Of a stretch of 64,000 nt of DNA, positions 1 to 64,000 are shown piece after piece. A program made the position numbers and the translations under genes. The notes beneath the pieces were generated by a model. The model saw nothing but the letters and a program-made list of their open reading frames with translations, ran no database searches and was not told the DNA's origin. Numbering within the stretch: the stretch's first letter is position 1; the number at the start of each line of letters is the position of its first letter. Source of the DNA: Candidatus Sulfotelmatobacter sp. (GTDB taxonomy: Bacteria > Acidobacteriota > Terriglobia > Terriglobales > Acidobacteriaceae); NCBI GenBank assembly GCA_035308125.1, contig DATGHF010000007.1:12863-76862 (forward strand). The letters run 5' to 3'.

Positions 1-217
1 GCTTGTGGGTACGGATCTCAAACTGCTCCCGCGACTTCTTGTCCACGTGCGGCGAACGCAGCACGCAGTACTTATTCTTTATCGTGGGCAGCGGAATCGG
101 CCCGGCAATCTGCGCTCCGGTGCGCCGCGCCGTTTCCACGATCTCGCCGGTCGACTGATCCAGAATGCGATAGTCGTAAGCCTTCAACCGGATGCGAATT
201 CTTTCTTTTCCAATCAC
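1..217 (-). CDS. rpsJ: 30S ribosomal protein S10, first 72 codons (3' end runs off the window)
   Basis: My own minus-strand translation from GTG at 217-215 gives [72 protein letters not shown], a classic S10 sequence. It sits in the expected position downstream of tuf. It is absent from the ORF track because it has no stop inside the window. Confidence 0.9.
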
Positions 218-383
218 AATGTCATCTCTCTAACCCCTCCCGGCCAGCTTCTCTAGGAAGCCCGGAAGGAAAGAACTGACGGCAGGATGCAAGCCGCTTC
301 TAAATGCAGAAGTAAGAATTCAAAATGCAGAAGTGGTTGATCTTGTTTTTACTTCTGCATTCTTACTGGTGACTTCTGCCTTG

Positions 384-1571
384 CTATTGCACAATCTCCG
401 CGATCGTTCCGGCGCCAACGGTATGCCCGCCTTCGCGGATGGCGAAGCGCAGGCCCTTTTCCATGGCCACCGGCGTGATCAGTTCGATTACCAGGCTGAC
501 GTTGTCCCCGGGCATCACCATCTCGGTGCCTGCGGGAAGTTCCGCCACGCCCGTCACATCCGTGGTGCGCAAGTAAAACTGCGGACGATAGCCCTTGAAG
601 AATGGCGTGTGCCGTCCACCTTCTTCTTTGGTCAGGATGTAGACTTCCGCCTTGAACTTGGTGTGCGGAGTGATCGACCCCGGCTTTGCCAGCACCATGC
701 CGCGCTCGACATCTTCTTTCGCGATGCCGCGCAGCAAGAGGCCGGCGTTGTCGCCCGCCATGCCTTCGTCCAGTTGCTTCTTGAACATTTCCACGCCGGT
801 CACAACCGTCTTGCGCGTGTCGCGGAAGCCGACGATTTCTACTTCTTCGCCGACTTTCACTTTGCCGCGCTCGATGCGGCCCGTTACCACCGTGCCGCGG
901 CCTTGAATCGAAAAAATGTCTTCAATCGGCATCAGGAACGGCTTGTCGAGTTCGCGCGCCGGCTGCGGAATATATTTGTCCACCGCCGCCATCAGCTCGT
1001 CGACCTGCGCCTCACCTTTTGCTTCGCCATTCAGCGCGCCCAGAGCCGAAACCCGGACCACCGGAACATCGTCGCCGGGAAACTTATACGACTTCAGCAA
1101 CTCGCGCACTTCCAGTTCAACCAGTTCCAGCAACTCGGGATCGTCCACCGCATCGACTTTGTTCAGCGCAACCACCAGATAGGGCACGCCCACTTGCCGC
1201 GCCAACAGCACGTGCTCGCGCGTCTGTGGCATCGGGCCGTCGGTGGCGGCGACTACGAGAATGCCGCCATCCATCTGCGCCGCGCCGGTGATCATGTTCT
1301 TGATGTAGTCGGCGTGGCCGGGGCAATCGACGTGCGCGTAGTGCCGGTTCGCGGTTTCGTATTCGACGTGCGCCGTCGCGATGGTGATGCCGCGGGCTTT
1401 TTCTTCGGGCGCGTTATCGATCGAATCAAACGACCGGAACGTGTTCTTCGGATTGTGCTTCGACAACACTTTCGTGATGGCCGCCGTCAACGTGGTCTTG
1501 CCATGGTCGATGTGACCGATGGTTCCAACGTTGCAGTGCGGCTTGTTGCGATCAAATTTCTCTTTTGCCAT
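384..1571 (-). CDS. tuf: Elongation factor Tu
   Basis: ORF 384..1604 trimmed to [28 protein letters not shown]. It has GHIDHGKT and DCPGH GTPase motifs and full-length EF-Tu similarity. Confidence 0.98.
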
Positions 1572-1587
1572 TTCAGCTTCTCTCCGT

Positions 1588-1665
1588 AGAGACGCTACTT
1601 GCAACGTCTCTTTTCACTACAATCCGGCCTGCCTGCGCCGGCAGCAGACGTAGCAAGCTACGTCT
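1588..1665 (-). repeat. Stacked hairpins in the fusA-tuf spacer (AGAGACG..CGTCTCT, CCGGC..GCCGG, AGACGTAG..CTACGTCT)
   Basis: Inverted repeats read directly at 1588-1611, 1624-1641 and 1646-1665. Confidence 0.6.
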
Positions 1666-1674
1666 CTAAAACAT

Positions 1675-3762
<2,088 letters not shown>

Positions 3763-3796
3763 GACGTTCTAACTCTTTCTGGGGCTCTCTAAATTC

Positions 3797-3874
3797 GCTC
3801 TTGGCTATTGGCTCTTGGCCTTTGGCTAAGTCAGCCCCCAGCAAGCCAAGAGCTAAAAGCCAAGAGCCAAGAGC
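3797..3874 (-). repeat. Long imperfect hairpin built from GCTCTTGGC-type nonamers in the rpsG-fusA spacer
   Basis: The arms at 3797-3827 and 3844-3874 pair at 26 of 31 positions by manual alignment, with a 16-nt loop. Confidence 0.75.
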
Positions 3875-3881
3875 GGTTCTT

Positions 3882-4352
<471 letters not shown>

Positions 4353-4354
4353 TC

Positions 4355-4386
4355 AGCTTCTAGCTCCTAGCTCATAGCTTCTAGCC
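4355..4386. repeat. CTAG-rich nonamer array (AGCTTCTAGCTCCTAGCTCATAGCTTCTAGCC)
   Basis: Tandem approximately 9-nt units read directly. The array abuts the rpsG start codon and, in mRNA sense, contains an AGGAG. Confidence 0.7.
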
Positions 4387-4421
4387 TGAGCGTACTGGCC
4401 ACTAATCCCTGACCCTGCTTC

Positions 4422-4799
4422 TTACCCCTTCTTCGGGCGCTTGGCGCCGTACTTCGAACGTCCCTGCATGCGGCCGGCGACGCCCACCGCGTCCAGCGTG
4501 CCGCGAATCACGTGATAACGCACGCCGGGCAGATCTTTCACGCGGCCCCCGCGGATCAGCACAATCGAGTGCTCCTGCAGGTTGTGGCCAACCCCTGGAA
4601 TATAGGTGGTCACTTCAATGCCATTGGTCAGCCGCACGCGCGCCACTTTGCGCAAAGCCGAGTTCGGCTTCTTCGGCGTCTGCGTGTACACGCGGGTGCA
4701 AACTCCGCGCTTCTGCGGACATCCCTGCAATGCCGGGCTGGCCGTCTTGTAACGTGGCCGCTTGCGGCCGTCACGCACCAATTGATTGAACGTAGGCAC
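4422..4799 (-). CDS. rpsL: 30S ribosomal protein S12
   Basis: 125-aa [42 protein letters not shown], typical S12. Confidence 0.97.
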
Positions 4800-5416
4800 T
4801 CTTAGTCACTCCTTAGCCGCGCCACATCCGAGCGCAACATCCTGCCTTCTCGCGCAGGCGGCACAGCTCAAATCCTGCTGCAATCCTTTTCGAGGATGCG
4901 CATCCGTGGGCATGGCCGGCTCATGTTTAGCAAAACATGCTTAACAAAACAACGCCAACCATTACTTCTCACCGCGCAACTTCGTTAGTGCAAGCTAACG
5001 CCGGAGAGATTCTGGATTCCCCTTCAGACTTTCGCTGCCGACGGTGGCACCCGGCCAAACTCCGGGGGCGCTCCGTTTCGTCAGCCTTCCCCTGCATATC
5101 CTTCCGCAAAAGGGCGGAAGGCACCGCAGGAGTATTTCAGCGAGGAAAGTTTCCGAACCACACTTCATCCGGAAACGCATTTCTCGAAAGCTCAACTGTG
5201 AAGTGTGCGCACAAAATAGCGACAGCGCACAGCCAGCCTGGGTGATCTCGCGGAACCTATTTAATATAGCAAGCGGATCCGAACATCGTCAACCCGCGTT
5301 TTTGCATCCCAGAACCGGGACACCAGAACCGGAACAATTTGGACCGGGAGCTGCGGCGAAAAATGCAATTTGCCCTGCTGGCGCTTGCCGATTCCGCGCT
5401 GAGCCTCTAGACTACA

Positions 5417-5464
5417 GGTTTCCCAATTCGTACGGTTCCCAATTCATTGCAGGTTTCCCAATTC
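5417..5464 (+). promoter_or_regulatory. Three direct copies of GGTT(T)CCCAATTC spaced 17-18 bp apart, upstream of the lipoprotein gene
   Basis: Copies at 5417-5429, 5434-5445 and 5452-5464 read directly. They lie about 45-90 nt upstream of the ATG at 5507. Confidence 0.45.
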
Positions 5465-5506
5465 CATCGAGCGGCTCGCCCGGAACGGGGCGAGGAGAAA
5501 GGATGC

Positions 5507-7966
5507 ATGGGCAGGTTGCGCGCGCGGCGTCTGGCATGTGGGGTAGCGGTGGGCTGGTTGCTCATTCTCGGGGGCTGCGGCGGACACACGTTTGTATCGT
5601 CCTCTCCATTTCCGGCGAAGATTACCCTCACCCCGGGAGGCAGCACCTCGCTACAAATAGGCGGCACCGCCAGGTTTTCCGCCAGCGCCGTCAACAGCTC
5701 CAATTCCAACCTCAATATCGCGTTCACCTTCCAGTCCAGCGATACCAGCATTCTCAACTTTGCTCCGGGCGGACAGGCTTGCGGCGGCCGGTGGGACGCC
5801 GCGTTCATCGTATGCAATCCAGCCGCTTCCGGCGTAGTTCAGGTCACGGCCACGGCGGACGGTGTCGTCAGCCAGCCAACGCTGGTCTTCGTCCATCCGC
5901 CGATTGATAACATCGTCGTGACCGAGTTTCCCCCCTCGCCCCCGTACGTGACCCCAGTGCCGTGTATTTCCCAGGGGCAGACCATGACTTTGCAAGCCGC
6001 CGCCTACAGTCAGGGTGTGGACGTCACGCCTTCGGTCGGCCCCTTCACCTGGTCGGTAACGAATCCCAGTGTCGTGACCATCACTCCCATCGTGACCAAC
6101 CCGACTTTGGGCGTCGCCACCAATCAAGCTACCGCCACCGCGGCCGCGCCAGGCTTCACTCAGATTTTCGCCAGCGCCACCAACGTATTCAGCTCCGCGT
6201 TTCAGCAGTTCAACAGCAATGCGAATGCGCCGATCTGGAACTTCTTTGAAACCTGCCCGGTGCAGACCATCACGCTGCAACTCGGCCCCGCCGGTTCGCA
6301 GCAAAGCGGCCAGACCCTGTTCACCACCAACAAAGGAACCTCGCAGACGGTTACGGCGATTGTCTACGACGTGATCGGAAATCTGGTCGCCAAGCCATCC
6401 TTGACATGGACCTCGTCCCAGCCGCCATCGGTTTCAGCCCCGGCCTCTTGCAACGTGAGTCTCACCTGCTCGGTGAGCACGGCGAACCCGGGGGCCGGGA
6501 CCGTAACTGCTTCCTGCACTCCACCTTCCTGCAATGTGGGATTCCCGCTGGTCCCCGACAACGTTCTCAACGACCCTCAGCTGAGCAATCCCCAGCTGTA
6601 TGTTCCCGTCCCTGTATATGCCGGCACTGCGATCTCTGGCGTAGTCGATGGGGCAGCTGCAGGCACCGGTGTGCTCGCTTCCAGTCTGGACTGCGCTTCT
6701 AATTTTCAATGCTCTGTCGCTCTCTACAATGTCTCAACAGCTGCCAATCTGCCGGGCAGTCCGCTGACGCTTCCGACGGAACCAAATTCTCTGCTTTTCG
6801 ACGTGGCTGGCGACAAGGCGTACGTGGGAAGCGGTTTCGGCGCCTTTACCATGAATCCGTCAAATCTTGGCACTGCCAGCAGTCCCTTCGGCGGACTCGG
6901 CACTATTACCGGAAAGATCTTGGCGGTTTCAACCAATGGACAGCTGGCGGTTTTTTCCGACACCGTGCACACGCCCAACCAGGTTTACATCGTGAATAGC
7001 GTCAACGCTTCGTCCCCATCAATCAGCGATTTCGCGATTTCTGGCGCAGTCGCCGCCGCCATTTCACCGGACAACCTGAAGGCTTACATCCTGGCCTGCG
7101 TCCCCGGCGGGGGGCCGTGCGGTTCTGGGGGAAATACGCTTTTTGTGTATTCCACGCTGCAGGCCCTGCAAACCATCCCCTTGAGCGCGCCTGCCAGTGC
7201 CGTCACGTTCTCCTCGACGGGAGCGTTTGCCTTTGTGACCGGCGGCAGCACGAATTCCTCCGTCACCACTTTCAACACTTGCAACAACGCGCTCTCCACC
7301 CCACCGCCGCCGAACCCGCAGGTCCCCCTTGTTATCACCTTGCCGGCTGAGCCTTTGTTTCTTCAGGTCCTGCCGGCGGCTGGCGCACCCCCTCCGGTGA
7401 CGCAAGCTCTGCTCAACCCCCTGCCCACGGCCACAGGGCTAGACGTGCTCATCGCGCTCGACAATACCGGCATCGACCTTATCGCCACCGACGCAACCGT
7501 ACTCGGAGCGGGCGAACCGCCAACTCCGGAGCCGCCTTGCCCGCAGTACATCGAGCAGGCCTCGAATTCGACGCCCCCGCACGTCACTTTTCCGCCGCAG
7601 CACATCGGTTTCGGCCTGGGGACTTTTCATCCGATTAATTTTTTCGTCTCGCCTGACGGGAGCAGGGCCTACGTGGTGACCACCGACTTCAGCAGCATCC
7701 TGGTTTTCAATTTCAACACCGGCTCCCTCAGCGACAGCATTCCGCTCGTGGGCAATGCCATTCCCGTGAGCGCGTCCATGACCGTGGACGGAACCTTAAT
7801 CTACGTCGCCGCCAGTGATGGCATGCTGCACCAGGTGAACACCCTTTCGGCCGCAGATCTGCAACAGATTTCTTTCCCCAACCTGCCCGATGTGAACAAC
7901 CCCTTTTGCTCTTTCGGATCGACCACGCTCAGTTGCAACCTGAACCTGGTGTCGGTGAAACCTTAG
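5507..7966 (+). CDS. Large secreted lipoprotein with Ig-like repeats and a beta-propeller-like C-terminal region; function unknown
   Basis: ORF 5447..7966 trimmed to MGRLRARRLACGVAVGWLLILGGCGG (lipobox), with a GAGGAGAAAGG SD upstream. It has Thr/Ser/Pro-rich repeats, and the C-terminal segments (AYVVTTDFSSILVFNFNTGS, LIYVAASDGMLHQVN) resemble YVTN/propeller blades. Confidence 0.7.
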   Translation: MGRLRARRLACGVAVGWLLILGGCGGHTFVSSSPFPAKITLTPGGSTSLQIGGTARFSASAVNSSNSNLNIAFTFQSSDTSILNFAPGGQACGGRWDAAFIVCNPAASGVVQVTATADGVVSQPTLVFVHPPIDNIVVTEFPPSPPYVTPVPCISQGQTMTLQAAAYSQGVDVTPSVGPFTWSVTNPSVVTITPIVTNPTLGVATNQATATAAAPGFTQIFASATNVFSSAFQQFNSNANAPIWNFFETCPVQTITLQLGPAGSQQSGQTLFTTNKGTSQTVTAIVYDVIGNLVAKPSLTWTSSQPPSVSAPASCNVSLTCSVSTANPGAGTVTASCTPPSCNVGFPLVPDNVLNDPQLSNPQLYVPVPVYAGTAISGVVDGAAAGTGVLASSLDCASNFQCSVALYNVSTAANLPGSPLTLPTEPNSLLFDVAGDKAYVGSGFGAFTMNPSNLGTASSPFGGLGTITGKILAVSTNGQLAVFSDTVHTPNQVYIVNSVNASSPSISDFAISGAVAAAISPDNLKAYILACVPGGGPCGSGGNTLFVYSTLQALQTIPLSAPASAVTFSSTGAFAFVTGGSTNSSVTTFNTCNNALSTPPPPNPQVPLVITLPAEPLFLQVLPAAGAPPPVTQALLNPLPTATGLDVLIALDNTGIDLIATDATVLGAGEPPTPEPPCPQYIEQASNSTPPHVTFPPQHIGFGLGTFHPINFFVSPDGSRAYVVTTDFSSILVFNFNTGSLSDSIPLVGNAIPVSASMTVDGTLIYVAASDGMLHQVNTLSAADLQQISFPNLPDVNNPFCSFGSTTLSCNLNLVSVKP

Positions 7967-8010
7967 CGGATTGCTCGCCAGACTCCACCTCCGAAGTGTG
8001 GCATTTGATG

Positions 8011-8069
8011 GCCCGGCACGTAAGTGCCGGGTAAAGTGAAGCGATCAAGCGAGTCCCGACAGGGACGGC
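8011..8069. repeat. REP-like two-hairpin element (GCCCGGCACGTAAGTGCCGGGT ... AGTCCCGACAGGGACGG)
   Basis: Both hairpins read directly. The same architecture recurs inside a CDS at 30886-30968. Confidence 0.7.
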
Positions 8070-8122
8070 GCCCCGCTCTCTCTGCACTCTCTCAGGGCGA
8101 AGGGTGACTGAATCGGGAGGCC

Positions 8123-8539
8123 CTACGCGGGTTTTTCCAATTCCTTCCCGATGCTATCCAGCACGCCATTCAGAAAATGCACGGATTCCGGCGTTGAAAA
8201 CTTTCGCGCAATCTCCAGCGCTTCGTTGATCACGACGGCTCGCGGAGTTTCGCGGTAAGCCAGCAACTCCGCGACCGCCGCGCGCAAGAGATTGCGGTCG
8301 ACGGCGGCCATGCGTTCCATGCGCCAGTGTTCGGCATGACGTTCAATCAGGCCGTCGATTTCCCCCGCGCGGTCCGTAGCCACGCGGAACAGATCGTCGG
8401 CAAACCCGCGCACATCGGCGCTGGTAGTGCCATGCTCGCCCCAGAAGGTGCGCCGCACGTGATCGGCGTCCTGCTTCCCCAGGTCCGCCTGGAAAAGCAT
8501 CTGCAGAGCCATCTCGCGGGATTTGCGCCGAGTACCCAT
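8123..8539 (-). CDS. nusB: Transcription antitermination factor NusB
   Basis: 138-aa ORF MGTRRKSREMALQMLFQADL..., NusB-like, immediately downstream of ribH as in many bacteria. Confidence 0.9.
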   Translation of the reverse strand: MGTRRKSREMALQMLFQADLGKQDADHVRRTFWGEHGTTSADVRGFADDLFRVATDRAGEIDGLIERHAEHWRMERMAAVDRNLLRAAVAELLAYRETPRAVVINEALEIARKFSTPESVHFLNGVLDSIGKELEKPA

Positions 8540-8661
8540 GTGAGCTATCCGCCGTCAGCTTTCAGCCATCAGCTTGAGTCTACAAGAGGAAGCGGTCAGA
8601 GATGCGGATGATATCCAGGAATGGAGAGCCAGGCTAATGCGCGTTTTGCGAAATCTGAAGA

Positions 8662-9192
8662 TCACTTCTTTCTTTTGGACTTGATTTTGGCTTTGTCTTT
8701 GCTCTTGCCGACAGCTGAGACCTGAGGGCTGATAGCTTTCTTGAGCGACGCCATCTCCACCGCCGCCAGCGCCGCTTCGAATCCCTTGTTCCCCATTTTC
8801 AGGCCGGCGCGATCAATCGCCTGCTCCAGCGTCACGCAAGTGAGCACGCCGAACGCATGCGGAACGCCTGTTGCCTGCGCCGATTGCCCAATTCCCCGCG
8901 CGACCTCGTTCACGATCACGTCGTAGTGCGCCGTATCGCCTCGCAGAAGACAGCCTAAACAAATGACGGCATCATATTTCCCCGTCTCCGCCAACGTGCG
9001 CGACGCCAAAGGAATCTCAAACGCTCCCGGTACGCGCACGATCTCGATGTCTTTTTTTCTTGCTCCCGAACGCAGCAGTCCATCGTAAGCGCTCTGTAGC
9101 AGCCGCTCCGTGATAAAGGCGTTGAAGCGCGAAACCACGATGCCAAAACGTTTTCCGGCAGCGCTGAGACTTCCTTCCAGAGCCGGCAGCAC
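8662..9192 (-). CDS. ribH: 6,7-dimethyl-8-ribityllumazine synthase with a Lys-rich C-terminal tail
   Basis: Contains [20 protein letters not shown]...[10 protein letters not shown], the lumazine synthase signature. GTG start. The tail reads [18 protein letters not shown]. Confidence 0.92.
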
Positions 9193-9252
9193 GGGCTCCG
9201 CAGAAAGCCGTGAAGCTTCATCGTGATTGCGTTTCTTCTCCGTGACTCAGTG

Positions 9253-9302
9253 TCCGTGGTGGATTTAGTTTTGATCCGTGGAAATCCGCGCAAATCCGCG
9301 GC
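9253..9302. repeat. Stutter element of (A)TCCG(T/C)GG units
   Basis: TCCGTGG..ATCCGTGGAAATCCGCGCAAATCCGCGG read directly, just downstream of the crotonase stop. A related copy lies at 11088-11116 downstream of hbd. Confidence 0.65.
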
Positions 9303-9309
9303 CAAGAAT

Positions 9310-10092
9310 TTACTTCCCCTTAAACTGCGGCGCGCGCTTCTCTAGAAACGCCGACGTCCCTTCTTTCTTATCTTCGGTGGCGCAGGAGACCGCGAATAGT
9401 ACAGCCTCCAGATACAATCCCTCTGCCAGCGTCATCTCCGTTCCTTTGTTGACGGCCTCCATCGCATACTGCACCGCCAGCGGAGCGTTCGCGATAATCT
9501 TCGCCGCGATCGCTTCCGCCCGCGGAATCAACTCGGCGGGCGCGGTGACTTCATTTACCAGCCCGATGCGATGCGCTTCCTGCGCCGTGATCATCTCGCC
9601 GGTTAGGACGTGCTGCATGGCGAGTCCCTTGCCCACTAGCCGCGGTAGGCGTTGCGAGCCGCCGTAGCCGGGAATAATCCCCAGCTTGACCTCGGGCTGC
9701 CCGAGTTTCGCGTTCTCGCTGGCCAGACGCATGGTGCAGGCCATGGCGATTTCGCATCCGCCGCCGAGCGCGAATCCGTTGATGCACGCGATCACCGGCT
9801 TGCCCAGATTCTCGATCAGATTGAGGACGTTCTGTCCGCGATGCGTGTATTCCTTGCCGGTCACGGCATCCTGCTTCGCGAGTTCGCTGATGTCGGCGCC
9901 CGCAATGAACGCCTTCTCGCCCGCACCCGTAAAGATGACAACGCGGATCGCTGCATCGTTCTTGATGTCATGAAACGCCGCCCGCAGTTCTTCCATGGTG
10001 GCCATGTTGAGCGCATTGAGCACCTTCGGGCGGTTCACGGTGACATAAGCGATCGAGTTTTTCTTTTCGAGAAGTATGTTTCCGAAGTTCAT
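9310..10092 (-). CDS. crt: Enoyl-CoA hydratase (crotonase family)
   Basis: 260-aa ORF with VTVNRPKVLNALN...FTGAGEKAFIAGADI, the crotonase fold signature. Confidence 0.9.
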   Translation of the reverse strand: MNFGNILLEKKNSIAYVTVNRPKVLNALNMATMEELRAAFHDIKNDAAIRVVIFTGAGEKAFIAGADISELAKQDAVTGKEYTHRGQNVLNLIENLGKPVIACINGFALGGGCEIAMACTMRLASENAKLGQPEVKLGIIPGYGGSQRLPRLVGKGLAMQHVLTGEMITAQEAHRIGLVNEVTAPAELIPRAEAIAAKIIANAPLAVQYAMEAVNKGTEMTLAEGLYLEAVLFAVSCATEDKKEGTSAFLEKRAPQFKGK

Positions 10093-10093
10093 A

Positions 10094-10516
10094 TCATTTT
10101 CCGAATATCCAGATGAAGACTCGTGCTACCCCGATGAATGTACAAATTGCCAACACGACAAAAACGGTCAAACATCCTGCGGCTGCCGCCTTGCTCTTCG
10201 CCTTGTCCTTCCACGATTTCTGTTTCGGTTGCGGAAAGTCGGGTTCGACATTCTCTCGCCTGATCAGTCTCCTCACGTATAGACCGCGTTTACCCACAAG
10301 GTAATTGAGGTCGATTGGCGTGACGGACTCATCGGGCCCGAGAGGCATCGTAGCAGCTCGCAGCATTTCAATACCTGTCCGCAGAAAACCTTTTCGGTTC
10401 GCGATGAATTCGCAGAAAGCAGCATTTTCTTCGGAATAGACAAACAGCTTCGCTTCTTCCTTGGATACTGCCGCGTCTAGTTCATCCACGCGTGATTTTA
10501 TTTCATCCTCGTCCAT
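10094..10516 (-). CDS. Hypothetical membrane-anchored protein (C-terminal TM helix)
   Basis: 140-aa ORF. Its stop is 1 nt from the crotonase ATG. C-terminal hydrophobic stretch CLTVFVVLAICTFIGVARVFIWIF. I recognise no family. Confidence 0.55.
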   Translation of the reverse strand: MDEDEIKSRVDELDAAVSKEEAKLFVYSEENAAFCEFIANRKGFLRTGIEMLRAATMPLGPDESVTPIDLNYLVGKRGLYVRRLIRRENVEPDFPQPKQKSWKDKAKSKAAAAGCLTVFVVLAICTFIGVARVFIWIFGK

Positions 10517-10584
10517 CGAGCGTTCCTATCTCATCCATCGCCGCCGTCGGCAACATGCTATAATTGTATAGCAGTGAGGGTTCC

Positions 10585-10821
10585 ATGCTAGCCATCCGCC
10601 TTCCCGAAAGCATCGAAAAACGTCTCGACCGCCTGGCTAAACGCACCGGTCGCACCAAGACTTATTACGCCCGCGAAGCCATCCTCCAGCACCTTGAGGA
10701 TCTGGAGGATATCTACATCGCCGAAAAGCGGCTTGCCGAAATCCGGGCTGGGCGCGTTCGCACCATTCCGATGGAAAAGGTTATGCGCCGCTATGGCCTC
10801 AAGCCCAAAGTGGACGATTGA
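10585..10821 (+). CDS. RelB/ParD-type ribbon-helix-helix antitoxin
   Basis: MLAIRLPESIEKRLDRLAKRTGRTKTYYAREAILQHLEDLEDIYIAEKRL, with a GAGGG SD before the ATG at 10585. It overlaps the downstream RelE-like frame. Confidence 0.8.
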   Translation: MLAIRLPESIEKRLDRLAKRTGRTKTYYAREAILQHLEDLEDIYIAEKRLAEIRAGRVRTIPMEKVMRRYGLKPKVDD

Positions 10822-11074
10822 GTTCGATCCACGCGCCCAACGGGAACTCGACGCTCTCGATCAACCGATCGCCCGACGCGTCTCGAAATTCCTCTGTGAG
10901 CAAGTCGCGGGTCTCGACAACCCTCGCCGAATCGCCTAACGCCTCCGCGGAAGTTTGAGCGATTTTTGGAAATACCGGGTCGGCGACTACCGCATCATCT
11001 GTTCCCTCGAAGATGACCGCTTAGTCGTCCTCGTTCTACGCGTCGGCCATCGCCGCGAAATCTACAAACGCTGA
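10793..11074 (+). pseudogene. RelE/ParE-family toxin interrupted by an in-frame TAA at 10937-10939
   Basis: The same frame reads ...KWTIEFDPRAQRELDALDQPIARRVSKFLCEQVAGLDNPRRIA*RLRGSLSDFWKYRVGDYRIICSLEDDRLVVLVLRVGHRREIYKR*. Both halves match RelE/ParE architecture. Confidence 0.8.
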
Positions 11075-11087
11075 GCCACTCCCTCAT

Positions 11088-11116
11088 GATCCGTGTTCAT
11101 CCGTGCAAATCCGTGG
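11088..11116. repeat. Stutter element ATCCGTG x3
   Basis: GATCCGTGTTCATCCGTGCAAATCCGTGG read directly, abutting the hbd stop codon. Confidence 0.65.
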
Positions 11117-12010
11117 CTACAGCTTCTGCGCCTTTGGCCTCTCCGGATCCGCGTAATCATAAAACCCGCGCCCCGACTTCCGCCCGTACCACCCCGCCAT
11201 CACCAGCCGCTTTAGCAGCGGAGGCGACGCGAACCGCCGCTCCTTGAACTCGTCATACATCACATGCGTAATGTAATAAGTCGTATCCAGCCCCACAAAA
11301 TCCAGCAGCGTAAACGGCCCCATGGGATATCCGCACCCCAGCTTCATCGCATTGTCGATATCCTCAATCGACCCCACGCCCTCTTCATAGGCGCGAATGG
11401 CATCGAGCAGATACGGCACCAGCAGCCGGTTCACTATGAATCCCGTCTTATCCGACGTGCGCACCGGAACCTTGCCCAGCTTTTTTCCGAACTCGTAAGC
11501 GGTCTCGTAAACATCGTCGGCAGTGGCAATCGTCCGCACCACTTCCACCAGCTTCATCAGCGGCACCGGATTAAAAAAGTGCAGCCCGATAAATCGTTCC
11601 GGCCGCTTCACCGAAGTTAAAAGTTCGGTCACCGAAATCGACGACGTATTCGAGGCGAAGATCGCATCTTTTTTCACGATGCCATCAATCGACGCATACA
11701 TCTTCTTCTTCTCATCGACATTCTCGATGATGGCCTCAATCACAATGTCGCAATCCGCCAGGTCGGATTTGTTCGTCGTGCCTTTCAGCCGCGCGCGGAT
11801 CGCGTCCCTCTGCGCCACCGTGATCCCGCCCTTCTCGACCGGTCGCTCGGCAAACTTCGCCAAAGATTTCTCAATCCCGGCAAACCCCTTGTCGAGAAAC
11901 TTCTGGTCCACTTCCAGCACAGTGACGTCAAACCCAGCCGTAGCGCAAACCTGCGCAATGCCCGACCCCATCAGCCCACAACCGAGTACGCCAACCTTCT
12001 TAATCTCCAT
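11117..12010 (-). CDS. hbd: 3-hydroxybutyryl-CoA dehydrogenase
   Basis: 297-aa ORF MEIKKVGVLGCGLMGSGIAQV (Rossmann GxGxxG), with 3-hydroxyacyl-CoA dehydrogenase similarity along its length. Confidence 0.92.
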   Translation of the reverse strand: MEIKKVGVLGCGLMGSGIAQVCATAGFDVTVLEVDQKFLDKGFAGIEKSLAKFAERPVEKGGITVAQRDAIRARLKGTTNKSDLADCDIVIEAIIENVDEKKKMYASIDGIVKKDAIFASNTSSISVTELLTSVKRPERFIGLHFFNPVPLMKLVEVVRTIATADDVYETAYEFGKKLGKVPVRTSDKTGFIVNRLLVPYLLDAIRAYEEGVGSIEDIDNAMKLGCGYPMGPFTLLDFVGLDTTYYITHVMYDEFKERRFASPPLLKRLVMAGWYGRKSGRGFYDYADPERPKAQKL

Positions 12011-12041
12011 GAACGCCTTTCAGTCACGCAAACGCAATAGA

Positions 12042-12335
12042 CTAACGCGAATTTTGGACGACAATCTCGATGGGGACACCGCGTGCGGCGATTTCGCGAA
12101 CCAGATCCACAAAATCAGTACCCATCTTTTTTGCACCTACCCCGATCAAATCAAAGTTGATAATGACCAGCCGATAAGGAACCTCAACCTTATTGATTTC
12201 ACCATTCGCGATACTGTCGTTGAGGGCGTCGAAATTTCTTCCATGCCAGGATGGCGCGCCCACGACTCTGAAGAACGCATCGTAGATGTCGTCCTTGCTG
12301 CTCCAGGTCGCTCCGTCCATCGTCAACTCAATCAT
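12042..12335 (-). CDS. Barstar-like (ribonuclease inhibitor family) protein
   Basis: 97-aa ORF. The segment HGRNFDALNDSI resembles the barstar YGENLDALWDCL core, and the size is typical of barstar. No barnase-like partner is seen nearby. Confidence 0.55.
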   Translation of the reverse strand: MIELTMDGATWSSKDDIYDAFFRVVGAPSWHGRNFDALNDSIANGEINKVEVPYRLVIINFDLIGVGAKKMGTDFVDLVREIAARGVPIEIVVQNSR

Positions 12336-12373
12336 GACAACCGTCGCTAGATCGACTGTCTCTGTGGCGAAAA

Positions 12374-12445
12374 CTAGCTCTTACTCTCCACCGCCATCGC
12401 AATCCTCTGCCCGCCACCGATGCACGCCGTCGCCAGCCCAACTTC
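12374..12445 (-). pseudogene. Relic 3' end of a thiolase gene (last ~23 codons plus stop)
   Basis: The minus strand reads EEVGLATACIGGGQRIAMAVESKS*, compared with the intact thiolase C-terminus KKYGLASACIGGGQGIAMVVESMN*. 12384-12440 matches 13198-13254 at 52 of 57 nt by manual alignment. Confidence 0.8.
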
Positions 12446-12560
12446 TTCCGCGGGCATCAGATCATTATGCTACGGCGAAGCCCACTCATCGCAAAAGTGC
12501 GTGTGGACGCCCGAATCGAAATGTGGTTCCCGGAACAAGATACCGGACAGAAGGGGCCGG

Positions 12561-12770
12561 TCAGCGGCCTTCGAGATTCTTGAGCCGGTCTGAGAGAGAC
12601 TCAACTTCGGCGTCCAGAGCGCGCAGGGCCGCGGCATGACTTCGCTGGCGCAACTCGACGGGGGATGCCCACTTATGAAACTCGGTGAGCAGGGTAGTTT
12701 CCACCTTCTCTAACCGTTGGCTGATCCACTGTTTGTCTTCTTCCGTGAGCATAGCTGGATTATAGGACAA
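12561..12770 (-). CDS. Hypothetical small coiled-coil protein
   Basis: 69-aa ORF with heptad-like charged sequence. No recognisable family. Confidence 0.4.
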   Translation of the reverse strand: MSYNPAMLTEEDKQWISQRLEKVETTLLTEFHKWASPVELRQRSHAAALRALDAEVESLSDRLKNLEGR

Positions 12771-12811
12771 GTTGCACGGTCAGCCGCCTAATAAAATCGT
12801 CCACTCCGGGC

Positions 12812-13174
12812 CTACGCTGATTTCGGATCCGCTGAACCCGGGGTCTCAGATTGACTTCTCATCCACTTGTACAGGCTAAACGCAAAACAAACAGCAGCAA
12901 GTCCCCCAAAGATCCAAACGTCCTGGTCGACGAGCGAACCAGATCGACCATGCCTTGAATTCAGCCACCAGTATGCCGCAACCCTCCCGGCCGCAACGCA
13001 GGCAAAAAGCCATGGGACAAGCTGAGGTGGCGAGTCATGCCGCCAGAACACGAAGTAAATCAGTCCCAGCAAGATCGGGACGAGCACAATAACGGGGAGC
13101 GACACACGAAGACCCGCTGCTCCGGGCAAGAGGCCATAGCCAAGAGCACACAAAATCAGCAGAACGCTCTTCAT
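12812..13174 (-). CDS. Hypothetical integral membrane protein (about 4 TM segments)
   Basis: 120-aa ORF with four hydrophobic stretches. It lies 13 nt downstream of the thiolase stop. Confidence 0.55.
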   Translation of the reverse strand: MKSVLLILCALGYGLLPGAAGLRVSLPVIVLVPILLGLIYFVFWRHDSPPQLVPWLFACVAAGRVAAYWWLNSRHGRSGSLVDQDVWIFGGLAAVCFAFSLYKWMRSQSETPGSADPKSA

Positions 13175-13187
13175 AGGAACCTCCGTT

Positions 13188-14387
13188 CTAATTCATGCTC
13201 TCCACCACCATCGCAATCCCCTGCCCGCCGCCAATGCACGCCGACGCCAGCCCATACTTTTTTTTCCTACGCCGCAACTCGTACAGCAACGTGATCACCA
13301 GCCGCGTCCCGGTCGCGCCCAGCGGATGCCCCAGCGCAATCGCCCCGCCATTCACATTCACTTTCTCGCGATCCAGTCCCAACTCTTTTTCTACGGCGAG
13401 ATACTGGGCCGCGAACGCCTCGTTCACTTCAATCAAATCGATGTAGTCCAGATTCAGCCCGGCCTTCTGCAGCGCGATTTTCGTCGCCGGCACCGGACCG
13501 CGCCCCATCACGTTCGGCTCGACTCCGGCAATGCCCCAGCTTACGATTCTTCCCAGCGGACTCATATTGCGCTTGCGCACTTCATCCAATGACATCACGA
13601 CCACCGCCGCGCCGCCATCGACAATCCCGCTGGCATTCCCTGCCGTCACTGTACCGTTGCGGCCAAACGCCGGCTTCAACTTCGCCAGCCCCTCCATCGT
13701 AGTCTGCGGACGCCGGTGATCATCTTCCGTCAGCGATTCTCCGGTCGGCTCGCCCTTCGCATTGCGCAGCGGCACTGGCACCAACTCTTCCTGGATGCGT
13801 CCTTCTTTGTAAGCCGCGTCTGCCTTCTGCTGCGAGCGCAGTGCGAATTCATCCTGCATCTCGCGCGTAATCCCCTGCTGCGAGCCATATAGCTCTGCGG
13901 TATTAGCCATATAAGACCCGCAGTAAGTATCGAGCAGCGCCACCATCAGCGAATCTTCCAGCTTCCCGCCCGGAGCCAAAGTAAATCCGTCGCGCCCGCG
14001 AATCACGAACGGAGCCTGCGACATGGCCTCCATCCCGCCCGCAAGCACAATCTTCGCCTCGTCGGTTTGAATCATCTGCGCCGCCGAAACGATCGCCTGC
14101 ATCCCAGAGCCGCACAACCGGTTCACCGTCAGCGCCGGAGTCTCAATCGGCAGCCCCGCGCGCAATCCCACATGCCGCGCCCCATACAAAGCGTCGCCGG
14201 AAGTCTGCTGCGCGTTGCCAAACACCGCATGATCAAATTCTTTCGCGTCGATCCCCGACCGCTCGATGGCTCCTTTGGCTGCGATGGCGCCCAACTCCTG
14301 CGCAGTAAAATCTTTCAACTTGCCGCAATATCGCCCAAAGGGCGTGCGCGACCCGCTGACGATAGCGATATCACCCGGCTTCAACAT
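13188..14387 (-). CDS. Acetyl-CoA C-acetyltransferase (thiolase II)
   Basis: 399-aa ORF with NRLCGSGMQAI (active-site Cys) and the C-terminal GLASACIGGGQGIAMVVE thiolase signature. Confidence 0.95.
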   Translation of the reverse strand: MLKPGDIAIVSGSRTPFGRYCGKLKDFTAQELGAIAAKGAIERSGIDAKEFDHAVFGNAQQTSGDALYGARHVGLRAGLPIETPALTVNRLCGSGMQAIVSAAQMIQTDEAKIVLAGGMEAMSQAPFVIRGRDGFTLAPGGKLEDSLMVALLDTYCGSYMANTAELYGSQQGITREMQDEFALRSQQKADAAYKEGRIQEELVPVPLRNAKGEPTGESLTEDDHRRPQTTMEGLAKLKPAFGRNGTVTAGNASGIVDGGAAVVVMSLDEVRKRNMSPLGRIVSWGIAGVEPNVMGRGPVPATKIALQKAGLNLDYIDLIEVNEAFAAQYLAVEKELGLDREKVNVNGGAIALGHPLGATGTRLVITLLYELRRRKKKYGLASACIGGGQGIAMVVESMN

Positions 14388-14494
14388 GATTTTCCCTGGC
14401 GGATCCTGAGCAGAAGAGGTCGGACTCGCTGAGCCAAACTTGCTAGTTTAGCAGTCGGCCGGGAGATTCTCCACCGCCCAAACTCCCGGGCGGT

Positions 14495-14643
14495 GGCTCA
14501 ATTTAAATTTCTCTGCGCTCTTTGCAAACTTTCTTTGCGCGCTCTGCGGTTAAAGTCTTTTGATTTTCCCAGGAACGAGACCCTTTAACAGCAGAGTTCG
14601 CAAAGGAAAACCGCAAAGCGCGCAGAGAGATTCAAATTCAGCC
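14495..14643. repeat. 149-bp imperfect palindrome (61-nt arms) in the divergent thiolase/DinB promoter region
   Basis: The left arm 14495-14555 matches the reverse complement of 14583-14643 at about 50 of 61 positions by eye. The arms are built from CTCTGCG-type stutter units. Confidence 0.75.
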
Positions 14644-14698
14644 ACCACCGACTCCCGTAGGCGTGTTTATACTTAGCCATCCTGATGGGAGAAAAATC

Positions 14699-15202
14699 AT
14701 GGCAATCAGCGAATTCTTGCTGCTCGAACTGGAGGTAGAAGCGAAAAAGACCCGCACGACTCTGGAACGTGTTCCCGCCGACAAGAAAGAATTTGCGCCT
14801 CATGCCAAGTCCATGCCGCTTGGCAAGTTGGCGCCTCACGTGGCGCAGCTGGCCAGCTTCGGCTTCATTATCCTGACCACCCCTGAGTTGGATTTTTCGA
14901 AGGGCAGCGTCAAACCGTTGCCTTTTGAATCTCCGGCTCAGTTGGTGAAAGCGTTCGATGAAGGCATGGCCAAGGTTCGTGCCGCTCTGGAAACCATTCG
15001 GGATGAATCCTGGAAAGAAAACTGGAAACTGAGTCTCCAGGGCAAGACAATTTTCGAGGGATCACGCTTCCTGGCGTACCGCGAGATGTTTCTGAATCAC
15101 CTGGTGCATCACCGCGCTCAACTAGGCGTATATCTGCGCTTGAACGATAAACCTGTGCCCGCAACCTACGGCCCGTCCGCGGATGACACTTTGGGATTCT
15201 AG
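14699..15202 (+). CDS. DinB-family protein
   Basis: ORF trimmed to MAISEFLL after a GGGAGA SD. Contains FLNHLVHHRAQLGVYLR, a typical DinB-superfamily His motif. Confidence 0.8.
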   Translation: MAISEFLLLELEVEAKKTRTTLERVPADKKEFAPHAKSMPLGKLAPHVAQLASFGFIILTTPELDFSKGSVKPLPFESPAQLVKAFDEGMAKVRAALETIRDESWKENWKLSLQGKTIFEGSRFLAYREMFLNHLVHHRAQLGVYLRLNDKPVPATYGPSADDTLGF

Positions 15203-15225
15203 GGGCCCGAACTGCTGGCTTCGGT

Positions 15226-17820
15226 CTACGCCACCGCGCCCGCGGCCAGCGCAGAAGCCAGCGACACCACTTTCCCCGGCCCTTGCGCCAGGGCCTGCGC
15301 CAGCGCATGTTCTGCGCGGTTGATCACTTCGGTGACGATATCGACCGGGTCGTAATCCTGCTTCACCACGGCCTCGGCCAGTCCAGCCGAGAACTGCACG
15401 GCCTGGCCCTTTTCAGCGCCATTCTTGGCTGGCAGACGCACTTCGGAAATAATCTTGCGCAGCTTTTCCACGGCCAAGCTCGCTTCCTTGGTCGCCGTGT
15501 CTCCCAGGATGATCGCAACCGTGGTGGTGTCGTAGCGGAAGGCCAGATCGTTCGAGCGGATGTTCGCCGCAAACAGCTGGCCAATCTTGCCCAGCACGCT
15601 CTCGATTTCCGCTTCGCCGTATTCCTTCACCATGGCGGAGCTTCGCCCGAACTGCAACAGCAGCAACGAAAGCGGAGCCGAGTTTTGAATGGCGCGCTTG
15701 CTCTCCGCCAGCAACAGGTCGATATAAGAGGCCCGTTTCAACAGCCCCGACTTCTCATCGGTCACCGAAAGGTTCTTTACCAGCCGCCGCAGCCCGGCGT
15801 TGTTCAACGCAATCACCATCTGGTCGGCCACCGTCTTCAGCACCACCACATCCGAAGGCTGCCACGTCCGCGGCCGTGCATGAATTAACAGCAACAGGCC
15901 CACTGTCTCTTCGCCATCACTCAAGGGAATCGTCAGAATTGAAACGGCACCGAGCTCGGCCACCCATTTCTGCGCCGCCTGCAGTTGCGGCGCTTTCGCT
16001 GCGTCCGGAATGGTCAACGCCTCATGCCCCGGAGCCGCTTCCTGCAGGCAGACAATCAATTTCGCCAGCGTTGACGTACCCGCTTTCTTGTAACCTTCGG
16101 CGCAAAACTCCTCCAGCGCAGTCGGAGGCAGCCCCGGTTTCGCCATGGCCACCACGCACCGCGTCGTTTCCCAGTGGCCACCGATTTCCTTCACTGCGGT
16201 CGTGAGCACCGCCGCAGCCGTTCCCTGGTGATAGAGCTTGCGCGTAATCTCGGCCACGCGGGTAAAGCTGCGAACATCAGCCGCCGGATCAGCCACCGGC
16301 GCTGCAGCCGGCGCGCCCTGGACAGGCATGCCCGGCACCGGCGCCGGAGCGGGCGGCAAGGGCGCCGACCCCGCATACCGCGGCTGGATCCCGGCCGCCA
16401 TATACAGACGCTGCAGGTCCTCGTTGCGCTCTTCTTCCCGGGGAAACATTTCCTGGATGCGCTGCAGCCGTTCGACCGCTTTGTTGCGCATGCCGTACTG
16501 CACCAGAATTTCCGCCTGCAGCATCAAGTCCTGCAGCGTGGATGCCCCCAGAGTCGGCGCTTCGGCGTGGGCCGGTTCTTCGGTGGCCTTGCTCACCGGC
16601 GTAAAACGCGAAGCGATCAGCTTGAAGCGGCTGTCGTCCACCTTGCCCTTCAGCATGTCCAGCCGCTTCAGGTGCCCGGCTTCATAGGGATCCACTTCCG
16701 CCGAGCGGTCCAGGCATTCCGCAGCCTTGGCAAACTCGCCCGTGCTGCAATAAAGATCAAACAGTTTCAGCAGGGTCTGGCAATAATCGTTCTCGCGATT
16801 CGACGCGTTGTAAAGTTCGCTGAGGAACTCCAGCATCTGTGACGACGCCCGGTGCGCCCCCGTAATGTCCTGCATGATGGCGATGAACTGCCGCCGCTCG
16901 CCCCGCCGCCTCTGGAATTGTTCCAGCTTCCGAGCCAGCGCCACTGCCGCATCGTCTTGACTGACGTCGAGCAACTGCCCGATCAGCGCGATCACCTGCT
17001 GCACCCGCGCCGGATTCGTCTCAAACATCTGCCAGACCAGCGGCTCCGCCTCGGTAAATCGCCCGGCCGCAATCAGCGCTTCCGAATAAACATCCCGCAA
17101 CTCCGGACTCGTCTGACCAGAGTTCAACTGCGGCTCAAGAATAAAGATCGCCGCTCCCGCCTGCCCCTGCGCCAGCTGGCTTTTCCCATAGGCCAGCGCA
17201 ATCCCCGGATCGGAGGAATCTTCCTGATAGGCGCGCTCGTACCACGGCGCGCCCTCGCTTCCGGCCTCCACCGCCAACTGCGCCACGCGATGAAATGCCG
17301 CAGCGGCCACTTTCCGGTTTCCCAGTTCCGACGAGAGTTCGGCAAAGCGCTGGAAGTTCGCCAGGTTCGGCTCCAGGGCCACAATCCGCTCCAGAAGAGT
17401 GGCTGCATCTTTCTGATTCGAAAGCTTTACCAGGTCGGCGAAGGCGGTTTCGTAGGTCTGAACCGCCAGCTTGCGGTTCGACCCCTCCAGCAGCTGTCCA
17501 AAACGATATTTCTGCTGCCAGGTCGGGCTGCCGTGGCGGGTCAGTTTCTTGTAGGTCAGGCTGGCGCGGGTCGCGTCTCCGCTGGAAACCTGCCGTTCAA
17601 ACAAGTCTCCCAGCAGGATCACCGCCTCCTTATTCCGGCTCAAAGACAGGCAGAGATCGGCCGACAACTGGCGCACCACATCGTTTTCCGGATCGTCTTT
17701 CAGGACCAGCAGGTATTCTTCCAGCGCCTCGGCGGTTTTCCCCTTCTGCAGGAGCTTTTCCGCACGCTCTACACGCCGCGCAATCTCAGCTCGGTCCGGT
17801 CGTCTGGTGATCTCAGGCAT
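15226..17820 (-). CDS. TPR - GAF - degenerate GGDEF domain signalling protein
   Basis: N-terminal TPR-like helical repeats. The C-terminal GGDEF-fold region (DEKSGLLKRASY...RSNDLAFRYDTTTVAIILGD) has DTTTV in place of GGDEF but keeps RxxD. The start at 17820 (MPEITRRPD) is chosen over 17895 and is uncertain. Confidence 0.8.
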   Translation of the reverse strand: MPEITRRPDRAEIARRVERAEKLLQKGKTAEALEEYLLVLKDDPENDVVRQLSADLCLSLSRNKEAVILLGDLFERQVSSGDATRASLTYKKLTRHGSPTWQQKYRFGQLLEGSNRKLAVQTYETAFADLVKLSNQKDAATLLERIVALEPNLANFQRFAELSSELGNRKVAAAAFHRVAQLAVEAGSEGAPWYERAYQEDSSDPGIALAYGKSQLAQGQAGAAIFILEPQLNSGQTSPELRDVYSEALIAAGRFTEAEPLVWQMFETNPARVQQVIALIGQLLDVSQDDAAVALARKLEQFQRRRGERRQFIAIMQDITGAHRASSQMLEFLSELYNASNRENDYCQTLLKLFDLYCSTGEFAKAAECLDRSAEVDPYEAGHLKRLDMLKGKVDDSRFKLIASRFTPVSKATEEPAHAEAPTLGASTLQDLMLQAEILVQYGMRNKAVERLQRIQEMFPREEERNEDLQRLYMAAGIQPRYAGSAPLPPAPAPVPGMPVQGAPAAAPVADPAADVRSFTRVAEITRKLYHQGTAAAVLTTAVKEIGGHWETTRCVVAMAKPGLPPTALEEFCAEGYKKAGTSTLAKLIVCLQEAAPGHEALTIPDAAKAPQLQAAQKWVAELGAVSILTIPLSDGEETVGLLLLIHARPRTWQPSDVVVLKTVADQMVIALNNAGLRRLVKNLSVTDEKSGLLKRASYIDLLLAESKRAIQNSAPLSLLLLQFGRSSAMVKEYGEAEIESVLGKIGQLFAANIRSNDLAFRYDTTTVAIILGDTATKEASLAVEKLRKIISEVRLPAKNGAEKGQAVQFSAGLAEAVVKQDYDPVDIVTEVINRAEHALAQALAQGPGKVVSLASALAAGAVA

Positions 17821-18275
17821 GTGGAGATAGGGGTACCTGATAAACAGGCGGAGTAACCCTTCTCCGATTCTAGGAGCCGAGCTAGACCGCAGCAATGCGG
17901 TAACGCCCGGTCGCGATTACGAAGGTCACCCCCCTCAGGCTCGCTCCGGCTTGTCATTCCCAAACAAAGGCTTGTCATTCCGACCCAGAGCGGAGCCACC
18001 GCCCTCGCCTCGCAGCAGAGAGCTATCGGGGATCTGAGTGTAGTCGCGGGTTCGCAACAGGTGTCGCCCGGCAACACACGATCTTGTAGACAGTTTTCCA
18101 GCTACTGCAACTTCGCGTACTCCGCTCTGGCCTGCTGGTAGTGGAGATGTCGGGGTCGGCATCTTTCCAGAGAGTGAGGAAATCTGTGTAGCCGGCCAGG
18201 GCACGGTTGCGGGCGGCGTCGGCATCCGCTCCCTGCGCAGGTCATTGGAATCGAGTCAAGAACGCAGCGGACGGC

Positions 18276-21092
18276 TTAGAAGTTTTCCAACAGCATCACA
18301 TCTTCTAAATATGTTCGCTTCGTGAGGGCGAGGAATCGGCCATCCGGCGAAGGCACAATTCCTCCGATCCACGCCGACCCCGCCGGCATTTCCTGTAAGA
18401 TTTTCGGGTTGCCGTTTGGATCAATGGAAATAAGCGCAACAGACGACGTGTTTTGCGCCTCCGCGAACAGGGTCTTCCCGTCCGCAGCCCATTCGATCAG
18501 GGATAAGAAATTCCACTTCCAGTCACGAACAGTCAGTACCGCGACTTTTCGGTCCGCCACACTCAGCATCCGAACCTCACCTTTTTGTTCTACAGGATCC
18601 ACGATCGCGATTTTGCTACCATCCGGTGACAGATCCCAGCGCGGGTCCGTCTTATATCCCGAAATCCGGGCTATCTCCTCTCCCTTACCTCTCACCGGAT
18701 CAAGATGGGAAAATATCAGGTCTTGACCTTTAAGGACTGCCACAACACAGGAGGATGAAGGCGAGGTGGCGCAGGCATAGGTATACAAACCCGTCATGAG
18801 AGTGGAGCGCGCGCCACCGTGTTCTGGCGTGCTCATCAGACGATAGTTAGTCGTTGATGATGCCGATCTCGCCGTGTACACAACATCTCCTTGAGCACTC
18901 AGTCTGGGGTTGAGGTAGCTCTCCGGCCCTGCAATCAAAGTCTCAGGGGAATGCGAATCAAGTCTTTGCTCATAGATAGCCCACCTCCCATTTCGTTGAG
19001 AAGTGAACAGAATTGCCTTGCTGTCGTTTGTCCAGTCCGTGGCCCAGTTGTACCAATCGTCCAGGGTGAAACGTCGCGTAGTAAACTCCTTGTTTCCGGT
19101 TGCGAGATCGGCAATGTATACGCCGGACGCCACGCGCACCCTGGCCGCAATGAGGCGCTTGCCATCGGCACTCGCCTGCGGGTCCATCGCCGCGAAATTC
19201 TTCCAACCGCCGACGCGTGTCGAGCCTCCGGTTACCCTGCCACCGGCTGGCTCCGCTCTGACTGCCCAGAGATCAGACTCGGCTGATGCCGAACGTTTCG
19301 AGTAGATGATGCGCCCATCGGGCAGCCAGGCGAGGCTGGCTTCTGCGTCATCGTTCAGGAGGTCCGACCCGGATAACACAGCTGTGGGTGTGCCGCCTGA
19401 CAGATCGCAGGTCTCGATGGCGCCATTACCCACACCCTCTGCGTCCTTGCCCCGCAGATAGGCAAGACGCTGCCCGGTCGGCGACCATGCAATGGCCAGT
19501 AGAAAGGCCTGTGCGGGAAGCGCGAGAATCTTGTGCGGTTCCTCGCCGTCGGCCCCCATCAGCCACAACTCCCCGCCTTGCCCCTTAATAAAAGCAATGT
19601 GCGACCCGTCCGGCGATACTGTTGCCTTCCACGCATGGCCAGTCCATAGCTTTCGCAGGCTTGAATCCCACGTGGACATTTTCCACAAATCGCCGCCTTC
19701 GAGCAGCAGATGGGCTCCGTCCGGGAACCAGTCGAACACACTGTACAGCGCGGGCAATGGTAGCTGGCGAAGCTCCCCTCCGTCGATCGCAAGCAGGTTC
19801 AGCTTCTTGGAGAAGTCGGTATAGGCGAGATACTTGCCGTCACGGGAGATAGCGGCGGAGTTTACGGTGTTCTCCGGCGGGTTGGCTGTCAGTTGCCGCT
19901 CCACCAGTTCACGCTTTGGTTCGGGATGCGGGAGGATACGAAAGCGAAGCACGAGCACGCCAACAGCCGCGATTGCCAAGACGGCGGCAACCGGCCAGAG
20001 CTTAGATATCTTCCTGGACTGCCGATTTGACAATGCTGCAGGGTTGCTGGAGGTCTCCGACAGCGCATCCAGCGCAAACGCCAAATCGGAAGCCGACTGG
20101 AACCGCTGCTCCTGGTTCTTTTCCAGGCAACGATGCACCACCCGCTGCAGCGCCGGCGCGATATTCGCTGTGACCTGCGATATGCCCGGCGGGTCTTCGT
20201 TCAGGATCGCCGTCATCGTCTCCGGCGAAGTCGGCCTCTGAAACGCCCGCTTGCCCGCCAGCATTTCGTACAGGATCGCGCCGAAGGCAAAGATGTCCGC
20301 CCGATGGTCGGCCTTCTGTCCCCGCACCTGCTCCGGCGACATGTAGCCCACCGTGCCCATCACTACGCCCGCTTCCGTCCCCTCGGTGAACGTCGGTGCG
20401 CTGTTCTCCGAACTCGGCTGCGGTTGCGTCAGCTTCGCCAGCCCGAAGTCCAGAATCTTCACGTGTCCGTCTCTCGTGACGAACAGGTTCTCCGGCTTCA
20501 GGTCGCGATGGACGATCCCCTTCTCATGTGCCGCCGCCAGACCCCTGGTGATCTGCACCCCGTGATCAATCGACTTACGCACCGACAAACGGCCGCGCTT
20601 GATCTGCTCGCGCAGCGTTTCTCCCTCCAGCAACTCCGACACCAGATACGGCGCACCTTCATACGTGCCCATCTGAAACACGGCCAAAATGTTGGGATGG
20701 TTCAGTGCCGCCGCCGCTCGCGCCTCCTGCTCGAAGCGCCGCAGACGCTCGGAATCAGCCGAGAGTGAAGCTGGCAGGACCTTGATCGCCACATCCCGCC
20801 CCAACCGCGAATCGCGGGCCCGATACACCTCGCCCATGCCGCCGGAACCCAGCAGCGACTTGACCTCATACTCTCCCAGTTTGGTTCCGGACGCGAGCGT
20901 TAGTCGCGACGCGGAGGATTGCAGAAAATTGGAGCGCACGTCATCGCTGGAAGCGAGCAGGGTTTCGACTTCCTGTCGCAAGGATGGATCAGACGAGCAG
21001 GCCCGCTCCAGAAACGCGGACCGCTCCCCCGGCGCCAGTTCCAGCGCCTTCTCCAGTAAATCGCGAATCTGTTGCCAACGCTCGGGAGTCAT
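18276..21092 (-). CDS. Ser/Thr protein kinase with TM segment and C-terminal TolB-like beta-propeller
   Basis: Kinase motifs GSGGMGEVYRA, VAIK, HRDLKPEN and DFGLA. There is a TM helix (LWPVAAVLAIAAVGVLVL). The C-terminal repeats contain the SPDG/DG motifs typical of TolB/WD40-like blades. Confidence 0.9.
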   Translation of the reverse strand: MTPERWQQIRDLLEKALELAPGERSAFLERACSSDPSLRQEVETLLASSDDVRSNFLQSSASRLTLASGTKLGEYEVKSLLGSGGMGEVYRARDSRLGRDVAIKVLPASLSADSERLRRFEQEARAAAALNHPNILAVFQMGTYEGAPYLVSELLEGETLREQIKRGRLSVRKSIDHGVQITRGLAAAHEKGIVHRDLKPENLFVTRDGHVKILDFGLAKLTQPQPSSENSAPTFTEGTEAGVVMGTVGYMSPEQVRGQKADHRADIFAFGAILYEMLAGKRAFQRPTSPETMTAILNEDPPGISQVTANIAPALQRVVHRCLEKNQEQRFQSASDLAFALDALSETSSNPAALSNRQSRKISKLWPVAAVLAIAAVGVLVLRFRILPHPEPKRELVERQLTANPPENTVNSAAISRDGKYLAYTDFSKKLNLLAIDGGELRQLPLPALYSVFDWFPDGAHLLLEGGDLWKMSTWDSSLRKLWTGHAWKATVSPDGSHIAFIKGQGGELWLMGADGEEPHKILALPAQAFLLAIAWSPTGQRLAYLRGKDAEGVGNGAIETCDLSGGTPTAVLSGSDLLNDDAEASLAWLPDGRIIYSKRSASAESDLWAVRAEPAGGRVTGGSTRVGGWKNFAAMDPQASADGKRLIAARVRVASGVYIADLATGNKEFTTRRFTLDDWYNWATDWTNDSKAILFTSQRNGRWAIYEQRLDSHSPETLIAGPESYLNPRLSAQGDVVYTARSASSTTNYRLMSTPEHGGARSTLMTGLYTYACATSPSSSCVVAVLKGQDLIFSHLDPVRGKGEEIARISGYKTDPRWDLSPDGSKIAIVDPVEQKGEVRMLSVADRKVAVLTVRDWKWNFLSLIEWAADGKTLFAEAQNTSSVALISIDPNGNPKILQEMPAGSAWIGGIVPSPDGRFLALTKRTYLEDVMLLENF

Positions 21093-21352
21093 GCCCGGCC
21101 AGCTTTCGCGACGGGTTGGGACCGCGTGGACACTGGGTAGACATCGTAGGTGGAGATGAAGGGCCAGTCAATGAAACCTCGAATCAGCGCCGGCCTCAAG
21201 GATTGTCGTTGAGAATCGCCATTTTCGCTCATTGACAGGCCCCCGGCTGATCACTGTCGTTGCGTGTCGCCCGCAATCTCACCAATCTCGCCGACCCGTT
21301 CCGCGAACTCGCACCAACTTGGGCGATCCCGCGCTTTTTGCTATCGTGCTGC

Positions 21353-22744
21353 ATGCCCTCGGAGCCCGCACCTCAGCAAATTCGGCACCCGCCCCAAATT
21401 CACCCGCCACAAATTCACGAAGAAGGCCTTCGCCACCAGCTCAGCGCGGGACAAATGGCCATGATCGCCGTCGGCGGATCCATCGGCACGGGCCTGCTGC
21501 TCGGCTCCGGCGCCGCCATGGAGATTGCCGGCCCCGCCGCCATCCTTAGCTTTCTTGCCGCCGCCTTTATCAGCTGGACCGTCGCCATGGCGCTTGGCGA
21601 ACTGGCCTGCGCTCATCCCGCGGCCGGATCGTTCGGCGTCTACGGCAGTCTCTACCTCGGCCCGTTCGCCGGATTCATCGCCCGCGCGGGCTACTGGATG
21701 GGCATGGCCTTGAACATCGGCGCGGAAATGGTCGCCGCCGCCACCTACATGGCCTACTGGTTTCCGTCGGTGCGCGCCTATTTATGGATTCTGGCTTTCT
21801 CCACGCTGCTGCTTGCCGTCAATCTGCGCAGCGTGGCCTCTTACGGACGCTTCGAGTTCTGGTTCTCCATGGTCAAAGTTTTAACCATCGTGGCCTTTAT
21901 CGTGATCGGCGCCCTGCTCCTGTTCAGCGGCCACGTGGCGCCGCAATACCGCGCCCACGGAGGACTGCTCCCCAATGGCCCACTCTCCCCGCTCCTCGCC
22001 ATGACCTTCGCCGTCTACAGCTTCGGAGGCGTCGAAATGGTCGCGGTCACCACCGGCGAGTCGCGCTCCGCCAAAAACACTCCCCGCGCCGTCTGGCTCA
22101 CGTTTGTAATATTGACGTTCGTCTATCTTGGCGCCATCGTCGTCCTGCTCGGCGTCATGCCCTGGAACCACGCCGGAGTCACCGAGAGTCCGTTCGTCAC
22201 CGTCTTCCGCATCGCCAAGATTCCCCGCGCTCCCGGAGTGATGAACTTCGTCGTACTCTCCGCCGCGCTCTCCGGCGCCAACGCCGCGCTCTATGTCGGC
22301 TCCCGCATGCTGTTCTCTCTCTCCCGCACCGGATGGGCCCCCGCCAACCTCGGCCGCGTCAACCACTCCGGCTCGCCGCAGTTCGCCGTGCTGGTTTCTT
22401 CCTTCGGAATTCTGGTGGCACTGGCGCTCGCTCTCTGGGCTCCGCAGAATGCATTCCGTTACCTGATCGGCGCCGCCTTCACCGGAATGATCCTCTCCTG
22501 GCTGGTCTCCCTCGCAGCCCACATCAGCTTTCGAAGCCGCCAGTCCCCAGAACAAATCGCCGCCCTGCCCCTGCGTTCTCCGCTCGGCAAATGGGGATCA
22601 CCGCTAGGCTTCGCCCTGGTAACCATCGCCACCATCCAGACCTGGCTCTCTCCCCTCGTGAACCTGTGGAGCGGGCTCGCATGCCTATCCCTGCTGGTGG
22701 TGGCCTATTTCATGATCAAGCCTCTCGCGAAACCCGAACTGTAA
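21353..22744 (+). CDS. Amino acid permease (APC superfamily)
   Basis: Contains MIAVGGSIGTGLLLGSG...AGSFGVYG and has 12-TM character. Start taken at MPSEPAPQQ. Confidence 0.85.
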   Translation: MPSEPAPQQIRHPPQIHPPQIHEEGLRHQLSAGQMAMIAVGGSIGTGLLLGSGAAMEIAGPAAILSFLAAAFISWTVAMALGELACAHPAAGSFGVYGSLYLGPFAGFIARAGYWMGMALNIGAEMVAAATYMAYWFPSVRAYLWILAFSTLLLAVNLRSVASYGRFEFWFSMVKVLTIVAFIVIGALLLFSGHVAPQYRAHGGLLPNGPLSPLLAMTFAVYSFGGVEMVAVTTGESRSAKNTPRAVWLTFVILTFVYLGAIVVLLGVMPWNHAGVTESPFVTVFRIAKIPRAPGVMNFVVLSAALSGANAALYVGSRMLFSLSRTGWAPANLGRVNHSGSPQFAVLVSSFGILVALALALWAPQNAFRYLIGAAFTGMILSWLVSLAAHISFRSRQSPEQIAALPLRSPLGKWGSPLGFALVTIATIQTWLSPLVNLWSGLACLSLLVVAYFMIKPLAKPEL

Positions 22745-23127
22745 GATTGTCCGTGCCCACGGGGGACCGTCGCAGCCGGGTGCGCCCTTTCTCGCGTCAT
22801 TTGCGAGAAGTGGGCTTTTCGCGGTGGACGACCCCGGCGATCGCCGGGACGAACGCCGCCCTTCAAGTCCCAATCACAAACATCGGTGATGCAAATCACA
22901 CAGCTCTGTGCGAATTCCCCCACCTGGAGCAGTTTTCGTAGTCTCAGCCCAGTCAGGACCAATCCAGCACATCGAGCCTAACCCCTTTCCTTCCCTCACA
23001 TAGCACGATCCTGTGCAAGTCCCGCCTCCCCGAAAGGGCTTGGCTCCCAACGTGCCCTTACCTAATCCGTTGGGCATGAGCAACCATCTGGGGTTTGCCC
23101 CAAGGCTCCTGCCCCGGGAGGTTCCCA

Positions 23128-23844
23128 ATGCGTGCTCCTTACGGCCTCACCATTCTCGATCACTGCCAGACCTGCCCGGTGCGGGACCAGCACCTGTTCT
23201 GCAATCTTTCCCCTCAAGCCGTGCAGCACCTCAACGAAATCAAGTCCACGGCCGTTTATCCCAAGGGAACCATGCTCTTCATCGAAGGCCAGCAGGCGCG
23301 CGGCGTCTTTGTGCTGTGCGCGGGCAAGGCGAAACTTTCCACTTCTTCCCGCGAAGGCAAAACCATCATCACCAAGATTTCCGACCACGGAGACGTCCTC
23401 GGCCTCAACGCCGTCATCTCTAATCGTCCCTACGAAGTCACCGCCGAAATGATGGAGCCCGGGCAAGCCAATTTCATCCCGCGCGACTCGTTTATGAAAT
23501 TTCTCAAGGACCACGCTGAAGTGGCCGCACGCGTTTACGAACAATTGAGCCGCAACTACTACACCGCCTACGAAGAGATTCGCACGCTCGGCCTGGCTGC
23601 CTCGCCGGCAGAAAAATTCGCCAAGCTGCTTCTTTCCTGGACCACCACAACCTCGCAAACCGACGGCTCCTCCCAGTTCAAGCTCACGCTCACTCACGAA
23701 GAAATCGCCGAAACCATCGGCACCACCCGCGAAACCGTCAGCCGCCTCTTCTCCGAATTCAAGAAGAAGCAGTTCGTTATGCTGAAAGGCTCAACCCTCG
23801 TGATCCGCAGCCGCCCCTCGCTGGAAAAAATCGTCCAGTCCTGA
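23128..23844 (+). CDS. Crp/Fnr-family transcriptional regulator
   Basis: GGAGG SD. The protein has a cNMP-binding-like beta-barrel and the C-terminal HTH LTHEEIAETIGTTRETVSRLFSEF. An N-terminal HCQTCPVRDQHLFC Cys motif is present. Confidence 0.88.
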   Translation: MRAPYGLTILDHCQTCPVRDQHLFCNLSPQAVQHLNEIKSTAVYPKGTMLFIEGQQARGVFVLCAGKAKLSTSSREGKTIITKISDHGDVLGLNAVISNRPYEVTAEMMEPGQANFIPRDSFMKFLKDHAEVAARVYEQLSRNYYTAYEEIRTLGLAASPAEKFAKLLLSWTTTTSQTDGSSQFKLTLTHEEIAETIGTTRETVSRLFSEFKKKQFVMLKGSTLVIRSRPSLEKIVQS

Positions 23845-23858
23845 TTCGTACTCCCGTT

Positions 23859-23881
23859 GGGACAGCCGCCTCGGCTATTCC
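23859..23881 (+). repeat. GGGACAGCCG-CCT-CGGCT(G/A)T(C/T)CC hairpin element (degenerate copy)
   Basis: Read directly, 15 nt after the regulator stop. Related copies lie at 25231-25253 and 31697-31722. Confidence 0.6.
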
Positions 23882-24298
23882 GCAGTGCGAATGTGGCGCG
23901 GGGCCCTCTTGCCCGCGCAATGCCGGCGCTGGCTCAACCGACCAGCGTAAGCCAGCCCACTCCCGGTTAAGACTGCCGCGCGTGCCCTTCCCTTCAAGGT
24001 CCGGCAACCCGTTTCGAATGCCCGCCGGTTTCACCCCCCACTCCTCCAAAACACCTCAAAAATAGCCTCTTTCGGAGCGATTTTCTTCTCCGAAATCCCG
24101 CCATTCGGCGCTACAATGGTCGCGCGCAACATTCGCGCTCAACATGCGCACACAACATGCGCGGGTTTACCGGTTGACGCCGCGCGCGGTAGAGAAAGAA
24201 TCCCGTTTCCCAGGTTGGATGTTTCTGGCTTCCCCGCCACGTGCCTCGAGCCGTGGTCATCAGTTCGAGTAGCCTCAGGTTCCCATGAAGGAGATGTT

Positions 24299-25171
24299 AT
24301 GAAGAATCGCTTGTTCGTCGCGCTGGTCCTGTCTACAGCGTTTGCGCTTGCCGCGCTTGCGCAGCAAGCCACCTCGGATGCGACCCAGCAGCCCGCGGCG
24401 GCGGCGCAAACCGCTCCCGCTTCGCAGTCCATGGCTTCGCAGTCGACGCCTTCGCAGTCGATGACCACGCCTGATCTCGAGCCGTTAACGGCTCCCAAGC
24501 CCCCCGACTTCTGGGACGGCGATGAGCCCAGCGTGGCCTCGCTCCTGATGCATCCGTTTGCCACCAAGGCATATGTCCGGCGGCACGTTCAGCCCATCCG
24601 CGACCGGCTGGAAGAACTGGACGAGATCACCGCCTCCGACAAGAAAACGATTCGCGACATCGACGCCCGCGCCCAGCACGGCCTTCAGTTGGCTTCCGAA
24701 AAAACCAGCCTGGCCGATCAGCACGCCACCGACGCCGCCAACAAGGCTCAGATCGCCCAGCAGACGGCTGCCACGCTCAACACTCGCGTCTCCGCCGACG
24801 AAACCGAAATCCGCAACGTCGACCAGTACAAATCCGGCGCGCAGACTGAGATTCGTTTCCGTCCCGGCCAGACCGTGCTGAGCAAGCAAGCCAAGGACGC
24901 GCTCGATGAGATCGCCGCCCAGCTCAAGAGTCAGCGCGGCTACATCCTCGAAGTGCAGGGATTCTCCTCCGGCCACGGCCAGGCCGCCATCGCCAACTCC
25001 CGCAAAATGGCGGACGCGGTGGTCCGTTACATGGTACTGAACCATGAGATTCCGGCCTACCGCATGTATGTGCTCGGCCTGGGCAACGCCTCGGAGGAAA
25101 AACACACCAGCGGCACGCGCGTAGAAGTCAGCGTGCTGAAAAACGACCTGGCGCAGACTGCCCAGCAGTAA
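24299..25171 (+). CDS. OmpA-family protein with signal peptide and coiled-coil middle region
   Basis: AAGGAG SD. The signal peptide is MKNRLFVALVLSTAFALAALAQQ. The C-terminal region YILEVQGFSSGHG...SRKMADAVVRYMV is OmpA_C-like. Confidence 0.75.
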   Translation: MKNRLFVALVLSTAFALAALAQQATSDATQQPAAAAQTAPASQSMASQSTPSQSMTTPDLEPLTAPKPPDFWDGDEPSVASLLMHPFATKAYVRRHVQPIRDRLEELDEITASDKKTIRDIDARAQHGLQLASEKTSLADQHATDAANKAQIAQQTAATLNTRVSADETEIRNVDQYKSGAQTEIRFRPGQTVLSKQAKDALDEIAAQLKSQRGYILEVQGFSSGHGQAAIANSRKMADAVVRYMVLNHEIPAYRMYVLGLGNASEEKHTSGTRVEVSVLKNDLAQTAQQ

Positions 25172-25230
25172 CTGCAAAACAACGACGCCGAAGAGTCGCG
25201 TTGGTCTTAAGTTTGAGAGATGCTCGTGTA

Positions 25231-25253
25231 GGGACAGCCGCCTCGGCTGTCCC
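25231..25253 (+). repeat. Perfect 10-bp-stem hairpin GGGACAGCCG-CCT-CGGCTGTCCC
   Basis: Read directly, 60 nt after the OmpA-like gene stop. Confidence 0.7.
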
Positions 25254-25850
25254 TAGGCAAAGCTCGGCGGGTTTTGCATTCGACACTGCAACTTGCTCTC
25301 CAATCCTAACCTTCGCACGATTCGTCCCACGCGCCGAAGAAATGACCCTTCCGTGATTGACGATTGACATTACCCGCCAATACCATTGCAGGCCGAGTCC
25401 CGACCCGCATGGCTCGCAACATGATCCGCAAAACGACGGCGAACTCGTCTCCCACTCTTTCTTCCGCTGCTTCACCTCTTTGGGTCTCCTGGCGATTGCC
25501 GTTCTCATTCTCGCATCCGTTCTGAGCCGCGCCCAGGACGCGACCGCCGAATCACCGGAACCATTTCCGATTCCACCGGCGCCAGCCTTGGCGTCGGCAT
25601 TAGCCCGCCTGACCTTTCAGGTGGGCGCTGAAACTCGAAAGTAGTTGAAACTCGGTGACGCATTTTCCCGCCCTCGCGCACTATAAGCAGTTGGCTTTCC
25701 GGAGCGGGCACCGGCGGATGCTCGTTCGGGTGGGACGCGGAAGAACTGGACAGACCTTCCCTCAAGAATAATTCCCGGATCAGTGAGCCAATCTCCCCGT
25801 TTTTCTCACTTATATAAGTTGAAAGTGATTCTCAACTGTAGGAGGTCACT

Positions 25851-26291
25851 ATGTTCCGCATCTGGGGTTGTGCCGTTGTGGCCATCGTTCTTCACTTTGC
25901 AGCACTATTTCCAGCAATCGCACAGCCGGGGCCATTTCTCGGCGACTCCGGCGCCAGCGGGTTGGACCCGTCGAATAGTTCGATCATGAAGATTGGCAAT
26001 GGGCTTTTCGACCCGAATCCGAGCCGCACGGGAACGACTGAGGCCCCACCGATCAGCTCGGCCCGCCGCGGAAATGGCTCTGCAATCGTGCTCTACGTTA
26101 CCGCCCTTGAGCTGGCATTAGCGGTTCTTTCGGCAGCCGCAGGCTGCTTGGTTCTTGTGGTTGCCGGGATCTGGGTCCGTATCGAAGATCGTCAGCGCTC
26201 TCGAACCCTGCAGCCAGTTCTACGACAACAACTGGCTTTGCACCCAGTCAGAAAGATTTCGGCGGTCCGTTCAAAAACGGCAAACAGCTAA
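25851..26291 (+). CDS. Hypothetical protein with N-terminal signal/TM and C-terminal TM
   Basis: AGGAGG SD 7 nt upstream. 146-aa ORF with no recognisable family. Confidence 0.5.
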   Translation: MFRIWGCAVVAIVLHFAALFPAIAQPGPFLGDSGASGLDPSNSSIMKIGNGLFDPNPSRTGTTEAPPISSARRGNGSAIVLYVTALELALAVLSAAAGCLVLVVAGIWVRIEDRQRSRTLQPVLRQQLALHPVRKISAVRSKTANS

Positions 26292-26475
26292 CGGTGGCCG
26301 AATTGGCCGGGAATTCCGGCGTTAGGCTCTGAGGATTCGCTCGCGTTCGGCGGCCGAGGATTTATGAGACAGCTTCCAGCTGTTCTGCGCCAGTGGCACG
26401 TTGGAGCCATTCCCACCAGAGACGGGAAATCGTAGTCTGTTGGTGAGCAGACTTCGGGGGAGGGCTGTTCAACGG

Positions 26476-26517
26476 GCGCCTCGTGACCCTAACCGGTCAC
26501 AGGCGCTTTCGTTTTTT
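26476..26517 (+). terminator. Intrinsic terminator-like hairpin followed by a T-tract
   Basis: GCGCCTCGTGACC...GGTCACAGGCGC followed by TTTCGTTTTTT, read directly. Confidence 0.5.
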
Positions 26518-26673
26518 CAGGCGTGGCTCCGGACCGACTTCCGGCACTGATACCGCGAAACTGCACACCGCCGGAGTCTGGATTCCCCGAAAGCCCTGCA
26601 AGTCCCGACCTCCGCCGTATCCAGTCCTCGCCTCGTCCCGCGCACCCAACTCCATCTCTCAGATCACCGACCC

Positions 26674-26748
26674 CAAAAAAAAATGACGCCGGAGTTTCCC
26701 GGCGCCATCGAGTGGAATACGACTCGCGAGATGCGGTCAGGCGAGAAG
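26674..26748 (-). repeat. Copy 1 of a 74/75-bp direct repeat containing a minus-strand intrinsic terminator
   Basis: Differs from 27824-27897 by only one A in the A-run and one G/A substitution. In minus-strand sense it reads GGCGCCGG-GAAACT-CCGGCGTC followed by T9. Confidence 0.85.
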
Positions 26749-26755
26749 TAAGGAA

Positions 26756-27634
26756 TTACAACGCTGCCATGAAGTAGGTGAGGATCGCACCGACTCCTGA
26801 TTTTGCGAGATCCTGCCATGAAAAACTGGCCTTGCTCTGCTTTTGGGTCGGGTCGGCCTTCGCCTGCTTGACCTTCTTTGTAAGGTTCGAGTCCGCTGCA
26901 ACTGCAAGAGAAACGCGCGACTCCTGCACCTCATGAGTCTTGGGATCCTCCAGAGTAAGAGCTAGGGAAGGAAGTTCCGTGCCGGTGCCGCCGAGAGCAG
27001 CGTACTTAAGGGCAACCTTAGGGTTTTGGGCTGTAGTCGACTCAGTCGAAACGGTACTGCTACCGAGCTGCCACTCCGCTTTCACAGTCTCGATGTCTAG
27101 ACCTGTGTCGACCGAAACGTTGAGAGCGTCCGAACTAAACTCTAGCTTAAAGGTTTTGAGCGCGGGCCGCGCAGGCGGAGTATAGCCCTTAAATATCCTC
27201 TGCTGAGGAGTGCCCCAGTCCATATCCGGGTCGTCGCTGGATTTGGCCCAGAGTGTAAGCGTGTATTGGCTATTCGGGTCGGCGCTTACCACGATGGGGA
27301 ACTTCGCCGTTCCTATGGCTTGAACTGATGAATTGCTGATCTCAGGAGGGATATCTACTATCCCAACAGAATTCACTACCGGCAGATTGCTTCCCACCTT
27401 CGGATCCTGTCTTTCAACTGACGCTGATAGAACATGCACATTCTGACCCAATATCTCTACGCTGATGCCTGCTGCTGACGTTGATACGCTTTGAATGTTA
27501 ATCATTGATTGATTCTGTGGCGGCTTTGGGGGATTCGCCTTGTGCGCGACGGCAACTTGGCCTTGGCCTAAAGCTCCTAATGTCAAGGCCAGAAACCCAC
27601 CTGCTGACAGAGCAATTAACCCGAGTCGAGTCAT
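26756..27634 (-). CDS. Hypothetical secreted protein (lower-GC cassette gene)
   Basis: ORF 26756..27643. The AGGAG directly abuts the first ATG, so the ATG at 27634 (MTRLGLIALSAGGFLALTLGALG signal) is the likelier start. No recognisable family. Confidence 0.6.
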   Translation of the reverse strand: MTRLGLIALSAGGFLALTLGALGQGQVAVAHKANPPKPPQNQSMINIQSVSTSAAGISVEILGQNVHVLSASVERQDPKVGSNLPVVNSVGIVDIPPEISNSSVQAIGTAKFPIVVSADPNSQYTLTLWAKSSDDPDMDWGTPQQRIFKGYTPPARPALKTFKLEFSSDALNVSVDTGLDIETVKAEWQLGSSTVSTESTTAQNPKVALKYAALGGTGTELPSLALTLEDPKTHEVQESRVSLAVAADSNLTKKVKQAKADPTQKQSKASFSWQDLAKSGVGAILTYFMAAL

Positions 27635-27823
27635 ATCGGTCATCTCCTAATCGTTTCCGCATTCGGCTTGTTGGTCACCATCCGCCGAGCGCGGAAGTAG
27701 ACTCGTCGGACGATCTTACCCCCTCAGCTAAACGCGGCATCGTAAGTCAGCCCAATATCAAAGTCAAGAACGTGGTCCGGGCTCTTTTTTAAGAGCAAAT
27801 CCAAGAGCATCAAGGAAGGGCCG

Positions 27824-27897
27824 CAAAAAAAATGGCGCCGGAGTTTCCCGGCGCCATCGAGTGGAATACGACTCGCGAGATGCGGTCAGGCGAGAAG
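27824..27897 (-). repeat. Copy 2 of the 74/75-bp direct repeat with a minus-strand intrinsic terminator
   Basis: Perfect 8-bp stem GGCGCCGG/CCGGCGCC followed by T8 in minus-strand sense, about 60 nt after the AAA+ gene stop. Confidence 0.85.
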
Positions 27898-27954
27898 AAA
27901 ATTGTCTTTGTTCCAAGCCAATGGCCAAGAGCTAAGAGCCAAAAGCTAAAACCT

Positions 27955-29124
27955 TCACTTGCTCTCCGCTACTGACGGGCCCGGAGTCCCGAAGTCGCGG
28001 CGATTGTTCGCCGCGGTACGCGCTGCGCGGACGGCCGGTTGCGCGGCCACAGCTGCGCCGTAGCGCTCCAGCAATACCGGCGCCATGGCGTTCTCTGCTT
28101 CTTTCACGAAGATCATGCGATCTTCCGAAGCCATATCGATGCGCACGAAGTCGCCCAGCTTCACCTGCCCGGTCGCCACCAGATTGGCCAGCGGAAACAC
28201 CAGGTTCCGTTCAATGGCGCGCTTCAAATGGCGCGCTCCGTACCGCGGATCGGTGCCTTCCTTCAGCAGATACTCCTTCACTTTCGTGGTGCAGTTGAAC
28301 ACAAACTGGTTCGCGCCCGCGGCCATCAGAACGCGCTGCTGCACCATGCCCAGTTCGATGTCCAGAATCTGCGAAAGATGTTCGTCGCGCAAAGTCTTGA
28401 ACACCACCGTCTTGTCGATGCGGTTCATGAACTCCGGCGTGAACTTGCGCCGCGCCGCTTCCACCGCGGTGCGCTGAATCTTGTCGTCAAACGATTCGTC
28501 CACTTCGACAACTTTGGGCGCAAACCCGAAGCCGCCGTCCACCAGGTTGGTCATCTCTCCCGCGCCCAGGTTCGAGGTGAGGATGATGATGCACTGCGAC
28601 AAATCCACGCGCCGGTTATCGCCCAGCGTCAGCGTGGCCTTGTCCAGAATTCCCAGCAGCAGTTGCCACAAGGAGTCGCTGGCCTTTTCGATTTCGTCAA
28701 ACAGCAGGATCGAAAGCTTGAGTTTCTCCGTAAACCATTGATTCAACGCTTCTTGGGTCAGCAGCGGATGCGTCTCCCGATGTCCCAGATATCCCGGAGG
28801 CGAGCCAATCAGCTTGGCAATCTCGTGCGAGTGCTGGAACTCGGCGCAATCGATCTTGATGCAGGCCCGCGCGTCGCCGAACAGCGCCTCCGCCATGGCC
28901 TCGACCACCCGGGTCTTGCCCGATCCCGTGGGGCCCAGGAACAGCAGGTTGCCCACCGGACGTCCCGGCGCATTCAAACCCGCCAGGAACATCTGGTAGA
29001 TCTGGACGACTTTCTCGACCGCCTGGTCTTGGCCGACAATCCGGCGGCGTAGAGCAGCTTCAAATTCTCCCGCATCGCTGCTGCGGCGGTTCGGATCGAG
29101 CACTGTGGCTAGATTCGTTCTCAT
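27955..29124 (-). CDS. Stand-alone Clp/Hsp100 D2-type AAA+ ATPase (AAA_2 plus ClpB_D2-small-like)
   Basis: IVGQDQAVEKV, Walker A GPTGSGKT, Walker B ILLFDEIEKA, sensor region TSNLGA and FTPEFMNRIDKTVVF. There is no N-domain or D1 module. Confidence 0.85.
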   Translation of the reverse strand: MRTNLATVLDPNRRSSDAGEFEAALRRRIVGQDQAVEKVVQIYQMFLAGLNAPGRPVGNLLFLGPTGSGKTRVVEAMAEALFGDARACIKIDCAEFQHSHEIAKLIGSPPGYLGHRETHPLLTQEALNQWFTEKLKLSILLFDEIEKASDSLWQLLLGILDKATLTLGDNRRVDLSQCIIILTSNLGAGEMTNLVDGGFGFAPKVVEVDESFDDKIQRTAVEAARRKFTPEFMNRIDKTVVFKTLRDEHLSQILDIELGMVQQRVLMAAGANQFVFNCTTKVKEYLLKEGTDPRYGARHLKRAIERNLVFPLANLVATGQVKLGDFVRIDMASEDRMIFVKEAENAMAPVLLERYGAAVAAQPAVRAARTAANNRRDFGTPGPSVAESK

Positions 29125-29793
29125 AGGGTCGTCGCCCGCATCACCGGACGCTGTTCCTTTCAGTAACCTGTCTTCTTACCAGTTCTTTCGGGTCTTTACC
29201 ACGTTTTTCCCGGAGGCTTCGGGCTTTCTTACCGTTTTGGGCCCCCTGGAACCGGTTTACAAGAACTTGGAGAAACTCTCCCCTTGCGCCGCCCCACTTA
29301 CCTCTCACGGCGCGCCTGGGTGACTGGGAATAAGCAAGCGGTTCGCCACCTGAGAATGGGAATCGAGCTAACCCGGAACTCCTGTGTCTGTCTGGACTTA
29401 GCGGCTCTTCCTGGGGGTTGCCCGCACCCTCGGTTAGAACCGCACCGGGCAGAAGAGCAAACCTTTGCAGCATCAAGGAAGAACATGTAACGGAACTGAA
29501 CGACCTATCTGGAACCTGCCACTCATGTGGCGACGGCCGCCTCGGCCGTCCGGCCAAAGCGAAGCGAAGCGGAACCTCCACAGCCGCCCGCAGCATCATC
29601 TAACGGATGATCGGACCGAAAGTCCCGATCGGCGGCCGCGATCAGACTTCCTTGGTGAACCTTCGTGCCCTTCGTGGTCAAACAGTTTTGACCCGTTTCG
29701 GGAAGGGCCGCGACCCATAAGAAGTCAATCGTGGTTGTCCAGCCGTAACTAGCAGGTGCCCTAAGGCCAAGCTAGTATCGCTCTCGGGTATCA

Positions 29794-31623
29794 TTGCGGG
29801 GAGGGACCTTGGGCCGCTCATCTGTTCTAACTGTCACTGCAGTATCCTGTCTTCTTTTCGGCGCAGCCGTCTGGCGGCTGAGTCCGCACGCTTCTTCCGC
29901 TTTCGCAGCCCAGGCTCAAACCCAGCCGCAAACGGCGAAGCCTGCCGTCGCCACTTCGGCGGCCGACGCGCAGCTTCGCCCCGTAAGTGCGAGCATCCCC
30001 ACATCCGCCGCGACCATCAAGCCCGCCAGCATTCCCGCGCTGCAGCTCACCGCAACGCCCGGCACTGAAATCTATACCGCGAAGCGTGGAGAAGCCATCC
30101 CGACCGTCGCCCACCGTTATCTGGGCCGCACGTCTTACTTAACGTCGTCCGAGCTCGCCCAAGCCATCCGCGCCGCGAATCATAAATCCGACGCCAGCAA
30201 CATTCTCAAGGCCAACGAACAAGTCATCATCCCGGGAATCCTCGCCGCGCCCATCGTCGAGAAGACCATCCCCGTCCCCAAAGATTTTGAAGTCCGCGCC
30301 ATCTACCTCACCGGTGTGATGGCGGCCAGCGATCATGGACTCCGCATCATCCGCCACTGGCGCGAAGTGGGCGGCAATGCCGTGGTCTTCGACATCAAAG
30401 ATTCCGACGGCAGCGTCAACATTCCCTTCGAGCACCCGCTGCTCGGCGAGCACAAAATTTATATTCACGACGTGCCGAAGTTCGTCCGCTTCCTGCATTC
30501 GCAGAACATGCACGCCATCGCCCGCATCGCCATCTTCCGCGACGAGCGCATGGTAGTCGAGCATCCCGACCTCGCCGTGCACTCCCGCAAAACCGGACAG
30601 CCCTGGCGCGAAAACGGCAAGCTGGTCTGGACCGATCCCTCGAACCCCAAGGTGCAGGACTATAACATCGCCCTGGCCAAACACGTAGCCCAGCTCGGTG
30701 CCGACGAAATCCAGTTCGACTACGTCCGATTCCCCGCCGAAGGCGACCAAAAAGACGCCGCCTTCGCCTTCCAGAAAGATCAGCAAAAAGATCAGCAGAA
30801 AGATCAGCAAAAAGACCAAGCGGCAGACAATCAACCCGAGACCAGTTCCTCGGCGAAAACGGAAACGCCGGAACCGCAGAACTCCAGTCCCGTAGGGACG
30901 GCAGATAATAGCCCGGGGCGTAAGCCCCGGGTAGACGGAAAAAAAGGGAACCAGTCCCGTAGGGACGGCACGAGCACCGCCGGCAAGCAAGTCCCCCCGC
31001 GCGGCCCCCAACGCACCGACGTAATCGCCGCCTTCCTGAAGAAGGCCTACACCGAACTCCACCCCACAGGCGTGCTCCTGAGCCTCGACGTTTTCGGCGT
31101 CATGGCCTGGCAGCGCCAGGTCGACCTCTCGCACACCGGACAAGACATCGTCGGCATGGCCAAATATTGCGACGTGCTCAGCCCCATGATCTACCCCAGC
31201 CACTTCTTCGGCATGGACAACATCCCCCACCCCGGCGACGAGCCCGCCCACTTCATTGGCGAATCCATGCAACGCTTCGAACTCATCACCCATCCCAACG
31301 GAGACCTCTCCAGCGGCGTGGTCATCCGCCCCTGGCTGCAAGCCTTCCGCTGGCGCACCAAGACCTATTCGCCGGAATACATCAAAATCCAAGTGGCCAC
31401 GGCGAAAGCCAAAGGCGGCATCGGATTCTTGTTCTGGAACGCCGCCAACGACTACAGCAAGCCCTACACCGCCATGCCCGAAATGCGCGCGGAAAATTTC
31501 AAGGCGAGTCCGAATGCGGCCGCTCCGAATGCAAAAGACGGCTCCAAAGACAATCCAAAATTCTTCCGCGGCGACGAACTCCCGGGCGTGACCATGAAAG
31601 CCAGCTTGACACCGGCGAACTAG
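29794..31623 (+). CDS. Putative glycoside hydrolase (DUF4015-type TIM barrel) with a LysM-like N-terminal region and a low-complexity insert
   Basis: IYLTGVMA...NAVVFDIKDSDG...IARIAIFRD...GADEIQFDYVRFP...SPMIYPSHF. The TTG at 29794 or the in-frame TTG at 29809 (after GGGAGGG) is the start. Confidence 0.75.
   Translation: MRGGTLGRSSVLTVTAVSCLLFGAAVWRLSPHASSAFAAQAQTQPQTAKPAVATSAADAQLRPVSASIPTSAATIKPASIPALQLTATPGTEIYTAKRGEAIPTVAHRYLGRTSYLTSSELAQAIRAANHKSDASNILKANEQVIIPGILAAPIVEKTIPVPKDFEVRAIYLTGVMAASDHGLRIIRHWREVGGNAVVFDIKDSDGSVNIPFEHPLLGEHKIYIHDVPKFVRFLHSQNMHAIARIAIFRDERMVVEHPDLAVHSRKTGQPWRENGKLVWTDPSNPKVQDYNIALAKHVAQLGADEIQFDYVRFPAEGDQKDAAFAFQKDQQKDQQKDQQKDQAADNQPETSSSAKTETPEPQNSSPVGTADNSPGRKPRVDGKKGNQSRRDGTSTAGKQVPPRGPQRTDVIAAFLKKAYTELHPTGVLLSLDVFGVMAWQRQVDLSHTGQDIVGMAKYCDVLSPMIYPSHFFGMDNIPHPGDEPAHFIGESMQRFELITHPNGDLSSGVVIRPWLQAFRWRTKTYSPEYIKIQVATAKAKGGIGFLFWNAANDYSKPYTAMPEMRAENFKASPNAAAPNAKDGSKDNPKFFRGDELPGVTMKASLTPAN
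30772..30816 (+). repeat. In-CDS tandem repeat encoding QKD(QQKD)3
   Basis: CAGAAAGAT followed by three 12-nt units (CAGCAAAAAGAT, CAGCAGAAAGAT, CAGCAAAAAGAC), read directly. Confidence 0.85.
30886..30968 (+). repeat. REP-like three-hairpin element lying in frame inside the hydrolase CDS
   Basis: AGTCCCGTAGGGACGG (30886-30901), GCCCGGGGCGTAAGCCCCGGG (30911-30931) and AGTCCCGTAGGGACGG (30953-30968). The same architecture occurs in the intergenic copy at 8011-8069. Confidence 0.75.
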
Positions 31624-31672
31624 TTCTCAAGTTCTCAGTTCTCAGTTCTCAGTTCTCGGTTCTCAGTTCCCA
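31623..31672. repeat. Heptamer microsatellite (GTTCTCA)x7, slightly degenerate
   Basis: Read directly. It starts on the last base of the hydrolase stop codon. Confidence 0.9.
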
Positions 31673-31696
31673 GTCAACCCGTCACCACAGCCAATG

Positions 31697-31722
31697 TGGG
31701 GACAGCCGCCCTCGGCTGTCCG
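31697..31722 (+). repeat. GGGGACAGCCGCCCTCGGCTGTCC hairpin element
   Basis: Read directly. Third member of the GGGACAGCCG family. Confidence 0.6.
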
Positions 31723-32016
31723 GCGGCCCAGGTGCATCGGGCCGCGGTGCATCAGCCAGAATGACCGCGCTCCTCCGATTCGCATCGCGCACAACGGTTC
31801 AGGTCTCTTCCCTTTTTCGTCTCTGTCAATTCCCACGGAATTGGCGCGTACCTCTTTCTTCGGTTACGAAGTTCTGTTACGAAATCCGAACACGATTCCG
31901 TTCTCGCACTTTTGTGATTGACAACCTCCCAACAAGTTGTCATGATTTGCGACGTTTTACGATGCTGATTGTAAAAGTATTCCCCATCGCGTCGGCCCTA
32001 CTTCTACACGCCCGCA

Positions 32017-32052
32017 CATGCTGCTGGTATTTCCAGGCAGCATGCGTTTTTG
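32017..32052 (+). promoter_or_regulatory. Leader hairpin CATGCTGC-N12-GCAGCATG followed by CGTTTTTG, 30 nt before the cupin lipoprotein start
   Basis: 8-bp perfect stem read directly, with a T-rich run after it. A TTGACA box lies at about 31919. Confidence 0.4.
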
Positions 32053-32080
32053 CCGCGGCGTAACTGAATCGAGGTGCCAC

Positions 32081-32542
32081 ATGTGCAGGGGCCCCTACCT
32101 CCGTATTTTTTGTTTCCTGCTTGTTCTTTGTTCAACTGCATGCACTTCCTGGAACCAGCGCGGGGCCAAAGGGATCGGCCTCCTGCCCAAGGCTGCGGCC
32201 GGTGAACAACACTTCTCAAGCTATCAGCCCAGCAATCCTTATGTGCAGCTCGGCGACGGCATTTACTATCGCAAAAGATATGAGGGAGCAGGACCGGCTG
32301 GCCTGCGCGTCGAAGTACGCGACCTGCTGGTTGGCCCCAGCCAGCACTCCGCCAAGGTGAGCCTGCCCGGTGCGGCCATCTGCGAGATGAACTCGGGCAG
32401 CGGAGTGCTGACCTCGGGAGATCAACCCCAGGAACTGCACCCTGGCGCTACTTTCTCTCTGCCCGAAGGGGCGAGCTTCTCCATCGAAAACAAATCCGAC
32501 ACGCCCATTTCCATACGGGCGTACCTGCTGCGGGCCGAATAG
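32081..32542 (+). CDS. Small lipoprotein with cupin-like C-terminal barrel
   Basis: GAGG SD. MCRGPYLRIFCFLLVLCSTAC lipobox. The C-terminal region GSGVLTSGDQPQELHPGATFSLPEGASFSIEN is cupin-like. Confidence 0.6.
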   Translation: MCRGPYLRIFCFLLVLCSTACTSWNQRGAKGIGLLPKAAAGEQHFSSYQPSNPYVQLGDGIYYRKRYEGAGPAGLRVEVRDLLVGPSQHSAKVSLPGAAICEMNSGSGVLTSGDQPQELHPGATFSLPEGASFSIENKSDTPISIRAYLLRAE

Positions 32543-32577
32543 AAGTGAAGACCAGCTTGTCACGGAGGACAGTCATT

Positions 32578-34170
32578 ATGTTTCCCACCTCTTCCTCTCA
32601 CAATGCTCGCCTGATCCTTGGGCTCGCAGGCACCCTGCTGCTGTGCGGCTGTTCGGCGGATTGGCCCGCCTTTCGCCACAATCCGCTGCGCACCGGGCAG
32701 CAGCTGAATACCGGTCCGCTCACCGATCCGGCGAAAGTGGCGAAATTAGCCGTGGGCTGGACGTTCCCCACAGGAGTCACGCTGACCCCGGCGGCGGGGC
32801 CCTTCCGAGCTTCGCCCGTGGTTTACAAAGGCGTGGTCTTCATCGGAAACTCAAACGGATTCTTCTACGCCATCAACGCCTCGGACGGCAGTCTCAAGTG
32901 GCAATACCCTCCCGTCGGCGGCCAATCCCTCACCTCGACCTTTACTTGCAATCCTTCGAGCGAGGGCATTGCCTCCAGCGCGGCCATCGCTGACGTCGGA
33001 AGCCACACCGTCGTGATTTTCGGCGCGCCGGACCGTTCGATCGGCGCCGGCCTGGGCAGTGGCAGATTGTTCGCCCTTGACGTCAGCTCCGGCGCAGAAA
33101 TCTGGAAGTCTCCGGAAATTGCCGTGCTCCTGAGCGACGGCGTCACTCACCAGCAAATCGGATACTCCTCACCGCTGGTCTTCAACGATCACGTTTACAT
33201 CGGCATCGGCGATCATTGTGACGATCCCATCCAGCAAGGCAAAGTGGTTGCCGTCCACCTGAGCGACGGTACCATCGATGCCGGCTTCAGCTTCACCAGC
33301 ACCGGCCCTCCGCGCGGCGGAGGCGTCTGGGGTTCGGTCGCGGGCTGGCTGGACGCGGTCTACACCACCACCGGCAACTCCAATATCGGCGCTCCTGAAC
33401 CGGTTCCCGATCATGCGCTCAGCATGTTGCGGCTCGATTCCAATACCGGCAACATTATTTGGAGCTGGAAGCCCGTTCCCTACGACATGGATAACGATCC
33501 GGATTGGAGCACCACCCCGAGCGTTGTCCTGGCAAGTTGCGGCACTCTGGTCGCGTCCACTCCCAAGGACGGTTGGACCTGGGCCCTCAATGCCGGTACC
33601 GCCACTCCCGGCCCGGCCAGTGTGCAATGGGCGTTCCCGCCCGGCCCCTGGACCACGGCCGGGTTCAACACCCTAGACGGCACTTTTCACGGTGACACGC
33701 GCTACCTTCGGCCGGGCGCCGTGTGGGATGACGTCTACATCACTCAGACCGGAGGATACCCCGTCATCAGCGATGTCTCCGAAGGGTTTCATCACCTTTA
33801 TGCGCTCAATTCCTGCGCCTCTGATGCAGACCGTGTCCGCTGGATCGAAGATGTTCCCAGCGCTTCTGGTTCTGAATACGATTTGGGCCCGCCCACGGTC
33901 ACTCACGGAATCATTTTCGTCGGCACCGACGGCGGACACCTGGTCGCCCTCGCCGATCCCAGCATCTATCCCGCCGCCGGATGGCGCTGCAACAATCCGA
34001 CCGTCACCAACGCAGCCTGCGTAGCCAGCGGATTCTCTCTGGTTCCTGAGCCCGCTGTAATCGCCAATGTCGATCTCGGCGCCGGATCCATTACCACCGA
34101 ACCCGCCATTGTGGGAGATCCAGTCTATGTTTCCACCGAAGGCGGCAAAGTCTTTATGCTCAAACCTTAA
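32578..34170 (+). CDS. PQQ-like (BamB-type) beta-propeller repeat lipoprotein
   Basis: GGAGG SD. LLLCGC lipobox. It has repeated motifs such as ASPVVYKGVVFIGNSNGFFYAINASDGSLKWQY, typical of PQQ-like propeller blades. Confidence 0.8.
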   Translation: MFPTSSSHNARLILGLAGTLLLCGCSADWPAFRHNPLRTGQQLNTGPLTDPAKVAKLAVGWTFPTGVTLTPAAGPFRASPVVYKGVVFIGNSNGFFYAINASDGSLKWQYPPVGGQSLTSTFTCNPSSEGIASSAAIADVGSHTVVIFGAPDRSIGAGLGSGRLFALDVSSGAEIWKSPEIAVLLSDGVTHQQIGYSSPLVFNDHVYIGIGDHCDDPIQQGKVVAVHLSDGTIDAGFSFTSTGPPRGGGVWGSVAGWLDAVYTTTGNSNIGAPEPVPDHALSMLRLDSNTGNIIWSWKPVPYDMDNDPDWSTTPSVVLASCGTLVASTPKDGWTWALNAGTATPGPASVQWAFPPGPWTTAGFNTLDGTFHGDTRYLRPGAVWDDVYITQTGGYPVISDVSEGFHHLYALNSCASDADRVRWIEDVPSASGSEYDLGPPTVTHGIIFVGTDGGHLVALADPSIYPAAGWRCNNPTVTNAACVASGFSLVPEPAVIANVDLGAGSITTEPAIVGDPVYVSTEGGKVFMLKP

Positions 34171-34257
34171 CGATTGCTGGAGAGTGATCGATAGGGAGTG
34201 AACGAATATCTGTCAGTCACAATCTGTCAACCGTGATCCGACAACTCGGAGCGTCTT

Positions 34258-34686
34258 ATGAATCCCAGATTTATGCCAAAGCCCGCTCTCCTGGCAACCG
34301 CGGTTCTGCTCGCAGTCTCATCCTGTGCCCAGGTGGCTGCCCAGACTCCGCCCGACTCCAAGCCCACCGCCGAGAACGCGAATGCCTTCGCCAAGACCGA
34401 TCGCTTCGCGGGCAAGGCGCTTCTCAAGTCGAAGAACGGACGCCCGCAAGAAGTTTCGGCTGTGGTTCAAAACTGGGCCCTGCATGGACGGATCAAGGTC
34501 GAGAAGTTTCCGGAACACAATTTTCTGGTCGTCTACCTGCACTCCGGAAAAGTGACCGCCACCATCGACGGCAAACCCGAGCCCCACAAAGGCGGCGACT
34601 TCTGGACCGTCCCCGCCGGCGCCACCATGTCCCTTCAAGTCACCAGCGAGTCGGCCCTGCTGCAAACCCTGGCCCTGAAAAAATAA
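34258..34686 (+). CDS. Small secreted cupin-like protein, paralogous in pattern to 32081..32542
   Basis: Has a signal peptide. The segment HSGKVTATIDGKPEPHKGGDFWTVPAGATMSLQV parallels the first cupin-like protein. Confidence 0.6.
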   Translation: MNPRFMPKPALLATAVLLAVSSCAQVAAQTPPDSKPTAENANAFAKTDRFAGKALLKSKNGRPQEVSAVVQNWALHGRIKVEKFPEHNFLVVYLHSGKVTATIDGKPEPHKGGDFWTVPAGATMSLQVTSESALLQTLALKK

Positions 34687-34878
34687 TCCACGCGGAAGCA
34701 GCCACCACCACCGTCACCAAAAACGCGTTGTCATCCTGAAGCGCGCGCTCTTTGCCCGCTGAAAGCCTGCCCTGAGCGAAGTCGAAGGGGACCTGAGCGA
34801 GCCGCGCGAAGCGTCGCGCACTTTGCGACGCAATAATTCGCGCGTTCGGCTCGCATCCGCATCGCTCTTTGCCGGGGT

Positions 34879-34941
34879 CCACCCCCACCCCACCCCCGTG
34901 CCCCCGCCCGCCCCACAAAAGCCCCTTGCCACCCCTCCCCC
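34879..34941 (-). other. G-quadruplex-prone tract (nine runs of 3-5 G on the minus strand)
   Basis: C-runs counted directly on the plus strand: C5, C4, C5, C5, C3, C4, C4, C4, C5 within 63 nt. Confidence 0.7.
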
Positions 34942-35116
34942 ACAGGTGTAAAAAAGGACCCACTGCGAGGGGGTCGCGGCCACACCAGGCCTCGGCCCTT
35001 TTTTTGTTTGGCTTCATGGGTCAGCTGAAATAGGAGAGCTGACTCACCTAGGCTGTCACCTTTTCCGTCGCATCCGTCTCTGCGATAATCGCCGACAGTT
35101 AAAGAGGAAACTGAAG

Positions 35117-36502
35117 ATGGCACGAACGCATGGTGATGCTAACGGCTCATTCCAGAGGATTTCAGTTATCGTTCCCAAGAATCCCTTTATCAAGGCGGAG
35201 TTGCAGAGCGTCCGTCTCTGTCTGGCCGCGCTCGACGTCGCCCAGTTGATGGAGTGGTGGCCGGGGAAGCCACACTCACCACACAGGAACCCCAATAAGG
35301 TTCGAACCATCCAGAGGTCACTCGATTGGAAGCGCGTAGCCCAAATCGCAGCGTACCTGCTCCAGCGCGAGGTCACGGACGCGCCGGAAAAACTCGCGCA
35401 ATATTTCGAGGCTTTCTACGGAACCGAGGCGGGCGAGCCTGGAAGGGAGTGGCCACCGAAACTGCCAAACGTCGCGAAATTCCAGAGGAGTGGCTATCCG
35501 ACCTTCTCCAATGTATTACTGCATGTGAACGGAGCAAAGCTAGATGAACAATCCAGAGAAGAAGGTGTCGGAACTCTTGAATTCGACGAGGACAGCGCCC
35601 AACTCAACTTCTCGGTGATTGACGGTCAACACCGCGTCAACGGGGCTTACTTCGCAGTATGTCTCCTTCGTGAATCCGACCCCCAAGCAAAATGGGAGAT
35701 TCCCGCGGAGATCTTCATGGATCTGGACGAAGCGGGCGCACCTCCGCGACGACAGGCTCAAATCTTCATAGACGTCAATTTCTATCAGAAGAAGGTGGAC
35801 CGTTCCCTTGTAGCCGATCTCTTCCCGACGGCGCGAGGCGCACGCGAGCCACTAGACAATAAGGAACGCGCACAGGATCTCGGGCGCAAGCTCATGCTGG
35901 AGACTGGGCCTCTAGTGGGCATGGTGCAAATCCCAGGAATCAGGTTCGGTGTGAAGGATGTGGTTACCCTCTCGACGCTGAATTCAGCTATAGAGGATGT
36001 TATAAGCGATCTTCGCTCCGCTGGGCTCCAGAGTCTTGAGGCACAGGCTGAGTTCATCGCCCAATGCCTTGATGCGTGGCTCGATGCCACCGGAAGAAAA
36101 GAAGACGTGTCCGAATCCGACACCCTCGACGGCGAGAACGTTGCCTATCAGGGTCGCGCGATAGTGTCGTTTCTGACCCTAGTGCCCGCCTGCATTCTTG
36201 AGCTTAAACGGGGGAAGCTATCACTTGTCTCCGACAGGGCAACAGAGCACCTTACTGATTGGGCCAAGGGAACCATGAAGCGGGCACGCCTGCTAGACCG
36301 GAGCAACCGATTTCTGGCTAAGGGCGAATTCAAGCATAAGGGCTATTTGGGCAGCGGAGGAATAGCGAGATTCCGCGACACGCTTTGGGCCGCAGCAGCA
36401 ACGAGGAGACAACTACCTAGCCGCCTCAAAGCCGAAAGACTCGAGGAACTCGCCGCACAGAGCCGAGCTAAGGTCAGGTCGGAGCTAGCGGCGATTGTAT
36501 GA
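35117..36502 (+). CDS. DGQHR-domain protein (DndB-like, ParB/Srx-fold superfamily)
   Basis: GAGGA SD at 35104-35108. The literal motif FSVIDGQHRVNG is present, plus the downstream AQIFIDVNFYQKKV and upstream RTIQRSLDWKRVAQIAAYLL, as in DndB-type proteins. Confidence 0.8.
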   Translation: MARTHGDANGSFQRISVIVPKNPFIKAELQSVRLCLAALDVAQLMEWWPGKPHSPHRNPNKVRTIQRSLDWKRVAQIAAYLLQREVTDAPEKLAQYFEAFYGTEAGEPGREWPPKLPNVAKFQRSGYPTFSNVLLHVNGAKLDEQSREEGVGTLEFDEDSAQLNFSVIDGQHRVNGAYFAVCLLRESDPQAKWEIPAEIFMDLDEAGAPPRRQAQIFIDVNFYQKKVDRSLVADLFPTARGAREPLDNKERAQDLGRKLMLETGPLVGMVQIPGIRFGVKDVVTLSTLNSAIEDVISDLRSAGLQSLEAQAEFIAQCLDAWLDATGRKEDVSESDTLDGENVAYQGRAIVSFLTLVPACILELKRGKLSLVSDRATEHLTDWAKGTMKRARLLDRSNRFLAKGEFKHKGYLGSGGIARFRDTLWAAAATRRQLPSRLKAERLEELAAQSRAKVRSELAAIV

Positions 36503-37356
36503 GAAAGATCGACGCGAACCTCGCAGCCCATCTAGCGGAAGCATTCGCGCCGCTGAACACCGAGGCGGCAGCACATGCATTTCCGCCCACTGCCTCCCTG
36601 TCGATGACCTTGGACAGGGCGATCCCAACCGGCGTAACAATGGTCGTACCGCATGCGAAAACCCTTGCGATCACAAAAATGTTTACCACCGCAGCAGTGG
36701 ATATGTGGATGCGCGGAGTTCATAGCTTTCTCATCTCGACCTCACTGACAGACGTAAGCCCCATCTGGGCGTCCGTGACGGGTTATTACTCAAGCCACTA
36801 CACAGTCCGCTCAATCGCCCACCTCCTAGGCTTTTTTCAGCTGTTCAACAGAAAGAGAATCGTTCGTCTGGAATACGCGAATAGCAGTTTCGTCTGCGCG
36901 TTCGATCCGAAGACTAGTCACGACCGCGAACATCGCTTTTATTGGAACGTCGTAAAGTCAAACCCACTCTTTGCCGGGGATCCGTTTTTTACGCAAAATC
37001 TTCCCGGCGACGAGTCAGACGTATCACATCGCGACCGAGCAAACTACGCGGATCACCTCCCAACATTTCCTGCGTTCAGGCCACTCGATGCGGAGGCGGT
37101 CAAGAACCGCATCGAAAGAATCTCTGACATCGAATTTAAGGCTCCCCCAATTCCAAGAGTCAGCCTCTATCCTGATGTCGAATCAGTCCAAGTGATCGCC
37201 TACCATCGCCTCGTACGGTTTCGCGACTTGGTTGACGCTGCTGTGGGCACGAGTAACAGATTCTGGAGGGTCCACCGGGACCCTCCTTGGGCGAGAGACT
37301 TTATGGATTTTCAGCTTATCGAGGAACCAACACTGCGTGCCGAGTTCACACTGTAG
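36499..37356 (+). CDS. Uncharacterised 285-aa protein; possible HEPN-like Rx5H motif
   Basis: ATGA start/stop overlap with the upstream gene. It appears mainly alpha-helical by eye. RANYADH is encoded at 37036-37056. I recognise no family. Confidence 0.6.
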   Translation: MRKIDANLAAHLAEAFAPLNTEAAAHAFPPTASLSMTLDRAIPTGVTMVVPHAKTLAITKMFTTAAVDMWMRGVHSFLISTSLTDVSPIWASVTGYYSSHYTVRSIAHLLGFFQLFNRKRIVRLEYANSSFVCAFDPKTSHDREHRFYWNVVKSNPLFAGDPFFTQNLPGDESDVSHRDRANYADHLPTFPAFRPLDAEAVKNRIERISDIEFKAPPIPRVSLYPDVESVQVIAYHRLVRFRDLVDAAVGTSNRFWRVHRDPPWARDFMDFQLIEEPTLRAEFTL

Positions 37357-38463
37357 ATGAAATACATGGGCTCCAAGCGATGGATGCTACGAAACGGCCT
37401 CGGCGACCTGATTGATCGAGAGGTGAAGAACTCCGATCGATTCGTCGATTTATTTGCCGGGTCCGGAGCGGTCTCGACCCACGTGGCTAGAAAGTACAAC
37501 ATTCCCGTCGCAGCCTACGACCTTCAGACATTCAGCATAGCTTTATCCCGTGCGGTGCTGGGCCGGGAGTCAGAAGTTGAGGGGGAGTCGCTGTGGGCTG
37601 ACTGGTACAGACGCGCGGAAAATCTCCAGAAGTCACTGCGCCCTCCGTCCACAGCGGTATTGAATAAGATGACTATCAATTTGCATCGCGAGTGGTCCGC
37701 AAATCAGGGTTGGACAGTCACAAGGGCGTACGGTGGCTATTACTTCAGCGCGCCTCAGGCCGTGTGGCTAGACGCACTGATGCAGGGTCTGCCGACACAT
37801 GAGCCCGCTAGGAGTGTGGCCCTCGCAGCGCTAATCTCCGCCGCGAGCCAGTGCGCCGCCGCGCCCGGCCACACCGCGCAACCGTTCCAACCGACGCGCT
37901 CCGCAAAACCTTACCTCGTGGGAGCATGGCGGCAAGACCTAGTAGGCCGCTGCAAAAAGGAGCTATCGGCGATCTCTAAGCAGTATGCGAGAAGAACCGG
38001 GCACGCCGAGGTCGCTGATGCAAACGATATCGCGACGCTTCTTACCGATCGGGATCTCGCCTTTATCGATCCACCGTACTCCGGCGTGCACTACAGCCGC
38101 TTTTACCACGTGCTTGAAACGCTGGCGCGTGGTGCATGCGGCGCCGTATCTGGCACCGGTCGCTACCCCCCTAGCGCTGAACGACCGCGATCGAAGTACA
38201 GCTTAAAATCCGGGTCATCAAGCGCGCTGGAAGATCTGCTCAAAGCGATCTCGTCCCGACGCGCAAAGGCCATTCTTACGTTTCCCCAACGCAAATGCTC
38301 AAACGGTCTCTCCGGAAAGGTCGTGATCGAACTGGCCAGTGCGTATTTCACCACTGAGCAACATTGGGTCGCGTCGAAATTCAGCACTCTCGGAGGAAAC
38401 AATGACCATAGGGATGCGCGACGGTCAACGCGTGAACTTATCCTAGTACTGAGTCCACGCTGA
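37357..38463 (+). CDS. D12-class (Dam-like) N6-adenine DNA methyltransferase
   Basis: YMGSKRWML (Dam N-terminal motif), VDLFAGSGAVS (FxGxG AdoMet motif) and AFIDPPYSG (DPPY catalytic motif). The ATG directly follows the upstream TAG. Confidence 0.8.
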   Translation: MKYMGSKRWMLRNGLGDLIDREVKNSDRFVDLFAGSGAVSTHVARKYNIPVAAYDLQTFSIALSRAVLGRESEVEGESLWADWYRRAENLQKSLRPPSTAVLNKMTINLHREWSANQGWTVTRAYGGYYFSAPQAVWLDALMQGLPTHEPARSVALAALISAASQCAAAPGHTAQPFQPTRSAKPYLVGAWRQDLVGRCKKELSAISKQYARRTGHAEVADANDIATLLTDRDLAFIDPPYSGVHYSRFYHVLETLARGACGAVSGTGRYPPSAERPRSKYSLKSGSSSALEDLLKAISSRRAKAILTFPQRKCSNGLSGKVVIELASAYFTTEQHWVASKFSTLGGNNDHRDARRSTRELILVLSPR

Positions 38464-38665
38464 TGGCGATAGTCGGGGACTCTGACATCACTCCCTAAGG
38501 CGAGACCTCCCTCAAGCCCTCCAATCTCAAAACGCTACACCTCGAGAGGCCGTTTTTGGCGTGGCTTTTTGACCACACTTGCTGCCGGTATTTCGGCAAT
38601 CGTCCCTAAGTCCATCATGCGGACGCGTTTGCCGTGTTGACGCTTTTTGCCGCTTTTCCACAGAT

Positions 38666-38714
38666 GTTCCCGCGGGAACACTTTTACAAATCGACGATGT
38701 GTTCCTTCAGGAAC
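38666..38714. promoter_or_regulatory. Two GTTCC-N4-GGAAC palindromes 35 bp centre to centre
   Basis: aTGTTCCCGCGGGAACAc spans 38664-38681 (14-bp core 38666-38679) and gTGTTCCTTCAGGAACAt spans 38699-38716 (core 38701-38714). Both read directly. Confidence 0.5.
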
Positions 38715-38823
38715 ATTTCGCGATTTCGGTGTGGCTAGAAGCTAGCAGCTAGAAGCTGAGAACCGTCCCCACCGCTGACAACCGCCCTCACCCCCTCGGC
38801 TATAATGTTCACAAGGAGTACGC

Positions 38824-39768
38824 ATGGCAATCCAGAAGACTGACAAGATCTGGCACAACGGCAAGCTCATCAACTGGGACGACGCCACCATCCACGTGAT
38901 GTCGCATGTGGTGCACTATGGCTCATCGGTGTTTGAGGGCATTCGCTGCTACGAGGTGCCCTCGGGGCCGGCGATTTTCCGCGCCCAGGAACACATTCAG
39001 CGGCTGCTCGATTCGGCCAAGGTCTACCGCATCGACGTGAGCTTCACGCGCGAGCAGATCGTGAAGGGCATGCTCGAAACCGTGGCCCACAACGGGGCGT
39101 GGCCCTGCTACGTGCGTCCCATCATCCTTCGCGGATACGGCGAGGCCGGCGTGAATCCGTTCAATTCGCCGACCGAGGTTTACATCATCAACTATCCCTG
39201 GGGAAAATATCTGGGCGGCGAAACCGAAGGCTGCGACGTTTGCGTGTCTTCCTGGACGCGGATCGCGCCCAACACGCTGCCGGCGATGGCCAAGTCGGGA
39301 GCGAATTACATGAATTCGCAGCTCATCAAGATGGAAGCCATCGTCAACGGATACGTCGAAGGCATCGCTCTCGACGTGAATGGATTCGTCAGCGAAGGTT
39401 CCGGCGAGAACCTGTTCATCGTGCATCGCGACAAGCTGATCACCGCGCCGCTGGGCAACTCTGTGCTGCCCGGGATTACGCGCGACTCCGTGCTGCAGCT
39501 GGCCCGCGACATGAACATTCCGATCGTGGAGCAGATGATTCCGCGCGAAATGCTTTACATCGCCGACGAAGCGTTCTTCACCGGCACCGCGGCTGAAGTT
39601 ACGCCGATACGTTCCGTCGACAAGATCAAAGTTGGCAAGGGCGGAATGGGTCCGGTGACCAAGGCGCTGCAGAAGGAGTTTTACGCCATCGTGCGCGGCG
39701 AAAAATCCGATCGCCACGGCTGGTTGACGCCGGTTCCAGTGCGCGCGAAGCAGCCGGTCGGCGTATAA
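38824..39768 (+). CDS. ilvE: Branched-chain amino acid aminotransferase
   Basis: 314-aa ORF MAIQKTDKIWHNGKLINWDDATIHVMSHVVHYGSSVFEGIRCY, class IV aminotransferase. AAGGAG SD, with TATAAT at 38801-38806. Confidence 0.93.
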   Translation: MAIQKTDKIWHNGKLINWDDATIHVMSHVVHYGSSVFEGIRCYEVPSGPAIFRAQEHIQRLLDSAKVYRIDVSFTREQIVKGMLETVAHNGAWPCYVRPIILRGYGEAGVNPFNSPTEVYIINYPWGKYLGGETEGCDVCVSSWTRIAPNTLPAMAKSGANYMNSQLIKMEAIVNGYVEGIALDVNGFVSEGSGENLFIVHRDKLITAPLGNSVLPGITRDSVLQLARDMNIPIVEQMIPREMLYIADEAFFTGTAAEVTPIRSVDKIKVGKGGMGPVTKALQKEFYAIVRGEKSDRHGWLTPVPVRAKQPVGV

Positions 39769-39863
39769 TTCGTGGGCCACATCAATCAATCCGAGGGGCG
39801 CTTACAGCGCCCCTTTCGGCTTCTTGAATCAAAAAAACATAACACCCTCACAAGGAGGCAAGA

Positions 39864-40400
39864 ATGTCCCAGCAAGGAATGAGTCCTGAATTTGCTCTCG
39901 GCTATCGCGCCATGATGCTCGACGGCGTCGTGCGTGAAGCGGAAGTCACCAAGAAAGTAATCGCGGCCGTGCCCGACGCGGCCTCCAGCTACAAGCCCGA
40001 TCCCAATGCACGCACGGCGAAGGAACTGGCGTGGCACATCGCCAACACCGATATTCAGTTTCTCGATGGCATCGCCGACCTGAACTTCGGCATGGAGACG
40101 CCCGAACATAAGCCGCAGACCTCGGCCGAAGTGGTGGCGTGGTACGACGAAAATCTGAAGCGCGGTGCGGCCCGCGTGGCCGCCATGACGCCGGAGCAGT
40201 TGCTCACGCCCGTCAACTTTTTCGGCGTGTTTAACCTGCCCGCGGTGCTGTATCTGGGCTTCCTCAACAACCACAGCATTCACCATCGCGGCGAACTGGC
40301 GACGTATCTGCGGCCCATGGGATCGAAAGTGCCCTCGATCTATGGCGGCAGCTACGACGAACCGTTCCAGCCGCCTGCGCCGGCCGAGCAGGCCGCGTAA
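39864..40400 (+). CDS. DinB-family protein
   Basis: Contains ELAWHIANTD...NNHSIHHRGELATYLR, the DinB superfamily His triad pattern. Confidence 0.75.
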   Translation: MSQQGMSPEFALGYRAMMLDGVVREAEVTKKVIAAVPDAASSYKPDPNARTAKELAWHIANTDIQFLDGIADLNFGMETPEHKPQTSAEVVAWYDENLKRGAARVAAMTPEQLLTPVNFFGVFNLPAVLYLGFLNNHSIHHRGELATYLRPMGSKVPSIYGGSYDEPFQPPAPAEQAA

Positions 40401-40508
40401 GGGTCGAGTCGGTTAAAGCGGGGAAGCCGCCCGAAGGGGCGGCTTTCTTTTTTGAACTCAAGCCTCAACTGGGACGCTAACTGTTCAGCGCGCTCGCGCT
40501 GGCGCGTT

Positions 40509-40919
40509 TCATTTCCGCACCACACCAGTTCCGCACCACACCAACTCCACGTCGTATTTCTTGAAGGCCCGGTCCGAAGTGAGGATTGCCATGTCTTCGG
40601 CGATGGCCTGGGCGATGAGCAATCGATCGAAGGGGTCGGCGTGATGCGGGGGAAGATCGTAAACTTTGACCGCGTGGGTGAGGGTAATCGTGAGGGGCCG
40701 CAAGCCTTGTTTCGTCATGAAGGCTGGCACGGAAGTGGATGGAGGCCCCGGAAACGTCAGCTTCCCTAGCCGCATCTTGATGCTCAGCTCCCACGCGGTC
40801 ACAGCGGAAAGATATATTTCGTGGCGGCCGTCGGCGATGATCTTTCTCCCCGCGTCACCGATTCGGTCGACTTCATCCGTGCTCCAAAGCCAAACCGCGG
40901 TGTCGAGGAGATACTTCAC
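40509..40919 (-). CDS. vapC: PIN-domain toxin VapC
   Basis: MKYLLDTAVWLW...DPFDRLLIAQA...LTSDRAF, the PIN acidic residue pattern. There is a 4-nt overlap with the upstream antitoxin. Confidence 0.85.
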   Translation of the reverse strand: MKYLLDTAVWLWSTDEVDRIGDAGRKIIADGRHEIYLSAVTAWELSIKMRLGKLTFPGPPSTSVPAFMTKQGLRPLTITLTHAVKVYDLPPHHADPFDRLLIAQAIAEDMAILTSDRAFKKYDVELVWCGTGVVRK

Positions 40920-41194
40920 CGGCGTTTCCGCCTGCGCGGCTTTTCGAGTTTGGGAAGGTCCTCGCCGTAGAACTGTTTCAACAAGTCATCGGGCAAAGGC
41001 GCGTCGAAGTCGTCGGCGACCCAAACCTGACCGCGCGCAAATCCCAGCGGGCGGGCTTTGTTCTTGTCCGGCTCGATGGGAACCAGGCGGGCCACGGGCA
41101 CGCCGGAGCGCGCGATGGTGACTTCCTCTCCCGCCGCGACGCGCTGCAGCAGGCGGGAGAGATGAGTCTTGGCCTCGTGGATGTTGAATTCCAT
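40916..41194 (-). CDS. Phd/YefM-type antitoxin
   Basis: MEFNIHEAKTHLSRLLQRVAAGEEVTIARSGVPVARLVP, typical of a prevent-host-death family N-terminus. Confidence 0.8.
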   Translation of the reverse strand: MEFNIHEAKTHLSRLLQRVAAGEEVTIARSGVPVARLVPIEPDKNKARPLGFARGQVWVADDFDAPLPDDLLKQFYGEDLPKLEKPRRRKRR

Positions 41195-41365
41195 GGGGCT
41201 AGGATAGACTAAGTCTATAGACTAAGTCCAGTCGATGATACAAGTGACCAAATACGGCTGGCTCAAGTGCTGCGGCTGGCGCTCCACGGCGGCGGCGCCT
41301 GAGATCCCTCCGCCCCGATGAAAAACGCGGCGTCGGGATGACGAGAGCGTTTTGGGGTCTGCGCT

Positions 41366-41833
41366 TTACTTATTGCGCGCGTCGAGGCCGCGGTTATCGA
41401 GGCTCCACGGCCCTGATCCGAACTGCGTGATCAGCAGGGCGCCGCCCAGCATCGATACGTTCTTGAAAAACATGATCATCTGGATCTGCTGCGTCATGGG
41501 GTCGGCGACGCCCCAGAACTTGTGCATACCCGGCGTGATCAGGGCGAGAAACAGGACGATCAACCATGCCCCGATTTTGGCGCGATAGCCCAGCAGGACG
41601 GAAAGTCCTCCGACGAGTGCCAGGGCACCGCTCAACGGCACTGCGATCCCAGCCATGGGCACGCCCTGCGACGCGGCGTAAGCGATGGTCTGGCTCAGGA
41701 AGTGACGCGGGCCAGACATGATGAAAATCAGAGCGAACAGGAAGCGGCCTAGCAGGATGACGAAGCCGGATGCTGCGGCTGAAACGGGGATTGCTTGGGA
41801 TCGGGTGGGAAGGGTGGAACTGGTGGCTGCCAT
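41366..41833 (-). CDS. DoxX-family membrane protein
   Basis: AAGGAGA SD before the ATG at 41833. Contains LGRFLFALIFIMSG...GLSVLLGYRAKIGAWLI...FFKNVSMLGGALL. Confidence 0.8.
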   Translation of the reverse strand: MAATSSTLPTRSQAIPVSAAASGFVILLGRFLFALIFIMSGPRHFLSQTIAYAASQGVPMAGIAVPLSGALALVGGLSVLLGYRAKIGAWLIVLFLALITPGMHKFWGVADPMTQQIQMIMFFKNVSMLGGALLITQFGSGPWSLDNRGLDARNK

Positions 41834-42101
41834 TTTGGTTTCTCCTTGTTGAATTTGGGACGGCATGGGTTTCGTAAGAAATTCGGTCGAACGAAACGAA
41901 ACCGGCCTCCCGAAACTTTTCTAGCGGGCGAATCCAGACCCGCCGGGGCTAAAGCCCGTGCAAATTGCAAATGACTCTACGCGGCGCTCGAAGCGCCGCT
42001 CTTCCACGTCACCGCCGGCCTTCTTCTCGGCGCTGGGCACGACCGCTTCTGCAAGGCTGCTTGCCTTTATCGCGGCGCTGAAAGCGCTGCGCGGCCCTAC
42101 G

Positions 42102-42749
42102 TCAACGACTATGCGCGGGATCGTGCGCGGCGACGGAGCGGTCTTGCGCGGCAGCGTGCAGTTGTGCGATAGCTGCGGCACGCGAAGGTTCGGCCAGCTC
42201 TCCTCCGGGCTTCTGATTTTCGGCGTGGATGAAGGTGACGTCGGTCAATCCAATGAAGGCGAGGATGTGCCGCAGATACGGTTCCTGATAGTCATATTGT
42301 GCGGTCGGGGTGCTGGGGCGATAAGAGCCCCCGCGCGAGGTAATGACAATGACTTGCTTGCCCTGCAGCAGTCCCGCGGGACCGTTTGCCCCCCAGAGAA
42401 CGGTGCGGCCGACGCGCACCACCTGATCGATCCACGCTTTTAACGGAGCGGAGATGGTGAAGTTGTACATAGGCGCGCCGATCACGATGGTGTCCGCGGC
42501 CAGCAATTCTTCCACCAGCGCGTCGGAAACGGCGAGCGTCTCCTGTTGCGCCGGAGTGCGCTTCGCCGGATCGGTGTGAATAGCGATCGCCCACTCGTCG
42601 GTGATGAGCGGGAGGTGCGTGGTGGACAAGTCGCGTTCAATCACTTCTCCGGCAGGGTTCTCCTTTTTCCAGGATTCGACAAAGCGTTGCGTGAGCTGCC
42701 GCGAAACTGAGTTCCGGCGGGCGCTGGAATCGATACGAAGCAATTTCAT
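42102..42749 (-). CDS. azoR: FMN-dependent NADH-azoreductase
   Basis: MKLLRIDSSARRNSVSRQLT...IVIGAPMYNFTISAPLKAWIDQVVRVGRT. Confidence 0.88.
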   Translation of the reverse strand: MKLLRIDSSARRNSVSRQLTQRFVESWKKENPAGEVIERDLSTTHLPLITDEWAIAIHTDPAKRTPAQQETLAVSDALVEELLAADTIVIGAPMYNFTISAPLKAWIDQVVRVGRTVLWGANGPAGLLQGKQVIVITSRGGSYRPSTPTAQYDYQEPYLRHILAFIGLTDVTFIHAENQKPGGELAEPSRAAAIAQLHAAAQDRSVAAHDPAHSR

Positions 42750-43028
42750 GAGACCCTCCTGCCTTCAGTCTGGGTTAGATCAGGCCAGCTTCGCTTTGGT
42801 TACAATAAATAACTACTAGCTCTTTACATAGCAGGAACTTTATAGTAACCTAGTATCAAATCGGTGCAAGGCTTGCCGTCGACGGCACTTCAGCAGCGGC
42901 AGGTTGCATAGGTCGTTCGGGCCGCAAAAAACGCGGCCCTCAGGATGACCGATCAACCACGACGACCGGTCAAACACTAAGGGCGGATCGACCACCAAGG
43001 ACACGAAGTTACACGAAGGAAATCGACT

Positions 43029-43460
43029 ATGCCACGACGCTCTGTGAAATCCGCTGCTCCTTCTCCTTGCGCCATCGGCGAGCTGCTGGAGGTGCTGGCG
43101 CGGCCCTGGACGCTGCATATTCTTTGGGCCCTGAGCCACGAGGGGCCGATGCGGTTTGGAGTGCTGCGGCGGCAGGTGGATGGGATTTCGTCGCGAGTGC
43201 TGACCGAGCGGCTGCGGACTCTGGAAGAAAAGGGATTCGTGTTTCGGGATTACCAGCCGACGATTCCTCCGGCGGTGACCTACGGAATTACTGAGCGCAT
43301 GAAGGATATTGAGAAGGTGCTGGCGCAGCTGGAAGGATTGTCGCGCAAGTGGCACGGGCAACCGGGTGGCACCCATGGCGGGGGCGTGGCGGCGCCGGCT
43401 TCAGAGGCGGCGCGGAAACTTAAGGCTGTGTCCAAGCACGAGGCGGAGGCTGTTACCTAG
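43029..43460 (+). CDS. HxlR-family transcriptional regulator
   Basis: CAIGELLEVLARPWTLHILWAL...MRFGVLRRQVDGISSRVLTERLRTLEEKGFV. It is divergent from azoR. Confidence 0.88.
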   Translation: MPRRSVKSAAPSPCAIGELLEVLARPWTLHILWALSHEGPMRFGVLRRQVDGISSRVLTERLRTLEEKGFVFRDYQPTIPPAVTYGITERMKDIEKVLAQLEGLSRKWHGQPGGTHGGGVAAPASEAARKLKAVSKHEAEAVT

Positions 43461-43525
43461 GTCATCTTGGGGAAGGTGACGATTCGGTTCATCATAACGA
43501 AGAGCATTCAGGGAAACCCTCTTCG

Positions 43526-44647
43526 ATGAATATTGATGATCTGCTGCGGATTGCGACGGAACGCAAAGCCTCCGATTTGCATTTGAAGGTGGGCAATTAT
43601 CCCCACCTGCGCATTGACGGCGAACTGGTGCCGTTGACCGACCAACCGCGCATTGGCGCCGAAGACATGCTGACCATGGCGTTCAGCCTGATGTCAGCGC
43701 GGCAGAAACAAAAATTCAAAGAGACCACGGAAATCGATATGGCCTACGGCGTCGCCGGACTGGGCCGCTTCCGCGTGAACATTTTCCAGCAGCGCGGCAA
43801 TGTGGGACTGGTGCTCCGCGTGATTCCCACCAAGATTCGCGCGCTCGACGAACTGTTTTTGCCCAAAGTTGTCGAACAGATTTGCGATATGCCGCGCGGG
43901 CTGGTGCTGGTGACAGGCGTTACGGGGTCCGGTAAGTCGACCACGCTGGCCGCGATGGTGGATCGCGTGAATTCCTCGCGCGCGGAACATATTGTCACGA
44001 TTGAAGACCCCATCGAATTTCTGCACCGCGACAAGAAAGGCTACGTGAACCAGCGCGAGATCGGGGTAGACACGCCTTCGTTTGGGGCGGCGTTGCGCGC
44101 TTCCCTCCGTCAAGATCCGGACGTGATTCTGGTGGGCGAAATGCGCGACCTGGAAACCATTTCGACGGCGCTGCATGCGGCCGAAACCGGCCACATGGTG
44201 TTTTCGACTTTGCACACGCTGGACGCGGTGGAAACCGTGAACCGCGTGATTTCCATTTTCCCGCCGCCGGAGCAAAAGCAGATCCGCATGCAGCTCGCGG
44301 CCGTACTGCGCGCCATCGTCAGCCAGCGCCTGGTGAGGCGCTGCGACGGCGAGGGCCGCGTGCCTGCGGTGGAAGTGATGATCAACACGGCTTACATTCG
44401 CGAATGTATTCTGGTGCCGGAAAAAACCCGCGCCATTCGCGACGCCATTGCGGCCGGCACGTCGCAATACGGCATGCAGACTTTCGACCAGTCGTTGTGG
44501 GATCTTTTCCGCGCGGGCCTGGTCAACTACGAAACCGCGCTGGAGAACGCCTCCAACGCCGACGACTTCAAGCTGCGCATGCAGGGCATTGCGTCGACCG
44601 CGGATATTTCGCGGCAGTCGATGCAGTCGGCGGGGTTTGGGAGATAG
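43526..44647 (+). CDS. pilT: Type IV pilus retraction ATPase PilT family
   Basis: ASDLHLKVGNYPHLRIDGEL, Walker A GVTGSGKST, DPDVILVGEMRD and HMVFSTLHT. Confidence 0.85.
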   Translation: MNIDDLLRIATERKASDLHLKVGNYPHLRIDGELVPLTDQPRIGAEDMLTMAFSLMSARQKQKFKETTEIDMAYGVAGLGRFRVNIFQQRGNVGLVLRVIPTKIRALDELFLPKVVEQICDMPRGLVLVTGVTGSGKSTTLAAMVDRVNSSRAEHIVTIEDPIEFLHRDKKGYVNQREIGVDTPSFGAALRASLRQDPDVILVGEMRDLETISTALHAAETGHMVFSTLHTLDAVETVNRVISIFPPPEQKQIRMQLAAVLRAIVSQRLVRRCDGEGRVPAVEVMINTAYIRECILVPEKTRAIRDAIAAGTSQYGMQTFDQSLWDLFRAGLVNYETALENASNADDFKLRMQGIASTADISRQSMQSAGFGR

Positions 44648-44654
44648 GGGTTCC

Positions 44655-44710
44655 GCTTTCGGCTTTCGGCTTTCGGCTTTCGGCTTTCGGCTTTCGGCTT
44701 TCGGCTTTCG
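44655..44710. repeat. Perfect heptamer microsatellite (GCTTTCG)x8
   Basis: Eight identical units counted directly, beginning 8 nt after the pilT stop and ending about 120 nt before recX. Confidence 0.95.
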
Positions 44711-44831
44711 GTGTTAGAGATTTGCCTTCTGTATTCGGTTGCCTCCTTTTGGGCGCGCATTTTGCGCGCCCTTTTTTCGTGCCGGCTTTGTCCGCTGGCT
44801 ACTTGGGGCCAGGTAGGACTATCGTTGACCG

Positions 44832-45371
44832 ATGGCGTTCTCCCGGCCGAAGAAAGAGTCTTATTCCGAAGACGAACTCTACGAGTACGCCGTGGGCGCG
44901 CTGGCGCGGCGCATGCGCACCGTCGCCGAGTTGAAGCGACTGATGCGGGCGCGAGTGGAGGATGCGGAATCGGAGTATGGGCAGACGTTGATCGAACTGG
45001 TGATCCGGCGGCTGAAAGATCAGGGCTACCTGAACGACGCACAATATGCGGCGTATTATTCTTCGCTGCGCCGCGACAATCAGAAATTTGGGAAGATGCG
45101 CGTGGTCACAGAACTGAAAACGCGCGGGGTGCATGGCTCGGTCATCGAGAAGGCCATTGAGGATGCGTATGGCGGAGCGAGCGAAGAGAAGCAGGCGCGG
45201 GCATACTTGCGCAAGAAGCGCCTGGAAAAACCGAAAGACCAGAAGCAGGCGGCGCGGGTGTTTCGTCAGCTGGCGCGGGGCGGTTTTGGCACGAGGACCA
45301 TCTTCGCCATCCTGAAAAAGTGGGACGTCGACGACGAAACCTTGAGCGCGCTGGAAAGCGAGAGCGCGTGA
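44832..45371 (+). CDS. recX: Recombination regulator RecX
   Basis: DELYEYAVGALARRMRTVAELKRLM...GYLNDAQYAAYY, a three-repeat helical RecX pattern. It lies upstream of alaS, as in recA-recX-alaS loci. Confidence 0.8.
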   Translation: MAFSRPKKESYSEDELYEYAVGALARRMRTVAELKRLMRARVEDAESEYGQTLIELVIRRLKDQGYLNDAQYAAYYSSLRRDNQKFGKMRVVTELKTRGVHGSVIEKAIEDAYGGASEEKQARAYLRKKRLEKPKDQKQAARVFRQLARGGFGTRTIFAILKKWDVDDETLSALESESA

Positions 45372-45560
45372 GTCCTGGGGACAGACCAAGGAATCCAACG
45401 CTCCTACTGCCTTCGATTTGTATCAAATGACTACGTGCTTGGGGAGTTGGGCTGGGGAAGTTAGGCTTGTGGTTGCGGATGCTCATGGTTCATACTTACA
45501 CTCCTAATTCCTGCACAATCTAGTTTTCTGTCGACCTATCTCAATCGAGGAGGAATCACC

Positions 45561-46049
45561 ATGAAGTTGAAGCTGGCAGTAATGCTTGCGGGGGCTTTGC
45601 TCAGCGTGGCGCCGTTTGCGTTCTCGCAAGACGCGGCTACCGCGGACAAGACTCAAGATCAAGGCCAGAAGACCACTACCGGCAATCCGGCAAAGAAAGC
45701 GGCGAAGACTACGGCGAAGGATACCGAGAAGGGCGCCAAGGTCGCGGCCAAGGATACGGCAAAGGGCGCGAAAGTCGCCGGTAAAGACACAGAAAAGGCC
45801 GCCGACAAGACGGGCGAAGCTACTGAGAAAGCCGCCAAGGCCACCGGACATGCAACCAAGGTTGCGGCGAAAGATACGGCAAAGGGCGCGAAGGTCGCAG
45901 GTAAGGATACGGAGAAGGGCGCGAAGGTGGTCGGGAAGGACACCGGCAAGGTCGCCAAGAAGACGGGCACCGCCGTAAAGAAGGGCGCCGAAGATACTGG
46001 ACATGAAGTGAAGAAGGGCGCGGAGAAAACCGAAGACGCGGTGAAGTAG
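45561..46049 (+). CDS. Secreted Lys/Ala/Thr-rich repeat protein (11-mer KDTxKGAKVAG repeats, LEA-like)
   Basis: Signal peptide MKLKLAVMLAGALLSVAPFAFSQ followed by reiterated AKDTAKGAKVAGKDTEK units. Confidence 0.7.
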   Translation: MKLKLAVMLAGALLSVAPFAFSQDAATADKTQDQGQKTTTGNPAKKAAKTTAKDTEKGAKVAAKDTAKGAKVAGKDTEKAADKTGEATEKAAKATGHATKVAAKDTAKGAKVAGKDTEKGAKVVGKDTGKVAKKTGTAVKKGAEDTGHEVKKGAEKTEDAVK

Positions 46050-46070
46050 GGCGGAACAGCTGGATCGATA

Positions 46071-46144
46071 AACCACAGAGGGCACAGAGGGCACGGAGGA
46101 GCGAGAGCGTTGGTTCCTTTGTGATGCCTGTGTCCTCTGTGGTT
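46071..46144 (+). repeat. Inverted pair of CTCTGTG-type stutter units followed by a T-rich run
   Basis: AACCACAGAGGGCACAG at 46071-46087 pairs with CTGTGTCCTCTGTGGTT at 46128-46144 (16 of 17), then TTGATTTTTGG. Confidence 0.6.
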
Positions 46145-46199
46145 TTGATTTTTGGCGATGCTAGAATTGAAGTTTGCTCGAACCACTTTGCTCCAAACC

Positions 46200-49154
46200 A
46201 TGCTGACTGGATCGGAAATCCGCCGTAAGTTTCTGGACTTTTTTGTGCAGAAGGGGCACAAGGAAGTGCATTCGTCGTCGCTCGTCCCGCAGAACGATCC
46301 CACACTGCTGTTCACCAATGCCGGGATGAACCAGTTCAAAGACGTCTTCCTCGGACTCGAAAAGCGGGACTACTCCCGCGCTACCACTTCGCAGAAATGC
46401 GTGCGCGCCGGGGGAAAGCACAACGATCTGGAGAACGTCGGATTCACCAACCGGCATCACACGTTTTTTGAGATGCTGGGGAATTTTTCTTTCGGCGACT
46501 ATTTCAAGAAAGATGCGATTGCGTATGCGTGGGAGCTGATCACGTCGCCGCAGTGGTTTGGGATTGCGAAGGATAGGCTGTATGTGACGATTTTTGAGGG
46601 CGACCCCCTGGCATCTGGGATTCCCGGCGGCATTCCTGCGGACGATGAGGCGGAAACGCATTGGCTCGCAGTCGGCGTTCCCAAGAGTCGCATCTTTCGG
46701 ATGGGGATGAAGGATAACTTCTGGCAGATGGGCGATACAGGCCCGTGCGGTCCGTGTAGCGAGATTCATTACGACATGGGGCTGGCGGCGTCGGAGCAGG
46801 GACACACGGATTGCGCATTCGCGTGCGATTGCGGACGCTACGTGGAGATCTGGAACTTGGTTTTCATGCAATACAACCGCCAGCCGAGAGCTGCTGTTCC
46901 TGAGATGCTCGAATACGTGCCGTTGCCGAAGCCGTCGATTGATACAGGGATGGGACTGGAGCGGGTGACAGCGGTGCTGCAGGGCGTGATTTCGAATTAC
47001 GACACGGATTTGTTCGTGCCGCTGATTGAGAAGGCGGCCCAACTCATGGGCACGACGCCCCTGCTAACCAAGATCGTGAGAGAACCGGAGCATACGGCCG
47101 CTTCGCTACGTGTTGTCGCCGATCATTCCCGAGCGACAACGTTTTTAATCTCCGACGGCGTTCTTCCCTCAAACGAGGGACGTGGCTACGTTCTGCGAAA
47201 AATAATCCGTAGAGCTATTCTTCACGGCCGAAAGGGATATGCGGAGGGGCCACTTCTCCACCGGATGGTGTACGCCGTTGTCGAACTGATGAAGGACGCA
47301 TATCCCGAACTCGTCGACGCGGCGGATCGTGTTGCGAAGATTGTCAAGGCGGAGGAGTTGCAATTCGCGCGAACTCTCGACGTTGGCCTAGAGAGGCTGG
47401 AACAAGACTTCCGTCCGCTGCGAGCGGCGAAATTTCTCGCTGAACGTCCAGAAAGTACCTTAGAAGAACTAAAGAAGATCTTCGGAGAGGGCGTGACGCC
47501 GTCTGATTGGGGGAGCATCGCCCCTAGCCCTCGGCCAATCTATCGGGGCGACAGAGCCTTTCGGCTCTACGACACGTTTGGGCTGCCGCGTGACTTCATC
47601 GAGGATGCCTGTCGTGATAACGGATTCGCCTTGGATGAGGCTGGATTCGATCAGGCGATGGAAGAGCAGAAATCGCGTGCCCGCGCTTCCTGGAAAGGCG
47701 CCGCCAAACAGACCGCTAATCCCGCTTATCAAAAGTTGCCGACCTCAACTTTCGAAGGCTATTGGCAGACTCGCTCGGACGGCTGCGAGGTGCTGGCCAT
47801 CATCCACAACGGGCAGGGGGTGCAACAGCTTTCGGCGGGCGAAGAAGGCGAGGTCATTCTTGATCACACGCCGTTCTATGCCGAGTCTGGCGGGCAGGTT
47901 GGCGACCGGGGATGGTTTTATTCGGACGATCACAACACCGTCGTCGCCGAAGTGAAGGGATGCTATTCCCCGATTCAGGGGGTGCGGGCGCATCAGGTTG
48001 TGATGAAGGGTGAAAAGTCAAAGTCCCCACCCTCCGCAAAAAACGCGGAAGGATGGGGCACCCTCAAGGTTGGGGATCGGGTCGACGCCGTGGTCAACAC
48101 CGACGTCCGCGAGGCGACCATGCGCAATCACACGGCTACGCATTTACTGCATGCCGGGTTGCGCGAGGTGCTGGGGAAGCATGTGAAGCAGGCAGGATCG
48201 CTGGTGGCGCCGAATCATTTGCGGTTTGATTTTTCGCATTTCACCGCGGTCGAAGACGAAGAACTGCAGGACATTGAAGACATCATCAATAAGGAAGTGC
48301 TGCGCAACTGGAAGGTGGAGACCATCACCGACGTCCCAATTGACGAGGCCATCAACAAGTATCACGCGATGGCGCTGTTCGGGGAAAAGTATGGCGACAT
48401 GGTGCGCGTGGTTCGCATCGGGGATTTTTCGACCGAGCTTTGCGGAGGCACGCACACGGCCGCGACCGGAGAGATTGGGCTGATCAAGATTCTCAAGGAA
48501 AACAGCGTGTCTTCGGGAGTGCGGCGCGTGGAGGCCATCACCGGCGAGGGATCGTTGCGGCATTTCCGTAAAGATCATCAGCTCGAGAACGTGGTGTCTG
48601 CGTTCGTCTCTCCCACCCTTTCGCAAAAAACGCGAAAGGATGGGGCACCCGCTGTCGGTGATGCGCCCGCTCTAGAAGAGGCAACATTCTCTCCTGCTGA
48701 TGCGTTGAAGGCTGAGCTCGACAAGAAAGACGCCGAGATCAAGCGCTTGGCGCGCGAACTCGATCAAGTGCGGATGAAGTCGGCGTCGTCGAGCACGGCG
48801 AACATCGGCGACAAGGTGAAAGAAGTGAAAGGCGTGAAGGTTCTTGCCCATCGCGTGGACAACCTGGAGCGGCCGCAGATGCGGACACTCGTCGATCAGT
48901 TGCGCGACAAGATCGGCTCGGGCGTTGTGATTCTGGGATCGGCGTCGAATGGCAACGTGTCGCTGATCGTCGGCGTGACCAAAGATTTGACCGGGCGGGT
49001 GCAGGCTGGAAAAGTGATTGGCCCCGTGGCGCAGAAAGTTGGCGGCAAGGGCGGCGGGCGTCCGGATCTGGCCGAGGCGGGCGGGAAAGATGCCGGGGCG
49101 CTGGATGCCGCGCTGGACGGGGTGTATGGCGTTGTATACGGGCTGCTGGGGTAG
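46200..49154 (+). CDS. alaS: Alanine--tRNA ligase
   Basis: [67 protein letters not shown], editing-domain HTATHLLH and C-terminal [12 protein letters not shown]. About 984 aa, which is long for AlaS. Confidence 0.97.
48025..48063 (+). repeat. Hairpin element CCCCACCCTCCGC-AAAAAAC-GCGGAAGGATGGGGCACCC inside alaS
   Basis: Read directly. Translated as [13 protein letters not shown]. Confidence 0.8.
48611..48650 (+). repeat. Second copy of the hairpin element inside alaS, read in a different frame
   Basis: TCCCACCCTTTCGC-AAAAAAC-GCGAAAGGATGGGGCACCC, translated as [14 protein letters not shown]. The stem carries compensatory changes relative to copy 1. Confidence 0.8.
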
Positions 49155-49234
49155 GAAAGCAGTGGATAGTGGATAGTTGTAAGTTTCCTCAGCTTCTCGT
49201 TTCGATCGGTTTTTCTTCCTCGTCTGGAGATGGT

Positions 49235-49648
49235 ATGGACGACCGCATCCGGTTCATCGAACACAAGGGCAAGCAGATTCTGCTGGCCGACTGTTCGCAC
49301 TGCACGGCGGAGGAACTCGAAACCATGTCGCGACTGGTGCCCAGCTATGTGACCGCCGAGCCGAAAGGGTCGGTGCTACTGCTGGCGGATTTTACGGGAG
49401 CGCAGTTTGAACGCAATGCCATCGAGCGGCTCAAACGCGATACGGTGCTCGACCGTCCGCACCTGAAACGGTCTGCGTGGGTGGGGACCGACACTCTGCC
49501 CCACATTTTTTACGAGCACCTCAAGGCCTTTTCGCAGCGCGACCTGCCCACGTTCAAGACACGGGAAGAAGCCATGGACTGGCTGGTGAGCGACGAAGAT
49601 CTGCAGTTACCGAATCGCACGCTCGGGGACCTCCCGAAGCGGCGCTGA
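49235..49648 (+). CDS. Hypothetical protein, possibly STAS/SpoIIAA-like fold
   Basis: GGAGA SD. 137-aa ORF. The C-terminal FKTREEAMDWL resembles STAS/SEC14-like DUF proteins. The assignment is weak. Confidence 0.5.
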   Translation: MDDRIRFIEHKGKQILLADCSHCTAEELETMSRLVPSYVTAEPKGSVLLLADFTGAQFERNAIERLKRDTVLDRPHLKRSAWVGTDTLPHIFYEHLKAFSQRDLPTFKTREEAMDWLVSDEDLQLPNRTLGDLPKRR

Positions 49649-49738
49649 AACTTATCTGAGACCCCTCGCAAAAGCGCTCGAGATTTCGGCTGCGGGTTCC
49701 CCCTTCGACTGTGCTCAGGGTCATGCCCGCAAATCGCC

Positions 49739-50854
49739 TCAACTTCTCCACTTCAGCGTAACCGGCCCGGTCAGAGGATGCTTCATCTCGGCGCCGATGC
49801 GTTTAGCTTCCAGGTGCGCAGCCTTCAACTGAAAATACCATTTGGCGGGACGGTCGGCGTCGTCGATCAACATTAAGTGCGGATTGTGATTGAGGCCCTC
49901 GGCTTGCATCTCCATGGTGCGGCGGTCTTGCTCCACGAATTTTGCGAAGACGAATTTCAACAGCTCTGGCCCGAACGGCACCCAGCGGAAGATATTCCAG
50001 GCGGCAACCACGTCGATGCGGCAGTGATTGCGCGTGATGGGCGTGACTGTGGTGAGAGAGGAAAACCAGAATTTTCCCGCGCGGATGGTTTCGGTTCTCA
50101 GGTTTGGCAAAATGAAATCGATGGTGGTGGTAATGGAATCGGCCGCGGCATACAGGCGCAACAGCTTGTAGGGCGCGGAGTTTGAGCTGGGGGTATGGGC
50201 GCTCATGCGGAAGCCGTTAGGAATAGGCTCGAAATGTTTTTGCTTTTCGTGGATGCTGTGGCGGCTTCGCCACCACCACGCCTGGTGTACGAACGGTCCA
50301 TGCGCCGGATCCATCAGGCCGATAATGCCGTGGTCGACGCTGACGGGCATGTCCGCGGTGAGATAGGCGAGTTTGTATTTCGCGCTGAATTTTTCTATCT
50401 GCGGCGCGGGTGCTGGAGCCTCCTCGGGCTTTGTGAATCCTGCTCCTTGCGGCCCGGGCTCGGGAATGTAGACCCAGACGAAACCGTCCCGTTCCTCGCA
50501 GGGATGGCTGCCGGCGTAGATGCGATCGAATCTCAACTTCTGATCGGTGGTCAATGAAGGAATGAGCACGCACTGTCCATTGTGAGCATCGAACTGCCAG
50601 CCGTGATATCCGCACTCGAGGTTTTCTCCGTCAAACTTGCCGCAATGGAGCGGCATTCCCCGGTGGGGACACGCATCGCGCAGAGCAAAGGGAATGCCCT
50701 GGCGATCGCGTCCGATCACCAGCGGAATTTCGAGCAGCATGGCCTGGAGAAGCTGATTGCGCTGCACGCGGTCGGCGGGCAGAGCGCGATACCAGAAGCC
50801 GGGAAGCATGAGCGAATCGGGCGTCTGGCGCTGGGGAGAATCGAGGTCGGGCAT
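49739..50854 (-). CDS. Rieske [2Fe-2S] non-haem iron oxygenase (PaO/ring-hydroxylating alpha-subunit-like)
   Basis: CPHRGMPL...CGYHGWQF Rieske motif, with a downstream DPAHGPFVH iron-site-like motif. Start taken at MPDLDSPQ. Confidence 0.85.
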   Translation of the reverse strand: MPDLDSPQRQTPDSLMLPGFWYRALPADRVQRNQLLQAMLLEIPLVIGRDRQGIPFALRDACPHRGMPLHCGKFDGENLECGYHGWQFDAHNGQCVLIPSLTTDQKLRFDRIYAGSHPCEERDGFVWVYIPEPGPQGAGFTKPEEAPAPAPQIEKFSAKYKLAYLTADMPVSVDHGIIGLMDPAHGPFVHQAWWWRSRHSIHEKQKHFEPIPNGFRMSAHTPSSNSAPYKLLRLYAAADSITTTIDFILPNLRTETIRAGKFWFSSLTTVTPITRNHCRIDVVAAWNIFRWVPFGPELLKFVFAKFVEQDRRTMEMQAEGLNHNPHLMLIDDADRPAKWYFQLKAAHLEAKRIGAEMKHPLTGPVTLKWRS

Positions 50855-51023
50855 GGTGAGATCGGTGATTGCTGATTTTTGATCGCTGCTTGAAAAACCT
50901 ATGCTAGCATCCGCAGGACTTGGTTGGACTGCAGATTTACCCCAGGGGCCGATCAACGCAGCGCTGGAAACGCTGCGCCACCCAAAATCAGACTTGCCCA
51001 GCTTTCACGCAGTGCACGGCACC

Positions 51024-52253
51024 ATGGAATTCGTCGGACATTTTCGCAGGCTCACTCCGGTGCAGCGGAATACATTCATCGCCTGCTTTCTGGGGTGGTC
51101 ACTCGACGCCTTTGATTTTTTCATCCTGATCTTCTGTGTAAATGCGCTGGCGGCGCAGTTTCAGACGAAAGTGTCCGCTATTACGGAAGCCATTTTCCTG
51201 ACGCTGGCCATGCGGCCGCTGGGGGCGCTCTTGTTCGGGTGGATGGCGGACTGTTTCGGACGGCGGCCCACGTTGATGGTCGATATCATCGCGTATTCGG
51301 TTTTCGAGCTGGGTTCGGCCTTCGCGCCGTCGCTGACGTTCTTCCTCATCATGCGGGCATTTTTCGGCATCGCCATGGGCGGGGAATGGGGCGTGGGCGC
51401 GGCCCTGGCGTTCGAGACTTTGCCCGCGGAAGGCCGAGGATTTTTTTCCGGCCTGCTGCAGGAAGGTTACGTGGTGGGCAATCTTTTGGCCGCGGCAGTT
51501 TATGGAACGTTGTTTCCGATTGTGGGCTGGCGTGGGATGTTCGTGATCGGAGCGCTGCCCGCATTCCTGGTGATTTACATTCGCACCCAGGTGGACGAAT
51601 CGCCGGCGTGGCTGCAAGGGCGCGTATCGCGAGAGACAGAGGGTCACGTCGGAAAGGACATTTTTACTTACCTCGGCAGTTTTCTTTTCCTGGTCGTGCT
51701 GATGTTTGGCTTTAACTCTTTCAGCCACGGCACGCAGGATCTTTATCCAACGTTTCTAGAAAAGAATCATTTCTTCGCGCCGCAGACTGTTCGGACGGTT
51801 TCGATCGTGGGCAGCATTGGCGCATTGCTGGGTGGGATTTTCTTTGGCACGTGGTCGGAGAAGATCGGCCGCCGCCGGGCGATCGTGATCGCGGCGCTGC
51901 TGGCAATCCCGGCGATTCCTCTGTGGGCGTATTCCCACACGGTTGCCATGCTGGCGGCGGGCGGATTTCTCATGCAGTTCATGGTGCAGGGCGCCTGGGG
52001 AGTGATCCCCGCACACCTGAATGAACTGTCTCCACCGGCGGTGCGGGGGACGTTTCCGGGGTTCGCGTATCAGTTGGGCAATTTGCTTTCGTCGCGCAAC
52101 GCGGTGGTGCAAGCCAAACTTGTGGAACAGCGCTATGGAGGCAGCTTTCCGCCGGTGCTGTCGTGGACGGTGGTCATCATCGCGGCGTTGGTGGCGGTGG
52201 TTACCGGAAGCGGAAAAGAACGACGCGGCGCCGATCTCTCGCAGACCAGCTAA
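51024..52253 (+). CDS. MFS transporter
   Basis: 12-TM profile. LGALLFGWMADCFGRRP is the MFS loop 2-3 motif. Confidence 0.85.
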   Translation: MEFVGHFRRLTPVQRNTFIACFLGWSLDAFDFFILIFCVNALAAQFQTKVSAITEAIFLTLAMRPLGALLFGWMADCFGRRPTLMVDIIAYSVFELGSAFAPSLTFFLIMRAFFGIAMGGEWGVGAALAFETLPAEGRGFFSGLLQEGYVVGNLLAAAVYGTLFPIVGWRGMFVIGALPAFLVIYIRTQVDESPAWLQGRVSRETEGHVGKDIFTYLGSFLFLVVLMFGFNSFSHGTQDLYPTFLEKNHFFAPQTVRTVSIVGSIGALLGGIFFGTWSEKIGRRRAIVIAALLAIPAIPLWAYSHTVAMLAAGGFLMQFMVQGAWGVIPAHLNELSPPAVRGTFPGFAYQLGNLLSSRNAVVQAKLVEQRYGGSFPPVLSWTVVIIAALVAVVTGSGKERRGADLSQTS

Positions 52254-52580
52254 TCTCGCACACCCGCTAAGAGAATTTTTCTACTAACATCTCGGGAACA
52301 CGCGAGACTGGGAGCGCCCGGAGATTTAAAAATGGCTGACACGGCGCGTTTTCGCCGCACAAACCATAATAATTCGCAAGCGTGCAACGACAATCACCAT
52401 GATCAGACCCTTCTACCACGGTGAGACACCACGGTAGCATTGTCACCGGGAGATTCCTGTGGTACGGTAAGTGAAATTTCACACCTTCGTAAATACATTC
52501 ACAGGATCCCCGAGTTGTGGTTTGCGCAGTGCGTACGTCGAATGTGTGTATCGAACGTGTGAGCCGAGGGTAGCGCCACC

Positions 52581-53069
52581 ATGAAGGAAATTATGGATCA
52601 ACCTGTCCCTGCCGGTGAGTCCGTTGAGAAGGAAACCTTTGCCAATCGCAAGCTGATCCGGCCGACTCTGCCGCGCACGGAAAACCACGGCAACCACAAC
52701 TCGCAGCCGGTGCCGCCGCGGGAGCGCGCGGAGCGTCCGGAACGGCACGACCGGGATCGTGGAGATCGCGGCGGGGGAGATCGCGGCGGTATGAGCGGCG
52801 GTATGAGCAGCGGCGCAATGGGCGCAGGAGGAGGACGAAAGCTTGCGCCTCCGGAGCAGACCAACGCCGAGAATTTTTATTATCAGAAGCAGATGCAGTC
52901 GCGCACACCCATGGTGATCGTGTTGCGCGATGGCGAGGAAGTCCGCGGCGTCATCGAATGGTATGACAAGCAATGCATCAAAGTGAACCGCGACAACGGC
53001 GGACCGAACCTGATGATCTACAAGCCCGCGATCAAATATATGTACAAAGAGGGCGAGAACGAGCGGTAA
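52581..53069 (+). CDS. Hfq-like Sm-fold protein with long Arg/Gly/Asp-rich N-terminal extension
   Basis: The C-terminal 65 aa ([29 protein letters not shown]...[11 protein letters not shown]) align by eye with the Hfq Sm1/Sm2 motifs ([27 protein letters not shown]...VYKHAIST). Confidence 0.6.
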
Positions 53070-53289
53070 CGGGCGCTTGACATTGCTTGCGACACGTAAC
53101 TCTCTGAAAAATTAGGCTATTATCCGTCCCAACGATGACTCGGTCGAAGCCTTCGCTCGACACTTGATGTCGTCGCCACTCAACGCCCCCGCCAGTTTAC
53201 GGGGCAGATGCTCCCGTTGACAATCTCCGTTATCTCCCATAGCATCAATCACTTGAGGCACATCTTGACCTCGTATTCGGGAGCCCCTT

Positions 53290-53559
53290 GTGATTAAGCT
53301 CGACATCATCAACGAAGTTGTCGCCCGGACGGGCATTACCAAGACTAAGGCCGAGCTGGCGGTGGAGACGGTTTTCGAAAGCATGAAGAAGGCGCTGGCG
53401 CGCTCGGATCGTATTGAGCTGCGGGGATTTGGCGTGTTCAACGTGCGTCCGCGGAAGACCGGGATCGGGCGCAATCCGCGCACTGGCGCTGAAGTTTCCA
53501 TTCCACCGGGCCGAGCGGTTCGGTTCAAGCCGGGGAAAGAGCTGCAATCGATTGATTAG
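53290..53559 (+). CDS. HU/IHF-family DNA-binding protein (IHF-beta-like)
   Basis: GTG start. Contains RIELRGFGVFNVRPRKTGIGRNPRTGAEVSIPPGRAVRFKPGKEL. Confidence 0.9.
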   Translation: MIKLDIINEVVARTGITKTKAELAVETVFESMKKALARSDRIELRGFGVFNVRPRKTGIGRNPRTGAEVSIPPGRAVRFKPGKELQSID

Positions 53560-53563
53560 AGGC

Positions 53564-53603
53564 AGCTTCTAGCTTCTAGCGTCTAGCTTCTAGCTCTTGG
53601 CTC
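53564..53603. repeat. CTAG-rich nonamer array (AGCTTCTAGC x4, degenerate)
   Basis: Read directly, starting 5 nt after the IHF-like stop. Confidence 0.8.
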
Positions 53604-53784
53604 GTTTAGATGGCTTCTGGCCGTGGGTTCCGAAGACTTTTCCAAGTTCATCTGCTTTTTCTTCGTTGTACTTCTCAGGACTGCTGTTTTGAATACCTGC
53701 CGCCTGCCCTGTATCTGCAACTCGTAGTAGCATCAAGAGAAGCCCGATTCGAATGCCGGGCTGAGATTTCGCCCGAGAGTTCGA

Positions 53785-54816
53785 ATGTCCGATCCGATTC
53801 CTGCGGTAAATTATCCTCCTGCTGACGATTACCGGCCTGCGGTCGAATGGGCGCCGCGCCCACAAGGACAGATTTATTGGCTACATGCACTTTTGTTGGT
53901 GCTGACCTGCTTGACCACGCTGGTGGTCGGGGCGCGGATGCAGGCCAATTTTCTGCTCAACAAGCCGGTGTTCTCGATGGACGACGACTCGCTATCCATG
54001 TTTCCGGTGCGCTGGATTCTTGAGCATCCGTGGTCGCGGCTGAGGCTGGGCGTGCCTTTCGCCGCCACGCTGATGCTGATTCTGATGGCCCACGAAATGG
54101 GCCATTACCTTTACTGCAAACGCTATCAGGTGTGGGCCACGCTGCCATTCTTCATCCCCGCGCCCACGTTGATCGGAACGCTGGGAGCATTCATACGGAT
54201 TCGATCGCCCATCCGGTCCAGGACCGCTCTCTTCGATATCGGCGTTGCCGGCCCGATTGCGGGGTTTCTGGTTTCCGTAGGGGTGCTGTGCGTTTCGCTT
54301 GGATTTTCCAAGCCGTTTCCGATGGGGGCTCGGCCGGCCGATCTGCAGATCGGATTTCCCTTAGTCTTTCAGTGGATGCATCGCCTGCTTGCGACGCAAA
54401 GCGGTGCACACGGAGTTGCGATGTTGCCTTTGAATCGCGTGCTGCTGCATCCGTGCGCCATCGCGGCCTGGGTGGGGATGTTTGCCACTTCGTTGAACCT
54501 GCTGCCGGGCGGTCAACTGGACGGCGGGCACATCGTCTTTTCTGTCGCGCCCTGGGCCCACAAGTTTGTATCGCGGCTGACCATCCTCATCCTGGTGCCG
54601 ATGGGCTATTACCTTTGGGCGGGATGGTTTCTCTGGGCGATCTTGTTGCAGTTGAGCAGTTTCCGGCACCCGCAGGTGGCGGAGTTGCCGCGGGTTTCCG
54701 GGGTGCGTGCGGGGCTGGCACTTTTTGCTCTAGCCATGCTGGCCTTGACCTTGACGCCAGCGCCGTTTTTGCATGCGTCCGTGCCGGAGATGATCCGGCA
54801 GCTTCGGCAGCCGTAG
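53785..54816 (+). CDS. Site-2 protease family (peptidase M50) membrane protein
   Basis: AHEMGHY HExxH motif within a polytopic membrane protein, with a downstream NLLPGGQLDGGH motif. Confidence 0.88.
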   Translation: MSDPIPAVNYPPADDYRPAVEWAPRPQGQIYWLHALLLVLTCLTTLVVGARMQANFLLNKPVFSMDDDSLSMFPVRWILEHPWSRLRLGVPFAATLMLILMAHEMGHYLYCKRYQVWATLPFFIPAPTLIGTLGAFIRIRSPIRSRTALFDIGVAGPIAGFLVSVGVLCVSLGFSKPFPMGARPADLQIGFPLVFQWMHRLLATQSGAHGVAMLPLNRVLLHPCAIAAWVGMFATSLNLLPGGQLDGGHIVFSVAPWAHKFVSRLTILILVPMGYYLWAGWFLWAILLQLSSFRHPQVAELPRVSGVRAGLALFALAMLALTLTPAPFLHASVPEMIRQLRQP

Positions 54817-54860
54817 GACAGTTCTCTGCGAATCTCGCTACGCAGGCTGTGAAGAAACGC

Positions 54861-56408
54861 TCATCTCGTTCGAGCGCGGGCCGCGCCGCGGAGCCGGCTG
54901 TGGCTGCGGCCGTAGCCGAAGTAAATCACCATCCCCACAATCAGCCACACAATCAGGCGCAGCCAGGTGCTCCAGGGCAGGCTGAGCATCAAGCCGAATG
55001 AAATTACTATCCCGAGGATGGGAACCAGGGGAACCAGCGGAGTCTTGAACGGCCGCGGCAGGCCGGGACGCTTCACCCGCAGCACCCACACCCCGGCCGA
55101 GACGATCACAAAAGCCAGCAGCGTGCCGATGGAAGTGAGTTGGACGAGCACGTTGATGGGAAGCACGCCGGCGATGATGGCCACGAAGAATCCCACAATG
55201 ATCGACGAAATCCACGGAGTACGAAAACGCGGATGCACCCTCCCGGCCCACTCGGGGAGCAGGCCATCGCGGGCCATGGAATAAAAAACGCGCGACTGCC
55301 CCAGCAGCATCACCAGCATGGTTGTGGTGAGTCCGGCAAACGTTCCCAGCATCACGACAATGCTTCCCCAGCGCACGCCGGTGGCCTGAATTCCCACGGC
55401 GACAGGAGCCGCGGTGTTGAGCAGCCGGTAATTGACCACGCCCGTCAGCATCAGGCCGAGCGCGACATACAGGACGGTGCAGACGGCGAGAGAACCGAGA
55501 ATGCCGATGGGCATGTCGCGCTGTGGATTGCGAGCTTCCTGGGCGGCGGTAGAGACCGCATCGAATCCGATATAGGCAAAGAAAATCACGCCCGCACCGC
55601 GTGCGATGCCGGACCAGCCGAAGGCGCCGAACGATCCCTGGTTGGGCGGGATGAAAGGATGCCAGTTCGCGGCGGAAACTTCGGGATGACGCAGCAGATA
55701 AGCGGCCGCGATGGCGATAAACGTGAGCACCGTACCCACTTTGATGAACACGATCAGCGAGTTGAAATTGGCTGACTCGCGCACTCCGATCACCAGAATC
55801 AAGGTCATGAGCGCGATGACGAGATAGGCAGGAAGATCCAGTAGGCCGTGAGCGGAGGGCAACTTCGATGCATCCACTCCGGCGTTCGCGAGCGCGGGGC
55901 CGATGGTCGCGAGCCTGGCCCACTGGCCCTGGTAAAAAACCATCAACGTTCCGGGAGGGGCGGTAATTTGCGGCGGGAGTTGAACACCAAAGCTCTGGAA
56001 AAGAGCAATCAGATTGCCGCTCCAGCCCACGGCTACCGAAGCGGCGCCGACGGCGTATTCGATGATGAGGTCCCAGCCGATGATCCAGGCGAAAATCTCG
56101 CCCAGCGTGGCGTAGCCGTAGGTGTAGGCCGAGCCTGCGATCGGAATCAGAGAAGCGAATTCCGCGTAACAAAGTCCGGCGAAGATGCAACCGGACGCCG
56201 CGAGCAGAAACGAAAGCACAATGGCGGGCCCGGCGAAGTTCGCGGACACCGTCCCGGTGATAACAAAGATGCCTGCGCCAATGATGGCGCCCACGCCCAG
56301 CGTGACCAGATTGACGGGGCCCAGCACGCGGCGCAAACCGGTTCCACTTTCATCGGCCGCTTCAAAGAGCAGAAGATCGAGGGGCTTCGTAGCCAGCAGA
56401 TCGGACAC
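54861..56408 (-). CDS. Amino acid permease (APC family, cationic amino acid transporter-like)
   Basis: LGVGAIIGAGIFVITG...YAEFASLIPIAGSAYTYGY. 515 aa and polytopic. Confidence 0.9.
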   Translation of the reverse strand: MSDLLATKPLDLLLFEAADESGTGLRRVLGPVNLVTLGVGAIIGAGIFVITGTVSANFAGPAIVLSFLLAASGCIFAGLCYAEFASLIPIAGSAYTYGYATLGEIFAWIIGWDLIIEYAVGAASVAVGWSGNLIALFQSFGVQLPPQITAPPGTLMVFYQGQWARLATIGPALANAGVDASKLPSAHGLLDLPAYLVIALMTLILVIGVRESANFNSLIVFIKVGTVLTFIAIAAAYLLRHPEVSAANWHPFIPPNQGSFGAFGWSGIARGAGVIFFAYIGFDAVSTAAQEARNPQRDMPIGILGSLAVCTVLYVALGLMLTGVVNYRLLNTAAPVAVGIQATGVRWGSIVVMLGTFAGLTTTMLVMLLGQSRVFYSMARDGLLPEWAGRVHPRFRTPWISSIIVGFFVAIIAGVLPINVLVQLTSIGTLLAFVIVSAGVWVLRVKRPGLPRPFKTPLVPLVPILGIVISFGLMLSLPWSTWLRLIVWLIVGMVIYFGYGRSHSRLRGAARARTR

Positions 56409-56605
56409 CGGGTTCTCCTGTGGCAGGCATTGTAGCTGGGCATGTGCGAAGTGACTATCAGAAAACTCTGCCCGCGAAAGGCATGAGGTTCCACGAAAGG
56501 AAACTCCAGTTGGTAGAACGCAGACGAGAACCAGGCTGAGAAATGGGCTCGCAGGGCAGTTGCTTTTTTGCGTATACTCCTGTATTCAATCGTTTCAATT
56601 AGGAG

Positions 56606-58813
56606 TTGCTCTTGAGACAACCGGTGGCGTTACTCGCAATCCTGCTGGGATATTTTTCCTTCGCACTAATGTCTCCGGCGCAGACCGTCGAGGTTGACAT
56701 GGCCCATCCGGTCAATCATTTTGTGCCGAAAGAAACGCTGGGCGCGGGTGTCGATCGGATTCCGGTCGAAGCCATCGACAAGGATTTGCTGCAGCCGTCG
56801 CTCGAAAAAACTCTGGCTTCGGGATGGCAGCCGGTTACCTACCGGCAGAATACGGAACTGGCGGTGGAAGCCTGGCACTGGAATCCGCAGGGGACGTGGA
56901 GCGACGCCAGCGGCAAAGGTTATTTCACGGGATCGGCGACGCCGACGGAGTCGATTCGCTACTCCTACGGCTACGCGTTGCCGCGCCGCGGATTCACCCG
57001 CAATGATGGCACGGAGAATGTGGGCTTCTCGCGGCTGACGGATGGCGACGTCGACAGTTTCTGGAAGAGTAATCCATATCTCACGCAGCGATTCACGGGG
57101 GAAAGCGACGCGCTCCATCCCCAGTGGGTAGTGATGGATCTGACGCAAGCGCAACAGGTGAATGCGATCCGGATCGCGTGGGGTGAGCCGTTTGCCAAGC
57201 GCTACGCTGTGCAGTACTGGACCGGAGAGGATCCGATGCACACGCCAACGCGCGGCGTGTGGCAGACGTTTCCGCATGGGGACGTGTCCGGTGGCAAAGG
57301 CGGGACCGAGACGATTTCGTTGAGCGCCGGCCCGGTGAGCGTGCGCTTCGTGCGCGTGTGGATGACGGAATCTTCGAACACCTGTGATGCCGAAGGTGCA
57401 GCCGATCCGCGCAACTGCGTGGGCTACGCCATCCGCGAGCTTTATCTGGGAACCGTCACGGCAGACGGCGAGTTTCACGATATTTTGCGGCACACGCCCG
57501 ATCAGGAGCAGACCACAACGTATTGTTCATCGGTGGACCCGTGGCATCGGCCGTCAGATTTGGGAGCAACCACGCAGGCGCAGGTGGGTTTCGATTTGTT
57601 TTTCACCAGCGGTGTCACGCGCGGATTGCCGGCGATGGTGCCGGTGGCCATGCTTTACGACACGCCCGAAAACGCAGCGGCCGAAATCGCGTATTTAAAA
57701 GCGCGCAACTATCCGATTTCTTACGTGGAGATGGGAGAAGAAGCCGATGGGCAATACATGCTGCCGGAAGATTACGCGGCGCTCTATTTGCAATGGGCGA
57801 CGGCGTTGCATCGTGTGGACCCGGCGCTCAAGCTGGGCGGGCCGTCGTTTCAGGGAGTGAATCGCGATATTGAAGTGTGGCCGGATGCAAATGGAAAAGT
57901 CTCGTGGCTGGGACGATTTGTGGATTATCTGAAGCAACACGGGCGCATGAATGATCTGGCTTTTTTTTCGTTCGAGCATTATCCCTATGAACCGTGCAAA
58001 ACACCTTGGGGGATGCTCTACGACGAGCCCGAACTGGTGAGCCACATCATGCACGTGTGGCATGAAGACGGCATCCCCGAAAATATGCCTATGTTCATCA
58101 CCGAGGGCAACCTTTCTTCGGGCGCCAGCGAAACTTATGAGGACATTTTCGCCGGAGTGTGGCTGGCCGATTATATTGGGTCGTTTTTGAGCGCGGGCGG
58201 AAACGCGGTTTATTTTTTCCACTACCTGCCGCTGCCCATGGAGCCGGGATGCAGCGGATCTCCGGGAACGTTTGCCATGGAGACCATCGACAAGAATTAT
58301 GAGATTCAGCAGCCGCTGGCGCAATATTTCGTGGCGCAGCTCATTAACCGGGAGTGGGTGCAGCCGGAAGGCGGCGAGCATCAGGTGTTTGCGGCGACCA
58401 GTGACGTGCAGGACCGCGCCGGGCACGACCTGGTAACCGCGTATACGGTGAAGCGTCCGGATGGGCAGTGGTCGCTGATGCTGGTCAATCGCGACCAGCA
58501 GAACGCGCATCGCGTGCGCATCACGTTTAACGGATCAGCCAGCAAAGAAAACGGCCTTGGCGGACAGGTGGACGTTCTAACTTTCGGAAGCGCGCAGTAT
58601 CAGTGGCATCCGGCACGCACGCGCTTCATGGCGCACGCAGAACATTCCGCCGAGCCCACGGTGGTGGCTTATACCCAGGGATGGGCAGACCCCGACGGGC
58701 CGATCGCACACACCAGGCAGCAGGCGGGGAAAGATACGTTGTATGATTTGCCGGCGGCGTCGGTGGTGGTGATTCGCGGCAAATTGGTGGAGCTAAAAGC
58801 TAAAGGCCAATAG
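56606..58813 (+). CDS. Secreted discoidin (F5/8 type C) domain protein with glycoside-hydrolase-like TIM barrel
   Basis: AGGAG SD. TTG start at 56606 or 56612. Has a signal peptide. LTDGDVDSFWKS...WVVMDLTQAQQVNAIRIAW is discoidin-like. The hydrolase assignment of the C-terminal part is tentative. Confidence 0.7.
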   Translation: MLLRQPVALLAILLGYFSFALMSPAQTVEVDMAHPVNHFVPKETLGAGVDRIPVEAIDKDLLQPSLEKTLASGWQPVTYRQNTELAVEAWHWNPQGTWSDASGKGYFTGSATPTESIRYSYGYALPRRGFTRNDGTENVGFSRLTDGDVDSFWKSNPYLTQRFTGESDALHPQWVVMDLTQAQQVNAIRIAWGEPFAKRYAVQYWTGEDPMHTPTRGVWQTFPHGDVSGGKGGTETISLSAGPVSVRFVRVWMTESSNTCDAEGAADPRNCVGYAIRELYLGTVTADGEFHDILRHTPDQEQTTTYCSSVDPWHRPSDLGATTQAQVGFDLFFTSGVTRGLPAMVPVAMLYDTPENAAAEIAYLKARNYPISYVEMGEEADGQYMLPEDYAALYLQWATALHRVDPALKLGGPSFQGVNRDIEVWPDANGKVSWLGRFVDYLKQHGRMNDLAFFSFEHYPYEPCKTPWGMLYDEPELVSHIMHVWHEDGIPENMPMFITEGNLSSGASETYEDIFAGVWLADYIGSFLSAGGNAVYFFHYLPLPMEPGCSGSPGTFAMETIDKNYEIQQPLAQYFVAQLINREWVQPEGGEHQVFAATSDVQDRAGHDLVTAYTVKRPDGQWSLMLVNRDQQNAHRVRITFNGSASKENGLGGQVDVLTFGSAQYQWHPARTRFMAHAEHSAEPTVVAYTQGWADPDGPIAHTRQQAGKDTLYDLPAASVVVIRGKLVELKAKGQ

Positions 58814-58829
58814 CTCAGAGTTATCTTCG

Positions 58830-61292
58830 TCACATCAACCAGAGCGCGTCCACATCCACAATCACTTGCGTGCGCGGAATTTTTAGCTGAGCGGCGTGAT
58901 CCAGCATGGCGCGCAGTGTGACGTTCAGTTTTTCCCGGCTGGGCGATTTCAATACGAAGTGATAGCGGTAATCGCGCTTCAGGCGCACAATGGGCGCGGC
59001 TGCGGGGCCGAGCACGCGCACGCCTTCATGGCGCATTTGATCGAACCATTTTCCCAGCAGGCCTGACCACTCGAGAGCCTCATCCAGTTTGTCGCTGCGG
59101 ATGAGCACGTTGGCCAGCGCGGAGTATGGCGGATAGTGCATCCAGCTGCGGAAGCGCAATTCTTTCTCGTAGAAGCCGGCGAAGTCATGGCGGGCGGCGT
59201 ATTGCACCGCGTAGTGATCCTGAAAATAAGTTTGCAGAATCACTTTTCCGGGAGACTGACCGCGTCCGGCGCGCCCGGCGACCTGGGTGAGTAATTGAAA
59301 CGTGCGCTCGGCGGCGCGAAAATCGGGGAAGCCCAGGGCCGCGTCGGCGCCCACCACGCCTACCAGCGTGACCCCATGAATGTCGTGGCCTTTGGCGATC
59401 ATCTGCGTGCCCACGATCATGTCGAGATCGCCTTCGTTCAGCGCGTTCAGGGTACGTTCGAAATCTTCGTGGCCGCGTACCGTATCGCGATCGAGGCGCG
59501 CGATGCGGGCCTGGGGGAACATGCCGTGGAGAAGTTCTTCCAGTTTTTCTGAGCCGGTGCCAAGGAAATAAACGTATTCGCTGCCGCAGTACGCACACAC
59601 TTTCGGAACCGGGGCAGTGTAGCCGCAGTAGTGGCAAACCATTTTGTGCTCGCGCTTATGATGCGTGAGTGCGATGGCGCAGTTCTTGCATTCGAGAGTC
59701 TTGCCGCAGGTCCGGCAGAGAACCAGGGGCGTATAGCCGCGGCGGTTGAGCAACACCATCACTTGTTCTTTGAGTTCGATCCGTTCTTTGATTTCGGCGG
59801 CGAGTTTGCGGGAAATGACTTGCTCGTGTCCGGTTTCCTGAAACTCCTGGCGCATGTCGACGACCTCGACTTCGGGCAGCGGGCGCTGTTCCACACGGTC
59901 GGGCAATTCGATCAATGCATATTTGTTTTTCTTTGCGTTGAAATACGACTCCAGTGACGGTGTGGCCGACCCCAGCACGACCACGGCGTCGGCCATTTTG
60001 GCGCGCATCACGGCAATATCGCGGGCGTGGTAGCGCGGCGTTTCTTCCTGCTTGTAGGAAGCGTCGTGCTCTTCGTCGACGATGATCAACGCCAGGTCGG
60101 CGACGGGCGCGAACACCGCGGAACGCGTGCCGACGATCATGCGCGCGTCTCCACGCTTGATGCGATGCCATTGCTCGGCGCGCTCTTTGTCGGACAACGC
60201 CGAATGCAGGATGGCGACTTCGTCCCCGAAAATCTGGTGCAGATCGGCGGCGACGGCAGGCGTGAGGCCAATCTCGGGAACCAGGAGAATGGCCGAGCGT
60301 CCGGCCTCGAGCACGTCGCGCATTCCGGCCAAATAGACAGCGGTCTTTCCCGAGCCGGTCACGCCGTGCAGCAGCATGCCGGCAAATTTGCGCGACCTGA
60401 CGCCTTCGCGAATACGGGCGAGTGCGGATTGCTGCGCGGAATTGAAGTCGAATGTGAACGGCGAAGGACGCGGCCGGCTGCGCGAAACTGAGCGGCCGGC
60501 GGGTTCGTCGACGATTTCGACCAGGCCGCGTTTTACCAGCGTGGCGAGCGTGGTGCGGGGAACTTCGAGAGCGTGCAGCGCTGCCACGGGAATTTTGCTG
60601 CCGGATGCCGCCAAGGTGTCGACGATGCTCCGCTGATTCGCGTTCAATTTGCTTTCCACAGATTTGAGCAGCGCGATCTTCACCGTGCGCGTGGCGTCGC
60701 GAGCGGCGGAGACGTCTTCGCGGACCAGCCATTTCTTGCGGACCATTCCGGCGAGGATAGATTTCGAAACGCGAGTCGCGGCGCGCAGTGTTTCTTCTTT
60801 GACCAGAGCTGTTTCTAACTCCGCGCCTTCCGGCTCACGCGCGGCCAGATAGTCGAGCACGCGAAACTCGGCCGCTTGATCTTCGGGCGTGCGTTGCGAG
60901 CGGGCCGATGATCCTGACATGCCCGCCAGATGCAGCGCCATTTGCCCGCCTTCCGTGATGCGATAGCCGATGGCGCGCTTGAACTCGGCGCTTAGCGGCA
61001 GCATGGTGCGGAAGACTTCTCCAATCGGCGCGAGATAGTAGTCCGCGATCCAGCGACCGAGTTGCAGGAGTTGTTCGTCGAGCACGGGCGTGGTGTCGAG
61101 TACGTGGACGAGATTCTTGATCTGGATGGATGGCTTGCGATCGTGCAACGCAACCACGATGCCCGTCATTCGCTGCTGGCGGAACGGAACGAGCACGCGC
61201 CCGCCGACTACCGGGGCAGCGTCCGCAGGAACACGGTAGGTGAAGACCATGTCCAGCGGCACGGGGAGGGCAACGTCGCAGAATTCAGGCAT
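58830..61292 (-). CDS. priA: Primosomal protein N' (replication restart helicase PriA)
   Basis: MPEFCDVALPVPLDMVFTYRVP, Walker A GVTGSGKT, DEEHD and the Cys-rich zinc region CRTCGKTLECKNCAIALTHHK...CHYCG. Confidence 0.93.
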   Translation of the reverse strand: MPEFCDVALPVPLDMVFTYRVPADAAPVVGGRVLVPFRQQRMTGIVVALHDRKPSIQIKNLVHVLDTTPVLDEQLLQLGRWIADYYLAPIGEVFRTMLPLSAEFKRAIGYRITEGGQMALHLAGMSGSSARSQRTPEDQAAEFRVLDYLAAREPEGAELETALVKEETLRAATRVSKSILAGMVRKKWLVREDVSAARDATRTVKIALLKSVESKLNANQRSIVDTLAASGSKIPVAALHALEVPRTTLATLVKRGLVEIVDEPAGRSVSRSRPRPSPFTFDFNSAQQSALARIREGVRSRKFAGMLLHGVTGSGKTAVYLAGMRDVLEAGRSAILLVPEIGLTPAVAADLHQIFGDEVAILHSALSDKERAEQWHRIKRGDARMIVGTRSAVFAPVADLALIIVDEEHDASYKQEETPRYHARDIAVMRAKMADAVVVLGSATPSLESYFNAKKNKYALIELPDRVEQRPLPEVEVVDMRQEFQETGHEQVISRKLAAEIKERIELKEQVMVLLNRRGYTPLVLCRTCGKTLECKNCAIALTHHKREHKMVCHYCGYTAPVPKVCAYCGSEYVYFLGTGSEKLEELLHGMFPQARIARLDRDTVRGHEDFERTLNALNEGDLDMIVGTQMIAKGHDIHGVTLVGVVGADAALGFPDFRAAERTFQLLTQVAGRAGRGQSPGKVILQTYFQDHYAVQYAARHDFAGFYEKELRFRSWMHYPPYSALANVLIRSDKLDEALEWSGLLGKWFDQMRHEGVRVLGPAAAPIVRLKRDYRYHFVLKSPSREKLNVTLRAMLDHAAQLKIPRTQVIVDVDALWLM

Positions 61293-61471
61293 GATGGCGT
61301 CGGCGTTCGATCGGCTACGCAAGTCAGCGTCTCCGGCTAAGTGGCATCGTAACAAACGTCACGATGCGAGACATCGTATTTGACTTTTGCACGGATGGCG
61401 GATGTTAAGATGAGACGCTGATTTTGCTCCGGTTCGGAGTTATCCTGTGACCCGTACATTGGCAACGATTC

Positions 61472-62167
61472 TTGCCGTGGCTGTGCTCGTCGGATGCCAA
61501 CGATCTCGCCCGCCCGAAACAAACAACAACACGCGTTGCAGAGGCTGTCGCCACTTCATCGACTTGGAAAGAACTGAACCTTTCAGGTTCACTTATCTAT
61601 CGAGGGAGCTGCGAGCCTAAGGGCATTGCCGCAAGGTTTCCGTTGAAAGCGCATGGTACAAGTACGAGTTCTCCTCTGGAGGCGCTGCGTGACATGTTTG
61701 CGGACGATCCGAAGATGCAATTGGCTCAGGAACCAAACGGAATGATCCGGATGTCGGAGAGCGATGTGTCGCGAGACGTTTTGAATATCAAAATTCAGCA
61801 TATTGATTTCGACATGGGTGATAGATTGGCGGACGGAAATATCTTGTGGAGTCTTTACAGCAGCAACAGGCTGCTGTGGCCGATTTTGGAGGCGCCGGAG
61901 GTCAAGACCTTCATGGAGACGCACCATATCCATCCTCCTGGTTGGAAACCGGGAATATTCTTTCAGGTAACGGGTCCGGGGTACTCTGATGTCCAACATG
62001 TTTCGGGACGGGTAGAGAATGTAACAGTCTCTCAGGCGCTGGATCGAGTCGTGCAAAGCTTTCCAGGTTTGTGGGTCTATCGAGTATGCACCGTGGGTCC
62101 GGGAAGCGATCAAATTGCTTCGTTCGACTTCCTCGACGATCGCATGATTGGCTTCTTCCAACAGTGA
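61472..62167 (+). CDS. Hypothetical protein; 5' end probably frameshifted relative to a lipoprotein signal at 61447
   Basis: Long ORF in frame 2 with no signal peptide. The adjacent frame starts at GTG 61447 (GGAG SD 7 nt upstream) and encodes VTRTLATILAVAVLVGC, a lipobox. Confidence 0.5.
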   Translation: MPWLCSSDANDLARPKQTTTRVAEAVATSSTWKELNLSGSLIYRGSCEPKGIAARFPLKAHGTSTSSPLEALRDMFADDPKMQLAQEPNGMIRMSESDVSRDVLNIKIQHIDFDMGDRLADGNILWSLYSSNRLLWPILEAPEVKTFMETHHIHPPGWKPGIFFQVTGPGYSDVQHVSGRVENVTVSQALDRVVQSFPGLWVYRVCTVGPGSDQIASFDFLDDRMIGFFQQ

Positions 62168-62193
62168 GGATCGATTGGGGAGCTCATCCGTGA

Positions 62194-63066
62194 TTAGGAG
62201 CTCTTTCCCGGAGCCGCCAGGCCTAAATCCCTCATCACCATCTGCAGATCTTTCCAAGCCTCGCTTTTTTGTCGCGGATCGCGCAGCAGATATGCGGGGT
62301 GATAGGTGACGGCAAGGCGTGCGCCCGGCCACGCAGGATCGTTGCTGCGCACACCTGCGGGCTTGAATTCGTAAAAGCGGCCGCGCAAATCGCCGAGAGA
62401 CGAATTCATGGCCAGCAGATTCTTGGCCGCGGTCGCGCCCAGAGCTACGACGACCTTGGGTTTGATGGTGGCGATCTGCCGCATGAGAAACGGGGAGCAG
62501 GTGTCGCACTCGTCGGGCTCGGGCGTGCGGTTGCCCGGCGGACGGCACTTGACCACGTTCGCGATGTAAACGTCTTCGCGCTGCAGTCCCATAGCCTTGA
62601 TCATGTTGTTGAGCAACTGGCCGGCGCGGCCGACGAACGGCTCGCCCTGCGCGTCTTCGTCCGCGCCAGGGCCTTCGCCCACGAACATCAACTCGGCGCG
62701 CGGATTGCCCACGCCGAACACGATCTGCTTGCGTCCCTGCTTGTGCAGTTTGCAGCGGGTGCATTCGCCGAGATCTTCGCGGATGATTTTCAGCGCGGCG
62801 ACGGGGTCGATAACACCGTACTCAGGTTTCGCGGCAAGCACTTCGAAAGCATTCGGTTCGGTAACGGTTGCTGCCACGGCGGATTTTCTGGCGGACATTT
62901 CCTCTCGCAGTTCTGGCTGGAGTGCGAGTGGGTGTACTTCGTCACGCGCCGCGGCTTCGGGAACCAGCGGCTCGCGGCGGTAGAAATCGTAAATGCCGAG
63001 TTCGTGATAGTAGCGCAGCCGATCGGCAAGGGCATGCCGTAACTGCGGATCAAGCGTATGGGGCAT
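62194..63066 (-). CDS. Uracil-DNA glycosylase, family 4
   Basis: [39 protein letters not shown]...GRAGQLL...[11 protein letters not shown]. Confidence 0.9.
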
Positions 63067-63190
63067 CAGTTTCTAGATTGTAATGCAGAGCCAGGCGCAT
63101 CGTTTGCGGTAGCGGCAAAAGACAACAGATTCCTTGTCGCTTCGCTCCTCGGAAAGACAAAAGCTCGCGGGGAGGCTCTCTTGCTCGCCT

Positions 63191-64000
63191 TCAGGCTTTC
63201 ACCGGCGACTTGCGCTGTTGGCGCAGGCGCACGACCTGGTCGAGGACACGCTGCGCCACTTCCCGCTTCGTGGTTTCGGGCACTTCTACGACGTCGTCGT
63301 GGGTGAGGATGGTGGCGGCATTGCGGTCGGAGTCGAAACCGACGCCCTCATGTGAAACATCATTCACGACGATCGCGTCGAGATGCTTGGCGGCCAGCTT
63401 CTGGCGGGCGTTTTCGAGCACGTTCTCGGTTTCGGCGGCGAAGCCCACGACAATCTGCGACCGCTTGCGCAGGGAAATTTCTTTCAGGATGTCAGGCGTG
63501 GCTTCGAGTTCGAGCGTCATTGGACCTTCGCGCTTTATCTTTTGTCCAGCAGCTACCTTCGGACGATAGTCGGAAACCGCCGCAGTCTTGATGACGATGG
63601 TGGTCTGGGGCAGCAATTCGAGCACCGCATTGCGCATTTCTTCTGCGGACTCGACACGTCTGACTTCGGCTGCCCCCGGCGGCGTAAGGGCTGTAGGTCC
63701 ACTCACCAGCAGCACACGCGCACCACGTCGCGACGCGGCCTCAGCCAGGGCATAACCCATGCGCCCGCTGGAACGGTTGCTGAGATAGCGAACCGGATCG
63801 ATCTTTTCACGTGTCGGGCCGGCGGTGATCAGAATCGTCTCGCCGTTCAAGTCTTGGGACACGCCAAGCGCCTCCAGCACCACGGCAACGATAGCTTCGT
63901 TTTCGGCCAACCGCCCGGCGCCTGTCATCCCGCACGCCAGATAGCCCGAGCCCGGTTCGACGATCTTCACACCGCGCTGGCGAAGGATTTCCAGATTCGT
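63191..64000 (-). CDS. coaBC: Bifunctional phosphopantothenoylcysteine decarboxylase / phosphopantothenate-cysteine ligase (5' end outside the window)
   Basis: GYLACGMTGAGRLAE...ILITAGPTREKIDPVRYLSNRSSGRMGYALA. The frame stays open to position 64000. Confidence 0.9.
   Translation of the reverse strand, partial: TNLEILRQRGVKIVEPGSGYLACGMTGAGRLAENEAIVAVVLEALGVSQDLNGETILITAGPTREKIDPVRYLSNRSSGRMGYALAEAASRRGARVLLVSGPTALTPPGAAEVRRVESAEEMRNAVLELLPQTTIVIKTAAVSDYRPKVAAGQKIKREGPMTLELEATPDILKEISLRKRSQIVVGFAAETENVLENARQKLAAKHLDAIVVNDVSHEGVGFDSDRNAATILTHDDVVEVPETTKREVAQRVLDQVVRLRQQRKSPVKA

Follow-up and report, generated by a model that had tools for sequence, protein, structure and literature searches.

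The locus lies in a 64,000-nt stretch of Candidatus Sulfotelmatobacter sp. DNA, here called the window, and consists of three genes on the forward (+) strand. ORF1 (35117..36502, 461 aa) encodes a DGQHR-domain protein of the DndB/ParB-Srx superfamily, ORF2 (36499..37356, 285 aa) a protein of unrecognised family and fold, and ORF3 (37357..38463, 368 aa) a divergent alpha-type D12 N6-adenine DNA methyltransferase; the first two are the constant core components of the cassette and the third is exchangeable. The genes follow each other without gaps, as the earlier note had observed: the ORF1 stop and the ORF2 start overlap in ATGA (36499-36502), and TAG (37354-37356) abuts ATG at 37357. A Shine-Dalgarno-like AGAGGA (35103..35108, + strand), read from the sequence, is located 8 nt 5' of the ORF1 ATG. 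The motifs quoted earlier were all found in the translations, namely VIDGQHRVNG and QIFIDVNFYQKK in ORF1 and YMGSKRW, DLFAGSGAVS and FIDPPYSG in ORF3. Proteins identical to those of the cassette had already been called in a Candidatus Sulfotelmatobacter MAG, and homologue searches returned 842 sequences for ORF1, 495 for ORF2 and 3788 matches for ORF3, the last mostly from the broad D12 class. All three are genuine genes and not chance ORFs.

The lower GC content that had been noticed by eye was borne out, with 0.53-0.57 over most of the block versus ~0.60-0.62 in the neighbours; in its second half, however, ORF3 rises to 0.60-0.62. The flanks have the reported lengths of 430 nt and 360 nt, but their description as repeat-rich is only weakly true: they contain short low-complexity or tandem runs, including (CCACCC)3 at 34879-34897 and (GCTAGAA)4 at 38734-38762, and one 19-nt doublet. 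A search around the cassette found no tRNA, att site or terminal repeat, nor any flanking repeats of note, whether direct or inverted.

The cassette is part of a strain-variable segment of ~6.9 kb (31640..38540, strandless), together with a 153-aa ORF, a PQQ-type beta-propeller gene and a 142-aa ORF. Among the 80 closest ilvE loci (79-96% identity), none carried ORF1, ORF2, ORF3, the PQQ gene or the 142-aa ORF (0/80). The sequences that flank the segment are only ~180 bp apart in the closest relative (L064), and homology restarts ~75 bp past the ORF3 stop. The cassette or its core pair was found in genomes of at least 14 bacterial lineages (54 genomes at species level), a patchy distribution, and its neighbourhood differs at every locus. 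The carrier lineages are mostly uncultured groups of soil, sediment and groundwater. IS elements flank the cassette in L004, and a TrwC-like relaxase is encoded near it in L146. The neighbours in the window are housekeeping genes, as the earlier note had it, and the defence-island setting that it raised was not seen there; defence genes adjoin only a minority of the other loci, with ResIII, N6_Mtase, Eco57I, Methylase_S and HSDR_N genes (Type I/III/IIG R-M) upstream in at least five and a DUF4357 gene, matching the PADLOC candidate PDC-S14 (2.8e-85), directly downstream in six. Most loci are chromosomal and lie amid housekeeping genes, without phage or conjugation genes nearby, and this setting argues against a phage or plasmid module in which the methylase and a ParB-like pair would protect or partition the element's own DNA, or counter restriction. 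Such a module is very improbable: ParB-methylase combinations are enriched in prophages, and one IMG/VR contig has the pair next to a TrwC-like relaxase, besides the IS flanks in L004, but homologues of ORF2 were present in none of 50,697 phage records, in none of 72,556 plasmid records and in 1 of 2.9 million IMG/VR contigs.

The membership of ORF1 in the DGQHR superfamily was confirmed by TIGR03187 (92.1 bits versus a cutoff of 58.85, 4.7e-26) and by the Pfam DndB family PF14072 (49 bits versus a cutoff of 29.1, 5.9e-13). The QR, DGQHR and FxxxN motifs are the signature of the DGQHR domain (PMC4619093), and in ORF1 they correspond to Q66-R67, DGQHR at 169-173 and F217-IDV-N221, all invariant across 30 homologues from several phyla, for which the mean column identity is 71%. 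Between phyla, ORF1 is 45-80% identical. ORF1 was rejected as DndB proper: it scored 17.4 bits against the DndB equivalog TIGR03233, far under the cutoff of 328, and no dnd genes were detected within 10 kb on either side; in PADLOC its sole match was a weak one to DndB (7.2e-05). The absence of Dnd, Dpd and Ssp genes reported for the window holds for dndCDE, dpdA and ssp within 10 kb on either side of the cassette, and for the remainder of the window no dnd family was present among the PADLOC families listed (25 of 39). For ORF1, a profile search against PDB sequences gave no match; Foldseek gave nothing at E < 0.9 in the PDB but is uninformative, as the AF2 model was poor (pTM 0.58). Two weak tblastn matches of ORF1 in the plasmid collection were also set aside, one a canonical DndB near dndC/dndD look-alikes (judged from N-terminal sequences) and the other a short DGQHR protein in an unrelated context. 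It was reported that DndB-like proteins bind ATP/GTP (bioRxiv 10.1101/2025.10.10.680097).

ORF2 had no significant family or PDB sequence match (best in PADLOC, 0.055). Its profile retrieved only 110 clusters from 1.84 billion representatives, all of the same family, and neither remote relatives nor informative fusions were found among them. The protein is rich in invariant His, Arg, Asp, Glu and Trp residues, and the conserved positions include H75, GYYSSH at 95-100, R104, H108, R143-E144-H145, D161, R178 and D185. An AF2 model was obtained (pLDDT 83.7, pTM 0.88), for which Foldseek found nothing at E < 0.5 in the PDB or BFVD (best E 1.8 and 0.56, respectively); this null result is read as a fold not recognised and not as proof of a new fold. 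By hhalign, ORF2 is unrelated to ORF1. No nuclease fold or motif, including PD-(D/E)XK, HNH, GIY-YIG and PLD, was recognised in either protein by family, sequence or Foldseek searches; DUF262 (PF03235) and DUF1524/HNH (PF07510) were not among their matches at E <= 1, and the GmrD motifs (E/D)HxxPQ, LGNLxLL and NxxFxxKK are absent from the ORF2 alignment.

ORF3 was placed among the D12 methyltransferases, as had been proposed, by PF02086 (52 bits versus a cutoff of 22) and by PADLOC MTase_II (8.5e-20). Its motifs are in the alpha order, with motif I (DLFAGSG) at residues 31-37 and motif IV (DPPY) at 226-229, and its score is under the Dam-family cutoff (TIGR00571, 22.2 bits versus 114.85). Based on Pfam and NCBIfam, by which the partner families were confirmed, the methylase is ORF3-type in 37 of the 54 loci, canonical Dam-family in 8 (TIGR00571, 214-242 bits, above the same cutoff) and MT-A70 in 5; three pairs have none, and one locus runs into a contig end. 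These types occur in either orientation and are scattered across the ORF1+ORF2 tree, which implies at least six swaps; for example, the pair of L025, with a Dam-family partner, shares 79% (ORF1) and 77% (ORF2) identity with that of L022, with an ORF3-type partner. The solved structure closest to the Dam-family partners is the GATC methylase DpnM (1.5e-43). Since these partners resemble GATC methylases, GATC would be the leading candidate site. Palindrome depletion in the window is weak (lowest GTAC, 0.68) and was left out of the argument.

In every locus with enough flank among the 54 genomes, ORF1 and ORF2, or their remnants, are same-strand neighbours, the ORF1 stop and the ORF2 start overlap or nearly abut, and their pairwise identities are correlated (r = 0.87). 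The conserved neighbourhood expected in the earlier note thus stands for the ORF1-ORF2 pair but not for the trio, as the methylase is interchangeable among three families and absent beside three intact pairs (L008, L010 and L013), where neither a methylase nor a remnant was found within the flank. In L039, ORF3 is split and the pair is intact. The converse was found in L015, L040 and L060, in which ORF1 and/or ORF2 are split, IS-disrupted or eroded and the methylase is intact; in L055 all three genes are fragmented. Such decay of the partner genes with a surviving methylase is typical of R-M systems. Several of the frameshifted loci come from MFD-series MAG assemblies, presumably long-read (nanopore) ones, in which case some of the frameshifts may be sequencing errors.

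These patterns bear on the proposal that the cassette is a regulated orphan methylase, with ORF1 as a DndB-like, NTP-modulated regulator or loader, ORF2 as an accessory protein and no restriction activity. According to published work, DndB represses the dnd operon in an ATP-modulated manner (PMC4507180; PMC10853773) and DpdB is an ATPase that assists a modification enzyme (PMC10164549); fusions of ParB-fold domains with DNA methylases are frequent in phages and archaea, and no nuclease was recognised in the cassette. However, a regulator or loader would be expected to evolve together with the methylase or operator that it serves, whereas here the methylase changes family, strand and position, ORF1 is conserved between phyla with ORF2 always alongside, and no non-coding DNA is conserved between loci. 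Moreover, the pair persists without a methylase, and the methylase persists when the pair decays. A regulated orphan methylase is accordingly rated as improbable.

We favour, with a probability of roughly 55%, the reading that the cassette is a horizontally mobile, R-M-like immunity module linked to N6-adenine methylation. Support comes from the DGQHR placement of ORF1, the constant pairing of ORF1 and ORF2, the methylase swaps, the R-M-like decay, the signs of mobility, the defence genes beside a minority of loci, the likeness of the Dam-family partners to DpnM and the parallel operons of cultured bacteria described below. Its invariant core would be a two-protein ORF1-ORF2 unit, probably acting as a complex. 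ORF1, predicted to have the ParB/Srx fold, would most likely be an NTP-dependent (and probably NTP-hydrolysing) DNA-binding sensor or switch, similar to DndB, DpdB and the DUF262 domains of GmrSD and SspE, and its translationally coupled, co-evolving partner ORF2 most likely an effector (nuclease or nickase) or a reader of the site or its methylation. The third gene would supply the self mark, m6A at a defined site, and any methylase making the same mark could serve the core, which would account for the exchange among ORF3-type, Dam-family and MT-A70 enzymes. The ORF1-ORF2 unit is predicted to engage and damage DNA without the mark, sparing marked host DNA and so defending the cell. That neither ORF1 nor ORF2 showed a nuclease fold or motif speaks against this reading, as it leaves restriction with no recognised catalytic basis. 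A cell with a classical restriction enzyme should not survive without the matching methylase unless its genome encodes an equivalent one elsewhere; the three methylase-less pairs and the split ORF3 therefore count against the R-M reading, as do the housekeeping neighbours and the only mild under-representation of GATC in the window (375 sites, observed/expected 0.87).

The same loci are readily accounted for if the pair does no harm in the absence of the mark, that is, if host m6A licenses or tunes ORF1-ORF2 instead of protecting from it. In this SspE-like sensing, self m6A would stimulate the ORF1 NTPase and switch the ORF2 effector, in the way that phosphorothioate acts on the DUF262 domain of SspE, and loss of the methylase would disarm the system and not kill the cell. 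The DGQHR domain is a sister of DUF262 (PMC4619093), and, according to two reports, modified DNA is sensed by all characterised members, SspE and GmrSD/BrxU (PMC8092258, PMC13251355). On the other hand, ORF1 is not detectably a DUF262 protein, ORF2 has no DUF1524/HNH motifs, and non-homologous methylases were swapped repeatedly with the pair alone conserved. Such swapping is the pattern classically associated with protective methylation in Type II systems, and to our knowledge the modification genes of Ssp and Dnd are not interchangeable. SspE-like sensing is considered unlikely on this balance.

Tentatively, DGQHR proteins with adenine methylases may form a broad, unrecognised class of NTP-driven immunity, in which a ParB/Srx clamp or switch reads m6A and controls variable effectors. 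ORF2 would then be one family-specific effector with a fold that the PDB lacks, and the 423-440-aa proteins encoded beside DGQHR proteins in Rhizobium and Zymomonas would be further effectors. Such a class would parallel, for base methylation, the way in which SspE senses phosphorothioate, and would be a new enzymatic route to restriction.

If ORF1-ORF2 does restrict or sense unmethylated DNA, it would represent new restriction machinery, composed of a putative ParB/Srx NTPase and a partner whose fold is unrecognised, that has spread horizontally through at least 14 bacterial lineages. The large and functionally vague DGQHR/DndB family would gain a role beyond phosphorothioation, the DGQHR and Dam pairs already recorded, but not discussed, in Mycobacterium abscessus, Zymomonas and Rhizobium would be explained, and a new methylation-sensitive DNA enzyme could be provided. 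Neither the known nor the candidate systems of PADLOC v2.0 matched the cassette, in line with the expectation that it fits no named type; this catalogue, the one tested, would miss it because neither non-methylase gene matches its system models. No description of an ORF1-ORF2-methylase module was found in the literature on DGQHR, DndB-like proteins, or DndB with Dam or R-M. Profile placement, neighbourhood and named systems, the computational points on which the idea of a new module had been made to depend, were thus all checked, and none refuted it.

Among known systems, Type II R-M (e.g., the GATC systems DpnII/MboI) is similar in being a compact mobile cassette of an m6A methylase and non-methylase genes, in the exchange of methylases between non-homologous classes, in the decay of the non-methylase genes with survival of an orphan methylase, and in Dam-family partners nearest to DpnM, suggesting GATC. 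It differs in that the present cassette has no recognisable restriction endonuclease or detectable nuclease fold beside the methylase, that its putative restriction part is a two-protein unit of a DGQHR protein, predicted to have the ParB/Srx fold, and a family without known relatives, and that some ORF1-ORF2 pairs have no adjacent methylase.

GmrSD, BrxU and SspE (DUF262 NTPase plus DUF1524 HNH) also combine a ParB/Srx domain (a predicted one in ORF1) carrying QR, DGQ(H/Q)R and FxxxN with a second module and a tie to DNA modification, and GmrS and GmrD can be separate, co-evolving proteins (PMC4619093). However, ORF1 matches DGQHR/DndB and not DUF262 models, ORF2 has neither GmrD motifs nor an HNH match, and modified DNA is what these enzymes themselves attack or sense; they are not known to be encoded together with an adenine methylase. 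DndB of Dnd phosphorothioation and DpdB of the Dpd 7-deazaguanine system have a homologous DGQHR domain, sit in DNA-modification or defence operons and bind NTP, whereas the modification here is predicted to be base methylation by an ordinary methylase.

The same order of a DGQHR protein, an unknown protein and an adenine methylase occurs in uncharacterised operons of cultured bacteria, namely in Rhizobium tumorigenes pRt932, a 30,952-bp plasmid of Zymomonas mobilis and the GL1.2/1.3 island of M. abscessus. The Rhizobium and Zymomonas operons differ from the cassette in that their DGQHR proteins align with ORF1 only over a ~100-residue core and their middle proteins, of 423-440 aa, show no relation to ORF2. 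All four Zymomonas matches are 30,952-bp records shared with strains CP4 and NRRL B-12526. The SMRT methylome of Zymomonas ZM4 contains only CAGN4CTG, GAAGN7TCC and GANTC (PMC8432527), and it was unusable as a test of this operon, as no modern ZM4 record matched, although pZM32 was searched. In M. abscessus, the DGQHR protein is accompanied by a DpnIIA-type methylase (PMC9248903). The methylase of pRt932 is ORF3-type (46% identical) and that of the Zymomonas plasmid is Dam-family, the same alternation as in the cassette.

The three ORFs of the cassette, all on the + strand, were borne out by translation of the window at exactly the coordinates that the earlier note had proposed: ORF1 (461 aa, 35117-36502), ORF2 (285 aa, 36499-37356) and ORF3 (368 aa, 37357-38463). 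The ATGA overlap of the ORF1 stop with the ORF2 start and the abutment of the ORF2 TAG on the ORF3 ATG were confirmed, every peptide motif cited in that note was found in the translations, and most of the block, which had been judged lower in GC by eye, has a GC content of 0.53-0.57 versus about 0.60-0.62 around it. The supposedly repeat-rich flanks contain short low-complexity runs and nothing beyond those; neither terminal repeats around the cassette nor tRNA were found in the flanks examined. The cassette proteins were already recorded for a Candidatus Sulfotelmatobacter MAG, and the identity of these proteins places the host in the Acidobacteria.

Placement of ORF1 in the DGQHR superfamily and of ORF3 in the D12 methyltransferases, both anticipated from motifs, was supported by profiles. 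ORF1 scored above the cutoff of the DGQHR domain model (TIGR03187, 92 bits vs 58.85), matched Pfam DndB (5.9e-13) and fell well under the DndB equivalog cutoff (17 bits vs 328). It holds QR, DGQHR and FxxxN, the motifs that define the DGQHR domain (PMC4619093). The protein is remarkably well conserved, with a median pairwise identity of 60% across phyla and a mean column identity of 71% over a set of 30 sequences. ORF3 belongs to the D12 adenine methylases (PF02086, 1.1e-13; PADLOC MTase_II, 8.5e-20) and has motif I N-terminal to DPPY; membership of the Dam family was ruled out by the TIGR00571 cutoff.

ORF2 represents an orphan family, and its fold was not recognised. It had no significant match in Pfam, NCBIfam, PADLOC, PHROGs or PDB sequences, and a profile of 34 homologues searched against 1.84 billion representative proteins recovered 110 clusters only, all belonging to one compact family. 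The AlphaFold model was confident (pLDDT 83.7, pTM 0.88), and Foldseek found no match for it in PDB (best E 1.8) or BFVD (best E 0.56). The alignment revealed many invariant polar or aromatic residues (H75, GYYSSH 95-100, R104, H108, R143-E144-H145, D161, R178, D185), which would fit an enzyme or a surface for tight binding; no known nuclease signature was present in it, and no catalytic centre could be recognised in the cassette core.

By homology, ORF1 would be an NTP-binding ParB/Srx switch acting on DNA. DndB-like proteins bind ATP/GTP (bioRxiv 10.1101/2025.10.10.680097), DpdB is an ATPase (PMC10164549), and in SspE and GmrSD, which are reported to sense modified DNA (PMC8092258, PMC13251355), the DUF262 domains couple NTP hydrolysis to this sensing. 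ORF2 is then most likely the effector or reader. Self would be marked by methylation, and ORF1-ORF2 would act on DNA without the mark; to this reading we assign a rough probability of 0.55.

When one genome per GTDB species was scanned, relatives of ORF2 were found at 54 loci, all of them in MAGs. The carriers are from Acidobacteriota, Eisenbacteria, Planctomycetota (including Brocadiia and Scalindua), Verrucomicrobiota, Alphaproteobacteria, Bacteroidota, Patescibacteria, Elusimicrobia, Nitrospirota, Desulfobacterota, Zixibacteria, Firestonebacteria, Marinimicrobia and FCPU426. An ORF1 homologue or remnant lies directly 5' of ORF2 on the same strand at all loci with sufficient flank, the two genes overlapping or almost abutting, and the identities of ORF1 and ORF2 correlate (r = 0.87). 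The earlier note had proposed to check whether the trio co-occurs. The pair was kept across the 54 loci; the methylase was not constant. An ORF3-type enzyme lies directly downstream at 37 loci, a canonical Dam-family enzyme accompanies the pair at 8 and an MT-A70 enzyme at 5; no methylase or remnant was found within the flank at 3 (L008, L010, L013), and the remaining locus has a contig end. The alternative types were backed by Pfam and NCBIfam (TIGR00571, 214-242 bits for the Dam-family partners), and they occur on either strand, once 5' of the pair.

In the neighbour-joining tree built from ORF1+ORF2, the Dam and MT-A70 loci are dispersed among the ORF3-type loci, a distribution that requires six or more methylase replacements. 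The Dam-associated locus L025, for example, shares 79% (ORF1) and 77% (ORF2) identity with the ORF3-type locus L022. From this variation around a constant pair it follows that selection would act on ORF1-ORF2 together with whichever methylase gives the right m6A mark. The nearest matches of the Dam-type partner at locus L053 are DpnM, a GATC methylase (1.5e-43), and E. coli Dam; GATC is the leading candidate for the target site of the cassette. A purely regulatory, DndB-like role is improbable and self-protection of a mobile element still more so, both fitting poorly with the swapping of methylases and with the database distribution.

ORF1 and ORF2 are intact in the pairs that lack a neighbouring methylase (L008/L001, L010, L013). 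L008, labelled Eisenbacteria, and L010, from Acidoferrum, are sister sequences (77% ORF1 identity), a relation pointing to a single methylase loss after which the solo pair was maintained and transferred. The three solo pairs are better accounted for by an SspE-like inversion of the logic, in which the same parts are used and methylation licenses the system; this is the main rival, albeit a rather unlikely one, to methylation as a mark of self.

ORF1 and/or ORF2 are split, IS-disrupted or eroded at some loci. The methylase remains intact beside them in L015, L040 and L060 and is also fragmented in L055 and L059, while L039 is the converse case, with ORF3 split and the pair intact. Several decayed loci belong to MFD-series MAGs, which we take to be nanopore assemblies; if so, single frameshifts in them call for caution. 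Carriers in this series include MFD03044.bin.1.103 (L007), MFD01299, MFD09671 and MFD06092. The IS insertion in L055 and the heavy erosion in L059 and L060 are real. Directly 3' of the L039 cassette, an ORF at 8021-8515 begins ...YSGFKQNVVPLFQRPYTWSDKQW..., presumably resembling the N-terminus of DUF262 (GmrSD-like) proteins.

The neighbours of the cassette in the window are of housekeeping type (PQQ-type beta-propeller, class IV aminotransferase, DinB, VapBC), and none of the 80 most similar ilvE loci (79-96% identity) has the cassette. In L064, the closest relative with sufficient flank, window positions ~31617 and ~38555 are just ~180 bp apart, so that the cassette lies within a strain-specific 6.9-kb segment (31640-38540 by comparison with relatives), the right edge of which is ~75 bp beyond the ORF3 stop. 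The segment also encodes a 153-aa ORF (~32081-32542), the beta-propeller (32545-34170) and a 142-aa ORF without a family match (34258-34686). A heptamer tandem array, (AGTTCTC) x7.4, occupies 31622-31674, exactly at the left junction. Two other relatives, L073 and L076, hold ~2 kb of other DNA at the same site, which thus looks like an insertion hot spot. L064 also skips from 40454 to 43412, a second strain-variable segment; a PIN (VapC)/PhdYeFM antitoxin pair (40509-41194) lies inside the missing stretch. In the 5' flank of ORF1, ~70 nt (34788-34858, ...CCTGAGCGAAGTCGAAGGGGACCTGAGCG...) are 83% identical to 8537-8606 of L007, another acidobacterial MAG, where the stretch lies downstream of the cassette and on the opposite strand; this looks like a dispersed intergenic (REP/MITE-like) repeat of Acidobacteria, outside the cassette proper. 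Elsewhere in the window, many PADLOC models for PD-T4-6, a Ser/Thr kinase, are hit by one protein (best 7.7e-93), and mad6 (7e-72) and MkoA (7.5e-36) are each hit by a single protein; all of these are probably housekeeping homologues of a generic kinase or helicase type.

Between loci, DNA similarity begins just inside ORF1 and stops inside ORF3; no shared flanking DNA was found, and each locus has a different neighbourhood. Type I/III/IIG R-M genes lie 5' of the cassette at at least five loci, and the L004 cassette is flanked by IS elements. At six loci, a DUF4357 gene is found 3' of the methylase; it matches PDC-S14 (2.8e-85), which PADLOC lists as a candidate single-gene system. This gene (product ~285-290 aa, with the DUF4357/RAMA-like domain at the C-terminus) is on the methylase's strand in L053 (7656-8510), L024 (7093-7962), L029 (8077-8949) and L046 (3047-3907), and is probable, from size and position, in L017 (2182-3060) and L036 (8041-8913); the gene is either a fourth component present at some loci or a defence gene that shares the location. 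No ORF2 homologues were found in the phage or plasmid collections searched. The sole IMG/VR contig with the pair (L146, IMGVR_UViG_3300048597_000653) encodes, 1.4 kb 5' of the pair, an 872-aa relaxase called TrwC-like from its N-terminal sequence by eye, the two features lying at 2588-5206 and 6614-8804; although classed as 'viral', the contig may represent an integrative conjugative element.

An invariant co-evolving pair, a replaceable m6A methylase, patchy cross-phylum spread at high identity, variable-region insertion, occasional defence-island neighbours and preferential decay of the non-methylase genes together give the pattern of an R-M-like cassette that is selfish or serves in defence. 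We infer the function from genomic context alone; the module is widespread, and tests of its function would be cheap and clear.

The ORF1-ORF2 core matched no PADLOC system, and no description of it was found in the literature searched. In M. abscessus subsp. massiliense, an island specific to one clade has a DGQHR protein beside a DpnIIA-type methylase (PMC9248903). Related operons in cultured strains are experimentally tractable. One of them came to light through its ORF3-type methylase (46% identical): on Rhizobium tumorigenes pRt932 (L143, NZ_CP117262.1 446924-450849), a DGQHR protein is followed by an unrelated protein of 423 aa and then by this methylase, the arrangement of the cassette. 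On a 30,952-bp plasmid of Zymomonas mobilis (L144, NC_013788.1 4808-8470), a homologue of that middle protein has a DGQHR protein on one side and a Dam-family methylase on the other. PADLOC assigned no system to either operon. Downstream of the Rhizobium operon lies a further 503-aa gene of no assigned function, with a recombinase nearby; a DUF4433 and macro domain pair (DarTG-like) is found 2 kb downstream of the Zymomonas operon. The published ZM4 methylome is unusable because modern ZM4 plasmids lack the operon. The middle proteins (423-440 aa) are unrelated to ORF2, and the alternation of ORF3-type and Dam-family methylases recurs here in a second, independent family. ORF1 and ORF3 themselves are members of known superfamilies, and the logic of the cassette resembles that of R-M.
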